In this document: positions 1 to 52,962 of the stretch, one piece after another | Layout: each line of letters starts with the position of its first letter | Numbering within the stretch: the stretch's first letter is position 1 | Origin: Bacteroidia bacterium | Lineage (GTDB): Bacteria; Bacteroidota; Bacteroidia; UBA10329 | Length of the DNA: 52,962 bases | Assembly: GCA_047611425.1 (NCBI GenBank) | Contig: JBLFWJ010000002.1 | Location: 1-52,962, forward strand | Reading direction: 5' to 3' | Program-made: the position numbers and the translations under genes | The notes under the pieces: model-generated | What the model was told of the DNA's origin: nothing | The model's input: the letters and a program-made list of their open reading frames with translations, nothing else | The model's database searches: none

Positions 1-2070
1 GGATTGAATCTCAATATTGACATTCCTATCATCAATACAACGGATACCAGCAAGTTTACGGTGCACTACCACGGACAACCTTCTCAAGATCCCAGTGGAT
101 GGGGCGGATTTTACTGGTCGGGCACTTCTTATGCATTCAACCTTGGGGTTGGGTTTGATGAAGATCCGCATGTTTACGGCCGAGCTTGGTATCCATGTTT
201 GGATGTGTTCACCGATAAATCGACTTATGATTTTAGGGTGACGGTCGACTCCGTGTATCTCCCAGTTTGCAACGGAGAAATGATGAGTCAGCTTGATCTT
301 GGAGACGGCCGCAAAATCACCCATTGGCAAATGGATGAACCTATTCCAACGTACTTGACTGCAATTGCTATCGCTCCATTCATTCTTCTTGAACGTGAGT
401 ATAGCGGAATACCAACACAGTTTGCGTGCCTTGCAAGCGACACGAATAACGTAAACAGTACGTTCACAAACATGCAAGCCTGCGTTGATCGCTTTTTGGA
501 AGCTTTTGGGCCGTACAGATTCAACCGAATCGGTTATTCGCTGGTGCCGTTTTCTGGCGGTGCCATGGAGCATGCCACCAGCATTCACATAGGTAAAGCA
601 TTTATTGATGGAAGCCTGAGCTATGAAACACTTTGGGCGCACGAGTTAGCGCACATGTGGTGGGGTGATAACGTTACCTGCTCAACCGCAGAAGACATGT
701 GGCTTAACGAAGGTTGGGCCGCTTACTCCGAGGCATTATTCACTGAAGAGGTTTATGGAGAAGATGCTTACATGAATTGGTTTCGGCCATTGCATCGCCA
801 AATGCTACAATTCGCACACATTGAGGATGGCGATTATTACGCCATGAACGACATACCGCATGCCGTGACTTACGGAACGCATGTTTATGAGAAAGGACCA
901 TTAATGTGTCACTCACTGCGCGGATATATGGGAGACAGTCTTTTCTTTTTGGCTTGTCATGCTTACCAAGATTCATTGGAATATGGTAATGCTACGAGCC
1001 AGAACATGCGGGACATTTTCACTTCCGCCACTGGACTTGACATGAGTGGTTTTTTCAACGGCTGGATATTAGAACCGGGTTGGGCGCATTTCAGCGTTGA
1101 TTCGTTCGAAGTCACTTCTATTCCCAGCGCTTTTGAGGTTGAAGTTCATTTACGTCAGAGATCAAGGGCAAACCAGCATGTTTATGAGATGAATGTGCCC
1201 GTTACGTTTTACGATGGAAATGGAATTGATACCACGCTCTGGATTCCAATGAATCAGGAAACTCAGAGTTCCACGATCCAGATTCTGTTCGAACCGGTTT
1301 TAGCGATGATAGATGGTGACGAGCAACTGGCAGATGCTATGGCCACATATACCAGGGAGATTACAGATGATGGCTTGACGAATTTCCTCTACACTAACGT
1401 GAAGTTTGACGTTGACAACCCGGGTCAAGGAGGAAGTTTCGTTCGGGTATCCGACAACTTCGTAGCGCCTCATCCAAACTATTCAACCACCGGTGGCATT
1501 CTTCTAAATGACTACCACTTCTGGTCTGTAGAAGGTATCCTTGGTGAAGGGTTTGCCTCCAATGCAACTTTTAAATATTATGGTACGACCAGCACTGCAA
1601 CCGGCTATATGGACAATAACCTTTTTGTTAATAGTAATGAAGATAGCTTGATCATGCTTTATAGACCTGGAGCGGGATACAACTGGCAAGAGGTTGATGG
1701 ATATGAGCTTGTGACTGGTTCTAACGTAACCAACGGAAGAGGCGAAGTGGACGTAGAATCGGTGAAATTGGGGGAATATGTATTAGCTATTTATGACGCT
1801 GCGCTCGGTGTTCGAAATAATCGATTAACCGCAAATTCTGTTTATCCCAATCCGGCATCTAGCGCTGTAACCATCAACCTTGATCCTAAGTCGTTGTATC
1901 CAGCCACTATTCAGATTCTAGACATGACTGGTCGAACAGTCATTCGAGAGGTTATATCTCGACCCAATGCTTCAATAAATTTGGAAGGCTGTGAATCAGG
2001 CACTCACCTCATCCGAATTGAATCCTCCGATGGAAAAATTACCGATCAGAAGATTGAGATTGTCCGGTAA
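1..2070 (+). CDS. M1-family zinc metallopeptidase (aminopeptidase N-like) with a T9SS C-terminal sorting domain; 5' end runs off the window
   Basis: The frame is open from base 1. It contains the GAMEH motif, HELAHMWWGD (HExxH) and WLNEGWAAY (downstream Glu). The last ~80 aa (VYPNPASSAVTINL...THLIRIESSDGKITDQKIEIVR) resemble a T9SS CTD. Confidence 0.85.
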   Translation, partial: GLNLNIDIPIINTTDTSKFTVHYHGQPSQDPSGWGGFYWSGTSYAFNLGVGFDEDPHVYGRAWYPCLDVFTDKSTYDFRVTVDSVYLPVCNGEMMSQLDLGDGRKITHWQMDEPIPTYLTAIAIAPFILLEREYSGIPTQFACLASDTNNVNSTFTNMQACVDRFLEAFGPYRFNRIGYSLVPFSGGAMEHATSIHIGKAFIDGSLSYETLWAHELAHMWWGDNVTCSTAEDMWLNEGWAAYSEALFTEEVYGEDAYMNWFRPLHRQMLQFAHIEDGDYYAMNDIPHAVTYGTHVYEKGPLMCHSLRGYMGDSLFFLACHAYQDSLEYGNATSQNMRDIFTSATGLDMSGFFNGWILEPGWAHFSVDSFEVTSIPSAFEVEVHLRQRSRANQHVYEMNVPVTFYDGNGIDTTLWIPMNQETQSSTIQILFEPVLAMIDGDEQLADAMATYTREITDDGLTNFLYTNVKFDVDNPGQGGSFVRVSDNFVAPHPNYSTTGGILLNDYHFWSVEGILGEGFASNATFKYYGTTSTATGYMDNNLFVNSNEDSLIMLYRPGAGYNWQEVDGYELVTGSNVTNGRGEVDVESVKLGEYVLAIYDAALGVRNNRLTANSVYPNPASSAVTINLDPKSLYPATIQILDMTGRTVIREVISRPNASINLEGCESGTHLIRIESSDGKITDQKIEIVR

Positions 2071-3567
2071 TCAGTAGTCGTCTTTTAAAGACTTGGTTTT
2101 GAAACCATGCTTTTGTACGCCTTTTGGTTTTTTCCGAACCGGGTCGTAGGCTGGGCAGCTCTTACTCGATTTCTTTTTTCGCTTCTTCCTTGGCTTGCAT
2201 TTAGGATTATCGAATAAGGTGATTTTTAGGTTGAAATAAATATCCATTCCATAAGTATCAACTGGTGCAAAAAGAGCCAGGATATGATCGGAACCGATTA
2301 CCAAACTATAGAATCGAAGCATCAATCCAAGTTGCGGCTGATAGTAATCGTGCAGAGAGAGAGGAAGAGCGGCTTCAAACCATTTATGCTCCCATCGTGG
2401 CGTTATGTTAATCAATGCCTTGCGCATTCCGGTATTGGTTGGCATCAACCGAAAACCCTGCATGTAGGTAAAGCTTGTATAGAAGTTGTGGCCAAAATTG
2501 TAGTCGAACTGGAGGCTTCCAGCTGCTGGAAGTCCCGCTTTAAACTCCCGTGCATCGGGCTCCAATTGAAGACTTAAAGCTGAGTCTAACGCAAACTGCG
2601 TACTCAAACCTTCATCGATACCCGAAATACCTTGAGGCTTGAAATTGCCGTAATTACGCCAGTAGGTAGATGCGTTTGTAAAACTTCGCTGCACCCCGGT
2701 GTAATCCACGTATCCAAGATCAAGTAATGACGCTCCCAACTTCCATCTATAACCAATCTTCTTACAGCCAGATCTCGGATCCCTTGGTGAATAACTGCTT
2801 GAATTTTTGAGCATGCGTTTGTACTGCACACCAATATCAATTCCGAATCCACTGCCAGAATTAAATGCCGGTTCAGCAATGGCATACTCACCCGTGAAAT
2901 TGTCTATACGAAGGTCATTCTCGTCAATAATCGTGTAATCAAACTCATCCGACTTTAAAGAGATATTAGCAATACCAATCAGGTAGTTAAACGTTAAACC
3001 AGCTGTAATAAGGTTTTCGCGATGACTCGAAATTATTGTGGCATAGGAAAGCCCAATCTCGGCAAATCCGAGAGCATTTACTCTGAATTGATCGTGCGAA
3101 TAATCGATGCCTAATTGCGGTTCATACCTGAGCCCTTCAAACATCGATACTGCAAAAGGCTGGGGTACGCCCTCAGCAGAGACGAAAACTCTAGCCCCAG
3201 TATGTACGCCAATGGCATGCTTTCCCAATGCAAGTGTGAATGCCGGCCCCATGGCTTTTACTTGCACCTGCGCTCTGCGATTTTTCCGGTCGTCCTTTCT
3301 TCTGATGTCGGGCATATTGCCCGATGGGACGTTTTCCCAGAAATAGAAATCTTCCTTACTATAGTAAGCGAAGTTGTTGTTGAAGTAAACATCAACTCCA
3401 ACTATGTTTACGTCAAGCCAAACCTTGCTATCAACCATTGACGCGGGGTTAAGCGCCACACCATTTGTTCCAGCAAAATTGCTGTTGGCAATGCCCAGCA
3501 TTTCCTGTGCTACAGTTAAGTGCACGGAAATAAGAAAAATCAAGGTAAACCAAAGGGTTTTCAGCAT
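2071..3567 (-). CDS. Outer-membrane beta-barrel protein, FadL/PorV-like N-terminal motif, function unknown
   Basis: I chose the internal Met that gives signal peptide MLKTLWFTLIFLISVHLTVA|QE (the ORF track extends to 3639). The N-terminus has the motif GIANSNFAGTNGVALNPASM, and the body shows an alternating beta-strand pattern. A barrel-type terminus LKITLF is followed by a 46-aa basic tail. Confidence 0.55.
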   Translation of the reverse strand: MLKTLWFTLIFLISVHLTVAQEMLGIANSNFAGTNGVALNPASMVDSKVWLDVNIVGVDVYFNNNFAYYSKEDFYFWENVPSGNMPDIRRKDDRKNRRAQVQVKAMGPAFTLALGKHAIGVHTGARVFVSAEGVPQPFAVSMFEGLRYEPQLGIDYSHDQFRVNALGFAEIGLSYATIISSHRENLITAGLTFNYLIGIANISLKSDEFDYTIIDENDLRIDNFTGEYAIAEPAFNSGSGFGIDIGVQYKRMLKNSSSYSPRDPRSGCKKIGYRWKLGASLLDLGYVDYTGVQRSFTNASTYWRNYGNFKPQGISGIDEGLSTQFALDSALSLQLEPDAREFKAGLPAAGSLQFDYNFGHNFYTSFTYMQGFRLMPTNTGMRKALINITPRWEHKWFEAALPLSLHDYYQPQLGLMLRFYSLVIGSDHILALFAPVDTYGMDIYFNLKITLFDNPKCKPRKKRKKKSSKSCPAYDPVRKKPKGVQKHGFKTKSLKDDY

Positions 3568-3688
3568 AGCTCGGTCGGAGGCTTTAGCGATTGTAAGGAT
3601 AACGAATTCGGTTCTTGACAATTGTTCAAAGGGATACATTTTCGCTAAGCGTCATCTTAATTAGAAAGCGCACGTGTAACTTAGTTCC

Positions 3689-4780
3689 ATGTCCAGGCTG
3701 TTGATAATATTGTCTTTGATAATCTCAGCATCCGCTTTAGCACAAACTGACACCACGAAAAACCCATTGGTCCTTGGCCTTCATGGACATGGAGGTCTTC
3801 TTTTCAAGCATTCATCTGCACTAGGGGTCTTAAAGAAGTCGTATCCATGGGGGTTAACAATGGATATTGCTTGGCACCTTACCGGGATTAAGGCTTATCA
3901 ATATTGTAGCTGCTATCCGAAAGTGGGTGTTTCTGTAAACTATTTCAATTTTGATAATCCAACCGTGTTGGGCAATGCATATTACGCCATCGCCTTTGTA
4001 GAACCTGTTTTCTTTCTGCCACGAAAGTTCAATTTGTCTTTCCGTCTTGGGTTGATTGGGGTTGCTTTTCACGACAAACCATTTGATGCGGACAGCAACC
4101 CAACAAACGTAGCCTATAGCACCTATGCGGCATTTCCTCTGATGCTTGGGTTGGGTTTTAACTATAGAGTAACCCCACAATGGAGTATCAAGCTCGCGGC
4201 TAATTACAATCACATCAGTAATGGTGGCATCAAGAATCCGAATAAAGGGTTGAATTTTCCAACAGCCAGCATCGGTGTGGACTACATGTTGAAGTATTCA
4301 CAAATGGATGCCCGAGGTCGAATGCGTAGACCACCACCCGAAAAGAAAAATAAGATGGTATTTGAAACGGGTAACGGCCTGAAAAACTCGCGTTCAGATG
4401 ACCCAGACCAATACTGGGTTTTCAACCTGAACCTTACGTACAGTCGATGGTTCCACAGATCATCGGCAGTTGCCGCTGGTTTTGCCTGGGAAATGGATAA
4501 TGCTAGAAGAATGGAAATCGTTCGTTGGCAAAATGGCTCCGTTGACCACAACAGACTTTCTTTTTTCGTTGGTCACGAGTTTTGGCTGGGAAAGGTGCGG
4601 TTCGGACAATATATAGGCGCTTACGTGTATGATCACTACAAGGTGAATGACCCAGTTTATCACCGCCATTCGTTGACTTTCAACATTACAAAATTCCTGT
4701 ATGCAGGAGTAAGTTTGAAGGCCCACCGTCAAGTAGCCGATGTACTTGATCTTAGAATTGGAACCAATCTTGATTGGTGA
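3689..4780 (+). CDS. Acyloxyacyl hydrolase / PagL-like lipid A deacylase family outer-membrane protein
   Basis: Signal peptide ending ASALA|QT. The motif NYNHISNGGIKNPNKGLNF matches the PagL-type HxSNG...N.G.N signature. A second beta-rich half follows. Confidence 0.6.
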   Translation: MSRLLIILSLIISASALAQTDTTKNPLVLGLHGHGGLLFKHSSALGVLKKSYPWGLTMDIAWHLTGIKAYQYCSCYPKVGVSVNYFNFDNPTVLGNAYYAIAFVEPVFFLPRKFNLSFRLGLIGVAFHDKPFDADSNPTNVAYSTYAAFPLMLGLGFNYRVTPQWSIKLAANYNHISNGGIKNPNKGLNFPTASIGVDYMLKYSQMDARGRMRRPPPEKKNKMVFETGNGLKNSRSDDPDQYWVFNLNLTYSRWFHRSSAVAAGFAWEMDNARRMEIVRWQNGSVDHNRLSFFVGHEFWLGKVRFGQYIGAYVYDHYKVNDPVYHRHSLTFNITKFLYAGVSLKAHRQVADVLDLRIGTNLDW

Positions 4781-5392
4781 TCACTTCACAAGGAAACCCA
4801 TCATTTTTCGGTCCTCGATAAACGCTTCAAGTTTGTCACCGGGCTCCATCTTTCCAACTCCAGCAGGCGTTCCTGTAAAGATCAAATCACCAATCCGAAG
4901 CGTGAAGTATTTGGAAATTTCACTAATTAATGAATTGACCTTGAAGAGCATATCGGCAGTATGACCGTTCTGCATCGTTTCGCCATTTTTCAATAGAGAG
5001 AAGTGTATGTCTTGTATAGGAGGAAGGTCCTTTAACGCGATTAACTTGCTAATTGGAGCCGACCCATCAAACCCTTTAGCCCGCTCCCAAGGATGGCCTT
5101 TTTCTTTGCATTTAGCCTGTACGTCACGGGCGGTTATATCAATTCCTATTCCCACATGGTCGTAATATGTGTGCGCGAATTTTTCTTGAACGTGCTTTCC
5201 TGGTTTGGTAATGCGCACAAATATTTCGGCTTCATAGTGGCAATCACTAGTCCAATCTGGTATGAAGAACGTCTCATTATTTCGCAGCAGGGCCGAATCT
5301 GGTTTAATGAAAAGAAGTGGCTCTTTTGGAACTGGGTTGTTCAGTTCCTTGGCGTGCTCAGCATAATTGCGTCCAACACAAATAATCTTCAT
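4781..5392 (-). CDS. Fumarylacetoacetate hydrolase (FAH) family protein
   Basis: 203 aa with CVGRNYAEHAKEL, FIKP, HYEAEI and GDLIFTGTPAGVG motifs typical of small FAH-fold hydratases/isomerases. Confidence 0.85.
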   Translation of the reverse strand: MKIICVGRNYAEHAKELNNPVPKEPLLFIKPDSALLRNNETFFIPDWTSDCHYEAEIFVRITKPGKHVQEKFAHTYYDHVGIGIDITARDVQAKCKEKGHPWERAKGFDGSAPISKLIALKDLPPIQDIHFSLLKNGETMQNGHTADMLFKVNSLISEISKYFTLRIGDLIFTGTPAGVGKMEPGDKLEAFIEDRKMMGFLVK

Positions 5393-5395
5393 TGC

Positions 5396-6163
5396 TTACT
5401 GATTGAATCCTCGAAGTCGGATTTCTGTCAATACTTTTTTTGTGTAAGATGGAAAGTCAGCATCCATCATCCAGTTATAATAGGAAGGTTGTTGTTTGAG
5501 TATCTCGACAACAGGTTTTCCTTTGAATTTTCCAAAATTGAAACATTCTATTCCTTCTTCATTGTAGACAATATGTCCAGAGAAATCTGCGGCATTGTGC
5601 CTTCTAGAGAATTCATGGAGAAAGTCCATGTCATCGTTCAGCTCATCGTACTTCTCTAGCTGAGAACGAAACACTTCATAAGTTGCACGTGTATCTGCTT
5701 CGGCACTATGCGCATTTGTAAGATCCTTTTGACAATAGAATTTGTACGCTGCCACAAGCGTTCTTTGTTCCAACTTGTGAAAAATATTTTGGACATCGAC
5801 ACATCGTCTTCCTTTCATATTCATGTCAACGCCAACTCGCGCGAGCTCTTCCATTAGCATCGGTATGTCGAACCTGTTGCTATTGAACCCGCCTAAATCG
5901 GCATCGTCCATAAAGGCTACAACCTTTTGCGCCACCTCGCCAAACTTTGGGCTATCCTTTACCTTCTCATCGGTAATACCGTGTATGGCTGCAGACTCTG
6001 ATGGAATTGGCATCTCAGGGTGAACGAGCAGCGTAAGTGTTTCTTCCGATCCATCAGGATTAATCTTTAAACCCGAGTATTCTACAATTCGATCTTTGCC
6101 AACGTTAACACCTGTGGTTTCTAGGTCGAAGAACACCACTGGACGCGATAATTTCAATGTCAT
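5396..6163 (-). CDS. DEDDh 3'-5' exonuclease (DnaQ/epsilon-like domain protein)
   Basis: Exo I motif FFDLETTG, Exo II motif GFNSNRFDIPML and Exo III motif HSAEADTRAT. Confidence 0.85.
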   Translation of the reverse strand: MTLKLSRPVVFFDLETTGVNVGKDRIVEYSGLKINPDGSEETLTLLVHPEMPIPSESAAIHGITDEKVKDSPKFGEVAQKVVAFMDDADLGGFNSNRFDIPMLMEELARVGVDMNMKGRRCVDVQNIFHKLEQRTLVAAYKFYCQKDLTNAHSAEADTRATYEVFRSQLEKYDELNDDMDFLHEFSRRHNAADFSGHIVYNEEGIECFNFGKFKGKPVVEILKQQPSYYNWMMDADFPSYTKKVLTEIRLRGFNQ

Positions 6164-6172
6164 AAATCTGGT

Positions 6173-8164
6173 TTATTCAGGAAGCGTTAATCCATTCTGA
6201 AAGAGAACGGATTTTTTGACAATCTCTGGTTTGTAGTTCCCTAATCCAGGAATAGTCAATGGCTTTTCTATAGTTTGGAAACCATCCGCTTTGATGGTCA
6301 TATTGTAGTATCCAACTGGAAGTGTCGCAACTACTCTACCTGTTTTGTAATTCGGAAGGTAAGTTCCCATCAAATCTCCATTCACATCACTAATCGTAAT
6401 CATGATACCTAGTTCTGGAAAGCCCGTTACAGGGTTTTGGTCTATGGAAGCTCCCTGCTTTGCTACCTGTACCACCTTTTTCCTAGTGTCTACCCAAACA
6501 AAGGAATCATCTCCAACCGGAAACGTTGCTGGTGTGAATTTCTGAACACCTCCGCCACCAACTGATCCAATGACGGTTATGTCGCAGCGCTCCCCATCTT
6601 TCACCGTTTTCACAACTGTTTGATCAAATGACCATTCTGGTAAATCGAATGGTTGATACTCGTCCGTAAACTCTTTCAACGAACCATCTGATTTCTTCCA
6701 AACATGAAAATTGATTTTCTTCGCCACACCACCTACAGTGGCAAATGCTAATTCAGCAACAAATGCAGACAACCGCTCTTCTTTATCGTTATAGATAACT
6801 CGATAAATATCGGTATCACCAAGCCCGTTCAATCGCAATTGAGATACGTACGCTACTCTAGGGTCATTAGATGGGCAATAAGTGAAATTATCCTGTGTGT
6901 TATTCACTGGGTAACCTAAGTTTTCTGGCCTATCCCAACGTTTGAATTTATCATCCCATTCACTTTTAAATACATCATAGCCACCCATACTGTTGTGTCC
7001 CATTGATGCGAAATACAAGGTTTGTCCATCAAATGAAACATATGGATATTGCTCATCATATTGAGTGTTGATAGTTGGTCCTAGATTAACCGGGACGGAC
7101 CAAAGGCCACCAGGCAAACGTTTAGTCATGAAAATGTCTGTGCCTCCAAAACCAGGAGAGTCAAACGGGGTTCGCGCAAAATAGAAGGTTTGTCCATCAG
7201 GTGTACTGCTTGCACCTATTTCAGGTTCATCAGAATTAATCCCTGCACCCAGGGTTACCGCCTTGTTCCAACTTCTACCTCTTCTATCGGAATACCAAAT
7301 GTCATCTGTCGCGTCTTCGTTGTCGACACGGATGTACATATAGTTTCCATCGGCAGAAACGCTAACCAACTCCTCAATCCATTCGGAATTAACCACCATA
7401 CTGGCATTCTTTGCCCTGTCGAATTCATTGCCTTTTACCTTGCACATAAAAACATCAGGTGGCTTAAACCCATCATAATCCACCATGTTTCCAGCAACTC
7501 CTTTTTCTCTTTTTGTAGAGAACAAGAGGTAAGATTGATCCTCCGGTATGAATGGATTATAGTCTGGACCTGCAGAATTCACCTTGGCCCCTAGGTTTTT
7601 AAAGGTCACATCCAGAGGCTTGGCGATGAATTTCTTAGCTGAATTGCACATTTCAATTCTACGCGTCACATCGATAAGCAGAGCAGGATCCTTTTCAATT
7701 ACTTTATATTTATTGAAGAAGTAGAGAGCGCTATCTAGCTTCTCATTAAACATATAAGCCACCCCCAGCTCAAAAAGTGCCATATAGTCTGAATCTTCCA
7801 TATCAGCCACCTTCCGTAGATACTTTATGGCTCTTTTTTTATCCACATTTTGGTATAGGTGACAAAGACCAACACGATAATTGAAGAATTCATCTTCAGG
7901 TTTTTCCGCCAATAGCTCTATATAATGCGGCAAAGCATTCTTATAATCACCAATTAGGAAAAGTTTGTTGGCTCTGTCTTTAGGTCCGAGGGCTCGAATG
8001 TCGTCTCCTCCGTCTTGTCCCATTATCGTTGGCATTGTGGACCCAAAAAATAAAAGGACCATCAAAATGCGAAAGGCCTTCCCTAAATTAAAGATTGACG
8101 AAAACTCGTTGAACATGATTCGATTACCCGATTTGCGTTTGTTTAAAAGGGTTCCCGCCATCAT
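6173..8164 (-). CDS. PorE-like paralog E: TPR + PD40 (TolB-type) beta-propeller + extra ~110-aa segment + CRD-like beta-sandwich; no OmpA_C
   Basis: Signal peptide ...STMPTIMG|QD (Met17 is an alternative start). TPR-like helices are present (LFLIGDYKNALPHYIELL..., FELGVAYMFNEKLDSALYFF). PD40-type blades include SVSADGNYMYI, STPDGQTFYFA and VSFDGQTLYFASMGHNSMGGYDVF. The C-terminus GTYLPNYKTGRVVATLPVGYYNMTIKADGF is CRD-like. The ATGA overlaps the upstream gene. Confidence 0.7.
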   Translation of the reverse strand: MMAGTLLNKRKSGNRIMFNEFSSIFNLGKAFRILMVLLFFGSTMPTIMGQDGGDDIRALGPKDRANKLFLIGDYKNALPHYIELLAEKPEDEFFNYRVGLCHLYQNVDKKRAIKYLRKVADMEDSDYMALFELGVAYMFNEKLDSALYFFNKYKVIEKDPALLIDVTRRIEMCNSAKKFIAKPLDVTFKNLGAKVNSAGPDYNPFIPEDQSYLLFSTKREKGVAGNMVDYDGFKPPDVFMCKVKGNEFDRAKNASMVVNSEWIEELVSVSADGNYMYIRVDNEDATDDIWYSDRRGRSWNKAVTLGAGINSDEPEIGASSTPDGQTFYFARTPFDSPGFGGTDIFMTKRLPGGLWSVPVNLGPTINTQYDEQYPYVSFDGQTLYFASMGHNSMGGYDVFKSEWDDKFKRWDRPENLGYPVNNTQDNFTYCPSNDPRVAYVSQLRLNGLGDTDIYRVIYNDKEERLSAFVAELAFATVGGVAKKINFHVWKKSDGSLKEFTDEYQPFDLPEWSFDQTVVKTVKDGERCDITVIGSVGGGGVQKFTPATFPVGDDSFVWVDTRKKVVQVAKQGASIDQNPVTGFPELGIMITISDVNGDLMGTYLPNYKTGRVVATLPVGYYNMTIKADGFQTIEKPLTIPGLGNYKPEIVKKSVLFQNGLTLPE

Positions 8165-11100
8165 TCGTAAGATTTAAGTTCAAGGTTATAAAGCGCTTCC
8201 GTTATTGCAATATCCGTGTCTTTAAAGTAGAAAACACCGCCCCAGTCCCATATCTTCTTCTCATATACAGTAACTACGCCAGAAGCGTTCACAATATGTC
8301 TTGCTAGAGTAAAGCCTTTCCCGTTAACAATTTCTTCGGTAAGTCCTTCTGGGTAAATCTGAGCCAGCTCTGATAAAAATGCCAACCGTTGCTGTTCCGC
8401 ATCCAAATTCAATTCTTCAACCCGTTTCAACGCTTCCTCATATCGTTGTTGTCGTACATCTTCTTTATCAGATGGAGCTTCAGATGATGTTGCTGATTGA
8501 TCATTTTGAATTGCCTTAAGTGCAAGAGCTCGTGCGGCTTGTACTTCTGCTAATCGTGTCGCTTCAGCATCTTTCCGTGCCTGGTCGGCCGCAGCTTGTT
8601 CCTCAAATTTTCGCTTGGCCTCTTCTTTCTTTAAACGGTCTTTTTCTGCGGCATCGGCAATCAATGCCAACTGTTCATTTGCCTCTGCTATTTTAGCTTG
8701 AGGTACAGACTCAGTCGGTTTTAAGACAAGGGCTTGATCGAATTTATTCTTGGCTTCGGCATATTTGGCAGAAGCCATCAGATTATTACCATCCTGAAGC
8801 AAAAGCATGTACTCTCGTTCTTTGCCCGCCTTCTCCTTGTCCGAAGCAGCTATTTGAACCTTAAGGGCTTCAATCTGCTTTATCTGTTCTCTTGGCTCTT
8901 TTGCTCTTGGTTTTTCTTTTAAAGCACGATTGTATGCTGCAATGGCCTGATCGTAATCCCCTACTTCAAAAGCAAGTTCTGCCGTTTCAATTTGGTTGTG
9001 ATAGCGATCATCCAATGCTTGCGTTTCTCTTTCCGCTTTTGTAATATCCTTTTCAATTGATTCCAAGTCCTTGACCTTATCCTTAATTTCCTTTCCATCA
9101 GGTTTTAGAGCCAATCCTTGATCATACTGTGTTCGGGCCTTAGCATAGTCTTTCTTATCAAATGCTTGATTTCCTATTGTGAGGAATCTCAGGTAGTCTT
9201 CTTCTTTCTTTTTGGCGGCAAGGGCTGCATTAGCCTTCAGCTCGTCTTCATTCTTCTTCTGCAACTCAGCAGCTACTCTCTGTTCTTCCTTTGATTTTTC
9301 TAGCTCTACCCTTGCAGCAGCCTTGGCCTCTAAATCTGCCTTTTGCAAATCCTCCTTCTCCAACCTCAACTCTACCTTCTTTTGAGCAGCCTTTGCTTTT
9401 ATGCGCTCCGCTTCCAGCGCATCAAGCTGTGTTTGTCTGTCAGCAGCCCATCTATCTTCAACTTTTCTTTGATCCTCGGCTTTTCTACGGTTTTCCGCTT
9501 CTATATTTTGCTGGCGTTGTTTAACAGCCGCCAATTCATTTGCGTTGATTTCATCAATTCGCTCTTGTTCAGTAGCTATGCGAGCATTTTGTTTCTCAAA
9601 CTGCTCTCTTTGAAACAGAATCTGTTGTTTCTTTTCATCTTCTACTCTAGCCCTACGTTCCTCTTCTACTTTTTTCGCTACCGCTAGGTATTGTTCATCA
9701 GCTTTTCGTTTTTCATCCTCGGCTTTGCTAACCTTTGCTTGAGCTATTTCTTCTGCCCTTACCAATCTGGTCTCTTCGTACTTTCTTAAATGAGCAAATT
9801 GATCTGCTTTTTTCTCCTCATATTCTTGTTCTAAAATGTCTATCTCCTTTTGGTTTGCCGCAGCAAACATATCTTGATATCTGATGTTTGAAACTCCACC
9901 AACAGCATTTTTTTGAATTCTATAAGCATCGAACATTGCTTCTGCCTTTTCACGTCTGAACTCGGCATCTTTAGGAAGCGTCTCCATCAATGCTTCCACT
10001 GTATTTTCCCGTTCTCCACCACCTTGTGCAATTGCGTTTTCTAGTTCCTTGTATTTCTTGTTTCGTAAATCTCCAATAACTTGTTTGTGAACCACTTGAG
10101 CATCTTTTTCAGACTTAACACCTAACTCTCGTTTTTCAACTCTCACATTAGCCCGTTTTGCCTCAAGATCTTCCCACTGTCTTTGCTTTTCATCAAATCG
10201 GTCATTTTTCTTCTTTTGCTTCGCTTCATCCTCAGTTTGTTTTGCCACAGCAAATAGAGAGTTAAAGTCAATGCCGGAATAGTTATTTCCCCCTTGATTT
10301 ATCTGACGACTTTCCACATACGTGTCATAAACAGCCTGTGCCTTTTCCTCTTTGTATGGATCATTCTTCGAAAAGGCTTCTTGAAGCGCTTTAATCGTTT
10401 CTGCTCGTTCTCCATTTGAACTTTTAATGGCCTCCTCAATTTTCCTCACAGTTTCTTGCTCCTCAGCTATCTTCCTACCCTCAACTTTGGCCATAAATGC
10501 CGCTAACCTTGCTGAATCCGCTTGGTCTTTTGTAGAAGATTCATTTTCACGAGCCGCAAATTCAGCAGTAGAAGCCGCTGCAAATAGATTATCGAAATTC
10601 ATGCTGGAAAGTGTGGATCCAGTCTTTCGCATATTTTCATACTCTGCGTAAACTGCCGCGGCCTTTTCTTCCCTGTATGGGTCTTTTCCAAATTGCTTTT
10701 CAAGATTTTTTATGGCTGTTTCAGGGTTTCCATTTGCGTTGAAAATTGCTTGATAATAACTTTCGACCTTCTCTGCTTTGACTTCCTTTTGCCGTGACTC
10801 TTCTTCGGTAGCTGCTGCAGCGATTCTTTCTCGAGCCTCCAATTGAGACGAGGCGTTAGCTTTTGCCAACGCTTCAGATTGCGCTTGTTTTACCGCAAGT
10901 GTTGCATTTTGAACCTTTGCCTTTCTCTGTTCTTCAATTTCAGTCATTTCAGCCATATGCTGAACCTCAAATTCTTGAGTCGATTTAAAAATTGACTGAA
11001 AATCGATATTGGCAGTAGTACCACCTTGTTTCTTCTTTTCCTTCTCTAGCTCAGCAAAAATTATGTCCACTTTCTTAGCTCGAAGAGAATCTGACTTTGG

Positions 11101-11823
11101 ATAGATTTTAAGAAGTGATTCTTTAACTTTCGTCTCGTCTCCGCCAATCGTTGCCGTTGCTTTAATGATTTCAGCTGCTTCCAAACCATCTGATTCTAAC
11201 AGCATTTTAGCTGCCTCTTCTCGCTCAAACTTTTGTTGGGCTTCCAACTCGGCCTGTCGATGTCGTTCTTCTGCTAACCTTGCAAGACGTTCTTCTTCTA
11301 CTTGTTCCTCTTTAGTGTAATCAAGTTCATAGGCCATTGAATTTTTCCGAATGTCGTAGAACACTCTAGCCACGGCTCCTACATAGTCTAATCCATCAAG
11401 GTCTTTAACTAGATAAACATCGAACATAAACTTTGGCACTTTGGTTTCTGTAGATGCCGCCATAGTAACATCTGTGTCGAAGTCAACCATTTTGCTGGTA
11501 AATCCATCCTTTTCAACCTTAATGACATACATTTTATTAATGTCAAGATTAAAAGCAAATTTGCCATTCCCTTTCGTGACCATCTTCTTAATCTCGACCA
11601 AACCACTTTTAGATCCATCGGGGTCTTCAAAAATGGTAACCACGACCTCCTTTAGAGTTTTGCTCAGTTCTTTTGCATTACCTTCAATCTGAACCGGTGG
11701 TTTAACGTTTGATTGGTATTCGACTACTTCAGTGTATTCTCCATTATCCTGCCCAACCACATTCGATAGGCTAAAAATGAAGGCCGTTAGGCAAAGTAGT
11801 ATGTAGGTCTTTAAATCTGGCAT
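8161..11823 (-). CDS. 1220-aa secreted coiled-coil protein with N-terminal CRD-like domain, four ~68-aa repeat modules, three TPR-like units and a small globular C-terminal domain
   Basis: Signal peptide SLSNVVG|QD. The CRD-like stretch is VVVTIFEDPDG...KFAFNLDINKMYVIKVEKDGF. Roughly aa 170-1145 is E/K/A/Q/R-rich heptad-like sequence. Repeats and TPR units are described in the findings. Confidence 0.7.
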   Translation of the reverse strand: MPDLKTYILLCLTAFIFSLSNVVGQDNGEYTEVVEYQSNVKPPVQIEGNAKELSKTLKEVVVTIFEDPDGSKSGLVEIKKMVTKGNGKFAFNLDINKMYVIKVEKDGFTSKMVDFDTDVTMAASTETKVPKFMFDVYLVKDLDGLDYVGAVARVFYDIRKNSMAYELDYTKEEQVEEERLARLAEERHRQAELEAQQKFEREEAAKMLLESDGLEAAEIIKATATIGGDETKVKESLLKIYPKSDSLRAKKVDIIFAELEKEKKKQGGTTANIDFQSIFKSTQEFEVQHMAEMTEIEEQRKAKVQNATLAVKQAQSEALAKANASSQLEARERIAAAATEEESRQKEVKAEKVESYYQAIFNANGNPETAIKNLEKQFGKDPYREEKAAAVYAEYENMRKTGSTLSSMNFDNLFAAASTAEFAARENESSTKDQADSARLAAFMAKVEGRKIAEEQETVRKIEEAIKSSNGERAETIKALQEAFSKNDPYKEEKAQAVYDTYVESRQINQGGNNYSGIDFNSLFAVAKQTEDEAKQKKKNDRFDEKQRQWEDLEAKRANVRVEKRELGVKSEKDAQVVHKQVIGDLRNKKYKELENAIAQGGGERENTVEALMETLPKDAEFRREKAEAMFDAYRIQKNAVGGVSNIRYQDMFAAANQKEIDILEQEYEEKKADQFAHLRKYEETRLVRAEEIAQAKVSKAEDEKRKADEQYLAVAKKVEEERRARVEDEKKQQILFQREQFEKQNARIATEQERIDEINANELAAVKQRQQNIEAENRRKAEDQRKVEDRWAADRQTQLDALEAERIKAKAAQKKVELRLEKEDLQKADLEAKAAARVELEKSKEEQRVAAELQKKNEDELKANAALAAKKKEEDYLRFLTIGNQAFDKKDYAKARTQYDQGLALKPDGKEIKDKVKDLESIEKDITKAERETQALDDRYHNQIETAELAFEVGDYDQAIAAYNRALKEKPRAKEPREQIKQIEALKVQIAASDKEKAGKEREYMLLLQDGNNLMASAKYAEAKNKFDQALVLKPTESVPQAKIAEANEQLALIADAAEKDRLKKEEAKRKFEEQAAADQARKDAEATRLAEVQAARALALKAIQNDQSATSSEAPSDKEDVRQQRYEEALKRVEELNLDAEQQRLAFLSELAQIYPEGLTEEIVNGKGFTLARHIVNASGVVTVYEKKIWDWGGVFYFKDTDIAITEALYNLELKSYE
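9838..11172 (-). repeat. Four protein-level repeat modules inside the coiled-coil gene (approx. 10969-11172, 10549-10752, 10231-10434, 9838-10041)
   Basis: By eye, the modules share G.E...(I/V)..L.....K(D)P(Y/F)(R/K)EEKA.A(V/M)(Y/F)..Y ... (I/M)x(F/Y)xx(L/I/M)FAxA. Examples are NGNPETAIKNLEKQFGKDPYREEKAAAVYAEY...MNFDNLFAAAS and NGERAETIKALQEAFSKNDPYKEEKAQAVYDTY...IDFNSLFAVAK. Confidence 0.7.
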
Positions 11824-11854
11824 TTCCGCAACTTAATTCAACGAGTGATGTAAA

Positions 11855-14800
11855 TCATTTCCCCTCGGTGGTAATAACCGTCCCTCCTCCAACATCAACT
11901 ATGGTCAATTCAATTCTTCTATTCATCTGACGTCCTTCTGGATTGTCAGAACCGTCTGGATTCTCGTTAGGTGCAATATGTTTGGTTTCTCCATAACCCA
12001 TTGGCACAACTCTTTTAGATGAGACATTCTTCTTTTTTAACCATCCAACAACACTCTTGGCTCTATTTCTACTGAGTTTCATGTTATATTCATCTGAGCC
12101 ACGCGCATCTGTGTGTCCAGAAATCTCCACTTTCACTTTAGGGTAGTTGTCCATGAAAACCAATAATTTATTCAATTCTACAATTGACTCATCTCGAATA
12201 TTGTAACGGTCGAAATCGAAGTAAATCCTTTCTAGAATAATCTTGTCGCCCACTTTTAATTCTCGGCTGTTGTTAATGTCAGCGTCAAGCAATGTTGGGT
12301 CATAGCCCAAAGCACGTTGCTTTTCCATTGATGCCAGTTCCTCTTCCAGTCTAGCAATCTCTTCTTCCAATTCGCCTGTTGGTATATCCTGAACTGGCCT
12401 CACATCCACTATCTCAGGCTCTGTAAATTTCATAAAAGGAGAGAAACACACGTCATTAATTTCTTTTGAGTGACCATAACACGGGGTAATCTCATCACCA
12501 GTTTTGAAATACCACAATTCAGGATCTTTGTCCTTTGTTCCGGTAATCACATATTGGCTATTCTTTGAAATGTAGGTGGATGAAACAGGTTGGTCATTGC
12601 CGACAAATGCATTTCGAACACTTGAACTAACTGCATCCCAAGAATATATAAATGCATTGGTACTTGCCGACACAACTGTTCTGCTGTCTGGTGAAATCAT
12701 CACATCAGTAACAGCCGATCCATGAAGTTGAAATTCATTGAGCATTGCTCCAGTTGAGATGTCCCATCTCTTTGCTTTTCCATCCGACCCTCCGGTAACA
12801 ATATAACTGCCTGAAGGGGCATAAGAAACACTGAGCACAGGACCTGAATGTCCAGGAAAAACTCCAACCAGTTCCTCACTAATCACTTCCCACATTAGTA
12901 CATTCCCATCATCTGAAACAGAAACAAAGTAGTTTCCGTCAGGGCTTACTGCTACATCATTTACAGCAGCTTGATGACCATAATATGTTTTAAGAGCAAG
13001 TCCTGATTCAACATCAAAAAGTTTTATTGTTGAGTCTGAACTAGCAGAAAGGAAATATTTTCCATTTGGAATAAAGGAAGCTCCATTTACCCGAGCTTTA
13101 TGGCCATAGTAAGCCTTGTGCAAGGTACCATCCGGCAAATTCCATAGATTCACCTTTCCAGATTCCATTGCGTTCAATGCGTACTTACCGTAGGGTGAGA
13201 ATTCAACTGTTGTAACGTTTCCGGAGTTATAAAGGTCGAGCACCATTTTACAGTTAGGCACATCCCATATCAAAGCATGTCCATCAGGGCTACCTGACAT
13301 CGCATAAACATTACCACCTTGCTCCTCTCCAAGCATTCTCTTACGCCATTTTTCCGGATCGTTTCGAAGCGTGTAATCTTTAATAAGTTCTCGTACCTGT
13401 GCATTCTTACCCATTACTGTAAGTACTTCCGCTGTATCGTAGAATAACTCTGACTCGATGTATACGCAATAGCTACCAGGTTCAAGTACTTGTACGTAAT
13501 TACTAGACTTACCGTGTGGACGATAGGTTCCTATGAATTCGCCAGTAAGATCGTTGGTAACAGTCATAACGACATCTCCAATTTCAAAATTCGGATCCAT
13601 TGCTAGGGAGTCCTTGATATTGGTAACCGATCCCCGAACAATTGATTCGACTGGAATAACCTCATTAAACGTTACTCTATAAATATCCCTTTCACCTAAT
13701 CCGCCAGTTCGAAATTGTGATATGTAACCGTATCGGCCTGTCGTAGACATACTAATGTTAAAGTCATCATCAACAGTATTTATTGGATAGCCCACATTCC
13801 TTGGAACGGACCACGTATTTGTCAATTCATCCCATTCGGTAGTGAAAATGTCAAAACCGCCCATACTAGTATGCCCTTCACTACAGAAATAAAGGGTTCG
13901 ACCATTTGCGGCTAAGTGAGGAAACGATTCATTGTACTCTGTATTGATCACATCTGGTAGCCTCTGACCAATACCCCATCTGCCGTTAGGCAACCTTCGG
14001 CTCATGTACAAATCGGTTCCTTTTTTCCCTTTTCCAGTCTCGCGAGAAAAGAAAACTAAGTTTCCATCGGTGGAAAGTCCGGCCGTAGTTTCAATGTCAT
14101 CCGTATTGATATTCTTTCCGAAATCTTTGTATTCATCAAAGAATCTACCTTTTCGAGGAGAAACCATGATATCATCGTATCCATCAAAATTGTCGATGTA
14201 AACTAATAACTCTTGCCCATCGGCCGAAATCCCTACAACTTCCTCAAAATACTCTGTATTTACTGATGAACCGATATTGTGTGCTTCTTTGAATTTCCCT
14301 CTAACGGTTCTTGATCTGAAAATATCCGTTGCTTTGTATCCATCATAATCAAGATAAAGTCCCAAACAATCTGGTCTTTTGGTGCAGAAGACAATAAAAG
14401 ACTCATCCTCAGGAATAAACGGGTTATAATCCGGATACGGTGAATTAACTAGTCCACCGAGGTTTTCAAAAGTTACGTCTCTAGGGTATTTCAACAACTG
14501 CTTTCCATTAAAGCACATTTCAATCATCCTAGATCCCGTAATGATATTGTCTTCTTTCCCTCTGCTGATTTCCTTGAATTGATTAAACGTTGTTATTGCT
14601 TCATCAAATCGGTGTGCAAACATGTACGCCCTTCCTAGCTGATATATAGCCTCTTTGGGAAATTTCGGTTGCTGAACAACGTATTCAAGATATGAAATAG
14701 CCTTGGTTTTATCGATGTTTGACTCTAGGTAACAAGCTCCGATATAGAAGTTGGTTTCAACGTTAGAAGGATCCTTAGAAAGAAGGATGAGGAAATCTTC

Positions 14801-15040
14801 TATAGCAGCGCGAAAATTACCACCCCAGTAATAATCCATCGCTCCTCTTTTAGAGACCTTTAATCTTCTCTTATCCCTTTGTTCGTCACTCTCGTTAATA
14901 TCCCGATTGAATTCATCCTCAGAAACTTTGGTGATGTCCCGAGACTGGCCATTGGCCGTGGACCAAGAAGCCACAATGTATAGCATAATCGCAGCCAATC
15001 TGGTAAACCAATTGGTGAGATTGTATATCGGTTTTTTCAT
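11855..15040 (-). CDS. PorE-like paralog C: TPR + PD40 propeller + CRD + 7-bladed WD40 propeller + short coiled coil + OmpA_C peptidoglycan-binding domain
   Basis: Signal peptide ASWSTANG|QS. PD40 blades include GISADGQELLVY, GLSTDGNLVFFS and LAANGRTLYFCSEGHTSMGGFDIF. The CRD is TNDLTGEFIGTYRPHGKSSNYVQVLEPGSYCVYIES. WD40 blades lie at about 12431-13318. OmpA_C lies at about 11906-12238 (IYFDFDRYNIR...ISGHTDARGSDEYNMKLSRNRAKSV...NRRIEL). Confidence 0.8.
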   Translation of the reverse strand: MKKPIYNLTNWFTRLAAIMLYIVASWSTANGQSRDITKVSEDEFNRDINESDEQRDKRRLKVSKRGAMDYYWGGNFRAAIEDFLILLSKDPSNVETNFYIGACYLESNIDKTKAISYLEYVVQQPKFPKEAIYQLGRAYMFAHRFDEAITTFNQFKEISRGKEDNIITGSRMIEMCFNGKQLLKYPRDVTFENLGGLVNSPYPDYNPFIPEDESFIVFCTKRPDCLGLYLDYDGYKATDIFRSRTVRGKFKEAHNIGSSVNTEYFEEVVGISADGQELLVYIDNFDGYDDIMVSPRKGRFFDEYKDFGKNINTDDIETTAGLSTDGNLVFFSRETGKGKKGTDLYMSRRLPNGRWGIGQRLPDVINTEYNESFPHLAANGRTLYFCSEGHTSMGGFDIFTTEWDELTNTWSVPRNVGYPINTVDDDFNISMSTTGRYGYISQFRTGGLGERDIYRVTFNEVIPVESIVRGSVTNIKDSLAMDPNFEIGDVVMTVTNDLTGEFIGTYRPHGKSSNYVQVLEPGSYCVYIESELFYDTAEVLTVMGKNAQVRELIKDYTLRNDPEKWRKRMLGEEQGGNVYAMSGSPDGHALIWDVPNCKMVLDLYNSGNVTTVEFSPYGKYALNAMESGKVNLWNLPDGTLHKAYYGHKARVNGASFIPNGKYFLSASSDSTIKLFDVESGLALKTYYGHQAAVNDVAVSPDGNYFVSVSDDGNVLMWEVISEELVGVFPGHSGPVLSVSYAPSGSYIVTGGSDGKAKRWDISTGAMLNEFQLHGSAVTDVMISPDSRTVVSASTNAFIYSWDAVSSSVRNAFVGNDQPVSSTYISKNSQYVITGTKDKDPELWYFKTGDEITPCYGHSKEINDVCFSPFMKFTEPEIVDVRPVQDIPTGELEEEIARLEEELASMEKQRALGYDPTLLDADINNSRELKVGDKIILERIYFDFDRYNIRDESIVELNKLLVFMDNYPKVKVEISGHTDARGSDEYNMKLSRNRAKSVVGWLKKKNVSSKRVVPMGYGETKHIAPNENPDGSDNPEGRQMNRRIELTIVDVGGGTVITTEGK

Positions 15041-15177
15041 CGCAACGGCCCTATTGTGCGGACCAAATCAAGTCAACCACCAAATAAACTGAAACTAGAT
15101 CAGCGACACAAGAATATATCGATAATAAACACTTTAAATGCAAGAAAAGGTGGAGATAACCGTTTTATTCGGCTTGA

Positions 15178-18100
15178 TTAGGACCCAATCTGCAATCCTT
15201 TTGGAATGTTGATCTTCTCAACTTCCATCTTTTCGGTTTTGCCTGTTGGTAAACCAATCTCTATTCTTCGGTTTAAAGCTCTGCCTGATGGATTATCTGT
15301 TCCATCTGGATTTTCATTAATGGCAATCGGTCGTTGTTCTCCATAACCAACGGCTCTCAATCGGCTTTTACTTATACCCATATTGGTAAGGTACCTTAGA
15401 ACCGACTCGGCTCTAGTTTGAGATAAGCGCATATTGTAACCATTGTCTCCCTTAGAATCTGTGTGCCCCTCCACTACTATTGAGACTCCTGAGTTATCCT
15501 TGAGAAAGTAATATAGCTTATTCAACTCCTTCTTTGAAGTTGGTTTTAAAGAAGCTTGGTTGTAATCAAAGAAAATATTTTTGAGCACAAAATTCTTCCC
15601 GCTCTTCAACTCCTCAGCTGAGAAGACAGCTTCCCGGGGCTGGGGTTTTACTGCTCTACTAGTGCTCTTGCCGCTAACCCCCATGTTATTCATGATGATA
15701 TCCAGCTTTCGGTTAACCTCGGCAAATTGATCTCTGAGATCTTTGTTCTCATTAATCACTTGCTCATTCATTATTCGCAGCTCGTTAATATTGCCAGCGC
15801 TATTGTTTCGCGATTTTTCTTCTTCAGCCTTTCTAGCTGCCTCTGCCTTAGCTTCCTGTTTCTTTCTTTCCGCAGCACTTGCGATTTCTGATTGTCTAGC
15901 CGATTCCTCCTGGCGACTTAATTCTTCCAATCGATCCGATTCGAGTCGTGCAGCTTTCTCCTCTTTTAGCCTATCTGATTCTAAGTTCTCAAACTGACTA
16001 TCTAACTGCTTTACTTGCGACTCTAGTTGAGACCGTTCCTGATTATTAGAAGCGCCTTGAGCCAGTAAAGAACTTTTAGCTTCTTCAGCCTCAGAAAGCG
16101 ATTGCTCAGCTTTGTTCTTACGGTTCAGCACTTTTCTTCTTCTTTCATCCAGATTGGCCAATTCTTCATCAGCCTCCTTAATGTCAGATTCAGCCTTAGT
16201 TGCGACCAAAGACTCTTCCTCAGTTGACTTATCTATCCCCTTCTTCTCTGTTTTAAGCCTTGCGATTCTTGCAAGAGCATTAGCCTTCTTATCCTTGATT
16301 TCAGAAGAGCTAAGCGATTCTGCCTGAATAGATTGAATCGGGTTTTGCTTTACCGGCTCTTTCGTGACTTGCGCAACTTCTTGCTTTGGAGGAAGTTTGA
16401 TTGGCGCCTTCTTTATTTCTTGCTGCTTTGCAACCGGCTTAGTTTGCTGGGCTACAGGCTCTGCAGGTGTATCGTAACCAACTCCTTGTTTAGCTGCTTT
16501 TAACTTTTCTATCCTAGCCAAAAGTTCAGCACGCTTTTTCGCCACAGGATCAACGATTTCTTCAGTTCCTTCAGTTTTCACTGGCTCTTGTGAAGAAGCC
16601 AATTCTCCAGCTCTACTTTCCTCCTCTAATTGTTTAGCTAGCTCTGCCGATCGGGCCATCTCGGCCTTTTTATCCGCCTCAAGTTTAGCAGCGGCTTGTT
16701 CTTGCGCAATTCTATCGTCTGCCGCATTCTTGGCATCTAGCTCAGCTTCATTTTTTTTAGCGACTTCAGCCTGCTGAGCGGCCAGAATTTGCTGACGTTG
16801 TTTCTCTTGAGCCTCTTGTTCTGCTAATTGCTCTTCTTGAAGTTTCTGACCCTCACCCTCTGCTTGCTTTGCAGCTAAATCTTGCGCTGCTTTTTCACTA
16901 GGCTTTTGTTTCGAGGCTTCAATTCGTGCCGTCTGCGTATCAGCAGCTAATTGATCTATCTGTTCTCGCTCTATCCGCTTTCTTTCTGCATTTGCTGCTT
17001 CAGCTTCGGCCGCCTTTCTCAGCTGTTCGGCAGACTGTGCTTCCATGGCAAACTGATCTTCCACTTCTTGACGCTCTAACGCATCTGCTTCCTGCTGTGC
17101 AAGAAGGTCGGAATTCAATGCAGAGTTAGCAGCTGCGACTATCGCCAAACTATCTTCTTCTGCCTTCTTAGCTAATGCAGCAAGACGAGCCAATTCTTCT
17201 TGACGTTTCTTTGCTTGAAGAGCTAGAATCTCATCTCCAAACACCACTTCATCTAGCTCAATGGTTTTATTTATTTCGTAGTAAGTTGAGTTGTCTGGAA
17301 CGTCCACCAAAACTTCTTTAGAGGCATACCCATCAGCGTGATAAGTCACCTCATAATCTTCCCCCGGATCCAAAATAAGGATGTAACGGCCAGTTTCACG
17401 ATTCGGCCTGTACTCGCCAACAATAGATTCGGTACCCACCTCCCTTACAGTGATTTTCGCACCAAGATCCGAATACGCCATTGCTGGGACAGTCATTTTA
17501 CCCGCTAAAATCGTTACGGATGCGGCTTTGGTTTCCTCTAATTTGAGGAGGTATATATCCTGCTCTCCCATTCCTATTGACCGAACGGAAGAGTAATATG
17601 CGTATCGACCATCAGGAGTGGTAACGAAAAACATATCGTTCATAGGCGAGTTTATCGGGTATCCAATATTTTTAGGACTGCCCCATACTCCGTCAACAAG
17701 TTCCGATCGGAATAAATCAAACCCACCCATGCTGCGGTGGCCCTCTGAGCTAAAAATCAAAAATTTACCATCAACAGTTAGAAATGGTGATTCTTCAGCA
17801 TATGGCGTATTGATAGAATCGCCCATGTTTTGAGACAAACTCCACTCTCCATTTGGTAGCTTCCTAGTATAATAAAGATCTCTTTCTCCTCTTCCTCCTG
17901 GTCTATCGGACGTGAAGACAAGCAAATTCTCATCTGCAGAAACAGTAGCGTGTGTTTCCCACGAAGAAGAGTTTACATCAGACCCAACCTTTTTTGGTGT
18001 AGACCATTGACTTCCTTGAAGAACACTGAAATAAATGTCCATGTCCTTATATATATACAAGGTTTGGCCATCAGGTGATAATCCGATTGCTGCTTCGTGA

Positions 18101-18834
18101 TCCGCTGTATTAATGTTGGTACCAATGCTTGTCGGCTTAGACCAAGTGTCCCCAACTTTTTTGCAAACGAAAATATCATCAAAATACTCTCCAGTACCTG
18201 TCAAATCATCACCCGTACCTGTTTCTCTTCTACTTGTAAAAATTAGAGTTTGACCATCAGCAGAAAGAACAGGGCAGAAATCTTCGTACCGAGAATTAAT
18301 ACCTGGAGGAAGCTTATTAATCTTAACCTTTACCGGGTTTTCAGACAATTCTTTTCCAGTTTCGGCATATTCAATCTGACGTTTCACGTCATTGTATACT
18401 TCATAATCATCCATGTCAATGAATGATCTATAATTGAAGTAGTTACCTACAGCTTTATCATAGTCTCCGACCTTATGGTATGCACTTGCCAGATAATAAT
18501 AAGTCTTTCCTGGAGCACGCTTTTCTTTCCAGTTGGCCTCTTGATAGTCAAGTGCAACATTGCGGGTGGCGGTTTCCAAGAACGTAATTGCGCTTCGATA
18601 TTGACCTAGGCCTAAATGGCAAAGACCTATTCCGTGATTGATATTTGCATTGGAACTATCGTGGGCGTACATGTCCTTATACAAGACAATAGCCTCTTCG
18701 TAAGCACCATCGAACGCAAGTCCGTCAGCATCTTTGAATTTCTGTTTGAACTTTGAATCACCGAATGGTTGCGCAAACACTTGCGCAGAGATTGCCATTG
18801 CCGCCAAAATCAAGAGTAGGTTTCTCTTGATCAT
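15178..18834 (-). CDS. PorE-like paralog B: TPR + PD40 propeller + CRD + ~500-aa coiled-coil/Pro-rich spacer + OmpA_C domain
   Basis: I chose Met34 of the track ORF (15178..18933), which gives signal peptide MIKRNLLLILAAMAISAQVFA|QP. PD40 blades include VLSADGQTLIFTS, GLSPDGQTLYIY, VSADENLLVFTSDRPGG and FLTVDGKFLIFSSEGHRSMGGFDLF. The CRD is VGEYRPNRETGRYILILDPGEDYEVTYHADGY. OmpA_C lies at about 15253-15591 (IFFDYNQASL...VEGHTDSKGDNGYNMRLSQTRAESV...NRRIEI). Confidence 0.8.
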   Translation of the reverse strand: MIKRNLLLILAAMAISAQVFAQPFGDSKFKQKFKDADGLAFDGAYEEAIVLYKDMYAHDSSNANINHGIGLCHLGLGQYRSAITFLETATRNVALDYQEANWKEKRAPGKTYYYLASAYHKVGDYDKAVGNYFNYRSFIDMDDYEVYNDVKRQIEYAETGKELSENPVKVKINKLPPGINSRYEDFCPVLSADGQTLIFTSRRETGTGDDLTGTGEYFDDIFVCKKVGDTWSKPTSIGTNINTADHEAAIGLSPDGQTLYIYKDMDIYFSVLQGSQWSTPKKVGSDVNSSSWETHATVSADENLLVFTSDRPGGRGERDLYYTRKLPNGEWSLSQNMGDSINTPYAEESPFLTVDGKFLIFSSEGHRSMGGFDLFRSELVDGVWGSPKNIGYPINSPMNDMFFVTTPDGRYAYYSSVRSIGMGEQDIYLLKLEETKAASVTILAGKMTVPAMAYSDLGAKITVREVGTESIVGEYRPNRETGRYILILDPGEDYEVTYHADGYASKEVLVDVPDNSTYYEINKTIELDEVVFGDEILALQAKKRQEELARLAALAKKAEEDSLAIVAAANSALNSDLLAQQEADALERQEVEDQFAMEAQSAEQLRKAAEAEAANAERKRIEREQIDQLAADTQTARIEASKQKPSEKAAQDLAAKQAEGEGQKLQEEQLAEQEAQEKQRQQILAAQQAEVAKKNEAELDAKNAADDRIAQEQAAAKLEADKKAEMARSAELAKQLEEESRAGELASSQEPVKTEGTEEIVDPVAKKRAELLARIEKLKAAKQGVGYDTPAEPVAQQTKPVAKQQEIKKAPIKLPPKQEVAQVTKEPVKQNPIQSIQAESLSSSEIKDKKANALARIARLKTEKKGIDKSTEEESLVATKAESDIKEADEELANLDERRRKVLNRKNKAEQSLSEAEEAKSSLLAQGASNNQERSQLESQVKQLDSQFENLESDRLKEEKAARLESDRLEELSRQEESARQSEIASAAERKKQEAKAEAARKAEEEKSRNNSAGNINELRIMNEQVINENKDLRDQFAEVNRKLDIIMNNMGVSGKSTSRAVKPQPREAVFSAEELKSGKNFVLKNIFFDYNQASLKPTSKKELNKLYYFLKDNSGVSIVVEGHTDSKGDNGYNMRLSQTRAESVLRYLTNMGISKSRLRAVGYGEQRPIAINENPDGTDNPSGRALNRRIEIGLPTGKTEKMEVEKINIPKGLQIGS

Positions 18835-18974
18835 TGCAGCTGAGATGCCATTAAACATAGGATTCCACACTTTTAAAAACACTCCAGCCCTGTTGTTCGT
18901 TAAGCCGCGCAAAGCTAATAGAATATTGGGCACAAGGAATGTGACAAAAACATTGCTTTGGCCTTGCCTTTGAC

Positions 18975-20594
18975 CTACTTATTTTTAAGCACCATCTTCT
19001 TTAATTCGATGGTTCGATGAATCTCAAAATATGCGGTATTCTCAGGCACAAAAAGCTTCTCTGAGCGATACATATAACCCTCTGCTTCATAAGCAATATT
19101 GTAGTTGTTTCCAGGATGAAGAATTAAAATGAATGTTCCATTGTCGTTTCTTGGTTTGTAAACACCAAACATGTTCCCTGTCTCATTGTCCGAAACTGTA
19201 ATGAAAGCGTTTGGCGGCAATTTTCCATCGGCTCCTTTCGCAAACACTCCTCTATATACCGTCAAAGGAATCTCCTCCTCCAATCCCATATTCATCATAA
19301 AGATGTCCTTTCCACCTTTTCCACTTTGGTTGGAACTGGAATAGTATCCCCGCCTTCCATCGGGAGATGTATTGAAGAAATATTCGTCATCAGCGGTGTT
19401 TACCGGAATACCCATATTCATTGGAGTAGACCAATTTCCTTTTTCATCCATTACGCTGAAAAAAATGTCGTAACCGCCCATAGAGGTATGTCCTTTAGAA
19501 CTGAAGAACAACGTCTTTCCATCCGGGTGAATGAAAGGTGCTTCTTCGTCAAATGGCGTATTAATCTTATCGTTCAACTTGACTGGTTTTCCCCAATCAC
19601 CATTAGGCAAAAGACCTGCCTGGTAAATGTCCATACCAGAATCACCAGCTCTATCGCTGGTAAAATAAAGCAGTTGACCATTGGCCGTGATACTTACGTG
19701 CGTTTCACGAAATGTACTGTTGATGTTGTCGTTTAGCATAACTGGTTCTTGCCAAACTCCTCCATCTAATCTGGATTCATAAATGTTTCCATCACCAAAA
19801 TCATCCCTATAAATGAAGAGGCGCTGACCATCTGCACTCAAACTAATCGTTGCTTCATGGCCTTCCGTGTTGATATTGTCTCCAATACTCACAGGAGACT
19901 GCCACTCCCCATCTTTCTTCATCGACACGTAAATGTCCTCGAAGTACTTCTCATCCTCCGCAACATATCGACCTGTACTATTTGGCCTTCTAGAAGTGAA
20001 GATCATGGTGGTCTCGCTGGCATCGATTACTGGCGAATATTCATCATAAATTGAGTTAATGTTGTCTCCCAATCGAGTTACCTCGGCACTTATGGGTTGC
20101 TGAGCAATCAGGCTTCCATTCTTACACATTTCAATCTGTCGGTCAAGATCTGCGATTTGCTCCTTATCTGCCTTTGAAACTTTGCTCTTGTACTTTTCAT
20201 AAGAGGCAATGGCATTATTGTATTGCGATGCCAAGTGGTATGCACGGGCAAGTTGCAGAAAAGCATCTTCTGGTGCTGATGTTTCTTTAAAGTTATCCTT
20301 GTATTTACTGGATACGTTTGAAGCAGCCGCTTCCAAATACGGAACTGCCAAATGCTTATCGCCATTGATTCCCAAATAACAAACGCCAACCTTATAGTTA
20401 AAGTTGAAGTTTTTTGGATTGAGCTCTAAGAGCTCCAGGAAATTCTTTGCTGCCTGCGGATACTTTTTCGCTTCCAATTGCTTGTTGGCAATAGGATATA
20501 TCCGTTTGTAAGCAGAAGAAGTCTTTCCACCCTGAGCCATGGATTGCAATCCAAGGCAGGTAATAATTGCAATTACAGTGAATACTGTTCTCAT
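18975..20594 (-). CDS. PorE-like paralog A: TPR + PD40 propeller + CRD; no OmpA_C
   Basis: Signal peptide ...LGLQSMA|QG with TPR-like helices. PD40 blades include IDASETTMIFTSRRP, SLSADGQRLFIY, SITANGQLLYFTSDRAGDSG, FIHPDGKTLFFSSKGHTSMGGYDIF and NTSPDGRRGYYSS. The CRD is NMFGVYKPRNDNGTFILILHPGNNYNIAYEAEGY. Confidence 0.75.
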   Translation of the reverse strand: MRTVFTVIAIITCLGLQSMAQGGKTSSAYKRIYPIANKQLEAKKYPQAAKNFLELLELNPKNFNFNYKVGVCYLGINGDKHLAVPYLEAAASNVSSKYKDNFKETSAPEDAFLQLARAYHLASQYNNAIASYEKYKSKVSKADKEQIADLDRQIEMCKNGSLIAQQPISAEVTRLGDNINSIYDEYSPVIDASETTMIFTSRRPNSTGRYVAEDEKYFEDIYVSMKKDGEWQSPVSIGDNINTEGHEATISLSADGQRLFIYRDDFGDGNIYESRLDGGVWQEPVMLNDNINSTFRETHVSITANGQLLYFTSDRAGDSGMDIYQAGLLPNGDWGKPVKLNDKINTPFDEEAPFIHPDGKTLFFSSKGHTSMGGYDIFFSVMDEKGNWSTPMNMGIPVNTADDEYFFNTSPDGRRGYYSSSNQSGKGGKDIFMMNMGLEEEIPLTVYRGVFAKGADGKLPPNAFITVSDNETGNMFGVYKPRNDNGTFILILHPGNNYNIAYEAEGYMYRSEKLFVPENTAYFEIHRTIELKKMVLKNK

Positions 20595-20614
20595 GGTCTC
20601 GTATCGGTTCGGTC

Positions 20615-20642
20615 AAAAAAGATTCTCAGGTCAAAGAGAATC
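20615..20642 (-). terminator. Candidate intrinsic terminator after the E2 gene
   Basis: The minus strand reads GATTCTC-tttgacct-GAGAATC followed by TTTTTT. The stem is 7 bp and AT-rich, so it is only moderately stable. It is nested inside an outer 8-bp inverted repeat, CGTATCGG (20649-20656) / CCGATACG (20600-20607). Confidence 0.5.
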
Positions 20643-20665
20643 ATGCACCCGATACGGAAAACCGC

Positions 20666-21991
20666 TTAAATGGTTCTGTTAATATCGAAACTTTCGAGTA
20701 TTTGCGCCACCCTTTGCACAAACTTTCCTCCTAGCGAGCCATCAACCACACGGTGATCGTAGCTATGAGAAAGGAACATCATGTGACGAATTCCAATTAG
20801 ATCGCCTTGAGGCGTTTCAATAACGGCAGGTTTCTTTCTAATTGCACCAAGCGCAAGAATCGCAACTTGAGGCTGATTGATAATCGGGGTTCCCATCACG
20901 TTTCCAAACGTACCAACATTGGTCATTGTGTAAGTTCCACCTTGAATATCCTCAGGAGTGAGTTTGTTGTTTCTTGCTCGGTTGGCAAGATCATTCACAG
21001 CCTTGGTAAGACCCAAAAGGTTTTTCTGATCGGCATCTTTAATAACCGGAACAATCAAATTTCCACTTGGCAAAGCCGTGGCCATTCCAATATTGATGTG
21101 CTTTCGCTTAATCACATTCTGACCATCCGTAGAAACATTCACGCCTCTCATTTCAGAAATTGCCTGGGCAATTGCTTCTGCAAAAATTGGCGTAAAGGTT
21201 AACTTCTCTCCTTCCCGCTTTAGGAATTCATCCTTAATCTTGTTTCTCCAATTTACGATGTCGGTCACATCGGCCTCCACAAAACTGGTAACGTGGGGAG
21301 ATGTCTGCTTACTCATAACCATGTGGTCAGAAATGAGCTTTCGCATTCTGTCCATCTCCACAATCTCATCACCTTCCATAGAAACGATGGCTGGTGCAGA
21401 AACTGGAGCTTTCGCAACTGGAGCGGATTTCGCTGGCTTAGCCGTTGGAGCTGAAGCAGGTGTTCCGGTTCTATTAGGAATGTAGGCCAACATATCATGC
21501 TTGGTGACCCTTCCGTCTTTTCCAGTTCCTGATATTGCCTCCAACTCAGGCATTCCAATACCCTCGGATTTGGCCATGCTTCGAACGAGCGGAGAATAAA
21601 ATTTACCAGAGTCAGATCTTCTTTCTAAAACCACATCAACAACAGATTCAGCTATAACTGTAGAACCGTTGGCAGATGGAGCAACAGGTTGAGGTGCCTT
21701 CTCAGGAGCAGGAGCAGGTGTCGAATTCGTGGATCCGCCCGCTTCTTCAACATCCGTTGTAATGTACCCAACAATGGCACCGACAGCAACCACATCTCCT
21801 TCTTCACATAGCTTTTCCGTTAGAACACCCTCTACTGGAGATGGTATTTCGGAATCAACTTTATCCGTGGCAATTTCTAGGATTGACTCTTCCGATTCAA
21901 TCGTTTCTCCAACTTCCTTGCACCACCTGATAATGGTTGCTTCAGCTACACTCTCGCCCATTTTGGGCATAATCACTTCAATTTTTGCCAT
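20666..21991 (-). CDS. 2-oxoacid dehydrogenase E2 component (dihydrolipoamide acyltransferase); cognate complex not assignable
   Basis: I chose the start MAKIEVIMPKMGES (the track ORF extends to 22018). Lipoyl motif EIATDKVDSE. E3/E1-binding domain SPLVRSMAKSEGIGMPELEAISGTGKDGRVTKHDM. Catalytic motif SHSYDHRVVDG. There is no adjacent E1 gene. Confidence 0.85.
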   Translation of the reverse strand: MAKIEVIMPKMGESVAEATIIRWCKEVGETIESEESILEIATDKVDSEIPSPVEGVLTEKLCEEGDVVAVGAIVGYITTDVEEAGGSTNSTPAPAPEKAPQPVAPSANGSTVIAESVVDVVLERRSDSGKFYSPLVRSMAKSEGIGMPELEAISGTGKDGRVTKHDMLAYIPNRTGTPASAPTAKPAKSAPVAKAPVSAPAIVSMEGDEIVEMDRMRKLISDHMVMSKQTSPHVTSFVEADVTDIVNWRNKIKDEFLKREGEKLTFTPIFAEAIAQAISEMRGVNVSTDGQNVIKRKHINIGMATALPSGNLIVPVIKDADQKNLLGLTKAVNDLANRARNNKLTPEDIQGGTYTMTNVGTFGNVMGTPIINQPQVAILALGAIRKKPAVIETPQGDLIGIRHMMFLSHSYDHRVVDGSLGGKFVQRVAQILESFDINRTI

Positions 21992-22206
21992 CGAATTGTC
22001 CTGTTTTAAGGGGCGCAAAGGTAAGTGGAATGTGCTGATATTGAAATGCTGGTCTTAGCATTGGTTAGATGCTTTGGTGATTGGTACTTCCCAAAAGGCA
22101 CTGAACTCCCTTTGGTCGGTTCAACTCCGGTCAGGGGACACCCTTCAGGAGCCTGGAGGCCAGCGCTTTGGATGATGGCTCGTTAAAGTATAGTGAGATT
22201 CTTATG

Positions 22207-22230
22207 TCCTTTTGTCTTGAAACAAAAGGA
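22207..22230. repeat. Perfect 9-bp stem hairpin TCCTTTTGT-cttgaa-ACAAAAGGA inside the repeat-rich intergenic patch
   Basis: Read directly from the sequence. It is immediately followed by a CCCTTCGATAAACTCAGGACAGGCTCC-type motif. Confidence 0.6.
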
Positions 22231-22351
22231 ACCCTTCGATAAACTCAGGACAGGCTCCAATTCAAGGCTTGACAGCTCATCGACCCACTATTGATTCATG
22301 ATTTGGACGGGACAAGTCTCCTTCGACAGGCTCAGGATGACAGGTTTTTAA

Positions 22352-22423
22352 ATGGCAAGTGGGAAATTGGCCGAGGACGGCCCTCTATAGTTCCGCACGA
22401 GGCACAGCCTAGCGTGGGCGGGG
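22352..22423 (+). repeat. 72-bp direct repeat, copy 1
   Basis: The sequence is ATGGcAAGTgGGAAATTGGCCGAGGACGGCCCTCTATAGTTCCGCACGAGGCACAGCCTaGCGtGGGCGGGG. It matches copy 2 at 68 of 72 positions and contains the GC hairpin GGCCG-agga-CGGCC. Confidence 0.9.
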
Positions 22424-22425
22424 AA

Positions 22426-22662
22426 TGGCTACTGCATATGTTCAAATATTTTGGTCAGCGGAATTCACAGAACAAGAAACACCAGTTCTGGCAACATGGA
22501 AATCATCCGATTGAACTTTGGTCAATGAACGTTATTCGGCAAAAAATGGACTATTTGCACCGTAATCCGGTCAAAGCAATGATCGTAACCGAACCACATC
22601 ACTATCTTCATCGCAGCGCACATGAGGATAGATGCCTACATGTAAATGAACTTGGTATTTGA
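22426..22662 (+). pseudogene. 5'-truncated REP-associated tyrosine transposase (RAYT / IS200-like Y1 transposase) remnant; C-terminal ~79 aa only
   Basis: The translation is (E)WLLHMF...HQFWQHGNHPIELWSMNVIRQKMDYLHRNPVKAMIVTEPHHYLHRSA. It matches the C-terminal REWLL...(V/F)WQ...H..E......(Q)KL.YIH.NPV....V..P..Y..SSA pattern I recall for Bacteroidota RAYT-like proteins. The HUH and catalytic Tyr regions are absent. The upstream part of track ORF 22291..22662 is repeat-derived. Confidence 0.6.
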
Positions 22663-22666
22663 AATT

Positions 22667-23002
22667 TTATATGGAAAGTTGGAAATTGGCCGAGGACGGC
22701 CCTCTATAGTTCCGCACGAGGCACAGCCTCGCGCGGGCGGGGTGCAAGAAAATTGAACCTGAAAAGAAGAGGGTTCCAATGACGAAAAGCCAAAGAGAAG
22801 CGTTCAAATTCACATTGAATTGTTTTGAAAGAAGCACACATCCAGCAATTGCAAAAATGTGCCACATCTGATATCTCACTCCGGTAGCGAAACTGTTCAG
22901 TTGAACATCAGAAAGCGTGTTCCTTAAAGTGTGAGCGCCAATAGCTCCGAGAATAACGGTTATGGCTCCAAGAATGGCAATGAAAATAATCCAGTTTCGC
23001 AT
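22667..23002 (-). CDS. DUF423-family small membrane protein, 3' end replaced by repeat sequence (probably truncated)
   Basis: ILGAIGAHTL, GVRYQMWH and LFFSGSIFL motifs fit DUF423. After ...SIFLH the sequence (PARARLCLVRNYRGPSSANFQLSI*) is encoded entirely by repeat copy 2. The expected final TM segment is missing. Confidence 0.65.
   Translation of the reverse strand: MRNWIIFIAILGAITVILGAIGAHTLRNTLSDVQLNSFATGVRYQMWHIFAIAGCVLLSKQFNVNLNASLWLFVIGTLFFSGSIFLHPARARLCLVRNYRGPSSANFQLSI
22671..22742 (+). repeat. 72-bp direct repeat, copy 2
   Basis: Same unit as 22352-22423. It supplies the last 24 codons and the stop codon of the minus-strand DUF423 ORF. Confidence 0.9.
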
Positions 23003-23049
23003 GGTGCAAATTTAAGCAATTGGTTATTTCATTAAGTCGGAGACTTATC

Positions 23050-23057
23050 TATTTTTG
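23050..23057 (+). promoter_or_regulatory. Bacteroidota-type -7 box (TATTTTTG = TAnnTTTG), 20 nt upstream of the ATG at 23077
   Basis: Exact match to the TAnnTTTG consensus. Position is appropriate. No experimental support. Confidence 0.35.
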
Positions 23058-23076
23058 ACGGTTTAAAACGTTATTC

Positions 23077-23799
23077 ATGAAAATATTTCCGCTCTTCTTA
23101 CTAACTGTCTTAACTGGTTCAGGATTTGCGCAATGCGTAACTGATGTACCTTCCAACGCAGAAGGGGTTTACCCAATAACACTTGCAGAAGGAACTTTGC
23201 AAACTCAGTATAATGACACACTTACGATAGTGTACCCGTTTGACACGCTTGTGAGTGGGTTTGTTTTTCCATTTGACTCTTTCCGCGTAGACATGGTCAA
23301 CAACCTTCCTGATGGTTTAAATTGGTTGTGTAATGATGCTCCAAATTGTTTTGCAATAGCACCTGGCGCTCCCAACCCAGCCAAACAGTGCATAATAATT
23401 ATGGGTATACCAACTACAATTCCCGTTAATGATACGATTGAACTGAGTATAACGGCTTGGCTCACTGTCGGAGGCATAGGTTCTCAATCCTTTGGTGGAA
23501 ACATCCTAAAAGTTGAGTTGCCAATGAGCTCAACAGCGGTTGGTGTTGATAACCCACAAAATATTGAGGTTTCTGTTTATCCAAATCCATCAAATGGTCT
23601 TGTATCGATACGACTGACAGAAAGATTTGAAAACATGAGAGCAGAGGTTAAAAACGTGGTTGGCCAAGTGGTAGAAACGTACACGTTTAAAAACACCAAT
23701 CTGTTTGCGTTGGAGCTCCCAAAGCAAGAGGGACTTTACCTTATTGAATTGAGTACGCCTGATGGCCTTTCTGCCACACTAAAGGTGATTAGGGAATAA
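23077..23799 (+). CDS. Small secreted protein with T9SS C-terminal sorting domain, function unknown
   Basis: Signal peptide LTGSGFA|QC. The N-terminal ~150 aa contains 4 Cys. The CTD is VSVYPNPSNGLVSIRL...GLYLIELSTPDGLSATLKVIRE. Confidence 0.75.
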   Translation: MKIFPLFLLTVLTGSGFAQCVTDVPSNAEGVYPITLAEGTLQTQYNDTLTIVYPFDTLVSGFVFPFDSFRVDMVNNLPDGLNWLCNDAPNCFAIAPGAPNPAKQCIIIMGIPTTIPVNDTIELSITAWLTVGGIGSQSFGGNILKVELPMSSTAVGVDNPQNIEVSVYPNPSNGLVSIRLTERFENMRAEVKNVVGQVVETYTFKNTNLFALELPKQEGLYLIELSTPDGLSATLKVIRE

Positions 23800-23877
23800 C
23801 CTTGTTACAAACATTGATAAAAGGCAGAGCCATTAAGTCCCTGTTTTTTTTGTCCTTAATTATCGAGTGAAATAGTA

Positions 23878-24254
23878 CTATTTGTATCCTATTTCAGGTG
23901 TAAGTGCAACTCTGCTTTTCATAAAAGTACCAACCCCAAATGCCACTTCTTTTCCATCTTCATTGAAAAGTGTTGCTTCAGCAATGAGTAGGTTTTTCGA
24001 TTGCGAACGAAGTTTACCAATGGCTTTTAGTTTCCCTTCACTTGCAGGACGAATCAAGTTCAAGTTGAATGCTGAAGTCAAAACAAAAACATCTTCCACA
24101 ACAGAGTTGGCGGCAAAGAATGCTGCATCATCTAAAAGCTTGAAATAAACCGTTCCGTGAATAGCATCGAGGGCATGGAAGTACTTGTCCGAAATAGTTA
24201 GACCGATCTCCGCTTCACCTTCAGATATTTTAGCAGTGATGGTATCGAAAATTT
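23878..24254 (-). pseudogene. PaaI/hotdog-fold thioesterase, 5' end interrupted by the IS element
   Basis: The frame stays open upstream of the track ORF (23878..24099) as ...IFDTITAKISEGEAEIGLTISDKYFHALDAIHGTVYFKLLDDAAFFAANSVVEDVF..., which is a hotdog HG..Y..L.D motif. There is no ATG, GTG or TTG before it runs into the IS inverted repeat at 24255. Confidence 0.7.
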
Positions 24255-25482
24255 GGCCTAATAGACAAAAAGGAGTCTCGAATCTTCTGTAATCCTTACT
24301 ACCATTGACGTTGATTCAAATTTAAGGTCATGAGTAAAAAAAGTGCTTACGCTGTTGTAGTCCGATTACTAAAAAAGCAGGGTTCAGAAATGGCAAACAG
24401 AGGTATAAATGTCATGTTTGTAAACGGCAGTTTCTGGGTGGGAAAAGAGTTGATCCGGAGTTACTCTGGAAGGAGTATTCTCAGGGGAAACAGACCTATG
24501 TTCAGTTGGCTCAAAAGTACAATTGCTCTTCTCGGACAATACAACGGAAGGTCGACTCGGTAGGGGTCTCCATACCGAAAAAGAGACCCCGTAAGATTAT
24601 CGTTCTGATGGACACGACCTATTGGGGACGGAACTTTGGAGTGATGCTTTTCAAGGATTCGATGACCAAGGAGAACCTCCTGAAGTACTATGTTATAAAC
24701 GAGACGAACGCACTTTACATCAAGGGCATCCGAGAACTTGAAAAGGCTGGATTCACGGTCGCAGGCATCGACTGTGATGGACGCAAAGGACTGATAGGTT
24801 CCTTCGATGGGATACCCGTTCAGATGTGTCAGTTTCATCAGGTGGCCATCATCAGGAGGTATATTACCAAAAAACCCAAACTCCCTGCTGCCATTGAGTT
24901 GAAGGAGATAGTTGCCTTGATGAAGGATACGGACAGGGAGTCTTTTGAAGGTGCGTTAAGCGATTGGCATACCAAGTGGGAATCCTTTCTAAAAGAACGG
25001 ACTACGAACCTTGAAACAGGAAAAAGCCACTACACCCACAAGCGGTTGAGAAGTGCTCACCGAAGCCTGAGAACAAACCTAAAATGGCTCTTTACATGGT
25101 ACGACCATATTGAATTAAACATACCGAACACGACCAATGCTATAGACGGACATTTTTCAGATCTGAAAAACAAATTGAGAAATCACAATGGCCTGTCGAT
25201 TGAAAGAAAAAAGAAATTTATTGATGGTTTTTTTAAGGCATAAGGGCTTCTGAAAATATCAAAGGGACCACAAAAGTAGCCCCTTCGATACGGCATTTTC
25301 GTCAGCCACCGATGATGTCCCTCAATGAGTTGCTCCCCAGCAGAGCTCACCTCCGTTCAACTCGGTAAATCAAAGATATATTGAACTCTAAATCGGAGAA
25401 AATTTCAGTCAAAAAAACAGACTCTTTTTTGTCCACTTGAAAAAACTTGCTCAAAAACAGACTCCTTTTTGTCTATTAGGCC
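24255..25482 (+). mobile_element. 1228-bp insertion sequence with perfect 24-bp terminal inverted repeats
   Basis: IR-L is GGCCTAATAGACAAAAAGGAGTCT (24255-24278). It is the exact reverse complement of IR-R (25459-25482). A subterminal imperfect copy AAACAGACTCTTTTTTGTC lies at 25415-25433. A single transposase gene sits inside. No flanking target-site duplication is recognisable. Confidence 0.85.
24338..25243 (+). CDS. Transposase with Zn-ribbon + HTH + DDE-type catalytic region; family uncertain (IS256/ISL3-like core, IS1/IS1595-like zinc ribbon). The only ATG (24330) is out of frame.
   Basis: The open frame from 24338 reads KKCLRCCS...QRYKCHVCKRQF (CxxC...CxxC). The HTH is QTYVQLAQKYNCSSRTIQRKV. 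Then come VLMDTTYWG, GIDCDGRKGL, QMCQFHQ and NTTNAIDGHFSDLKNKL. The first in-frame start listed by the track is TTG at 24506, which would delete the DNA-binding part. Confidence 0.8.
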   Translation, partial: KKCLRCCSPITKKAGFRNGKQRYKCHVCKRQFLGGKRVDPELLWKEYSQGKQTYVQLAQKYNCSSRTIQRKVDSVGVSIPKKRPRKIIVLMDTTYWGRNFGVMLFKDSMTKENLLKYYVINETNALYIKGIRELEKAGFTVAGIDCDGRKGLIGSFDGIPVQMCQFHQVAIIRRYITKKPKLPAAIELKEIVALMKDTDRESFEGALSDWHTKWESFLKERTTNLETGKSHYTHKRLRSAHRSLRTNLKWLFTWYDHIELNIPNTTNAIDGHFSDLKNKLRNHNGLSIERKKKFIDGFFKA

Positions 25483-25545
25483 TCTTCCGATTACTCAGGA
25501 CGAAAAACGAAGTACTGTTAGGGTTGTGGTGCAACATTGAGGTAA

Positions 25546-25674
25546 GCTCGTGGCTACATGGTTGAGAGGGAGAAGTATCGATTTACGGTGGCAGCGCTGC
25601 CCGAGGGGGTTTACCTCTTGGAGGCGCTTGCCGATGATAGTAATAAGGGCGTGCAGGGGTTTGTGAAGATGTGA
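25546..25674 (+). pseudogene. Orphan remnant of a T9SS C-terminal sorting domain (last ~40 codons + stop)
   Basis: The translation EREKYRFTVAALPEGVYLLEALADDSNKGVQGFVKM* fits the terminal strands of a T9SS CTD (L.sGvYl..v...). A stop codon lies immediately upstream. Frameshifted CTD-like pieces (TVRVVVQH) lie just 5'. It is much more GC-rich than neighbouring genes. Confidence 0.45.
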
Positions 25675-25801
25675 ATGCTTCGCGAATTCGAAGTGACCGT
25701 AGCCTCCTTCGCTTAGTTGCACTACGCTCTGGATGACGCAGGCTAGCGGGACTTCTCGATACACCTGCGCTGCGCTGCGGCACTCGAAGTGACAGCGGAA
25801 G

Positions 25802-27802
25802 TCAACCCCTACCCAATCTTCGGAAGTGCTTGAGCACAGCCAATAGGTCATTTGACACTCTGTAATTACGTGCATAAAGTAAATCTGGATCCAGCTCGGC
25901 TTTGACTCCGCCATCTACATCCGCCATGGTAATTACGGCTTTTGGAAGTGGTGGAAGTTCGACCCCCGTTCTGGTAATTCCAGTTCCGGCATAACCAACC
26001 CACGTTCTTTCTTTTAGTAGGACAAACACCACGTTCTTCAAATATCCAACCGGTGAATCTGTAAACCACCCCACTAGAATCCATAGCGGAAGGAGGATCA
26101 ATGCAAGAACCACATCAAAAAGTCGTTTTAGTCTTTTGTTTGATGCTTTTCCAACCGAATTGATTCCGACAGTATACAGATCCCCAGAAGTGTTGATGGA
26201 ATTACTTCCGATTAAAAACATCGATTCTTGAGGGGCGATTTTGAAGTCGACTCCTTCAACGGCCGAGCGACTCATTTGATCAATGATCTCTCGCGCTGGA
26301 ACATCCTTGGCGCAAAAAATCACTTCGTTGATGTCGTGCACCCGAATGATCTCTTTCAACTGGGCATCATCCCCTAAAAAGCTTCTTTTTCCTTCGGGTG
26401 TAGATCCTGATGGACTTACAAACCCGATGAATGACGGGTTTTCAAAGGTTTGTTTCAGAAGCCCTTCTACACGATCTAATTCATCATTCAAACCAACGAT
26501 GGCGAACCTCCGTTCGGTGGTTTTGGTTAGGATGATTCCTTTAATAATGAAGTTGGCAATCCAACGGATGAGAGGTAAACTCACGCAACTCCATAATCCG
26601 CCCAAAAGAATAATGGCACGACTGAATCGTATGGTCTCGGGCATCAATGCATAAATCATTAATGCAATGGACGAACCCACCAACGTTCCTTTCAAAACAT
26701 TCAGAAGACGCACTGGTCGATCATAACCACCAGTGAAGAAAACGGAGATCAACCAAACGAGAATCAATCCCGGTATCACGATATAATACAACTCTGGAGG
26801 ATAATGAAGGCCCTCCTCAAACTTGATGTTTGCTTCCCAATATTTCGCTAATCCGAAAAGGCCGCCATACAGCACCAATGCATCAATCAACGGCAACCAG
26901 CCCTGCTTTGCCATTCTTCCCATCAATGCAATTCCAGCTCTGAAAAGGATGGCAAAATTGATGAGCAACTGAAACAACTTGGCCTGTTCTGAAGAGAAGT
27001 GCTTTTTTGCGAAAATTGCCATCGCGTTGTAAAACACATACACGTAATTCAGGCTTCCCTTCTTGGTGCTCTCGCCCTTATAGTGAATGATTCGTGCTTC
27101 TGGAAAGTAGTAGTTCTTGTAACCGCCTTTGATAATTCGATAGGACAAATCGATGTCTTCTCCGTACATGAAGAAGGTCTCATCCAACAAGCCAACTTTA
27201 TCCAAAGTCTCCTTGCGCATCATCATGTACGCACCGGATAAAACCTCAACCTCATTCGTTTTATCCTCTGGTAAAAAACCAAGGTGGTATTTCCCAAACC
27301 GCTTCGATTTCGGGAAGAGGCCCGATAAGCCAAAAACCTTGTAAAAGGCCACTTCGGGCGTAGGTAAACTTCGTTTGGATTCGGGTAGAAAGTCGCCTTT
27401 GCCATCCACCATCCGCACACCAAGACCACCTGAGTCGGGGTGTTCATCCATAAACTCAATGCACTTGGTAAATGTGTCGGCTTCAACAACCGTATCTGGA
27501 TTTAACAGCAAAACGTACTCCCCGACCGCTTCACGAATTGCCTGATTATTAGCAACTGAGAAACCGGTGTTTTCCTTATTCGCTATCAGCTTGGCCCAAG
27601 GAAATCGCTCTTGAACCATTGCCACACTGCCATCAACAGAATTATTGTCAACCACAAAAACCTCCGCATCCATAGCTTCTATTGCCACTTTTACGGACAG
27701 CAGACACTGCTCCAAAAAGTGGCGCACATTGTAGTTTACTATGACGATGGAAAGTTTCAACGGATGCAGTGCAGTTGATGTGTCAACCCCTTTGACGACC
27801 AA
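25802..27802 (-). CDS. Family-2 glycosyltransferase fused to a WbaP-like polytopic membrane/Rossmann region and an internally shortened sugar-phosphotransferase (PGT) tail
   Basis: GT2 motifs LSIVIVNYNVRHFLEQCL, VVDNNSVDGS and YGEDIDLSYR. About 5 TM helices follow. The Rossmann-like segment is RRFAIVGLNDE...INEVIFCA. The tail is KRLFDVVLALILLPLWILV...LLKERTWVGYAG...LLYARNYRVSNDLLAVL. A TTG at 27760 (MKLSIVIVNYN) is an alternative start. Confidence 0.75.
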   Translation of the reverse strand: MVVKGVDTSTALHPLKLSIVIVNYNVRHFLEQCLLSVKVAIEAMDAEVFVVDNNSVDGSVAMVQERFPWAKLIANKENTGFSVANNQAIREAVGEYVLLLNPDTVVEADTFTKCIEFMDEHPDSGGLGVRMVDGKGDFLPESKRSLPTPEVAFYKVFGLSGLFPKSKRFGKYHLGFLPEDKTNEVEVLSGAYMMMRKETLDKVGLLDETFFMYGEDIDLSYRIIKGGYKNYYFPEARIIHYKGESTKKGSLNYVYVFYNAMAIFAKKHFSSEQAKLFQLLINFAILFRAGIALMGRMAKQGWLPLIDALVLYGGLFGLAKYWEANIKFEEGLHYPPELYYIVIPGLILVWLISVFFTGGYDRPVRLLNVLKGTLVGSSIALMIYALMPETIRFSRAIILLGGLWSCVSLPLIRWIANFIIKGIILTKTTERRFAIVGLNDELDRVEGLLKQTFENPSFIGFVSPSGSTPEGKRSFLGDDAQLKEIIRVHDINEVIFCAKDVPAREIIDQMSRSAVEGVDFKIAPQESMFLIGSNSINTSGDLYTVGINSVGKASNKRLKRLFDVVLALILLPLWILVGWFTDSPVGYLKNVVFVLLKERTWVGYAGTGITRTGVELPPLPKAVITMADVDGGVKAELDPDLLYARNYRVSNDLLAVLKHFRRLGRG

Positions 27803-27823
27803 TCAGCCACCAAATGTAAGGGC

Positions 27824-28444
27824 TTATAAACCGCTAAGGGTGCTTTCGTATTGTACGCGCTGGGTCAAAGATCTGCCCAAGGTCAATTCATCGGTGTATT
27901 CTAGCCCACCGCCTGAAGAAACTCCGCGAGCAAGGGTGGTCAATATAATGTCCTGATCCTTCAACATTCGATAGAGGTAAAAATTGGTGGTGTCGCCTTC
28001 CATCGTAGTGTTCAAGGCCATTACGACTTCTTTTACTTCTTCAGATTCAACGCGTTCAATAAGTGGATTAATGTTCAAATCGCTGGGCCCGACTCCATCC
28101 ATTGGAGAAATTACCCCACCCAAAACATGATACGTTCCGTTGAATTGCTCGGTGCTTTCAAATAGAATCACATCCCGAATATCCTCCACCACACAAATGA
28201 CAGAATGATCACGGCTGGTACTTGCACAGATTGAACAATGATCTGTATCCGCCACATTGAAGCATGTTTTGCATTGGTTGGCATCTGTGATCAGCTTATC
28301 CAGCGATCGACTGAAAGACTTCAATTTATCGTCCTCCTGCTTCAATAAATGAAGCACGTAACGGAAGGCTGTTTTTCTTCCAACTCCGGGCAATTCAGCA
28401 AACCGATCCACCGCATCCTCCAACACTTTTGGAACTAAACTCAT
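27824..28444 (-). CDS. recR: Recombination protein RecR
   Basis: N-terminal HhH motif LPGVGRKTA. Cys4 zinc finger CKTCFNVADTDHCSIC. Toprim motif ICVVEDIRDV. Typical length of 206 aa. Confidence 0.95.
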   Translation of the reverse strand: MSLVPKVLEDAVDRFAELPGVGRKTAFRYVLHLLKQEDDKLKSFSRSLDKLITDANQCKTCFNVADTDHCSICASTSRDHSVICVVEDIRDVILFESTEQFNGTYHVLGGVISPMDGVGPSDLNINPLIERVESEEVKEVVMALNTTMEGDTTNFYLYRMLKDQDIILTTLARGVSSGGGLEYTDELTLGRSLTQRVQYESTLSGL

Positions 28445-28448
28445 AGGG

Positions 28449-28456
28449 CAAATGTA
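28449..28456 (-). promoter_or_regulatory. -7 box TACATTTG (TAnnTTTG) only 4 nt upstream of the recR ATG, implying a leaderless or very short-leader mRNA
   Basis: Exact consensus match on the minus strand. The spacing is read from the sequence. Confidence 0.3.
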
Positions 28457-28538
28457 AGATCAACGCGGTTGATAACGCTTGTGATAAAGTGTTTTCTATC
28501 ATCCACCCTTGTGCGGAAAGGGCATCTATTTTAGGCGA

Positions 28539-29993
28539 ATGTCACCAGCCCTCATCCTCACAATCATCGTTCTCTATTTTGCCGTGCTCATGCTTATTGG
28601 GCATTTCACCTCCAAAGACGCAAAAAACGCTGCCTTTTTTGTCGGAGAGAAAAGATCACCTTGGTACATCGTTGCGTTTGGAATGATCGGAACATCGCTT
28701 AGCGGTGTCACGTTTATTTCCGTTCCGGGATGGGTTGCCAGCACACAATTCGGCTACATGCAAATGGTTTTGGGCTATTTGCTCGGCTACACATTCATCG
28801 CGTTGGTGTTGATGCCGTTGTATTATCGACTCAACCTCACCAGCATCTACACCTATTTAAAAACCCGGTTTGGGGTTCACAGCTACCGAACTGGTGCATG
28901 GTTCTTCCTGCTTAGCCGAACCATCGGAGCGGCATTCCGACTATATCTCGTAGCTGGAGTGCTTCAGTTGACCATGTTCGATTCTTGGGGCGTTCCATTT
29001 TGGGTAACGGTTATGGTGACCATCCTCCTAATCTGGTTGTACACCTATAAAGGAGGAATCAAAACCATCATTTGGACAGATACGCTTCAAACGCTGTTCA
29101 TGCTGATAGCCGTTGGATTGACGGTTATGATTATCGGGCAAGAGCTCAATTTCTCTGCCTCTCAACTTATTTCCACCGTTCGTGAAAGTGATTACTCGCA
29201 AATCTTCTTTTTCGATGATGCCGGTTCGGGCAGTTACTTTTGGAAACAGTTTTTCACCGGAGCGTTCATCTCTATTGTAATGACTGGCCTAGACCAAGAC
29301 ATGATGCAGAAGAACCTGAGTTGCAGAAATATTGGAGATGCACAGAAGAACATGTTTTCATTCAGCATCGTGTTGGTAGCGGTCAACTTGGTTTTCCTTT
29401 CCCTTGGAGCACTGCTTTACATTTTTGCAGAATCGAAAGGAATCGCCATCCCCGTTAAAGGAGATGACCTCTACCCCATTCTTGCAACCCAAGGCCATTT
29501 GCCGATTATCGTGGGTGTTGTCTTCATTCTTGGTTTAATCGCTGCAGCGTATTCTAGTGCCGACTCAGCCCTAACAGCCTTGACCACATCTGTTTGTGTG
29601 GATATCCTCGATATAGAAGAAAAGGAAGCGGCCGAACAAGAGAAGCTTAGAAAGAGAATGCACGTGGTAATGTCGGTGGTGCTCTTCGCCACCATTCTAG
29701 TTTTCAGGGTGATTAATGATGATAGCGTAGTTAGCTCACTATTCAAGTTTGCGGGCTTCACGTATGGGCCATTGCTTGGGCTCTATGCTTTTGGTCTAAT
29801 CTCTAAAAGGCCTATTAAAGATCGTTTTGCACCTATCGTTTGCGTGCTTTCACCATTGGTTTGTGCATTGGTGTATTGGTTTCCAGAATTGATTGGTGGA
29901 TATCAATTCAACTTTGAAATCCTGATGCTAAACGGTTTCCTAACATTCATGGGACTTTGGGCCATTTCTAAGCCCAAATTGGCCGAATCATAA
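28539..29993 (+). CDS. Sodium:solute symporter (SSF) family transporter
   Basis: I chose the ATG at 28539 (MSPALILTIIVLYF; the track starts at TTG 28509). About 13 hydrophobic helices with SSF-like organisation. Confidence 0.85.
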   Translation: MSPALILTIIVLYFAVLMLIGHFTSKDAKNAAFFVGEKRSPWYIVAFGMIGTSLSGVTFISVPGWVASTQFGYMQMVLGYLLGYTFIALVLMPLYYRLNLTSIYTYLKTRFGVHSYRTGAWFFLLSRTIGAAFRLYLVAGVLQLTMFDSWGVPFWVTVMVTILLIWLYTYKGGIKTIIWTDTLQTLFMLIAVGLTVMIIGQELNFSASQLISTVRESDYSQIFFFDDAGSGSYFWKQFFTGAFISIVMTGLDQDMMQKNLSCRNIGDAQKNMFSFSIVLVAVNLVFLSLGALLYIFAESKGIAIPVKGDDLYPILATQGHLPIIVGVVFILGLIAAAYSSADSALTALTTSVCVDILDIEEKEAAEQEKLRKRMHVVMSVVLFATILVFRVINDDSVVSSLFKFAGFTYGPLLGLYAFGLISKRPIKDRFAPIVCVLSPLVCALVYWFPELIGGYQFNFEILMLNGFLTFMGLWAISKPKLAES

Positions 29994-30106
29994 CATATGT
30001 CTCATCGACATTGAATTTATGTCGCCATTCCTGTAAGATCTCGCTACTTCTGTAACCGAGAGCTCGATATACTGGTACTTTATATAAGGAACTAAGAACT
30101 GAAATT

Positions 30107-30709
30107 ATGGAATCAAATTTTACCAAGCGTTTGCTGACGCTAACAGCAATTGTCATTTTCGCGGTAAGCACCTCTTGCTTTAGTCAAGAGGCGAAACCGG
30201 AAATCAAACTACGAACCAATCACGCGTTTAAATCGAACGACTGGGCCTTAAGTATAGGCAGCAGCTTCCTTTCGTATGCTTATGGATATGGAGGACATAT
30301 AGAAGGTGTGCCTTTGGTGCTTTCTTTCGAGTACGGTGTTCATCGTTATTTCGGAACTGGCATCTATGCAGGCATGCTTCACAGAACGCCTTCGGTTGGT
30401 GAACGCAGCTACAAGCAATCAGTGTATTCAGCTGGTGTACGATTCAACGGACATTTCTACAACGCCATTGATGACTTGATCAAAAAGGCAAATTTGAAAT
30501 CCAACATCATTGATATGTACGTCAGTGTCAATCTCGGGATGGAGCATATGGTAACCAACCTACCCATCAATAAAAAAACCATCTTCTATATAGGAGTGGG
30601 TTTTGGACTACGGGCCTATCCTTTCAAAAACAAAAAGATTGGTTTGATGACAGAAATCGGTCACTCGGTGGTTTCTCCTTGGTTACTCGGTGCCACTTTC
30701 AGGCTGTGA
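30107..30709 (+). CDS. Small outer-membrane beta-barrel protein, function unknown
   Basis: Signal peptide VSTSCFS|QE. 200 aa with alternating Gly/aromatic strands. The terminus LGATFRL is OMP-like. Confidence 0.5.
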   Translation: MESNFTKRLLTLTAIVIFAVSTSCFSQEAKPEIKLRTNHAFKSNDWALSIGSSFLSYAYGYGGHIEGVPLVLSFEYGVHRYFGTGIYAGMLHRTPSVGERSYKQSVYSAGVRFNGHFYNAIDDLIKKANLKSNIIDMYVSVNLGMEHMVTNLPINKKTIFYIGVGFGLRAYPFKNKKIGLMTEIGHSVVSPWLLGATFRL

Positions 30710-31771
30710 TCAGAAAGAAATTTCTGGCAGTGGAAGGGTCAAAGAATTGACCGTATTTCCATTTACATCTCTGATGGAAATGAATATGGTCGGTTCGGAC
30801 TGCTCCCAATCTATTTCTATCACACCAAAATTGTTGCTTTCATAAGCCTCTCCAACTCTGTTGGTGTTTTCCTCCACATTATGCCAAGTTTTCGTTATCC
30901 CGCTGGAAGTGACATCATATAAAGGATAGCATCCTTGGTGCTGAAACTTGCTGACTTCAGAATAATGCACGTCACCACTTATGAATACAACCCCGTTGGC
31001 TTGAGTTGATTTAATCAGCTCTGCAAAACGTCTTCGCTCCGCTGGGAAGTTTGCCCATGCTTCAAAACCATTGTAACTGATTCCGAATTGATTGCTGCTG
31101 CAGACTACGCGCAACTCGGCTGGTTCCCGAAGCACGGTTTCCAACCAGGCCCACTGTTCATCACCCAAAAAATCAACCGTTGAATCGGTGTGTGGCCGAT
31201 AATCATTCCTAAAACCTTGTCCATTGGCTGGAAGAATCGAATCTCTGAACGTTCGGGTATCCAACATGATGAACTGCACGCGTTTTCCAACTTCACCTGT
31301 GGCAACTGAATGGTAAATCCCCAAATGATTTCTTCTTTCAGAATTTGAAGGTTCACTCCAGAAATCAAGAAAGATCTGCTTTGACTCTTCCTTCTTAGAA
31401 TACTCCTTTCCCGCATCGTTCTTTCCGTAATCATGATCGTCCCAAACAGAGAGATAAAACGTCTCCTCGTTCAACTTTCTAAACTCAGGCTTGCAACCAA
31501 GCTTACCGTATTTCTCTCGCAGCACTTTCATCTTATAGGTATCTCCATAGATGTTGTCACCCAGCCAAACGAAAACGTCCAAATCAGCTTTGCTTGCAGC
31601 GATTAAAGCAGGTTGACTTTTGTCCTGATCCGCACAAGACCCGAAACCGATCCTTGTCACGTTTTCCAATTTCAATCCATTATTAAGCGCTCCACAATAA
31701 AGCTCATCTGTTTGGCAGGACGTTGAAAGCGAAACCAGCGAAATCGCCAGCAATACCATTAGGTTTTTCAT
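30710..31771 (-). CDS. PhoD-like metallophosphatase (alkaline phosphatase D family)
   Basis: Signal peptide or possible lipobox LSTSC|Q. Metallophosphoesterase motifs VWLGDNIYGD, WDDHDYG and FISGDVHYSE. Confidence 0.75.
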   Translation of the reverse strand: MKNLMVLLAISLVSLSTSCQTDELYCGALNNGLKLENVTRIGFGSCADQDKSQPALIAASKADLDVFVWLGDNIYGDTYKMKVLREKYGKLGCKPEFRKLNEETFYLSVWDDHDYGKNDAGKEYSKKEESKQIFLDFWSEPSNSERRNHLGIYHSVATGEVGKRVQFIMLDTRTFRDSILPANGQGFRNDYRPHTDSTVDFLGDEQWAWLETVLREPAELRVVCSSNQFGISYNGFEAWANFPAERRRFAELIKSTQANGVVFISGDVHYSEVSKFQHQGCYPLYDVTSSGITKTWHNVEENTNRVGEAYESNNFGVIEIDWEQSEPTIFISIRDVNGNTVNSLTLPLPEISF

Positions 31772-33384
31772 ACTGTCTCCATTTGCTTTTCAAGTGTTGG
31801 CCTCGTGTTGCCTTCTTTTTCAGGAATCAAACTCATTGCATACTCGCTTAACGCAGTAATTGTCAAACTTGGATTTACACCCAAATTGCAAGGAATAATA
31901 GACCCATCGAGTACCCACATATTTGGGTAGCCGTGAACCTTGAATTGCTCATCTACCACTCCATCCTCTTTGGTTTTCCCCATTGGGCATCCACCCAAAA
32001 TATGAGCAGTGGAAGACATGTTGAATAGAACCTCCGAAGTTGCATTCAGTGCCACACCATTGGTTTTTTCTGCATAACGGTGCATAACGTCCTGACCAAC
32101 TTCAATGTAAGCCGGAACACGACTGTCTTCACCATTCTCAACAGTCAAACTGCCTCCGAATAATCCCTTTTTCCATTTCATCTTCAATGCATTATCCAAC
32201 GATTGCATCACTAATAGGATAATGGAGTGGCTACCAAAATCACGTCTCAACGCATTGAACACTTTAATTGGACTGGTGATGAAGTTCCAAAGCATTTTTA
32301 GAGTTCGAACAATTGGGTGACCGTCTCCAGCAGCAATTACCGAAAGCAATCCCATCATTCCTGAACCATTAGAATATTTCACCAATTCGATGTGCGTGGA
32401 ATCGTTCGGTTCGAAAACTCGACTAATGGCCAACCCATGATTCATTTTCTCTTCGATGCCTGCAATACCGCAAAGCGATTCTGAATTGGTTCTGAGGTTT
32501 TCACCCAACTTTTCTGAGAGGTTCGGAAGCGTTCCAAACTCCTGTTTTTGCTGAAACAACAACTTCATCGTTCCGAGTACTCCGGCCGAAAAGACAATGC
32601 CTCGACTTTTGAAAACACGCTTGTTCGTTCCAAACCAAGAAGTGCTTGACTCGGTATGGACGGTGTAGATTCCATCGGCAAAATCAACTTTGGTCACCTT
32701 GGTTTCAGCTTCAACTTTGGTTCCCCACTTTTCTGCAAACCACAAATAGTTTTTATCCAACGTGTTTTTGGCGTTATGCTGACACCCGACCATGCAACCC
32801 GCACATTCAATGCATCCTTTTCGCACTGGACCTAACCCATTGAAGTAAGGATCCTTTTCAACCTTTGGGTCTCCGATGTAAACCCCAACATGATCAACCA
32901 TTCCATAAGTTTCAGAGCGGTTCATGTCTTTGGCAATTTCCTTTAAAACCAAATCCTCGGCATCCTCTTTTTCGTACTTAGAACTGCCAAGCATGAATCG
33001 AGCTTTTTCATAGAAAGGTGTCAACGCTGCTTTCCAATCGCGAAACCCAGACCAAGCCGGATTATTGAAAAACTCATCTGGAGGAAACATGTGTGTATTG
33101 GCATAAACCAATGAACCACCTCCAACTCCAGCACCGCCTAACACCATAATTCTATTCAGAAAATTGATTCGTTGAATTCCGAACATTTTCAATTGTGGCA
33201 CCCAGAGGAACTTGCGGACGTTCCAAGTGGTCTTAGGAAAATCCTTGGCTTTCCAACGCTTCCCCATCTCCAGAACTAAAACGTCATAGCCTTTTTCAGA
33301 AAGACGCATAGCCGAAACACTGCCCCCAAAACCTGACCCAATCACAATGTGATCGTAAATGTGATTTTCTTGTTTCTTCGTCAT
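31768..33384 (-). CDS. GMC-family FAD oxidoreductase (cholesterol-oxidase-like)
   Basis: N-terminal Rossmann motif DHIVIGSGFGGSVSAMRLSEKGYDVLVLEMG. C-terminal GMC-type motif VLDGSIIPCNLGVNPSLTI. A 4-nt overlap with the PhoD-like gene. Confidence 0.85.
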   Translation of the reverse strand: MTKKQENHIYDHIVIGSGFGGSVSAMRLSEKGYDVLVLEMGKRWKAKDFPKTTWNVRKFLWVPQLKMFGIQRINFLNRIMVLGGAGVGGGSLVYANTHMFPPDEFFNNPAWSGFRDWKAALTPFYEKARFMLGSSKYEKEDAEDLVLKEIAKDMNRSETYGMVDHVGVYIGDPKVEKDPYFNGLGPVRKGCIECAGCMVGCQHNAKNTLDKNYLWFAEKWGTKVEAETKVTKVDFADGIYTVHTESSTSWFGTNKRVFKSRGIVFSAGVLGTMKLLFQQKQEFGTLPNLSEKLGENLRTNSESLCGIAGIEEKMNHGLAISRVFEPNDSTHIELVKYSNGSGMMGLLSVIAAGDGHPIVRTLKMLWNFITSPIKVFNALRRDFGSHSIILLVMQSLDNALKMKWKKGLFGGSLTVENGEDSRVPAYIEVGQDVMHRYAEKTNGVALNATSEVLFNMSSTAHILGGCPMGKTKEDGVVDEQFKVHGYPNMWVLDGSIIPCNLGVNPSLTITALSEYAMSLIPEKEGNTRPTLEKQMETV

Positions 33385-33497
33385 TTGATTTCGGAACTAT
33401 CGGATTGAAAATACAAGGCTTAAAGTTATTGATGTAGATGACCAAATGACGACCAATTTTTAACAACCCAAACCCCTTATTGTAGCTTAGATATCAG

Positions 33498-33505
33498 TAC
33501 TTTTG
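33498..33505 (+). promoter_or_regulatory. -7 box TACTTTTG (TAnnTTTG) about 30 nt upstream of guaB
   Basis: Exact consensus match. No clear -33 TTTG was found. Confidence 0.3.
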
Positions 33506-33533
33506 CCGAAATTTTTATACCCCAGTCCATCTC

Positions 33534-35003
33534 ATGGAATTAGACCCTGAAAAGTTCACTGGCGAAGGCCTCACGTTTGATGATGTATTAATGGTTCCGG
33601 CTTACTCCGAGGTTATGCCTCGCGAAGTCAACATCACAAGTAGATTTAGTAAGAATATTGAAATCCGCGTGCCGGTTGTCTCTGCGGCAATGGACACGGT
33701 TACTGAAGCAGCAATGGCAATAGCCATAGCACAAGAAGGTGGCATCGGAGTTCTTCATAAAAACATGAGCATCGAAGCTCAGGCTCAACTTGTAAGAAAG
33801 GTGAAGCGGGCAGAAAGCGGAATGATTATCGATCCGGTGACGCTTCAGTTGGATGCAAAAGTTGGAGACGCGCTGAACATGATGGCCGAGTATAAAATCG
33901 GTGGAATTCCAGTTGTGGACAAAGATTACACGTTGGTTGGAATTGCCACGAATCGTGATTTACGATTTGAACGCAACATGACTCGGCCAATCACCGAAGT
34001 GATGACCAAGGACAACTTGATCACCACAACCAACACGAAAGACATTGCGCTAACCGAGGATACGCTTCAGAAATATAAGATTGAAAAGCTGCCTGTGGTT
34101 GATGCAAACTACAAGTTGATTGGATTGATCACGTACAAGGATTTGATCAAAACGAAGCTTCGTCCAAATGCCTGTAAGGATGAATTTGGCAGATTGAGAG
34201 TTGCCGCAGCTATCGGAATTACTGGTGATATGCTTGACCGTGTACGAGCGGTGGTTGCAACCGGAGTTGATGCCATCGTTCTCGATACAGCTCATGGCCA
34301 CTCAGTAGGCGTGTGCAATTCTCTGGAAGCAATCAAAGCAGAATTCCCAGATCTACAGGTCGTAGTTGGAAACATTGCCACAGCAGAAGCGGCAAAAATG
34401 CTCGTTGAAAAAGGAGCCGATGCTGTGAAAGTTGGAATTGGCCCTGGATCGATTTGCACCACAAGAGTTATCGCTGGTGTTGGTGTTCCTCAGTTGACGG
34501 CCATTATGAATGTGGCGAAAGCGCTTCAAGGAACTGGGGTTCCGGTTATCGCGGATGGTGGAATCAAGTTTACCGGTGATGTGGTAAAAGCAATTGCGGC
34601 TGGAGCAGACACGGTAATGATGGGAAGTATGTTCGCAGGTGTAGAAGAATCGCCAGGTAGAACAGTGATTCTGGAAGGAAGAAAGTTTAAGACTTACCGA
34701 GGTATGGGGTCTATTGAGGCCATGCAGCAAGGATCGAAAGACCGTTATTTCCAAGATGCCGAAGAGGATGTTAAGAAGTTGGTACCTGAGGGTATTGTTG
34801 GACGCGTCCCTTACAAAGGCACTCTATCCGAAGTGATGTATCAGTTAATCGGTGGCCTTAGGTCCGGCATGGGATACTGCGGTACCACGACCATTACTGA
34901 ACTTCAAAAAGCAAAATTTATTCGCATTTCTGCGGCCGGAATTAGAGAGTCTCATCCACATGGTATTACCATCACCAGTGAGGCGCCAAACTACAGCCCT
35001 TGA
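33534..35003 (+). CDS. guaB: Inosine-5'-monophosphate dehydrogenase
   Basis: [12 protein letters not shown]-terminus, an inserted CBS pair, the catalytic loop [11 protein letters not shown], and GGIKFTGD and GSMFAG motifs. Confidence 0.95.
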
Positions 35004-35030
35004 GCACGTCAATTGATATAAGTTGATCGT

Positions 35031-35038
35031 TACATTTG
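35031..35038 (+). promoter_or_regulatory. -7 box TACATTTG (TAnnTTTG) 33 nt upstream of the parvulin gene
   Basis: Exact consensus match in the 67-bp intergenic region. Confidence 0.35.
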
Positions 35039-35070
35039 CAATCCTTTTTAAAAATCTGAATTAAATTATC

Positions 35071-37035
35071 ATGAGTAAAACTATTCTAAGCACTGCTTTC
35101 ATTCTTCTTGTCGCATTGTTGATCGGTACACAGACCCGCGCCCAGAAAAAAGACCCGGTAATAATGACCATTTCGGGAGAGGACGTGAAGGTTTCTGAGT
35201 TTGAAGCCGTTTACAAAAAGAACAATAAAGATGAGGAAGTAGATCGTGCTGATCTTGCTGAATACCTCGAACTGTACATCAACTTTAAGTTGAAAGTAAA
35301 GGAGGCTGAAGCGTTGGGGATGGATACAATCCTAAAATTTCAAGAGGAGTTGAAGGGCTACCAAAAGCAATTGGCAAAGCCTTACCTGACTGACAAGTCG
35401 GTAACGGAAGCGCTGGTTCAAGAAGCTTACGAACGAATGAAGTCTGACGTGAAAGCAAGCCACATCCTTTTAAAGGTTGATCCGGATGCGTTGCCAAAAG
35501 ACACATTGGCCGTTTACAATCGAATTGTTGAAATGCGCAATGATGCCATAAAGAACAACTCTTTTGGGAAATTGGCTGCTAAAAATTCCGAAGACCCATC
35601 AGCAAAAACAAACCAAGGTGATCTTGGATATTTCACCGGGTTAAGAATGGTTTACCCGTTTGAGAGCGCTGCTTACACAACTAAGGTTGGTGAAATCAGC
35701 ATGCCAATTAGAACTCGATTCGGGTACCACATTATTAAGGTGGAAGACATGCGACCTGCACAGGGCGAGGTTCTAGCGGCACATATTATGATTAAAACGC
35801 CAAAGGACGCCACAGAAGAACAAAACGCTGAATCGAAGAAAAAAATTGATGAGGTTGCTGCGCTACTAAAAGAAGGAAAGGAATTCGCCAAGTTGGCTGC
35901 CAAATATTCTGATGACAAAGGATCTGCAGAAAAAGGTGGTGTTTTGCCTTGGTTTGGAACCGGTAGAATGGTACCTGAGTTTGAGACGGCAGCTTTTGCA
36001 TTAGAAAATGATGGAGACATCACTGAGCCAGTTAAGTCTAGCTACGGATGGCACATAATTCAACGTAAAGAGCGCAAGGCTCAGAAAGCTTTCGAAGATA
36101 TGGAGAGTGACCTTAGAGCTAAGGTGGCAAAGGACAGCCGATCTCAGCAAAGCAAGATTGCAGTATTAAGTAAGGTGAAGAAAGAGTACGGATACACCGT
36201 AAACGAGAAAGCCGTAGCAGCCTTATCCACAAAACTAGACAGCACTGTTTTTGATGGCAAGTGGGAAGTTTGGACTACAAAGGAAAACCCAAAAACTGTA
36301 ATGCAAATTGGCGAGACCGTTTTCAATCAGAAGGATTTTGGTGATTACATCGCTTCGCATCAGGTAAGAAGAAAGCCAGTTGATATGGCTGTACTGGTTA
36401 ATTCATTCTTTAAGCAATTCAGCGAAGAAGAGTTGCTTAAGTATGAGGAAGGGCAGCTTTCAAATAAATATCCAGAATACAAAGCCCTTTTAAAGGAGTA
36501 CCGCGATGGCATCCTACTATTCGACCTAACAGACCAGAAGGTTTGGAGTAAGGCAGTAAAGGATACTACCGGACTAGCTGATTTCCATAAAGGAAATGGA
36601 GACAAGTACATGTGGGAGCAGCGAGTTGATGCTACTATCTACTTCTGTAAAGATGATACCATTGCTACGGTTGTCACGGGTTTGATGGATGCGATTAATT
36701 CTGAAAAGATTACCAACGATTCTCTTCTAAAGCGATTGAATGCTAGCAGCAAGCTTAACCTAAGAGTTGAGGACGACAAGTTCCAAAAGGATGAGAATGA
36801 ATTGATTGATGCCATTGCATGGAAGAAGGGTGTTTATGGCCCAACGGAAAACAATGGCCGTCAGGTAATCATCAACGTTAAGGAAGTTTTGAAGCCGGGC
36901 CCAAAGACTTTGCGAGAGGCAAGAGGTTTAGTTACAGCTGATTATCAAGACAAACTTGAGAAAGATTGGATCAAGGAATTGCGTTCTAAATACAAATACA
37001 AGGTGAGCAAAGAGCATCTTGAATTGATCAAGTGA
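35071..37035 (+). CDS. Periplasmic peptidyl-prolyl isomerase with two parvulin (PpiC) domains, SurA/PpiD-like
   Basis: Signal peptide TQTRA|QK. First parvulin block: ASHILLKV...GDLGYFTGLRMVYPFESAAY...FGYHIIKVED. Second parvulin block: AAHIMIKT...GGVLPWFGTGRMVPEFETAAF...YGWHIIQRKE. Confidence 0.85.
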   Translation: MSKTILSTAFILLVALLIGTQTRAQKKDPVIMTISGEDVKVSEFEAVYKKNNKDEEVDRADLAEYLELYINFKLKVKEAEALGMDTILKFQEELKGYQKQLAKPYLTDKSVTEALVQEAYERMKSDVKASHILLKVDPDALPKDTLAVYNRIVEMRNDAIKNNSFGKLAAKNSEDPSAKTNQGDLGYFTGLRMVYPFESAAYTTKVGEISMPIRTRFGYHIIKVEDMRPAQGEVLAAHIMIKTPKDATEEQNAESKKKIDEVAALLKEGKEFAKLAAKYSDDKGSAEKGGVLPWFGTGRMVPEFETAAFALENDGDITEPVKSSYGWHIIQRKERKAQKAFEDMESDLRAKVAKDSRSQQSKIAVLSKVKKEYGYTVNEKAVAALSTKLDSTVFDGKWEVWTTKENPKTVMQIGETVFNQKDFGDYIASHQVRRKPVDMAVLVNSFFKQFSEEELLKYEEGQLSNKYPEYKALLKEYRDGILLFDLTDQKVWSKAVKDTTGLADFHKGNGDKYMWEQRVDATIYFCKDDTIATVVTGLMDAINSEKITNDSLLKRLNASSKLNLRVEDDKFQKDENELIDAIAWKKGVYGPTENNGRQVIINVKEVLKPGPKTLREARGLVTADYQDKLEKDWIKELRSKYKYKVSKEHLELIK

Positions 37036-37889
37036 TTCGTTCGCTCACGGAACCAACCTTATTATTTCTTTCCATCCTTTTTGTTTTCGGATGCGGACCC
37101 CGCAACACCGAAACAGACGAAAGAGTGGCTGCGAAAGTCGGTGATAAAACACTTTTTGCAGAAGATGTTGAATCGGCCATGCCGGATAATCTGACTGTAG
37201 AAGACAGCCTAAATATGGCTCAAAGTTTCATACGGAATTGGGTGACACAGAATTTGCTTCTGGAAAAAGCTGAGTTGAATTTGTCAGGAGACCAGTTAGA
37301 TGTTTCTGAGAAATTGGAAGAATATCGGCAATCGTTGCTAATCTATCTCTACCAGAAGGAATACGTACGGCAACAGATGGATACGGCCGTTTCTGGCTCC
37401 GAATTACTGGAATATTACGATGCCAATAAAGAAAATTTCAAGTTGAAGGACAATATTGCACGTATGCTTTTCGTACGGTTGGCCAGCAACAACAAGGATG
37501 TTTCGAAAGTAATGAAGTGGTGCCGTTCCGATAAAGAGGAAGACCGGGAAGAATTGAATGCATACTGTCAGCAGCATGCCATCAAGTTTATATTGATGGA
37601 AGACCGTTGGAACGTGTTTAACGAAGTAATTTCTGAGGTACCACAGGACCTTTATTCATCGTCAAATTCACTTTTCAGAACAGGCACGATTGAACTTTCT
37701 GATACAACCGGCACCTATATACTTTCCATAAAGGAAGTAAAGTCGAAAAATGAAGTTGCCCCTTTGGAGTTTGAAGCGTCAAGCATCCAAGGAATAATTC
37801 TTAATAAACGCAAGATCGACCTTGTCAAGTCTCTGGAACAACAGATATTTGACGAAGGCTTAAGCAAAAACCATGTACGCATCGATTAA
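37032..37889 (+). CDS. Probable lipoprotein, SurA-N-like chaperone region without PPIase motifs
   Basis: GTG start overlapping the upstream stop (GTGA). Lipobox-like LFVFG|C. Helical composition and position between two parvulin genes. Confidence 0.5.
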   Translation: MIRSLTEPTLLFLSILFVFGCGPRNTETDERVAAKVGDKTLFAEDVESAMPDNLTVEDSLNMAQSFIRNWVTQNLLLEKAELNLSGDQLDVSEKLEEYRQSLLIYLYQKEYVRQQMDTAVSGSELLEYYDANKENFKLKDNIARMLFVRLASNNKDVSKVMKWCRSDKEEDREELNAYCQQHAIKFILMEDRWNVFNEVISEVPQDLYSSSNSLFRTGTIELSDTTGTYILSIKEVKSKNEVAPLEFEASSIQGIILNKRKIDLVKSLEQQIFDEGLSKNHVRID

Positions 37890-39261
37890 ATATTTTGTGA
37901 TTGTCGTTGTGGCTGGATTAATTTTTCCAGCTCTTTCGGTGGCGCAGCCAACAGACCAAGAGCCTAAAGGCCAAAGTATAGACCGCATAATTGCAGTTGT
38001 GGGGGCAAATATCGCGACCCAATCGGAGCTCGAAACACAATATCTCCAAATGCTAACGCAGGGTATGGAGCCAGACGATCTAACGCGTTGTAGGCTCTAC
38101 GAAGAGATCCTGTATCAGAAATTGCTTCTCAATCAATCTCAAGTTGATAGTGTGGAAGTAAGTGATTCTCAGGTTGAAGACGAACTCGGCCGAAGACTAG
38201 ACTACTTCATCGCACAAATTGGTTCTAAGGAAAAACTGGAAGAGTATTACGAAAAGAGTCTTCTTGAGATTAAAGATGAATTCAGAAAATTGATTCGGGA
38301 TCAGTTGCTTGTGCAGACTATGCAGCAAAAGTTAACAGCCGATGTCAAAGTAACTCCGAATGAAGTAAGAAGATTCTTCGCGAAAATACCAGCGGACAGT
38401 TTACCATATGTGAATTCTGAAATTCAATTAGGTAGAATTATGATTAAACCCAAAATCAGCCAAGATCAGTTGGACGAGGCTCGTCACAAGGCTGAAGACC
38501 TGAGACAACGTGTATTGGATGGAGAGAAATTCTCCACACTTGCGGTGTTGTACTCCGAGGATCCTGGGTCATCTAAAAAAGGTGGCGATTTAGGCTTCTT
38601 CTCTCGTGGACAGATGGTACCGGAGTTCGAGTCCGTTGCTTTCAAAATGAAGAATGATTCCGTTTCTGACATCTTTAAAACCGAATTTGGCTATCACTTT
38701 ATGCAAATGATTGAGCGAAGAGGTGAACAAGCCAACGTTCGTCACATCCTAATTAAATCCAAGCCGTCAATAGAAGATATCATCAAAGCGTCAGAATTGT
38801 TGGACAGCTTGAAAAAAGAGATTGAGCTGGACAAATTAGACTTTGAGGTAGCTGCAACGCAATATTCCGAAGACGAGGACAGCAAATTAAATAAGGGCAT
38901 GATGTATAACGTGAATACTGGATCTACTGTTTTTGAAATGGACCAATTGAGTATGATCGATCAGCGATTGTTTTTAAAAGTTGAGAAAATGGACCTAGGC
39001 TCTATTACTGAAGTTATGGATGTAACTGAACCAGATGGTTCGCCTTCCTACAACATTTTCATGCTAAAGACAAGAACGGAACCCCACGTAGCCAACCTGA
39101 AAGAAGATTATCAAAAGATTCAGAATGCCGCTCTTGCTGAAAAGCAAAACACAATGATCGGTGATTGGATTAGTGAAAAAGCAGGCAGAACTTATATCAT
39201 GATGGATCCTTTATACGAGAGCTGTCCATTCAATAATAACTGGATTCAAGAAGCACAATAA
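37873..39261 (+). CDS. SurA-like periplasmic chaperone / peptidyl-prolyl isomerase
   Basis: Signal peptide PALSVA|QP with a SurA-N-like helical region. Parvulin block: GRIMIKP...GGDLGFFSRGQMVPEFESVAF...FGYHFMQMIERR. A second, degenerate block begins VRHILIKS. Confidence 0.8.
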   Translation: MYASIKYFVIVVVAGLIFPALSVAQPTDQEPKGQSIDRIIAVVGANIATQSELETQYLQMLTQGMEPDDLTRCRLYEEILYQKLLLNQSQVDSVEVSDSQVEDELGRRLDYFIAQIGSKEKLEEYYEKSLLEIKDEFRKLIRDQLLVQTMQQKLTADVKVTPNEVRRFFAKIPADSLPYVNSEIQLGRIMIKPKISQDQLDEARHKAEDLRQRVLDGEKFSTLAVLYSEDPGSSKKGGDLGFFSRGQMVPEFESVAFKMKNDSVSDIFKTEFGYHFMQMIERRGEQANVRHILIKSKPSIEDIIKASELLDSLKKEIELDKLDFEVAATQYSEDEDSKLNKGMMYNVNTGSTVFEMDQLSMIDQRLFLKVEKMDLGSITEVMDVTEPDGSPSYNIFMLKTRTEPHVANLKEDYQKIQNAALAEKQNTMIGDWISEKAGRTYIMMDPLYESCPFNNNWIQEAQ

Positions 39262-40229
39262 TGTCGGAGAAACACGAGGATATCCAAGCCATGGAGAATT
39301 TGCAGGTGGCCTACAAAAACCTAAAAACTGAAATTTCTAAGGTAATTGTCGGACAAGAAGATGTAATCGATCAGGTATTGATCAGCATCTTCTCCAATGG
39401 TCACTGCCTATTAGTTGGAGTACCCGGATTGGCAAAAACGCTTTTGGTCAATAGCATTTCAGAAGTATTGGGCGTTTCCTTTAACAGGATTCAGTTTACA
39501 CCTGATTTAATGCCAAGCGATATTATCGGAACCGAAATTCTAGATGAAAATCGAAATTTCAAGTTTGTAAAAGGGCCGTTGTTCGCCAACGTAATTCTTG
39601 CAGATGAGATTAATAGAACACCTCCAAAAACGCAGGCAGCTTTACTTGAGGCAATGCAAGAAAGGTCTGTAACCACTGCTGGTCAAACGTACATGTTGCC
39701 TTCACCATTCTTTGTTTTGGCAACACAAAATCCGATTGAGCAAGAAGGAACATATCCGCTTCCAGAAGCACAGTTGGACAGATTCATGTTCAACATTTGG
39801 TTGGATTACCCGAGCTATGAAGAAGAATTAAATGTGGTTAAACGAACAACCGCTGGAGCCAAGACGAAGCTTCAAAATGTTTTGACGGCTGATGAGATCA
39901 TCAATTTTCAAGAGTTGATTCGAAAGATTCCTGTGGCAGATAATGTGTTTGAATATGCCGTTAAATTAGCTTCAAGCACACGACCTGATACTCCAAATGC
40001 CGGCACCAACGTAAATGAGTTTGTAAACTGGGGCGCAGGTCCAAGAGCTTCACAGTATTTGATTATTGGAGCTAAAACTCATGCCGCGATTAACGGAAAG
40101 TTCTCTCCAGATATTGAAGATGTTCGAGCTGTTGCCGGCCCAATCCTTCGACACAGAATTGTACGGAATTATAAGGCTGAGGCAGAAGGGGTCAGCGTTG
40201 AGGATATCATTGACGGATTGATCAAGTAA
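39261..40229 (+). CDS. MoxR-family AAA+ ATPase
   Basis: Walker A motif GVPGLAKT, Walker B motif VILADEINR, and the QNPIEQEGTYPLPEAQLDRF motif. The TAATG overlaps the upstream gene. Confidence 0.9.
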   Translation: MSEKHEDIQAMENLQVAYKNLKTEISKVIVGQEDVIDQVLISIFSNGHCLLVGVPGLAKTLLVNSISEVLGVSFNRIQFTPDLMPSDIIGTEILDENRNFKFVKGPLFANVILADEINRTPPKTQAALLEAMQERSVTTAGQTYMLPSPFFVLATQNPIEQEGTYPLPEAQLDRFMFNIWLDYPSYEEELNVVKRTTAGAKTKLQNVLTADEIINFQELIRKIPVADNVFEYAVKLASSTRPDTPNAGTNVNEFVNWGAGPRASQYLIIGAKTHAAINGKFSPDIEDVRAVAGPILRHRIVRNYKAEAEGVSVEDIIDGLIK

Positions 40230-40231
40230 GA

Positions 40232-43200
40232 TTAGAAAAACGCCCTCAACTGCACATTTCCTGTATGGATGATTGGGTTATCTCCACTCTTCCTTCCATT
40301 GTATTGAAGGTTTAATTGAAGGTTCTGGGCAATTCTTGTTTGGAATAATAGGGCCCAAGTATAGTTCTGTCCATTCTTCAACCCATCCAACATTTGAAAT
40401 TCTATGGTATTACCATCAATCCCAGAATAAGTAATACTCAGGTGACTAAAGCTGGCCTGAAGGCTTCCACGTTGAAGCAAGTTGTACTTGGCCTCTACCC
40501 CACTTTCACGAATGATAGCTCGCTCGTTTAACGACTCTACCAATTTGTTCTGCTTGTCGGCATAACGGTACAACAAGGTCACTCGAAACTTCTTTCCCGG
40601 TTGCACTACCAGCCTAGGTTCCAGCTCGTAAAAATCAATCTCGTAATTATTTTGGCCAAAGTTCTTGCTGATGTTGTTTTCCCAACCATTCTCATATTTC
40701 ATATTGAAAGTAAGCGGCTTAATAATGTTCCACCTTCCGCTCACTTTGTGCGAGCCGGTCTCTCTGAATGTACCTCCACTTACCAAAAATGACTTGATGT
40801 TGTTGTCTTGATACGTGTAGTCAAACCCATATTTAGAGACACCTTGATTGAAGGAAACCGTATTACGGAGTGAGCTGCTCAAAGTGACCAAAGCAGAATC
40901 ACTCACTTTGGTGAACAAAGGATCGAAAGCAAGTAGGATATCTGTTCGTTTCGTTTTGCGATCCACTCGAAAAGCAAACTGATCCGAGAATCGTGAGATA
41001 AATTTCAACACGCCTTTCTTCATTCCCCACATTACTTTGGGCCTGAAATTGACAATCTGATTTAGCTGTGTCCGATATACTTTTTCAAACTCATTGGTCG
41101 GGGTGAAAACCTGGATATAACGTGCTGTGTCCTGAAATACTGCCTCAACAAACTCATTAATTTGCTGATCTCCATCACCATTCTGATCGATCCAATTCCA
41201 ACTTCCTTGCCCTTGGTTCACTTCTATAAAAGTGATTGCTTTTTTGGTTTCTAGACCAGAACCAACTTCATAAAAGGTCTGAGTGCGAAACATACCTTTC
41301 CAAAGGTTAAGCCCAATCTCCAAACGATTTACCAATGAATTGTCCGGCTTATCAATCGTTAAAGTAGAATCGACAATCGTTAGTTTTCGATAGGTAGTTT
41401 TTAAGCCGGCCGTTACTTTCTTCCATTTAAGAATGCTGATACGCCCACCGAACTCATCTGCATAAGCGCTTCGTTTCAACGAATTTTCGCTCGGCTTCTT
41501 GTCTTCCCTTCTGCGGTAATTCAATTCAAACGTGTTCTTCCATTTTTCAGGTGATCGAACAAAGAAGAACATGTCGTTAAAATGGTAGCTATTTGCCAGC
41601 ATTGAATCGGTTCCGGTCAAACGGAACTCATTATTCTCAAACACATTCTTTGCCCCAATCACAACATATTTAAGGTCCTGTTTCAGGTTTAGGAGGTATC
41701 GGCCAAATTGATTGTTCAGATTGACACCTCTACTATCGATAAAGCTTCCATTTAAGTCTGCTGTGAATCCCTTGTAATCCACGTTACCAACAAGTGAATG
41801 CTGCCAAGCATTAAAGGTTTTCGCATTGATGAATGATCTGGCTTCGTATCGCAAACCTGCTACATCTTTTCGATTGAAACCGAGATAAGCCATGCTTATG
41901 TATTGATCCACATTTGCGTTTTCATTGGCGATGCTCCAGTCTCGTTCAAACTCCACAGTTCTAAATCGCTCTATCGGTTTGAAATTGAGGTTGGTGTGCT
42001 CAAAATCTAAACCAGTCACTATTGACCACTTTTTGGCCGTATCCAGCGGAATGATTTGATCATAGCCAACCTTGGCAGCAAGACCAAGATTATCGCCATT
42101 GTGAACCTTCGAAAATGTATTTAAGTCGGTATTACTCATCGCGCCTTCTACGTGAATCTTGGCATTCTTTGAGATCTCATATTCCGCACCCAGCGTGTAG
42201 AGTTGATTTTGCTTTGGTGTCACCATTTGAATGACTGGCATATATCGACCCTGCTTCACACCAGTAGTCTCGTTGGGCGCAATCCACCGAAAAACACGAC
42301 CGTTCGCACTACTCGGAGGTTGTTCATAATCTCCGTTTCCCAATCCCACATCGGAAAAGCTTACACGGAGTCTAGCGCTATCGGGATTCGTACTATGAAC
42401 CAAGATGTCTGTAAAAAGCACAGGCTGCCCTGCTATCATCACCGTGGTATCGATGCCTTTGTATAGAATCTCATCCGTATTGAAGTCCACAGTATCGATA
42501 GAGGGAATGATGGCGTGAGTCAGGCTGTCTCCGATGGAAGCAAGAAGTGACTTCCGACCTTCAGTCAAATCGATATTAACTGGTTGATTTTTGGCATCCT
42601 GTTCTGTGTAAAAGTTGAACCGAACCTTCAATTTTCGATGGTCGTATTCCGCCCCAGCATGCACCAATGATCGAGTATAGTTCCGGTCAGAATATTGAAA
42701 TTCAACTACAATCCGTTTGTCTTTTGTGATGAGTTGTTTCGCGGTGAACGTCACTTCTCCCGTGTTGTAGTCAATCACATAATCATGTTCCTGTCCACGG
42801 GTCATCAGTTTTCCATCTATGAACACACGTTCCGTTCCAGCCAATACAATAATAAACAGCTCGTTCTCCGCTCCGCGAAGTCGATACGGCCCTTGGTTCC
42901 CTTCCAAACCTTGGATTTTTTGGCGAGAAAATTTACCCCGACTTAGCGCACCGCTAGCAGTTAATTTTAATTCACCAGCTTGGAGTTCCGGCCATTTCTT
43001 ACTTCGTAATGGAAACTTGTGAGTTAGGCCTAAACCTTGTGCCCGCTTTTTGAATGACATGAAATAGCCTTCTGGTCTTTCCATTCGGAAATCGCCAGCT
43101 GTTAGCTCCGTACGGTCCGTGTAGATCTGCACATAAACCTGATCGAACTCTTGCAAATTCTGGGTATTTCCCTGCGGTTGGACCGGAATATTATTGTCGG

Positions 43201-43747
43201 ATATTGCGGCTCTTACACCGAGTTTTGGTGTGAGTCGTCCAGATAATTGAAGGTTCAAGCTGGAACTAACACCAAGATCCTGATTATTTCCCACCTGAAT
43301 TCCGCGAGAAATCGAACCACTTTTCTCTAGGGAGGAGAACGTGAACATTTCTGCCGTGCTTTTTGGTGTGTAAACAGCCTCAAATGGATTGACTCCACCT
43401 ACTAATTTTGGTGCCAACAGGCTTCGCTCCTTGTGCTTTGTTTCTGCAGTAAATAGAAATGGAAATACTCGGTATTGAATCTTTACCGAATCCAAGGCAG
43501 TCTTGTTTTTCAGAATGATTCTTGAGTGTGCCCAATCGAAATCGTATAGCCCAGTGTCTACATCCGACCCATCAGACGCCTTTAGTGTCCATGAATCCGG
43601 CACTACGCTGAGGGTATCCAAAGAAATTGTATCGGTATTAAACTGGAACCATCTTTCCCGAATATTGCTGCGCTCTTGAGCCTGAATGATCGTGCTAAAA
43701 AGCACGCATCCGACCAATAAGATCAAACGTTTGGGACAAACCAGCAT
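40232..43747 (-). CDS. Large (~1170 aa) predicted outer-membrane beta-barrel protein, family not recognised
   Basis: I chose the Met giving signal peptide MLVCPKRLILLVGCVLFSTIIQA|QE (the track extends to 43825). Pervasive alternating beta-strand pattern. C-terminal OMP signature NVQLRAFF. Confidence 0.5.
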   Translation of the reverse strand: MLVCPKRLILLVGCVLFSTIIQAQERSNIRERWFQFNTDTISLDTLSVVPDSWTLKASDGSDVDTGLYDFDWAHSRIILKNKTALDSVKIQYRVFPFLFTAETKHKERSLLAPKLVGGVNPFEAVYTPKSTAEMFTFSSLEKSGSISRGIQVGNNQDLGVSSSLNLQLSGRLTPKLGVRAAISDNNIPVQPQGNTQNLQEFDQVYVQIYTDRTELTAGDFRMERPEGYFMSFKKRAQGLGLTHKFPLRSKKWPELQAGELKLTASGALSRGKFSRQKIQGLEGNQGPYRLRGAENELFIIVLAGTERVFIDGKLMTRGQEHDYVIDYNTGEVTFTAKQLITKDKRIVVEFQYSDRNYTRSLVHAGAEYDHRKLKVRFNFYTEQDAKNQPVNIDLTEGRKSLLASIGDSLTHAIIPSIDTVDFNTDEILYKGIDTTVMIAGQPVLFTDILVHSTNPDSARLRVSFSDVGLGNGDYEQPPSSANGRVFRWIAPNETTGVKQGRYMPVIQMVTPKQNQLYTLGAEYEISKNAKIHVEGAMSNTDLNTFSKVHNGDNLGLAAKVGYDQIIPLDTAKKWSIVTGLDFEHTNLNFKPIERFRTVEFERDWSIANENANVDQYISMAYLGFNRKDVAGLRYEARSFINAKTFNAWQHSLVGNVDYKGFTADLNGSFIDSRGVNLNNQFGRYLLNLKQDLKYVVIGAKNVFENNEFRLTGTDSMLANSYHFNDMFFFVRSPEKWKNTFELNYRRREDKKPSENSLKRSAYADEFGGRISILKWKKVTAGLKTTYRKLTIVDSTLTIDKPDNSLVNRLEIGLNLWKGMFRTQTFYEVGSGLETKKAITFIEVNQGQGSWNWIDQNGDGDQQINEFVEAVFQDTARYIQVFTPTNEFEKVYRTQLNQIVNFRPKVMWGMKKGVLKFISRFSDQFAFRVDRKTKRTDILLAFDPLFTKVSDSALVTLSSSLRNTVSFNQGVSKYGFDYTYQDNNIKSFLVSGGTFRETGSHKVSGRWNIIKPLTFNMKYENGWENNISKNFGQNNYEIDFYELEPRLVVQPGKKFRVTLLYRYADKQNKLVESLNERAIIRESGVEAKYNLLQRGSLQASFSHLSITYSGIDGNTIEFQMLDGLKNGQNYTWALLFQTRIAQNLQLNLQYNGRKSGDNPIIHTGNVQLRAFF

Positions 43748-43853
43748 ACAGCGATTCCGCCAACGGGGTACAACCTGATCAATAATAACGGAATAATCGG
43801 CTGGAAGTATGTCGTGAGGCATCAATCCGCCACACGTTTCAATTCAATTCTGA

Positions 43854-45110
43854 TCAAATAGAGTATGCTCCGAGCATGAGAATTGGATTCTCCATCATTC
43901 GCTTAAACGTTTGTAGGAATTTGGATCCAGTTGCGCCATCAACCACGCGGTGATCGCAAGAAAGCGTCACCTTCATCACGTTTCCAGGAGCGATCTGTCC
44001 ATCTTTTACAACAGGCACCTGACTAATGCCACCTACCGCCATAATGCAGCTGTCAGGTGGATTTACAATTGCCGTGAATTCTTCAATGCCGAACATTCCC
44101 AAATTTGAAATAGTGAATGTGTTGCCTTCCCAATCTTCAGGTTGAAGTTTCTTGTCGTGCGCCTTTTGGGCGTAATTCCGAACTTCTGCTGAAATTGATG
44201 TCAACGATTTCGTATCCGCAAATCGCACAACAGGCACAAGTAATCCTTCATCAACAGCTACGGCCACACCAATATGAACGTGGTCGTTGTATCGAATATG
44301 ATCTTCCATCCATGCAGAATTCACCTTAGGATTTTCCTTCAAAGCGACAGCACACGCCTTAATAACGAGATCATTGAAGCTGATCTTCAATGAAGCCACT
44401 TCGTTAATCGCCTTGCGCGCGTCCATCATTCTGTCCATGTCAATGCTCATGGTCAGATAGAAATGTGGTGCAGTAAACTTGCTTTCGGCTAATCTGCGAG
44501 CAATTGTTTTTCGCATCTGCGAAACAGGCTCATCCGTAAAGGATTCTACCTGAGCACCCATATTCATACCAAGGCCTCCGCTGAAATTGTCAACGTCACG
44601 CTTAATAATTCTACCAGCGTCTCCAGTGCCTTTTAGCATCTTAAGATCCAATCCTTTCTCTGCAGCTAACTTCTTAGCAAGTGGAGAGGCTTTCATCCTT
44701 CCGTTTGTCGAAGCCATGATTGGTGCAGGAGCTGGAGCTGCGTGTTTTGCCGGTTCCGCTTTTGCTACAGGAGCAACTTTGGCTGGAGCTGGTGAAGCTT
44801 CTTCTTTCTTTTCCTCCACAACTTCTTCCACCTTGTTCTTTTCAGCATCTAAAAGGGGTTGAATATCCTCACCCTTTTCTCCCAGAATTGCCAGAATCGA
44901 GTCGATTGGCGCGGTCTTTCCAACTCCAATTCCCTGGTATAAAAGCACGCCATCCTGAAACGACTCAAACTCCATAGTCGCTTTGTCGGTCTCAATCTCT
45001 GCCAACAAGTCACCAGAAGTAACTGTGTCCCCAACATTTTTATGCCACGCAGCCACCACACCATCAGTCATGGTGTCACTCAACTTGGGCATTCTTACAA
45101 TTTCAGCCAT
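43854..45110 (-). CDS. pdhC: Pyruvate dehydrogenase complex E2 (dihydrolipoamide acetyltransferase)
   Basis: Lipoyl motif EIETDKATME, followed by an Ala/Pro linker. Subunit-binding domain SPLAKKLAAEKGLDLKMLKGTGDAGRIIKRDV. Catalytic motif SCDHRVVDG. It lies directly downstream of pdhA. Confidence 0.85.
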   Translation of the reverse strand: MAEIVRMPKLSDTMTDGVVAAWHKNVGDTVTSGDLLAEIETDKATMEFESFQDGVLLYQGIGVGKTAPIDSILAILGEKGEDIQPLLDAEKNKVEEVVEEKKEEASPAPAKVAPVAKAEPAKHAAPAPAPIMASTNGRMKASPLAKKLAAEKGLDLKMLKGTGDAGRIIKRDVDNFSGGLGMNMGAQVESFTDEPVSQMRKTIARRLAESKFTAPHFYLTMSIDMDRMMDARKAINEVASLKISFNDLVIKACAVALKENPKVNSAWMEDHIRYNDHVHIGVAVAVDEGLLVPVVRFADTKSLTSISAEVRNYAQKAHDKKLQPEDWEGNTFTISNLGMFGIEEFTAIVNPPDSCIMAVGGISQVPVVKDGQIAPGNVMKVTLSCDHRVVDGATGSKFLQTFKRMMENPILMLGAYSI

Positions 45111-45146
45111 ATCTAGCTTTTAGGTATTAGGTATTGGCTATTAGCC

Positions 45147-46148
45147 TCAATCAGTAATAAATGGATAGTCCTCTTGAGCATAAACATCTTCGTACAATGC
45201 TTTGCCATCAGGAAATGGAGATTCTTCAGCAAAATCAACACATTCTTGTACTCGAACTGCAATTGACTTTCCAATCTTTTCCAACTCATCGTCAGAAGCA
45301 TATTTCTTCTTCTTAATCACAGCCAACACTTGCTGAATTGGATCCCGAGACTTGTATTCCTCTACCTCTTCTTTGGTTCGATATTTAGCTGGATCACTCA
45401 TAGAGTGTCCTTTATATCGGTAGGTATTAATCTCCAATAGAGTTGGTCCGTCTCCTTTTCTTGCGCGATCAACTCCGTCTTTTACGCCATCATAAACCGC
45501 TACTGGATCCATTCCATCTACCGGAGCCGAAGGCATCTCGAATGCATGACCTAGCTTGTAAAGATCAGTCACGTTACTTGTCCGTTCCACGGATGTTCCC
45601 ATCGAGTAGCCGTTGTTTTCGATGATGAAAATGACTGGAAGTTTCCAAGTCATCGCCATATTCAATGCTTCATGAAAAGCACCTTGTCGAACGGCTCCGT
45701 CTCCCATATAGCAAAGGGTAACGTTTTTGGTTCCTCGATACTTTTCAGCAAACGCAATTCCTGCACCTAAAGGCACTTGACCACCAACGATACCATGACC
45801 GCCCCAGAATTTATGCTCCTTGGAAAACATGTGCATGGATCCACCCTTTCCCTTTACGCAGCCGGTCACTTTCCCATACAATTCGGCCATAACTTCCTTT
45901 GCAGGGACACCCATTGCAATTGGATGCACGTGATCACGATATGCTGTAATAACGTTATCGCCTTTTTCGAGAGCTTCTGCACTACCTGCCACAACAGCCT
46001 CTTGACCTATGTATAGATGACAGAATCCTCTAATCTTTTGTTGGATGTATAGTTGCCCACACTTCTCTTCAAACTTGCGATAGAAGAGCATATCCTCATA
46101 CCATTTAAGATATGTCTCTTTCCCGAAAGTGGTCTTTTTCTTCGCCAT
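45147..46148 (-). CDS. pdhA: Pyruvate dehydrogenase E1 alpha subunit
   Basis: TPP-binding motif YMGDGAVRQGAFHEALNMA...IENNGY, plus YRYKGHSMSDP. Confidence 0.9.
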   Translation of the reverse strand: MAKKKTTFGKETYLKWYEDMLFYRKFEEKCGQLYIQQKIRGFCHLYIGQEAVVAGSAEALEKGDNVITAYRDHVHPIAMGVPAKEVMAELYGKVTGCVKGKGGSMHMFSKEHKFWGGHGIVGGQVPLGAGIAFAEKYRGTKNVTLCYMGDGAVRQGAFHEALNMAMTWKLPVIFIIENNGYSMGTSVERTSNVTDLYKLGHAFEMPSAPVDGMDPVAVYDGVKDGVDRARKGDGPTLLEINTYRYKGHSMSDPAKYRTKEEVEEYKSRDPIQQVLAVIKKKKYASDDELEKIGKSIAVRVQECVDFAEESPFPDGKALYEDVYAQEDYPFITD

Positions 46149-46202
46149 GGAATCAATACAATTAAGGGGGTAAAAATAGCTAGAAAGGCAGGCAAAAAGC
46201 GC

Positions 46203-46691
46203 TCACTTTCTAAGACCACTTGCATCAAAGGCAAACGGTAATAACACGCGGGCATCCTCAATCACGACAACCTTCTTTTTAGGAGAAGAAAGAATCAACT
46301 TAATGGGTGAATCATGTCGCATTTGACATTCCATAATCACCTGTCTGCAAGCGCCACATGGCGTAATCACATCTTCTAATTCAAACTCTTCTGACCCAGC
46401 AATAATGGCCATGGTTTTTACAGCCTGATCTGGAAATAACGTTCCTGCTGAAAATATGGCTACACGTTCGGCACAAAGACCTGAAGGATAGGCCACGTTT
46501 TCCTGATTACTCCCTAAAACGATTTCGCCATTGGCAAGCAATGCTGCAGCGCCTACCCGAAACTTAGAGTACGGAGCATAAGCTACCGAAGCTGCTTCCT
46601 CTGCTTTGCGTAAAAGATTTTTCTCCGTATTCGAAAGTTCTGAATCGTCAGAATAAACTACTGCTTTTACGTGTTCCGAATATTCCTTCAT
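46203..46691 (-). CDS. cdd: Cytidine deaminase
   Basis: Zinc-binding motifs CAERVAIF and PCGACRQ. 162 aa. Confidence 0.9.
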   Translation of the reverse strand: MKEYSEHVKAVVYSDDSELSNTEKNLLRKAEEAASVAYAPYSKFRVGAAALLANGEIVLGSNQENVAYPSGLCAERVAIFSAGTLFPDQAVKTMAIIAGSEEFELEDVITPCGACRQVIMECQMRHDSPIKLILSSPKKKVVVIEDARVLLPFAFDASGLRK

Positions 46692-46710
46692 GGCGATGAA
46701 ATTAGAAATT

Positions 46711-47193
46711 TCAGAGTGGAAAGATCATACAAACCGCGTAGGCTTTGATGCCCCGCTCTTCTCCTACAAAACTCATCTTTTCAGATGTGGTTGCCTTAAT
46801 AGAGATTTGACCTGTTTGGCAATCCATAACCTTAGCCAAAACCTCTTTAATCTTATCGATATGAGGATTAACCTTCGGACGCTCCAAAACTACCGTTGCA
46901 TCTATATTTCCCAGTCGATAACCTTTCTCTGCAAGAAGCTCCATAACACGAGCAAGTAACTTCTTACTATCCGCTCCTTTGTAAGCCGGGTCTGTATCTG
47001 GAAAGTGATATCCGATGTCTCGCAAATCAGCAGCGCCAAGAATGGCATCGCAAATAGCGTGAATCAGTACATCCGCATCGGAATGTCCTACAGATCCTTT
47101 TTCAAAATCAAGTTTGATACCTCCTAGCCAGAGGTCATATCCTTCAGCTAACTGATGAATATCGTACCCGAATCCGATTCGGCTGTCCATCAT
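46711..47193 (-). CDS. ispF: 2-C-methyl-D-erythritol 2,4-cyclodiphosphate synthase
   Basis: Motifs IGFGYDIHQL, GHSDADVLIHAICDA and ATTSEKMSFVG. 160 aa. Confidence 0.95.
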   Translation of the reverse strand: MMDSRIGFGYDIHQLAEGYDLWLGGIKLDFEKGSVGHSDADVLIHAICDAILGAADLRDIGYHFPDTDPAYKGADSKKLLARVMELLAEKGYRLGNIDATVVLERPKVNPHIDKIKEVLAKVMDCQTGQISIKATTSEKMSFVGEERGIKAYAVCMIFPL

Positions 47194-48473
47194 TCAGCTG
47201 TACTTCCTTCTTCAGTCTTCTTTTTTGAAGAATCGAAATCGAAGGTTAGGGTAAATCTTAGCGTGTTTGCCAAAGGATGCTGTTGCTTCAACGGAATCAG
47301 ATAGGCGAAATCCAATCCGAATACATTATATCGGATAGTCGCTCCCAATGTAAAGAACTGACGATCGCCTTTCGAAGCATCTTCGTGAAAATAACCAGCT
47401 CGAATACCGAATTGCTTATTATAGAAGTATTCCAACCCGGCTGACCAATTCACCTCTCTAAATTCCTCAGCGGTTCCGCCTGGTGCGTCTCCAAATGATT
47501 GGAAAATCCCGGTAGGTACACCAACATTTGGATCTTTGCCTCTCGAAATTACTTGATTGTTTTCCGAATCTAACTCTGGGTTACCATCTTCATCTAACTT
47601 ATACTCTGGCGGTGTTGGTACCAGCAATTTGCTCGCATCAACATAAACACCCAAAGAATTGTGATCGTCAACGTGCATCTTGAAACCAACGCCCAATCGC
47701 ATATTCGTTGGAATAAAATCCTTTTCATTGGTTTCGGTATAGGCCATTTTCGAACCAATATTGGAGAAGTTGATTCCTGCTGAAATTTCGGTCTTCATGT
47801 TTTTAATCTCAACCTTTTTGGTATTGTAATAGAAACTAAGATCTGCTGCAAATGCCTGGCCAGGCTTTGTTTCCGCACCGCCAACGCTAACCCCACCTGT
47901 CAGGTTTGAGTAGATGTATCGAAGCGCAATTCCGCCAGAAAACTCTTTAGACAGCTTTCTAGCATACGCTACATCCAGGGCAAATTCGCTTGGATTAAAG
48001 TCTCTAATGAAATCTCCATTCTGATCCGTAAACTGAATATTACCAAGCGAGAAAAATCTCAAGGAACCACCAATTGTTTGTTGCTTCTTTTTACCAATTC
48101 TTCCATAGCCTGATAGGTAAGCAAGATTGATATCTGGAACTAAAGCTCGCAACCACGGAGTATAGCTTAGGTGAACACCAAACGTCTTGTCAACAAATGC
48201 CAATTTTGAAGGATTCCAATGAATGGAACTTCCGTCTGCATCCGTAGCCGCTCCAACTTCGGCAAAACCACCGCCTCTAGCATCTGGGCCAATCATAAGG
48301 AATGGAACAGCGGTGGTAATGGTATTCAATTGCACGTCTTCAGCTCGTTGCCCCTGACCTGTAGTCGGTGATTGAGCTTTCGAAATGTGTACCATGGAGA
48401 ACATGGCAAAGAGAATACACGTGTTTTTCAAACTGAACATGCATGATTTTTTAAGGATCGCAAATATAGCCAT
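47190..48473 (-). CDS. porV: T9SS outer-membrane shuttle/channel protein PorV (LptO)
   Basis: Signal peptide ...VHISKA|QS (Met12 at 48440 is an alternative start). PorV-type N-terminal motif FLMIGPDARGGGFAEVGAATDAD..SIHWNPSKLAF. FadL-like barrel. It lies immediately downstream of porU. Confidence 0.85.
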   Translation of the reverse strand: MAIFAILKKSCMFSLKNTCILFAMFSMVHISKAQSPTTGQGQRAEDVQLNTITTAVPFLMIGPDARGGGFAEVGAATDADGSSIHWNPSKLAFVDKTFGVHLSYTPWLRALVPDINLAYLSGYGRIGKKKQQTIGGSLRFFSLGNIQFTDQNGDFIRDFNPSEFALDVAYARKLSKEFSGGIALRYIYSNLTGGVSVGGAETKPGQAFAADLSFYYNTKKVEIKNMKTEISAGINFSNIGSKMAYTETNEKDFIPTNMRLGVGFKMHVDDHNSLGVYVDASKLLVPTPPEYKLDEDGNPELDSENNQVISRGKDPNVGVPTGIFQSFGDAPGGTAEEFREVNWSAGLEYFYNKQFGIRAGYFHEDASKGDRQFFTLGATIRYNVFGLDFAYLIPLKQQHPLANTLRFTLTFDFDSSKKKTEEGSTAE

Positions 48474-48491
48474 ATCAAGTAGTTCGGGGGA

Positions 48492-51400
48492 TTAATTCAG
48501 TATGACCAATTTTTCCAACTGTTCGGCCACTTGGCCGTCTGGTGTACTCACTTTTAAATTGTACACGTAAACCCCCTTTCCGATCTTCTGTCCATAGTCA
48601 TCCAAGCCGTTCCAATCAATAGGATCGCCATGGAAACCATCGTTGTGAACGGTTTCATTTATTGTCTTTACCAGTTTTCCGGAAACTGTAAATACTTGCA
48701 CCTGAACGGCCAAGTCATTACACGCTTGATTGTGTTCGAAGTAGAATGAAGTACGTGTAGTAAATGGATTAGGATAGTTCAGTACGTGATTAAGTGCAAG
48801 GTTGGCCGATTCAGAAACAACAAATTCGGTGAATGCCTCTGATGAGTTATTGTGGACATCCCACACTTTGACTTTTAAACTGTGTACGCCTTCGCTCAAT
48901 TCACTAAAAGGATACGAAATCCTTCCGCTCTGGTAACTGTCCATATCACTTTGGTAAAAGTCGTTGAGATTGATGGTATTTCCAGAATTCTCATCTAAGA
49001 CTGCGGTTAAGTCATGACCAATTCCATTTCCTACGGTATTTATTCCGTTGCTATCTACAACAACAGCAAGTAACAATGGGTTCTCATCCGTTGTTCCTCC
49101 GTAGGCGAATTGTTCATCATTCATATAAAGTTGAACATCTGGGCCAACTCCATCCAACACCACATCGCTTGAGGAGCCACCTATGATAAAGTCGTGTGAG
49201 TATCCGTTGGCATTAGTCGTTTCATTTTCTGCATAGTAGCTAAACCGGCCAAAATCGAAGTTGTAGGCAATGTCTCTCGGTACAACAAATTGAAATTGAA
49301 AGCTTCCATCGGTTACGCTGGCCTTTCCTCGAAAAACAAGGCTTTTGCGCACCTTAAATGGTGCTGGATATGAGGATGGATCATTGCCCAATGTTGTAGC
49401 CGTAGTTTCCTTGTCAAATACTGTCGGGTATATCACTCCGTTGAAATTGGTCATGTTAGCCCCTGTTTCGCTATTTACAAGCTTACCAGAAACAGAAACC
49501 AGCTCCAATGCACTTAACGTATCGATTGTAGTTGTGACCGATAGTCCATTTACGGTGAGAGTAGAAACATCGTGCTCCGGATAGGCTAAACGCTGGGCAG
49601 GATCACCGAGTAACGAGAAGTTTCGATTATTCACATCGCTACCTGCAGCTACTTTTGTCATCCGGATAACATCACCCATAGTCGGGTCACCCCAGAGTTG
49701 TTCGTTAAAAAGATTCTGGTAGAACTTCATATTAAGGTTGAAGTTTGGCGCGGAATAAACCAATCGAGATGTTGTGAAAAGAGCGATCCCTCCACCATTT
49801 GGGTTTAAAAGCACCAACTCACCAGCAGAAACTCTAGAAGGATCATCGTACCTACTGAATTCGCAAGTTGCCGTGACAAAGGCCGGCAGATTACTAGCAT
49901 TTGACCAGGCATTAATGTCCGAAATTCCGAGCACGCGCTCATGCGTCCATCCCAGTTCGCCACCATGGCCAGTATAATTCACGATCAGTGCTCCCTTTTC
50001 AATATTGTTGTTCAAGTCAACCTGAACCTCAGGATATCGTTGGCCTCCAGGAGTGGACACCTGTACGTATGCATCCAGATAAATCTTGGTAAGGTTGTAT
50101 TCTGGATATCTAGATTGAATGGTATCCGCCAATTCATCCGCCTGATTAAAGTGCATGTTCCCGTCCTCATCATCAGCAATCATTACAACTCGATTTCTCC
50201 AATCTGGTGCAACCACGGCCGATCCCACTCCATTAATACATTCTTCTTGGCCTCCTATTGAAGAACCGGCAGCGTTTACTTCTTCGTACCTCAGTATTTT
50301 ATCGACCACTCCTGTTGCGTCTTCAAGGGTTCTTACGGGAAAACGGCCAACTCCAATATCCAATGCATCAGCGCTACTTGCCGTCCAATGCCCTTCACTT
50401 GGGTCTAACATGCCAAAATAATCGTCCGAGGCATAGCTTCTCGTAGGAAGCATAGACTCATAACTCTCGAAGGTTGGGACGAAGTTGGTATTGCCATCCA
50501 AGACATCCTTATAATCATATGAGGCATCTCCAAACAATAGAAGGTATCTGGCCATATTACTTGGATTGCTCCCTGCTCGTTCATAGAACATCCGCATGAA
50601 GTCCCTAATAGCACAGATGTCCTGTGCCCCAGATGAGAACTCATTGTAAATTTCCTCTGGAGAAACAACATGAACACTCAGTGACCGCTTTTCCGAATTT
50701 CGGTGAAAATCAGCTAACCGGTCAGCTTCAGTTACAAAATCAGGGTGAGCTACAATAATCATATTAGCTTGAGAAAGCCCATGAAGGTTCTGGTTCTCAA
50801 CGCCCCCTTCCAACTCAACACTACGATAGCCTGCACCGTTAAACGAAGCAAATTGCCGAACTGACTCAGTTGATAAAGCAAATGTCTGAATTGACCCATT
50901 CTGCTCTACTACCTGTCGCTTTACATTAGTTGGATCCGTTACGTCCCAAAGCAGGACCGAACTGCTGGTATTCGCCAGTCTAAATTCCGTAATGTTTCCT
51001 ACGCCAACGGATCTGCTATCTCGAAACAGAACCTCACTTCCAGAATAGGTCAAATTCCTACGGACATTTACCTCTACATGATCCAACCAACCTTGTGCGT
51101 TGCTTACCGCTTTATTGAACTCCAAGTCAATGGATACACTAGAAGATCCAGTAATTATCTCTTGACACGAAATAACTGTTTCGGCAAACTTTTGATAATA
51201 TTCCCCAGTTACGGATCCAGGCGTGACGGTAAATTCATTCCCACCATTCACATTAAATTGAAAGCTTGACGGGGTTCCGATGCTTCTAGAAACAACTCGA
51301 GTTCTCAATTTAATGGGCTCAGCAGTGATTCTATTAACAAATCCGAAGCTTAGAGATTGAGATGTCGTGATATCCAATACTTGACCGTACCATTCTCTTC

Positions 51401-52502
51401 CAGATTTCAGCAGGTTGTGCTCATCACTTTCGAAAAAACCATAGTCGTCAAAACTTGTCGCAACGGTATTGTGTGGTGTATCTGCATTAACTTGGTTCTG
51501 AACACGCTTACCATTGCCAGATCCTACTTTTAGAAAATAAAAAGTCTTCTCACTATAGAGATGTTTAATATGATGAAACGCCATGCAGGAGTTTGAATCA
51601 GCTTCTGTCCATCTATGAGGACCCTGCCCATAGAATACGATTTTATCATCGCTATCAAAATCCCCATCACTTTCGCCAGTTACAATAATCGCATTCTCCT
51701 GAAGGTCATCTAATCTCTCTTCACCGTTGATTATTGGAACCATACCTCCACCATTACCATAGAGCGAAATCTTCCGAGGGTCTATACTTGAAGGATCCAT
51801 TCCAAGCGCCTCTAAGTCACTATAAGTAATGTTGTAAATCCCATCTTCTGCCACCGATATTTTGTACCACGAACCACCAGCAAGCTTGGAGCTAGACGCA
51901 AAACCAGCTGCAGAACTAGACCTTGAAGCACTTACCCCAACAATTGACTCATTCAAATTAAATCGAGTCAACTTCTCAATAGTGCCAGTAACTTGATTTC
52001 TTCTAAGCGGAACAATTCTCAATCTGGTCAAATGCTGTTTGGCACTTATCATGTCATCAGTTGCTATGGCCACCTCAGTTCCGATTTTATCGAGGTCCGT
52101 AAGACCTTCCAATTCATCTGAACTCAAGATCTCATATTCCGCATCAACTACTTCTGCTCTTATTGATCTACCGTTTGACGTAGGAAACAACTGCACGTAT
52201 ACAGGTAAATCCCCAGTTTCCGAAAAATTAGACGATCCAGTAAACAACAAAAATTTCTTTGTGTTGCCTTCAGAAGGCGTTTCGGTATAGACAGGCTGCC
52301 ATCCAATGCTCAACTTTCCATCATTCTTCTCAATCCTCTTATCAACTCTGTCGATTAGTCCCTCAGCTTGAACTTGAGGATACACACTAATGGAAGGCGT
52401 AAGGCTTGGGCTGACCGTCTTGCTCCCTGTCTTAGAAACCTGGGCTGCCAGCGATATTGGAAATAACGCCAACAGAAGTAGCGTTCCTATTCGGATTTTC
52501 AT
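48492..52502 (-). CDS. porU: T9SS C-terminal signal peptidase/sortase PorU (C25 gingipain-like peptidase domain)
   Basis: 1336 aa with signal peptide ISLAA|QV. The candidate catalytic His lies in NYTGHGGELGW and the candidate catalytic Cys in FVTATCEFSRYD. C-terminal CTD-like strands are YPNPFTTRTSFYF...GVYVYNLKVSTPDG...LVILN. It shows porU-porV synteny. Confidence 0.85.
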   Translation of the reverse strand: MKIRIGTLLLLALFPISLAAQVSKTGSKTVSPSLTPSISVYPQVQAEGLIDRVDKRIEKNDGKLSIGWQPVYTETPSEGNTKKFLLFTGSSNFSETGDLPVYVQLFPTSNGRSIRAEVVDAEYEILSSDELEGLTDLDKIGTEVAIATDDMISAKQHLTRLRIVPLRRNQVTGTIEKLTRFNLNESIVGVSASRSSSAAGFASSSKLAGGSWYKISVAEDGIYNITYSDLEALGMDPSSIDPRKISLYGNGGGMVPIINGEERLDDLQENAIIVTGESDGDFDSDDKIVFYGQGPHRWTEADSNSCMAFHHIKHLYSEKTFYFLKVGSGNGKRVQNQVNADTPHNTVATSFDDYGFFESDEHNLLKSGREWYGQVLDITTSQSLSFGFVNRITAEPIKLRTRVVSRSIGTPSSFQFNVNGGNEFTVTPGSVTGEYYQKFAETVISCQEIITGSSSVSIDLEFNKAVSNAQGWLDHVEVNVRRNLTYSGSEVLFRDSRSVGVGNITEFRLANTSSSVLLWDVTDPTNVKRQVVEQNGSIQTFALSTESVRQFASFNGAGYRSVELEGGVENQNLHGLSQANMIIVAHPDFVTEADRLADFHRNSEKRSLSVHVVSPEEIYNEFSSGAQDICAIRDFMRMFYERAGSNPSNMARYLLLFGDASYDYKDVLDGNTNFVPTFESYESMLPTRSYASDDYFGMLDPSEGHWTASSADALDIGVGRFPVRTLEDATGVVDKILRYEEVNAAGSSIGGQEECINGVGSAVVAPDWRNRVVMIADDEDGNMHFNQADELADTIQSRYPEYNLTKIYLDAYVQVSTPGGQRYPEVQVDLNNNIEKGALIVNYTGHGGELGWTHERVLGISDINAWSNASNLPAFVTATCEFSRYDDPSRVSAGELVLLNPNGGGIALFTTSRLVYSAPNFNLNMKFYQNLFNEQLWGDPTMGDVIRMTKVAAGSDVNNRNFSLLGDPAQRLAYPEHDVSTLTVNGLSVTTTIDTLSALELVSVSGKLVNSETGANMTNFNGVIYPTVFDKETTATTLGNDPSSYPAPFKVRKSLVFRGKASVTDGSFQFQFVVPRDIAYNFDFGRFSYYAENETTNANGYSHDFIIGGSSSDVVLDGVGPDVQLYMNDEQFAYGGTTDENPLLLAVVVDSNGINTVGNGIGHDLTAVLDENSGNTINLNDFYQSDMDSYQSGRISYPFSELSEGVHSLKVKVWDVHNNSSEAFTEFVVSESANLALNHVLNYPNPFTTRTSFYFEHNQACNDLAVQVQVFTVSGKLVKTINETVHNDGFHGDPIDWNGLDDYGQKIGKGVYVYNLKVSTPDGQVAEQLEKLVILN

Positions 52503-52742
52503 TTGTTCGGTATTGGGGGTAATTAATCCCTAATTGCTGCAAAGTTGCCATTTATAATAAATGGTTGGCGTAAGCCGTTTGACTTAAACCAATAGCACAA
52601 CATTTTGGATGTTGGCGATTTAACGAGGTGCTTTACCTATTATTGCATTGACCGTCAAAAAACACTGATACCGAGCAAATTGAAGGGAATCGCAGATAAT
52701 TATAATTCGTATTATTGTAACTTGAATTTTTTGAGATTCAGA

Positions 52743-52962
52743 ATGCTCAAGCAGTACTTTATTGCCTTGTTTACGTTGGTTGTGGTGGTTGGATCGGTAG
52801 AAGAGTCCTTGGCCCAGGATCCGCAATTCACACAATTCTACGCCAATCCGTTATATCTTAATCCAGCTTTTGCTGGTTCCAAGAGGTGTCCACGGGTTGT
52901 GATGAACTATCGTAACCAATGGCCTGCCATTTCCGGCACATTCGTCACCTATAGTGCATCTT
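52743..52962 (+). CDS. PorP/SprF-family T9SS membrane protein, N-terminal 73 codons only (runs off the window)
   Basis: It is not in the ORF track because no stop is reached. The translation is MLKQYFIALFTLVVVVGSVEESLA|QDPQFTQFYANPLYLNPAFAGSKRCPRVVMNYRNQWPAISG. This carries the family hallmark QDxxFSQ(F/Y)...LNPAFAG...YR.QW. Confidence 0.8.
   Translation, partial: MLKQYFIALFTLVVVVGSVEESLAQDPQFTQFYANPLYLNPAFAGSKRCPRVVMNYRNQWPAISGTFVTYSAS

Follow-up and report, generated by a model that had tools for sequence, protein, structure and literature searches.

Five neighbouring minus-strand genes, which we call A to E, were found by ORF calling at positions 6173–20594 of contig JBLFWJ010000002.1, analysed here as a 52,962-nucleotide stretch (the window) from a Bacteroidia bacterium. 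Taken together, they point to an undescribed wall-attached periplasmic assembly made of parts of known kinds. Judging from gene order across genomes, the core of the cluster is B-C-D-E, usually preceded by A, and it is lineage-specific and vertically conserved. Our preferred, still tentative, reading is that the five products may act together as a peptidoglycan-attached periplasmic scaffold.

Gene A (18975..20594) encodes a 539-aa protein with a signal peptide, TPRs, a PD40 propeller, and a weak CRD, and gene E (6173..8164) encodes a 663-aa protein with a signal peptide, TPRs, a propeller, an extra beta domain, and a terminal beta-sandwich; neither carries an OmpA_C domain. Gene B (15178..18933) is a 1251-aa ORF comprising a PorE-like N-module, a charged helical linker of ~535 aa, and OmpA_C. 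Gene C (11855..15040; 1061 aa) combines a PorE-like N-module with an inserted WD40 propeller and OmpA_C, and gene D (8161..11823) encodes a 1220-aa helical/TPR protein, as seen from a TPR_2 match and an AF2 model. The ORF coordinates bore out the spacing given in the original prediction: A and B are 41 bp apart by ORF, or 140 bp if B begins at M34, B and C are separated by 137 bp and C and D by 31 bp, and D and E overlap by 4 bp (ATGA). M34 ('MIKRNLL', window 18834) is probably the true start of B, since it is favoured by the N-termini of orthologs. A Bacteroidetes-type -7 motif, TAnnTTTG (TAGCTTTG; 18910..18917, minus strand), lies in the A-B spacer and likewise argues for the shorter B start; this motif match could represent an internal promoter. 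A terminator-like hairpin followed by a T-run, detected as a consensus match on the minus strand at 20621..20642, separates A from the E2 acyltransferase gene upstream of it. A DnaQ-like exonuclease gene (5396-6163, minus strand) begins 9 bp downstream of E and is followed after 3 bp by an FAA-hydrolase gene (4781-5392, minus strand); these two genes are probably co-transcribed (4781..6163), and their position downstream of E is kept among related loci. Because both products are cytoplasmic, they were left out of the functional parts.

All five proteins carry signal-peptidase-I signals that end in A/G-Q, and the orthologs show A/G/S-x-A before the cleavage site and Q after it. The ortholog N-termini of A–E contain no conserved lipobox Cys, no transmembrane anchor was seen in the five proteins, and Pfam/NCBIfam profile searches gave no match to a beta-barrel or a T9SS CTD. 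A–E are thus predicted to be Sec-exported, non-lipidated periplasmic proteins, and the outer-membrane link that had been suggested for them is not visible in these features.

PorE-like proteins are proposed T9SS wall anchors and may take the place of Tol-Pal in Bacteroidota. By homology, A, B, C, and E belong to the PorE/CHU_0125 superfamily. Their mutual identity of 31–40% is far above chance, indicating that they are true paralogs: the values were 40% for A-B (E = 1e-118), 39% for C-E (1e-103), 34% for A-C (1e-84), and 33% for A-E (1e-64). PD40 was significant in all four (A 87.5, B 92.5, C 46.3, and E 42.7 bits), and the recurrent blade motif S(E/K)GH(T/R/N)SMGG(F/Y)D(I/L/V)F was found in each of them, with SMGHNSMGGYDVF as the E version. 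The N-modules span positions ~20 to 430-510 of the NCBIfam PorE and CHU_0125 models and are homologous to PorE at E = 1e-39 to 1e-78. Against the PorE family model (NF052230), whose curated cut-off of 600 bits applies to the whole-protein HMM score, A, B, C, and E scored 180, 265, 220, and 136 bits, all less than half of the cut-off. Against the CHU_0125 family model (NF053607; whole-protein cut-off, 620 bits), A, C, and E scored 195, 270, and 158 bits, and none of the four paralogs reached the cut-off. Among NCBIfam models, this family nevertheless ranks first or close to first for A, C, and E. The C orthologs of about 750 aa that lack WD40 also stayed below both cut-offs (PorE, 221-236 bits; CHU_0125, 257-288 bits).

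The predicted order of TPR, PD40 propeller, CRD, and OmpA_C was recovered in B and C, with the CRD as a putative element and a large insertion before OmpA_C, and profile searches placed OmpA_C in B and C only, confirming its proposed absence from A and E. The CRD claimed for all four paralogs held up in part: Pfam matches were sub-threshold for A, B, and E, as for D (E = 0.0004-0.06), and none was detected in C, but the AF2 model of E (pLDDT 81.7) does contain a terminal beta-sandwich (residues 573-656) after TPRs (61-180), a propeller (186-458), and an extra beta domain (465-566). E has about 80 ortholog clusters. In a paralog tree across genomes, each paralog clade was monophyletic, implying that all four paralogs arose long ago and have been kept stably since.

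The helical linker of B (15634..17238, minus strand; residues 566-1100) consists of 17% Ala, 16% Glu, 11% Lys, and 10% Gln. Ortholog linkers measure 473 to 877 aa, most of them lacking Pro and Gly, and significant heptad periodicity was confined to residues 865-1065 (z = 4.3). The OmpA_C domains of B (15301..15573, minus strand; residues 1121-1211; OmpA, 83.6 bits) and C (11951..12223, minus strand; residues 940-1030; 65.5 bits) share 44% identity. In PorE, peptidoglycan is contacted by Asp576, Asn584, and Arg591 (PMC7192894). This triad is intact in B (HTDSKGDNGYNMRLSQTR) and C (HTDARGSDEYNMKLSRNR), with the same HTD-x7-N-x6-R spacing as in PorE (PMC7192894). The expected WD40 propeller of C was also present (12431..13303, minus strand; about residues 580-870; 152 bits); it is a lineage-specific insertion, as distant-clade C orthologs are ~750 aa long without it. 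B and C share with PorE (PG1058) of Porphyromonas gingivalis and the PorE-like proteins of Flavobacterium johnsoniae the putative TPR / 5-6-blade propeller / CRD / OmpA_C architecture, the binding triad, and, like all five proteins, the periplasmic location, but they differ in the ~535-aa helical (B) or WD40 (C) insertion between CRD and OmpA_C. A and E have only the N-module in common with PorE. P. gingivalis PorE is lipid-anchored, whereas A, B, C, and E are not; in this they resemble the F. johnsoniae homologs, which are also non-lipoproteins (PMC7192894) present in several copies.

D had been described as a coiled-coil/TPR protein. Its helical character (AF2) and TPRs (TPR_2, 37.5 bits) stood, but no heptad periodicity was detectable in its helices, so that both its coiled coil and its oligomeric rod nature are putative. 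None of its 83 homologs has a functional name. [quoted passage not shown] The former (11413..11694, minus strand; residues ~44-137) has a CarboxypepD_reg/transthyretin-like fold with seven strands in the AF2 model and a sub-threshold PF13620 match (E = 0.0004); a fold search of D returned transthyretin matches at an rmsd of ~4 Å as well as TPR folds. The latter covers ~75 aa (8164..8388, minus strand; residues 1146-1220) and contains the stretch WDWGGVFYFKD. Orthologs show hardly any variation in it, AF2 confidence in this part of the model is low, and neither Pfam nor NCBIfam has a model for it. It was common to at least 256 other protein clusters, and in all of the best 150 of these matches listed it lay at or within ~20 residues of the C-terminus. 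D therefore joins a broader unmodelled family with a signal peptide, a CarboxypepD_reg-like sandwich, TPRs, and a terminal 'YPEG.TEE...WGGV.YFK' domain. Among its members, P0222 and P0238 (MBS1652080.1), uncharacterised CRD - TPR - C-domain proteins of Bacteroidota, have the same architecture as D, whose charged helices and repeats make it 2-3 times longer. P0222, the single short relative whose neighbourhood was examined, is solitary, whereas D always adjoins PorE-like genes. We also considered D as a T9SS type A or B cargo and rejected this, as its C-terminal 102 aa matched neither Por_Secre_tail (PF18962/TIGR04183) nor a type-B CTD even at E <= 10, while other window proteins do match TIGR04183.

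The order A-B-C-D-E was kept in about 25 related species-level genomes, all Flavobacteriales-like uncultured MAGs, as the original prediction would have it. Could this order be a relic without joint function, in which a common periplasmic family duplicated in tandem, an unrelated helical gene became lodged in it, and narrow-lineage inheritance did the rest? Flavobacteria carry many copies of PorE-like genes (PMC7192894), and solitary relatives are common. Flanking housekeeping genes are syntenic too in most loci, implying that local gene order is generally conserved, and E-like genes also occur alone beside the same exonuclease/FAA-hydrolase pair, so the synteny could in part reflect history. 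A may be separable, given the promoter motif in the A-B spacer and the absence of A from one locus (L026). In 14 loci, A orthologs are 51-62% identical. Against this explanation, the B-C-D(-E) core survives changed flanks in three loci (L004, L025, and L026, with E absent beside D in L025). Synteny holds at D identities of 26-45%, and the core order persists even at only 26-30%. Each of the old paralog clades has been kept, spacing is tight, and D and E overlap. We regard the absence of any joint function as quite improbable. In favour of a joint assembly, relatives of these families are solitary elsewhere, which shows that the A–E linkage is specific rather than a general family habit, and the lengths of the B linker and the D helices co-vary (rho = 0.62, p = 0.01, n = 16, with kinship ignored).

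A second explanation is an accessory T9SS role like that in F. johnsoniae, with the paralogs tethering PorP/SprF-like shuttles and type-B cargo to the wall and D serving as cargo or adaptor. The host does have a T9SS (within the window, PorV and PorU score 480 and 1357 bits and so exceed their cut-offs), CTD-bearing cargo genes lie near the cluster, and the N-modules are homologous to PorE. There is also a precedent in five F. johnsoniae operons, each of which encodes a PorE homolog together with a type-B substrate and an SprF-like shuttle protein (PMC12618676). These operons, together with the more than 20 non-lipoprotein PorE homologs of F. johnsoniae and the 14 of T. forsythia (PMC7192894), refute the earlier premise, under which PorE is normally discussed as one gene. 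However, no PorP/SprF (PF11751) or type-B/CHU_C gene was found in the window or in the syntenic loci L001-L004; the paralogs are linked to a giant helical protein. Moreover, A–E match no T9SS CTD, and A and E are without the OmpA_C domain that PorE needs in order to function (PMC12773672). With scores of 136-270 bits against cut-offs of 600 and 620, the proposed T9SS link comes down to distant homology, and we consider such a role very doubtful. An expanded Bacteroidota Tol-Pal substitute, acting in dynamic OM-PG tethering and constriction, seems unlikely as well. The "shuffled Tol-Pal parts" of the original prediction do agree at fold level and in compartment, with propellers corresponding to TolB, OmpA_C to Pal, TPRs to CpoB, and the long A/E/K-rich helices of D and B to TolA domain II, and PorE as a combination of Tol-Pal parts is a published hypothesis (PMC12204202). 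A mutant of CHU_0125 of Cytophaga hutchinsonii, a TPR-PD40-OmpA_C protein, had a defective outer membrane and formed vesicles in excess (PMC5891637), a Pal-like envelope-integrity role of the same kind as proposed for the cluster; yet CHU_0125 was studied as a single gene, whereas A–E form a conserved five-gene cluster whose paralogs, WD40-less C orthologs included, score 158-288 bits against the CHU_0125 cut-off of 620. But TolQ, TolR, and TolA are missing here: neither the window ORFs nor the syntenic loci gave MotA_ExbB, ExbD, or TonB/TolA family matches, and the cluster and its flanks hold neither a motor gene nor an inner-membrane-anchored TolA/TonB-like protein. None of the five proteins is a lipoprotein, as Pal is, or transmembrane-anchored, and the TolB N-domain is absent. 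The TolB model (TIGR02800; cut-off, 343) gave 18 bits and the Pal model (TIGR02802; cut-off, 125) 77 and 69 bits, and the weak match of the D profile to the TolA helical region (E = 1e-3) is compositional.

We therefore retain from the envelope scaffold originally proposed the co-functional, peptidoglycan-attached module, for which synteny and the triad argue, and not its outer-membrane or T9SS link. In such a scaffold, B and C would pin the assembly to the wall via OmpA_C. The TPR and propeller heads, plus the WD40 of C, would be protein-docking hubs, by analogy with the PorE propeller, which binds PorP, and the CRD-like sandwiches in most members may mediate member-member contacts. The 470-880-aa linker of B and the ~900-1270-aa helical region of D would act as rod-like spacers, with single predicted helices of up to 174 residues (about 26 nm); if extended, these probably exceed the gap between wall and outer membrane and would thus lie along the wall. 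The role of the cluster would then likely be envelope organisation or stability rather than core T9SS function. More speculatively, and rather improbably in our view, the charged rods of D and the B linker, held to peptidoglycan by B and C and joined at propeller/TPR/CRD hubs (A, C, and E) that cross-link them, might run along the wall in this lineage of uncultured freshwater Flavobacteriales as a previously unseen periplasmic "periskeleton" that sets envelope spacing or cell shape, or gives surface machinery a fixed track or stator. Known coiled-coil connectors of the envelope and filaments of the periplasm, among them Deinococcus SlpA (PMC9388160) and Vibrio CrvA, likewise place long helices and a wall-binding domain in the periplasm as possible spacers or periskeleton; they are unrelated in sequence to A–E, SlpA has an outer-membrane barrel and an SLH domain, and filaments formed by the cluster are hypothetical.

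It had been published before that Flavobacteria possess several non-lipidated PorE homologs, as had the view of PorE as a Tol-Pal combination; new here are, among other results, the conserved A-B-C-D-E order, the broader family of D, and the C-terminal domain without a model. As a natural experiment, the cluster ties four stably retained paralogs, which vary in the presence of a wall-binding domain and in rod or propeller insertions, to one giant helical protein. The analysis also opens a way into the uncharacterised CRD-TPR-C-domain family and into its C-terminal domain, likewise uncharacterised. If A–E form one assembly, they would show this domain toolkit building a larger periplasmic architecture.

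The ORFs agreed with the original prediction of five consecutive minus-strand genes with short gaps and one overlap. A (18975-20594, 539 aa), B (15178-18933, 1251 aa), C (11855-15040, 1061 aa), D (8161-11823, 1220 aa), and E (6173-8164, 663 aa), all on the minus strand, were separated by 41 bp (A-B), 137 bp (B-C), and 31 bp (C-D), with a 4 bp overlap between D and E. The GTG start of B was a mechanical call and is probably too long; M34 was favored because of the ortholog N-termini and a Bacteroidetes-type TAnnTTTG motif at 18910-18917 (minus strand, motif match only), and this start gives the 140 bp A-B gap that had been proposed as an alternative. A terminator-like hairpin (20621-20642, minus strand, consensus match only) lies between the upstream E2 acyltransferase gene and the array. 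This gene is one of two separate 2-oxoacid dehydrogenase E2 genes (20666-22018 and 43854-46148, minus strand), the second of which adjoins an E1 component gene. Downstream, a DnaQ-like exonuclease gene follows E after 9 bp and an FAA-hydrolase gene follows 3 bp further (4781-6163, minus strand), so the transcription unit may extend beyond E. A sigma-70 promoter scan returned 33 sites against 31 ± 6 expected and was rejected as background, and scans of the window found no Rfam families or tRNAs.

Across the window and ten related loci, every one of the five proteins started with a hydrophobic signal ending in A/G/S-x-A directly before Q, and a conserved lipobox cysteine was absent from all of them. 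A signal-peptidase-I pattern with an N-terminal Gln is typical of Bacteroidota (the "Q-rule"). No T9SS C-terminal domain (CTD) was matched in A-E by Pfam or NCBIfam, and no beta-barrel or transmembrane anchor was found in them. Given these features, A-E are predicted to be soluble or wall-bound proteins of the periplasm.

BLASTP identified true paralogy among A, B, C, and E, with identities of 40% (A-B), 39% (C-E), 34% (A-C), and 31-33% (remaining pairs) and E values of 1e-53 to 1e-118. The predicted order of TPR, PD40 propeller, carboxypeptidase-regulatory-like sandwich (CRD), and peptidoglycan-binding OmpA_C domain was recovered in part: Pfam detected PD40 in all four paralogs, OmpA in B and C only, and a WD40 propeller in C, but CRD stayed below threshold. 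The shared N-terminal module of each paralog aligned to the NCBIfam models PorE (NF052230) and CHU_0125 (NF053607) at 136-270 bits, far short of both curated cut-offs (600 and 620, respectively). The three peptidoglycan-contacting residues of PorE were kept in B and C with identical spacing (compared with PMC7192894). TPR helices and a propeller were seen in the AF2 model of E (pLDDT 81.7), together with an additional beta domain at 465-566 and a beta-sandwich at the C-terminal end (573-656). Foldseek with this model returned TolB and other propellers; whole-chain searches matched nothing beyond generic propellers, TPRs, and transthyretin. Searching PDB sequences with A returned nothing. The recurrent S.GH.SMGG.D.F motif was rejected as a catalytic Ser/His/Asp site and treated as structural because, on inspection of the repeats, it occupies the usual PD40 blade consensus position (S.R.GG.G.DIY).

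Long helices are predicted in B and D. The B linker ranged from 473 to 877 aa among orthologs, most of which had no Pro or Gly in it. An antiparallel hairpin at a Pro-rich hinge (811-860) was rejected as a general feature because the hinge is missing in most orthologs, whose linkers lack Pro and Gly. Heptad periodicity was significant in B 865-1065 only (z = 4.3), directly before OmpA_C (15634-16339, minus strand, B residues 865-1100), and was not significant in the first half of the B linker or in any long D helix. Charged residues made up 38-46% of the helices; the first half of the B linker and the long helices of D resemble charged single helices. Thus, of the giant coiled-coil/TPR protein proposed for D, the helical character and the TPRs (Pfam) were upheld; "helical rod" is justified, and "coiled coil" was not demonstrated. 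B-linker and D-helix lengths co-varied weakly (rho = 0.62, n = 16, kinship ignored).

The D model (pLDDT 70) began with a seven-strand sandwich with transthyretin-like structural matches, followed by approximately 950 helical residues, including one helix of 174 residues and four short helix-turn-helix repeats on the motif DPYKEEKA...Y...DF..LF, and ended in TPR pairs and a small C-terminal domain. A profile of D matched TPRs and, compositionally, TolA only. None of its 83 homologs, all from metagenomes or MAGs, carried a functional name; two distant matches (P0076 and P0066) were rejected, as both are solitary and similar in TPRs and helices only. The last 100 residues of D matched at least 256 cluster representatives (E ≤ 1e-3) of 59-2282 aa, and in the best 150 of the 256 the match reached the C-terminus or stopped no more than about 20 residues short of it. 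This domain of about 75 aa (8164-8388, minus strand; consensus ..FLSELAKKYPEGITEE..R.IVN..G.A.EY.KV.H.WGGVYYFKNG.SI.) is also present in the proteins P0204-P0346 and is covered by no Pfam or NCBIfam model. It was rejected as a T9SS type-B CTD, with no Pfam or NCBIfam match even at E ≤ 10. Ten proteins with the domain were scanned, of which seven had an N-terminal CarboxypepD_reg match and six had TPR matches; nearly all of 25 sampled started with a signal peptide. Judged from these matches, D is a giant member of an uncharacterized family. A short member, P0222, sits alone, and only in this lineage is D linked to PorE-like genes.

Gene maps showed the same A-B-C-D-E order and the same flanks around D homologs of 37-38% identity. 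A GTDB-wide scan yielded 25 loci, all in MAGs labeled Flavobacteriales or Bacteroidia and largely lake-derived, and a BLAST map of all loci upheld the gene order wherever the contig allowed, as the predicted synteny required. The C ortholog in locus L002 (6597-9967) and the D ortholog in L017 (9160-13436) are each split into two ORFs by a frameshift or assembly error; C is intact in L003, whose contig is near-identical to that of L002. In a distant clade (L004, L019, L020, L022, L025, L026, L028, L030, and L031), C was about 750 aa long without WD40, which marks WD40 as a lineage-specific insertion. These shorter proteins also missed the CHU_0125 and PorE cut-offs, scoring less than half of either, which ruled out C as the true CHU_0125/PorE ortholog of the genome masked by the insertion.

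An array that is merely historical, with no joint function, would accommodate the relatives outside the lineage, which are solitary. Even so, B-C-D(-E) was kept in L004, L025, and L026 despite different flanks; A is absent in L026, and E is absent beside D in L025. A neighbor-joining tree of the N-terminal modules gave four monophyletic paralog clades, in which A is sister to B and C to E, so the paralog set is old and stably retained. In more distant genomes, solitary E-like proteins of 575-579 aa adjoin the same exonuclease/FAA-hydrolase pair (L033 9001-12182; L034 9001-12173), implying that this periplasmic-cytoplasmic gene link predates the array. Other TPR-PD40 relatives of about 530 aa occurred in unrelated gene contexts. 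In a Bacteroidales MAG (L035 7966-10581), 13 bp separate an mreB-like gene from the subsequent start of P0191, a TPR-PD40 relative of 526 aa; this single case may hint at a cell-shape connection.

PorE itself, a lipoprotein, combines TPR, propeller, CRD, and OmpA_C domains; OmpA_C is essential, and the propeller has been linked to PorP binding (PMC12773672; PMC7192894). The view of PorE as a single gene did not hold: published work already counts 14 homologs for T. forsythia and more than 20 for F. johnsoniae, where no homolog is a predicted lipoprotein (PMC7192894). Five F. johnsoniae operons each combine a PorE homolog with a type-B substrate and an SprF-like shuttle protein (PMC12618676; cf. 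PMC9143113), and a T9SS cargo anchor of this type would suit the porV (480 bits, cut-off 250) and porU (1357 bits, cut-off 420) genes at 47190-52502 (minus strand), about 27 kb from the array, and the type-A CTD cargo genes at 4-2070 (M1 peptidase) and 23077-23799. The window held no PorP/SprF or type-B cargo genes. An expanded Tol-Pal analog would draw on the proposal that PorE is a fusion of CpoB, TolB, and Pal folds that may replace Tol-Pal in Bacteroidetes (PMC12204202), and on CHU_0125, a Pal-like envelope-integrity protein (PMC5891637); Tol/Ton motor genes were likewise absent from the window. Each of these three readings fails at least one tested feature or explains less than a co-functional, peptidoglycan-attached periplasmic module, which is the best-supported reading. 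The predicted envelope scaffold is supported in part.

Several other genes were noted in the window. Between the genes for the M1 peptidase and the FAA-hydrolase, the interval 2071-4780 carries a DUF5723 gene on the minus strand and, on the plus strand, a gene for a PagL-like outer-membrane barrel; both are absent at that position in L001-L003, indicating a local insertion. DUF5723 (2071-3639) was rejected as a hidden PorP-like partner, as it gave no PorP_SprF signal and was not syntenic in other loci. A 1197-aa ORF (40232-43825, minus strand) had zero Pfam or NCBIfam matches, and an IS256-family (Zn-binding variant) transposase ORF (24506-25243, plus strand), covering model positions 55-301 of 304, may be N-terminally truncated.

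For the peptidoglycan-attached module, the data establish the anchoring residues, the export signals, paralogy, and synteny. We infer that A-E would act together in a complex, in which B and C would be the wall anchors, docking surfaces would be offered by the TPR, propeller, WD40, and CRD domains, and the B linker and D helices would serve as long spacers. If extended as rods, the helices are probably too long for the gap between wall and outer membrane and would need to run parallel to the wall. Multidomain wall-binding proteins of the PorE/CHU_0125 type are known; this cluster is a conserved multi-paralog form with a giant helical partner. A literature search found no paper describing the five-gene cluster. 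Neither the parts nor the Tol-Pal analogy is new, and the cluster is carried by uncultured organisms; what is new and testable is the conserved arrangement of five genes, together with the rod-like insertions and the unmodeled D family.

Follow-up and report, generated by a model that had tools for sequence, protein, structure and literature searches.

A predicted seven-bladed WD40 propeller inserted into a PorE/CHU_0125-like OmpA-family protein of Bacteroidia

The gene for P0001 lies in a contig of a Bacteroidia bacterium (hereafter the window; 52,962 nucleotides) and codes for a 1061-aa exported multidomain OmpA-family protein resembling PorE and CHU_0125, in which a beta-propeller of the PD40/TolB type is followed by one of the WD40 type. 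This raises the question of whether the second propeller is a genuine WD40 ring, how it came to lie in an envelope protein, and what it might do there. The whole gene (11855..15040, minus strand, as are all features given below) was defined from the ORF list, its translation, and Pfam and NCBIfam scans. The domain order of P0001 is signal peptide, TPR, PD40 propeller, carboxypeptidase-regulatory-like beta-sandwich (CRD), WD40, linker helix and OmpA_C. Full-length orthologues were found in 59 clusters with 61-76% identity.

The signal peptide (aa 1-31; 14948..15040) was assigned from the sequence, and residues 4-32 are helical in the AlphaFold2 model of P0001, which was built from an alignment of 99 sequences. 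A hydrophobic helix is followed by ANG and then QSRDI. As no cysteine is present within residues 1-40, the signal peptide is predicted to be of type I rather than of the lipoprotein type. Q32, located just after it, is nearly invariant in the 99 sequences, and a glutamine following the cleavage site agrees with the Q-rule of Bacteroidetes (PMC5837995, PMC10653852); the exact cleavage position given here is a prediction. The TPR-like helical domain (aa 52-184; 14489..14887) was delimited by model helices and by the coverage of the CHU_0125 and PorE profiles; TPR Pfam matches are present in paralogues of P0001. The first propeller (aa 189-458; 13667..14476) was assigned to the PD40/TolB type by PF07676 (46.3 bits vs a cut-off of 20.9, aa 361-399) and by the model strands, and a reading of the DSSP string suggests about five blades. 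The equivalent propeller of PorE, modelled on TolB, is likewise five-bladed (PMC5053529). The CRD (aa 466-553; 13382..13645) is formed by model strands and lies inside the CHU_0125 profile match (residues 67-557); PF13620 was found in relatives of P0001.

At the C-terminus, the OmpA_C domain (11894..12244) was recognized by PF00691 (65.5 bits vs a cut-off of 27.2, aa 940-1030). By sequence, it matches the solved C-terminal domain of PorE, 6top (E 4.5e-16), and also Pal and OprF. Residues T977, D978, G981, N986, L989, S990, R993 and V997 are invariant in the 99 sequences, and LSRNRAKSVVGWL fits the motif LSX2RAX2VX3L as quoted in PMC5053529; judged by these residues, the peptidoglycan-binding motif appears intact. 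From the signal peptide and OmpA_C only, a periplasmic location of the protein is predicted.

The first-pass annotation had placed seven WD40 repeats at 12431..13318, a segment that corresponds to residues 575-870 of P0001, and the repeat strings it quoted are all present in the translation. Scoring with the WD40 model, proposed there as a check, gave significant matches: PF00400 recognized four stretches in the Pfam scan of P0001 (E 1.4e-45, 152.2 bits vs a cut-off of 27), and a genome-level search returned four repeat matches in the gene, three of them above cut-off. In addition, PF25173 (Beta-prop_WDR3_1st) scored 176.6 bits vs a cut-off of 154. The WD40 match is far beyond chance. From PF00400, model strands and structure matches, the propeller was delimited to aa 578-869 (12434..13309).

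In the AlphaFold2 model 28 beta strands lie between residues 579 and 866, i.e. seven times four, and the model predicts a closed seven-bladed propeller with four-stranded blades. Blocks of ten residues have pLDDT values of 89-95 for residues 581-810 and of 85-91 from there to residue 870. The first repeat unit contains three strands and the last supplies one (3+24+1 = 28); the trailing strand GHSKEINDVCFSPF, which had been proposed to close the ring velcro-style, is present in the translation and would fit such a closure, as judged from strand counts rather than from coordinates. Structure comparison with VIA-align placed 7bid, a 7-bladed WD40 design, on top (Z 46.0, rmsd 1.2 Å, 285 of 286 residues, model range 578-869), and Foldseek gave a target-normalised TM of 0.95 for the same entry. 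Next came 2ymu_A (Z 40.9), whose description mentions only a highly repetitive propeller, and 5yzv_C, the WD40 domain of Thermomonospora PkwA (Z 40.6), followed by WDR5 entries (Z about 38). Linkers of low confidence (pLDDT <50) flank the domain at residues 571-575 and 875-887, and in the model the WD40 would be an independent ring on two flexible linkers. The claim that it is a second propeller distinct from the PD40/TolB one was borne out, as these linkers and the CRD separate the two.

The origin of the domain was examined by comparison with WD40-less relatives. These comprise 24 clusters of 739-764 aa whose flanks are 50-67% identical to those of P0001 and in which no WD40 Pfam family is present. 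Where P0001 carries a cassette of about 303 residues (aa about 568-870; 12431..13339), the sister forms have about six residues of the MDQTYA type, and their MEIPKVE segment aligns with MKFTEPE of P0001 directly after the insert. The domain is thus an insertion relative to close relatives, as had been suggested. Its site had been given as the junction of CRD and OmpA_C, which is correct on the CRD side; on the other side a conserved linker helix (aa 888-910; 12311..12379), seen in the model and in alignments, intervenes before OmpA_C. This helix, of the LxxEIxxLEKELA type and followed by LGYDPTLL, is common to the forms with and without WD40.

A tree was calculated from the flanks (727 columns, those of the insert being left out), using 84 ingroup rows and 15 distant outgroup rows that include several long branches. 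The 60 rows with WD40 form one clade (SH-aLRT 100), which is nested in three groups without WD40 that branch in succession (17, 4 and 3 rows), with the 15 outgroup rows beyond them. Such nesting of all WD40 forms as one clade indicates a single gain, one change being sufficient; the direction of that change, gain, rests on the outgroup root and on parsimony. The opposite course, in which the common ancestor of the 739-764-aa and 1061-aa forms already possessed the WD40 and the sisters cleanly deleted it, has in its favor that a single change is not polarised by the tree unless its root is trusted and that forms with WD40 prevail within their own family. With the outgroup root, however, three WD40-less groups branch first, so that at least three scarless losses would have to be set against one gain; moreover, the wider PorE/CHU_0125 family (about 650-690 aa) lacks a WD40, and no WD40 match at E <= 1e-25 was obtained in the eight sampled genomes of the nearest sister family. 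We consider repeated loss very improbable.

The WD40 form is the rule inside its own family. Of the 24 genomes of the order, 17 contain it, as do 11 of the 14 good-quality ones, and the frame that bears it is always long (1059-1099 aa) where the contig is uncut. The seven genomes without a WD40 match are all fragmented assemblies of 80-470 contigs, with a completeness of 90-95% in three cases; one of the seven (G017) has an orthologue fragment at a contig end (aa 926-1061, 79% identity). The orthologue of another genome (G002) contains an in-frame TGA. Secondary loss may have occurred in some species of the family. Among 401 genomes sampled across the class, only this family had the full-length WD40 form. 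The first-pass annotation had named an ancestral, ubiquitous form as an outcome that would speak against an insertion; such a description holds within the family, because the WD40 form is usual there, but not with respect to the sister families.

A donor of the domain was sought in three data sets, and none was found. A phmmer search of 1.84 billion representatives, with the insert as query, gave 391,596 matches, the best 150 of which are giant multi-propeller proteins with 26-39% identity. Ten of the closest clusters, judged by name, are a mixture of fungi, Anaerolineaceae and Desulfobacterales. In the sample of 401 genomes of the class, the best match outside the family had E 2.5e-34, and identities over partial ranges were 27-42%; in 401 genomes of the phylum the best had E 1.1e-34 (31-38% identity); outside relatives thus reach at most 42% identity. 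The sole other WD40 ORF of the genome, on contig C98, has a signal-peptide-like start, is cut by the contig end and is 21-31% identical. Further, a 495-aa piece comprising WD40, helix and OmpA was compared with proteins of 272-867 aa, and no free-standing WD40-OmpA protein was found: among the 120 matches listed, 12 combine WD40-type families with PF00691, and each of these is a fragment from the P0001 orthologue group with 53-63% identity.

The six full repeat units of the insert share a mean pairwise identity of 25% (range 14-34%). A recent amplification of blades is ruled out by these values.

The domain had been called eukaryote-type, a label that the data do not support because no donor was found and the outside relatives are both bacterial and fungal. 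That a fragment of a eukaryotic WD40 gene was recently captured by horizontal transfer could be read from the best Pfam propeller sub-families, which are named for eukaryotic proteins (WDR3, THOC3, Prp19, WDR5), and from the fungal sequences among the most similar ones. Against it stand the low identities in all three data sets, the Anaerolineaceae and Desulfobacterales among the named nearest clusters, the better fit of 2ymu_A and of the prokaryotic PkwA domain 5yzv_C than of WDR5, and the internal repeat identity, whose low mean makes the domain an old one. Such a capture is extremely unlikely. The accompanying check, whether the closest relatives of the insert alone are bacterial, gave a mixed result, with fungi among the closest too.

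The neighboring paralog B (P0281) was compared with P0001 by BLASTP. Residues 72-558 and 924-1047 of P0001 align to residues 74-560 and 1105-1228 of P0281, and the intervening 544 residues of P0281 (aa 561-1104; 15622..17253), delimited by these block boundaries and by composition, are a charged, helical-type spacer consisting to 59% of E, K, R, A and Q, with 1% aromatic residues and 4.6% P+G. No Pfam match was obtained within this spacer. The claim that paralog B has a different insert at the same junction was thereby confirmed. As two unrelated inserts share the site in neighboring paralogues, there is a hint that the PorE-like scaffold tolerates added modules at this junction, a point of possible use in engineering or interpreting proteins of the PorE family. 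The term permissive cassette site goes back to two cases in one operon and found no further example in the two other long homologues scanned, since P0100 has tandem OmpA domains and P0104 a duplicated module, neither being an insert between CRD and OmpA_C. Heath et al. describe other length variants, and a WD40 insert is not among them (PMC5053529).

Within the window, the genes of the region code for proteins of 450-539-1251-1061-1220-663-255-203 aa, and in a genome of the sister family the order is 454-562-1164-749-1158-653-254-213 aa. In this gene cluster the WD40-less forms stand at the position of P0001, i.e. they are positional orthologues. Between positions 5900 and 22300, promoter-like sites (33 vs 29.1 expected, in a scan not designed for promoters of Bacteroidota) and terminator-like sites (17 vs 13.7 expected) were at chance level.

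The reading we prefer, with a probability of roughly 0.7, is that P0001 is a Sec-exported, wall-anchored scaffold that acquired its WD40 once, most likely as an extra docking platform. P0001 would be a periplasmic scaffold of the PorE/CHU_0125 superfamily, held on peptidoglycan by its C-terminal OmpA_C, while the TPR and PD40-propeller modules would dock other envelope proteins. An ancestor of one uncultured Flavobacteriales-type family would have gained a complete, already diverged seven-bladed WD40 of about 303 residues, in-frame within the flexible stretch that links the CRD to the helix preceding OmpA_C, and its descendants would have kept it since. The ring most likely provides an additional surface for binding proteins within a conserved five-gene envelope cluster.

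Conservation of the insert bears on this function and on the unlikely alternative of a geometric spacer. Such a spacer would have no specific ligand and would, as a rigid body, make the tether from the wall-bound OmpA_C to the outer modules longer or stiffer, in analogy to the charged helical-type spacer of paralog B. Among 59 orthologues, mean identity of the insert is 52%, compared to 74% for the N-terminal and 73.5% for the C-terminal flank. This faster evolution would agree as well with a less constrained role, for instance that of a spacer, as would the unrelated inserts (WD40 and the 544-residue charged stretch) that paralogues of the same cluster bear at the same junction and the widely varying lengths (about 980-1557 aa) of paralog-B frames in relatives. 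A folded seven-blade ring, however, adds only a few nanometres and is costly as a spacer, and WD40 rings in general are interaction platforms. Insert length is steady, with 325-337 aligned residues in all 60 orthologues, and one repeat unit, aa 690-729, is strongly conserved (17 of 40 columns at >=95%). Because its length is held and one repeat unit is strongly conserved, the WD40 resembles a conserved surface more than filler, which favors the docking platform.

A partner within the protein itself was also considered. As a built-in TolB-like regulator, the WD40 would bind the Pal-like OmpA_C of the same protein or of paralog B and gate peptidoglycan binding. OmpA_C is Pal-like by sequence, the WD40 is inserted immediately upstream of the OmpA_C module, and the E. 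coli periplasmic propeller TolB binds Pal (2w8b; PMC5053529). The full-length model (pTM 0.51), however, gives no confident placement of one domain on another, nor does a model of residues 561-1061 based on an alignment of only nine sequences (pTM 0.60; pLDDT >90 for WD40, 60-80 for OmpA_C and <50 for the linker), a result that does not speak against contact either; moreover, the family is already equipped with a TolB-type propeller for such a role. We regard this regulator as quite improbable. A broader version, in which the WD40 is a lineage-added, TolB-like control element on the Pal-like anchor that docks an envelope partner specific to the lineage, or else the OmpA_C of P0001 or paralog B, and thereby switches wall attachment of a five-protein periplasmic tether on and off, is doubtful. 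If it were true, Bacteroidota would use the linker between CRD and OmpA_C as a genuine plug-in site for retuning their envelope scaffolds.

The locus is a clean, datable case in which a bacterial envelope scaffold received a whole WD40 propeller in a flexible linker and the family retained it. This is a neat insertion of a domain and reveals no new mechanism or system; public databases already contain these proteins as 'OmpA family protein' or 'WD40 repeat protein'. The insertion gives a canonical WD40 ring a setting that is probably periplasmic, with a tether to peptidoglycan. A term search of the main text of a systematic survey of prokaryotic WD40 proteins (PMC5587647) returned nothing on such a setting, and among the open-access papers searched none reports a canonical WD40 as an insert of a PorE-like or OmpA protein. 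In the PorE papers, 'WD40' denotes the PD40-type propeller.

PorE (PG1058) of Porphyromonas gingivalis belongs to type IX secretion, and P0001 is probably likewise a wall-anchored periplasmic scaffold. The first-pass annotation had called P0001 PorE-like, which is apt for the four-domain order TPR, beta-propeller, CRD and OmpA_C, present in P0001 with one extra domain inserted, but it does not make the protein PorE itself. The NCBIfam PorE model NF052230 gave 220.3 bits on P0001 vs a cut-off of 600; in the genome search the P0001 gene scored 137.5 bits and locus G000:C48:10309-12252 590.5 bits, which makes that locus a much better PorE candidate. The best-scoring NCBIfam model on P0001 was that of CHU_0125 (NF053607; 270.5 bits, residues 67-557), below its cut-off of 620. 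P0001 is a paralogue of PorE and CHU_0125 and neither one itself. PorE is an outer-membrane lipoprotein acylated on the N-terminal cysteine that follows its signal peptide (PMC7192894), whereas P0001 lacks this cysteine and has the conserved glutamine instead. The propeller of PorE has been implicated in PorP binding, and the peptidoglycan-binding residues of its OmpA_C are essential (PMC12773672). P0001 further differs from PorE in the seven-bladed WD40 and linker helix added between CRD and OmpA_C and in its location in a five-gene paralogue cluster, not beside T9SS genes.

CHU_0125 of Cytophaga hutchinsonii has the TPR, PD40 and OmpA_C design in common with P0001 but, with 656 aa, lacks the WD40 insert. 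Its deletion impaired outer-membrane integrity and raised vesicle production (PMC5891637), a phenotype that suggests, by analogy, the kind of role P0001 may have. The orthologues P0063, P0067 and P0072 (739-764 aa) have linker helix and OmpA_C as in P0001, with about six residues, not about 303, before them. Beta-propellers serve as periplasmic docking platforms in TolB-Pal and BamB, beside an OmpA_C/Pal-type wall anchor. TolB and BamB are, unlike the WD40 of P0001, members of other propeller families with six and eight blades and separate polypeptides; the TolB-Pal structure 2w8b served to model the PorE propeller (PMC5053529). Seven-bladed WD40 rings like that of P0001 are found in 5yzv (PkwA) and 2ymu, which superimpose with an rmsd of 1.3-1.4 Å over 275-276 residues at only 28-32% identity. 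In 5yzv the ring belongs to the kinase-named, cytoplasmic PkwA, whereas that of P0001 lies in an exported protein and is fused to a wall-binding domain.

The predicted WD40 region (12431-13318, minus strand) was found to lie wholly within a single open reading frame (ORF) of 1061 amino acids (11855-15040, minus strand), here called P0001, of which it makes up residues 575-870; every repeat string reported in the first-pass annotation was recovered in the translation. WD40 scoring with Pfam gave a significant match to PF00400 (E 1.4e-45; 152.2 bits, cut-off 27) and 176.6 bits for the propeller model PF25173 (cut-off 154). PD40 was matched at residues 361-399 (46.3 bits) and OmpA at residues 940-1030 (65.5 bits). 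The WD40 insert is a real and cleanly characterised feature of P0001.

An AlphaFold2 model of P0001 was computed from a 99-sequence alignment of homologues (A2; mean pLDDT 83.5, pTM 0.51). It opened with a signal-peptide helix (residues 4-32) and a disordered segment, after which came TPR-like helices (52-184), a first propeller with strands from 189 to 458 (counted as about five blades), the carboxypeptidase-regulatory-like β-sandwich (CRD; 466-553) with a short helix next to it, a linker with pLDDT below 50 (571-575), a WD40 ring of 28 strands (579-866), a second linker of low confidence (875-887), a long helix (888-910) and the OmpA_C fold (933-1049). Across the ring, pLDDT per 10-residue block was 89-95 as far as residue 810 and 85-91 over the remainder to 870. 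In Foldseek searches the region matched the 7-bladed WD40 design 7bid (TM 0.95 on target, rmsd 1.2 Å) and also the WD40 domain of Thermomonospora PkwA. VIA-align returned 7bid (Z 46.0, rmsd 1.2 Å, 285/286 aligned, model range 578-869), the highly repetitive propeller 2ymu_A (Z 40.9, 1.3 Å, 275 aligned, 576-858), 5yzv_C of Thermomonospora (Z 40.6, 1.4 Å, 276 aligned, 596-872) and WDR5 entries (Z about 38, 1.7 Å, about 278 aligned, 594-872). Eukaryotic double-propeller proteins aligned in Foldseek over about 700 columns with an rmsd above 30 Å, as expected of two rings that differ in mutual orientation. Strands, linkers and structure matches together indicate that the two propellers form distinct domains, separated by the CRD, as had been proposed. 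Three strands come from the first sequence unit and one from the GHSKEINDVCFSP unit at the end (3 + 6x4 + 1 = 28), a tally that fits the suggested velcro closure, which is read from strand numbers and not from coordinates. A separate model of residues 561-1061, based on an alignment of 9 sequences only, had a pTM of 0.60 and a disordered linker.

The nearest NCBIfam model for residues 67-557 was that of CHU_0125 (270.5 bits, cut-off 620), and the PorE model scored 220.3 bits on the same residues. As both scores are far under their cut-offs (600 for PorE) and a much better PorE candidate lies on another contig of the source genome, P0001 is not PorE but a paralogue within the PorE/CHU_0125 superfamily. 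The better candidate (G000:C48:10309-12252, minus strand; 670-aa frame) reached 590.5 bits over model positions 5-648, and other contigs of this genome encode at least four more PorE-like paralogues. The N-terminus of P0001 is a hydrophobic signal sequence without cysteine, and the glutamine next to it is nearly invariant in the alignment; this pattern fits the Bacteroidetes Q-rule (PMC5837995, PMC10653852) and cleavage of type I. The C-terminal domain matched 6top, the solved C-terminal domain of PorE (E 4.5e-16), as well as Pal and OprF; its OmpA_C motif residues were invariant in the alignment, and it contains the motif LSX2RAX2VX3L as quoted by Heath et al. (PMC5053529). The closest PDB sequence match to the C-terminal 177 residues (11858-12388) was 7f4v_aB (E 1.8e-29), an 872-aa chain named photosystem I PsaB; its residues 752-864 align to the OmpA_C part, so the chain seems to end in an OmpA-like extension.

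A homologue search retrieved 1043 proteins at E <= 0.001. The best 120 included 59 clusters combining WD40 and OmpA (996-1108 aa, 61-76% full-length identity), two partial clusters and 24 clusters of short forms (739-764 aa, 50-67% identity over about half of the query), none of which matched a WD40 family. In a second homologue alignment (A1), short forms could be aligned to about residue 567 of P0001 and resumed at 871, with about six residues between and with the linker helix and OmpA_C in common; in this alignment the cassette is a clean indel. A flank tree was built after removal of the insert columns (727 columns, 99 rows; IQ-TREE quick, LG+G4). All 60 WD40 rows formed a single clade (SH-aLRT 100) whose sister was a WD40-less clade of 17 rows (joint node support 84); earlier branches comprised two further WD40-less groups (4 and 3 rows), followed by the 15 outgroup rows. 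One change suffices for this distribution. If the propeller were instead ancestral and had been lost in the short-form lineages, at least three scarless losses would be required; the long outgroup branches were flagged, and the polarity of the change therefore hangs on that root. Insertion, the reading put forward at the outset, agrees with the absence of the module from the short forms and the single origin of WD40 forms on the tree.

Within the order (24 genomes of one family and three genera) the WD40 module occurred in 17 genomes, including 11 of the 14 of good quality, in frames of 1059-1099 aa except for two at contig ends. Genomes lacking a match to the module were fragmented assemblies, in one of which (G017) the whole-protein search located a contig-end orthologue piece (aa 926-1061, 79% identity), and no short form was seen in the 24 genomes. 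One WD40-form orthologue (G002:C298:4290-7382; genome 70% complete) has an in-frame TGA that could be a sequencing error or mark a pseudogene. In a class sample of 401 genomes the full-length WD40 form was confined to the family of P0001; two other families had short forms (63-65% identity to aa 29-565), and a third a 750-778 aa form (50-52%).

P0001 is the third gene of a tight, co-oriented five-gene cluster (6173-20594, minus strand; gaps of 41, 137, 31 and -4 nt) that encodes proteins of 539 aa (TPR/PD40), 1251 aa (charged spacer and OmpA), 1061 aa (WD40 form), 1220 aa (mostly E/K/R/A/Q-rich, C-terminal TPR) and 663 aa (TPR/PD40). The gene order in the window (450-539-1251-1061-1220-663-255-203 aa) matches that of a sister-family locus, L017 (454-562-1164-749-1158-653-254-213 aa), which makes the short form the positional orthologue of P0001. 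A third-family locus (L018) has a four-gene version, and the WD40 form occupies the same cluster at four related public loci. One relative (L007:6258-10534) has two ORFs of 978 and 518 aa, the second with PG_binding_1 and OmpA, at the position of the 1251-aa protein, meaning that the gene is split or that the C-terminal anchor is built differently. The C-terminal sorting domain of type IX secretion (PF18962, 33.1 bits) is present in a 240-aa ORF at 23077-23799 (plus strand), implying that the organism has T9SS cargo.

No donor of the insert was found among representatives or in 401 class and 401 phylum genomes. The insert alone matched 391,596 representatives, the best 150 being long multi-propeller proteins (26-39% identity); best matches outside the family in the class and phylum genomes covered partial ranges (E about 1e-34, 27-42% identity), and in the nearest sister family all eight genomes sampled lacked a match at E <= 1e-25. 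Ten of the closest clusters mixed fungi, Anaerolineaceae, Desulfobacterales and unnamed metagenome proteins. With no donor and such mixed relatives, the label "eukaryote-type" is no better supported than "bacterial-type". The only other WD40 ORF of the source genome (G000:C98:about 11400-12417; L003:1378-2394, plus strand; at least 339 aa, truncated at the contig edge) is 21-31% identical to the insert; its signal-peptide-like hydrophobic start, ending ...AAFGQD, raises the possibility that the genome encodes another exported WD40 protein. Amplification of blades in place was rejected, as the repeat units average only 25% pairwise identity, and the cassette was probably acquired whole as an old, complete propeller.

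Residues 72-558 and 924-1047 of P0001 align to 74-560 and 1105-1228 of the 1251-aa neighbour (paralog B), which, as predicted, carries its spacer at the same junction (544 residues, 59% E/K/R/A/Q, 1% aromatic). The notion of a permissive cassette site holds for these two proteins with their different inserts; its generalisation is weaker: two further long homologues are set apart by OmpA domains in tandem or by a duplicated module. In the size range 272-867 aa, 12 of the best 120 proteins combined WD40 and OmpA, all fragments of the P0001 orthologue group, with none outside it among the matches listed. Insert length was constant (325-337 aligned residues in 60/60 WD40 forms); the insert diverges faster than its flanks (52% vs 74% and 73.5% identity), its most conserved repeat unit being 690-729.

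In PorE, the peptidoglycan-binding residues of OmpA_C are reported to be essential, the propeller is implicated in PorP binding and the CRD is dispensable (PMC12773672); outer-membrane integrity suffers when CHU_0125 is lost (PMC5891637). By analogy, P0001 may be a wall-anchored periplasmic scaffold on which the WD40 domain would provide an additional docking ring, held on flexible linkers. That P0001 is periplasmic, that the ring serves in docking and that it has a partner are inferences; one idea, by analogy with TolB-Pal, is that the ring might bind OmpA_C. PorE is a lipoprotein (PMC7192894), whereas P0001 has a cysteine-free signal sequence. The main text of a survey of prokaryotic WD40 proteins (PMC5587647), whose supplements may list architectures, contains none of the terms OmpA, signal peptide, Bacteroidetes and secreted, and the parts of the PorE and wider literature searched made no mention of a second, canonical WD40 propeller at the CRD/OmpA_C junction. 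What that literature calls "WD40" in PorE is a propeller of the PD40 type, whereas P0001 has a canonical WD40 propeller in addition, at this junction.
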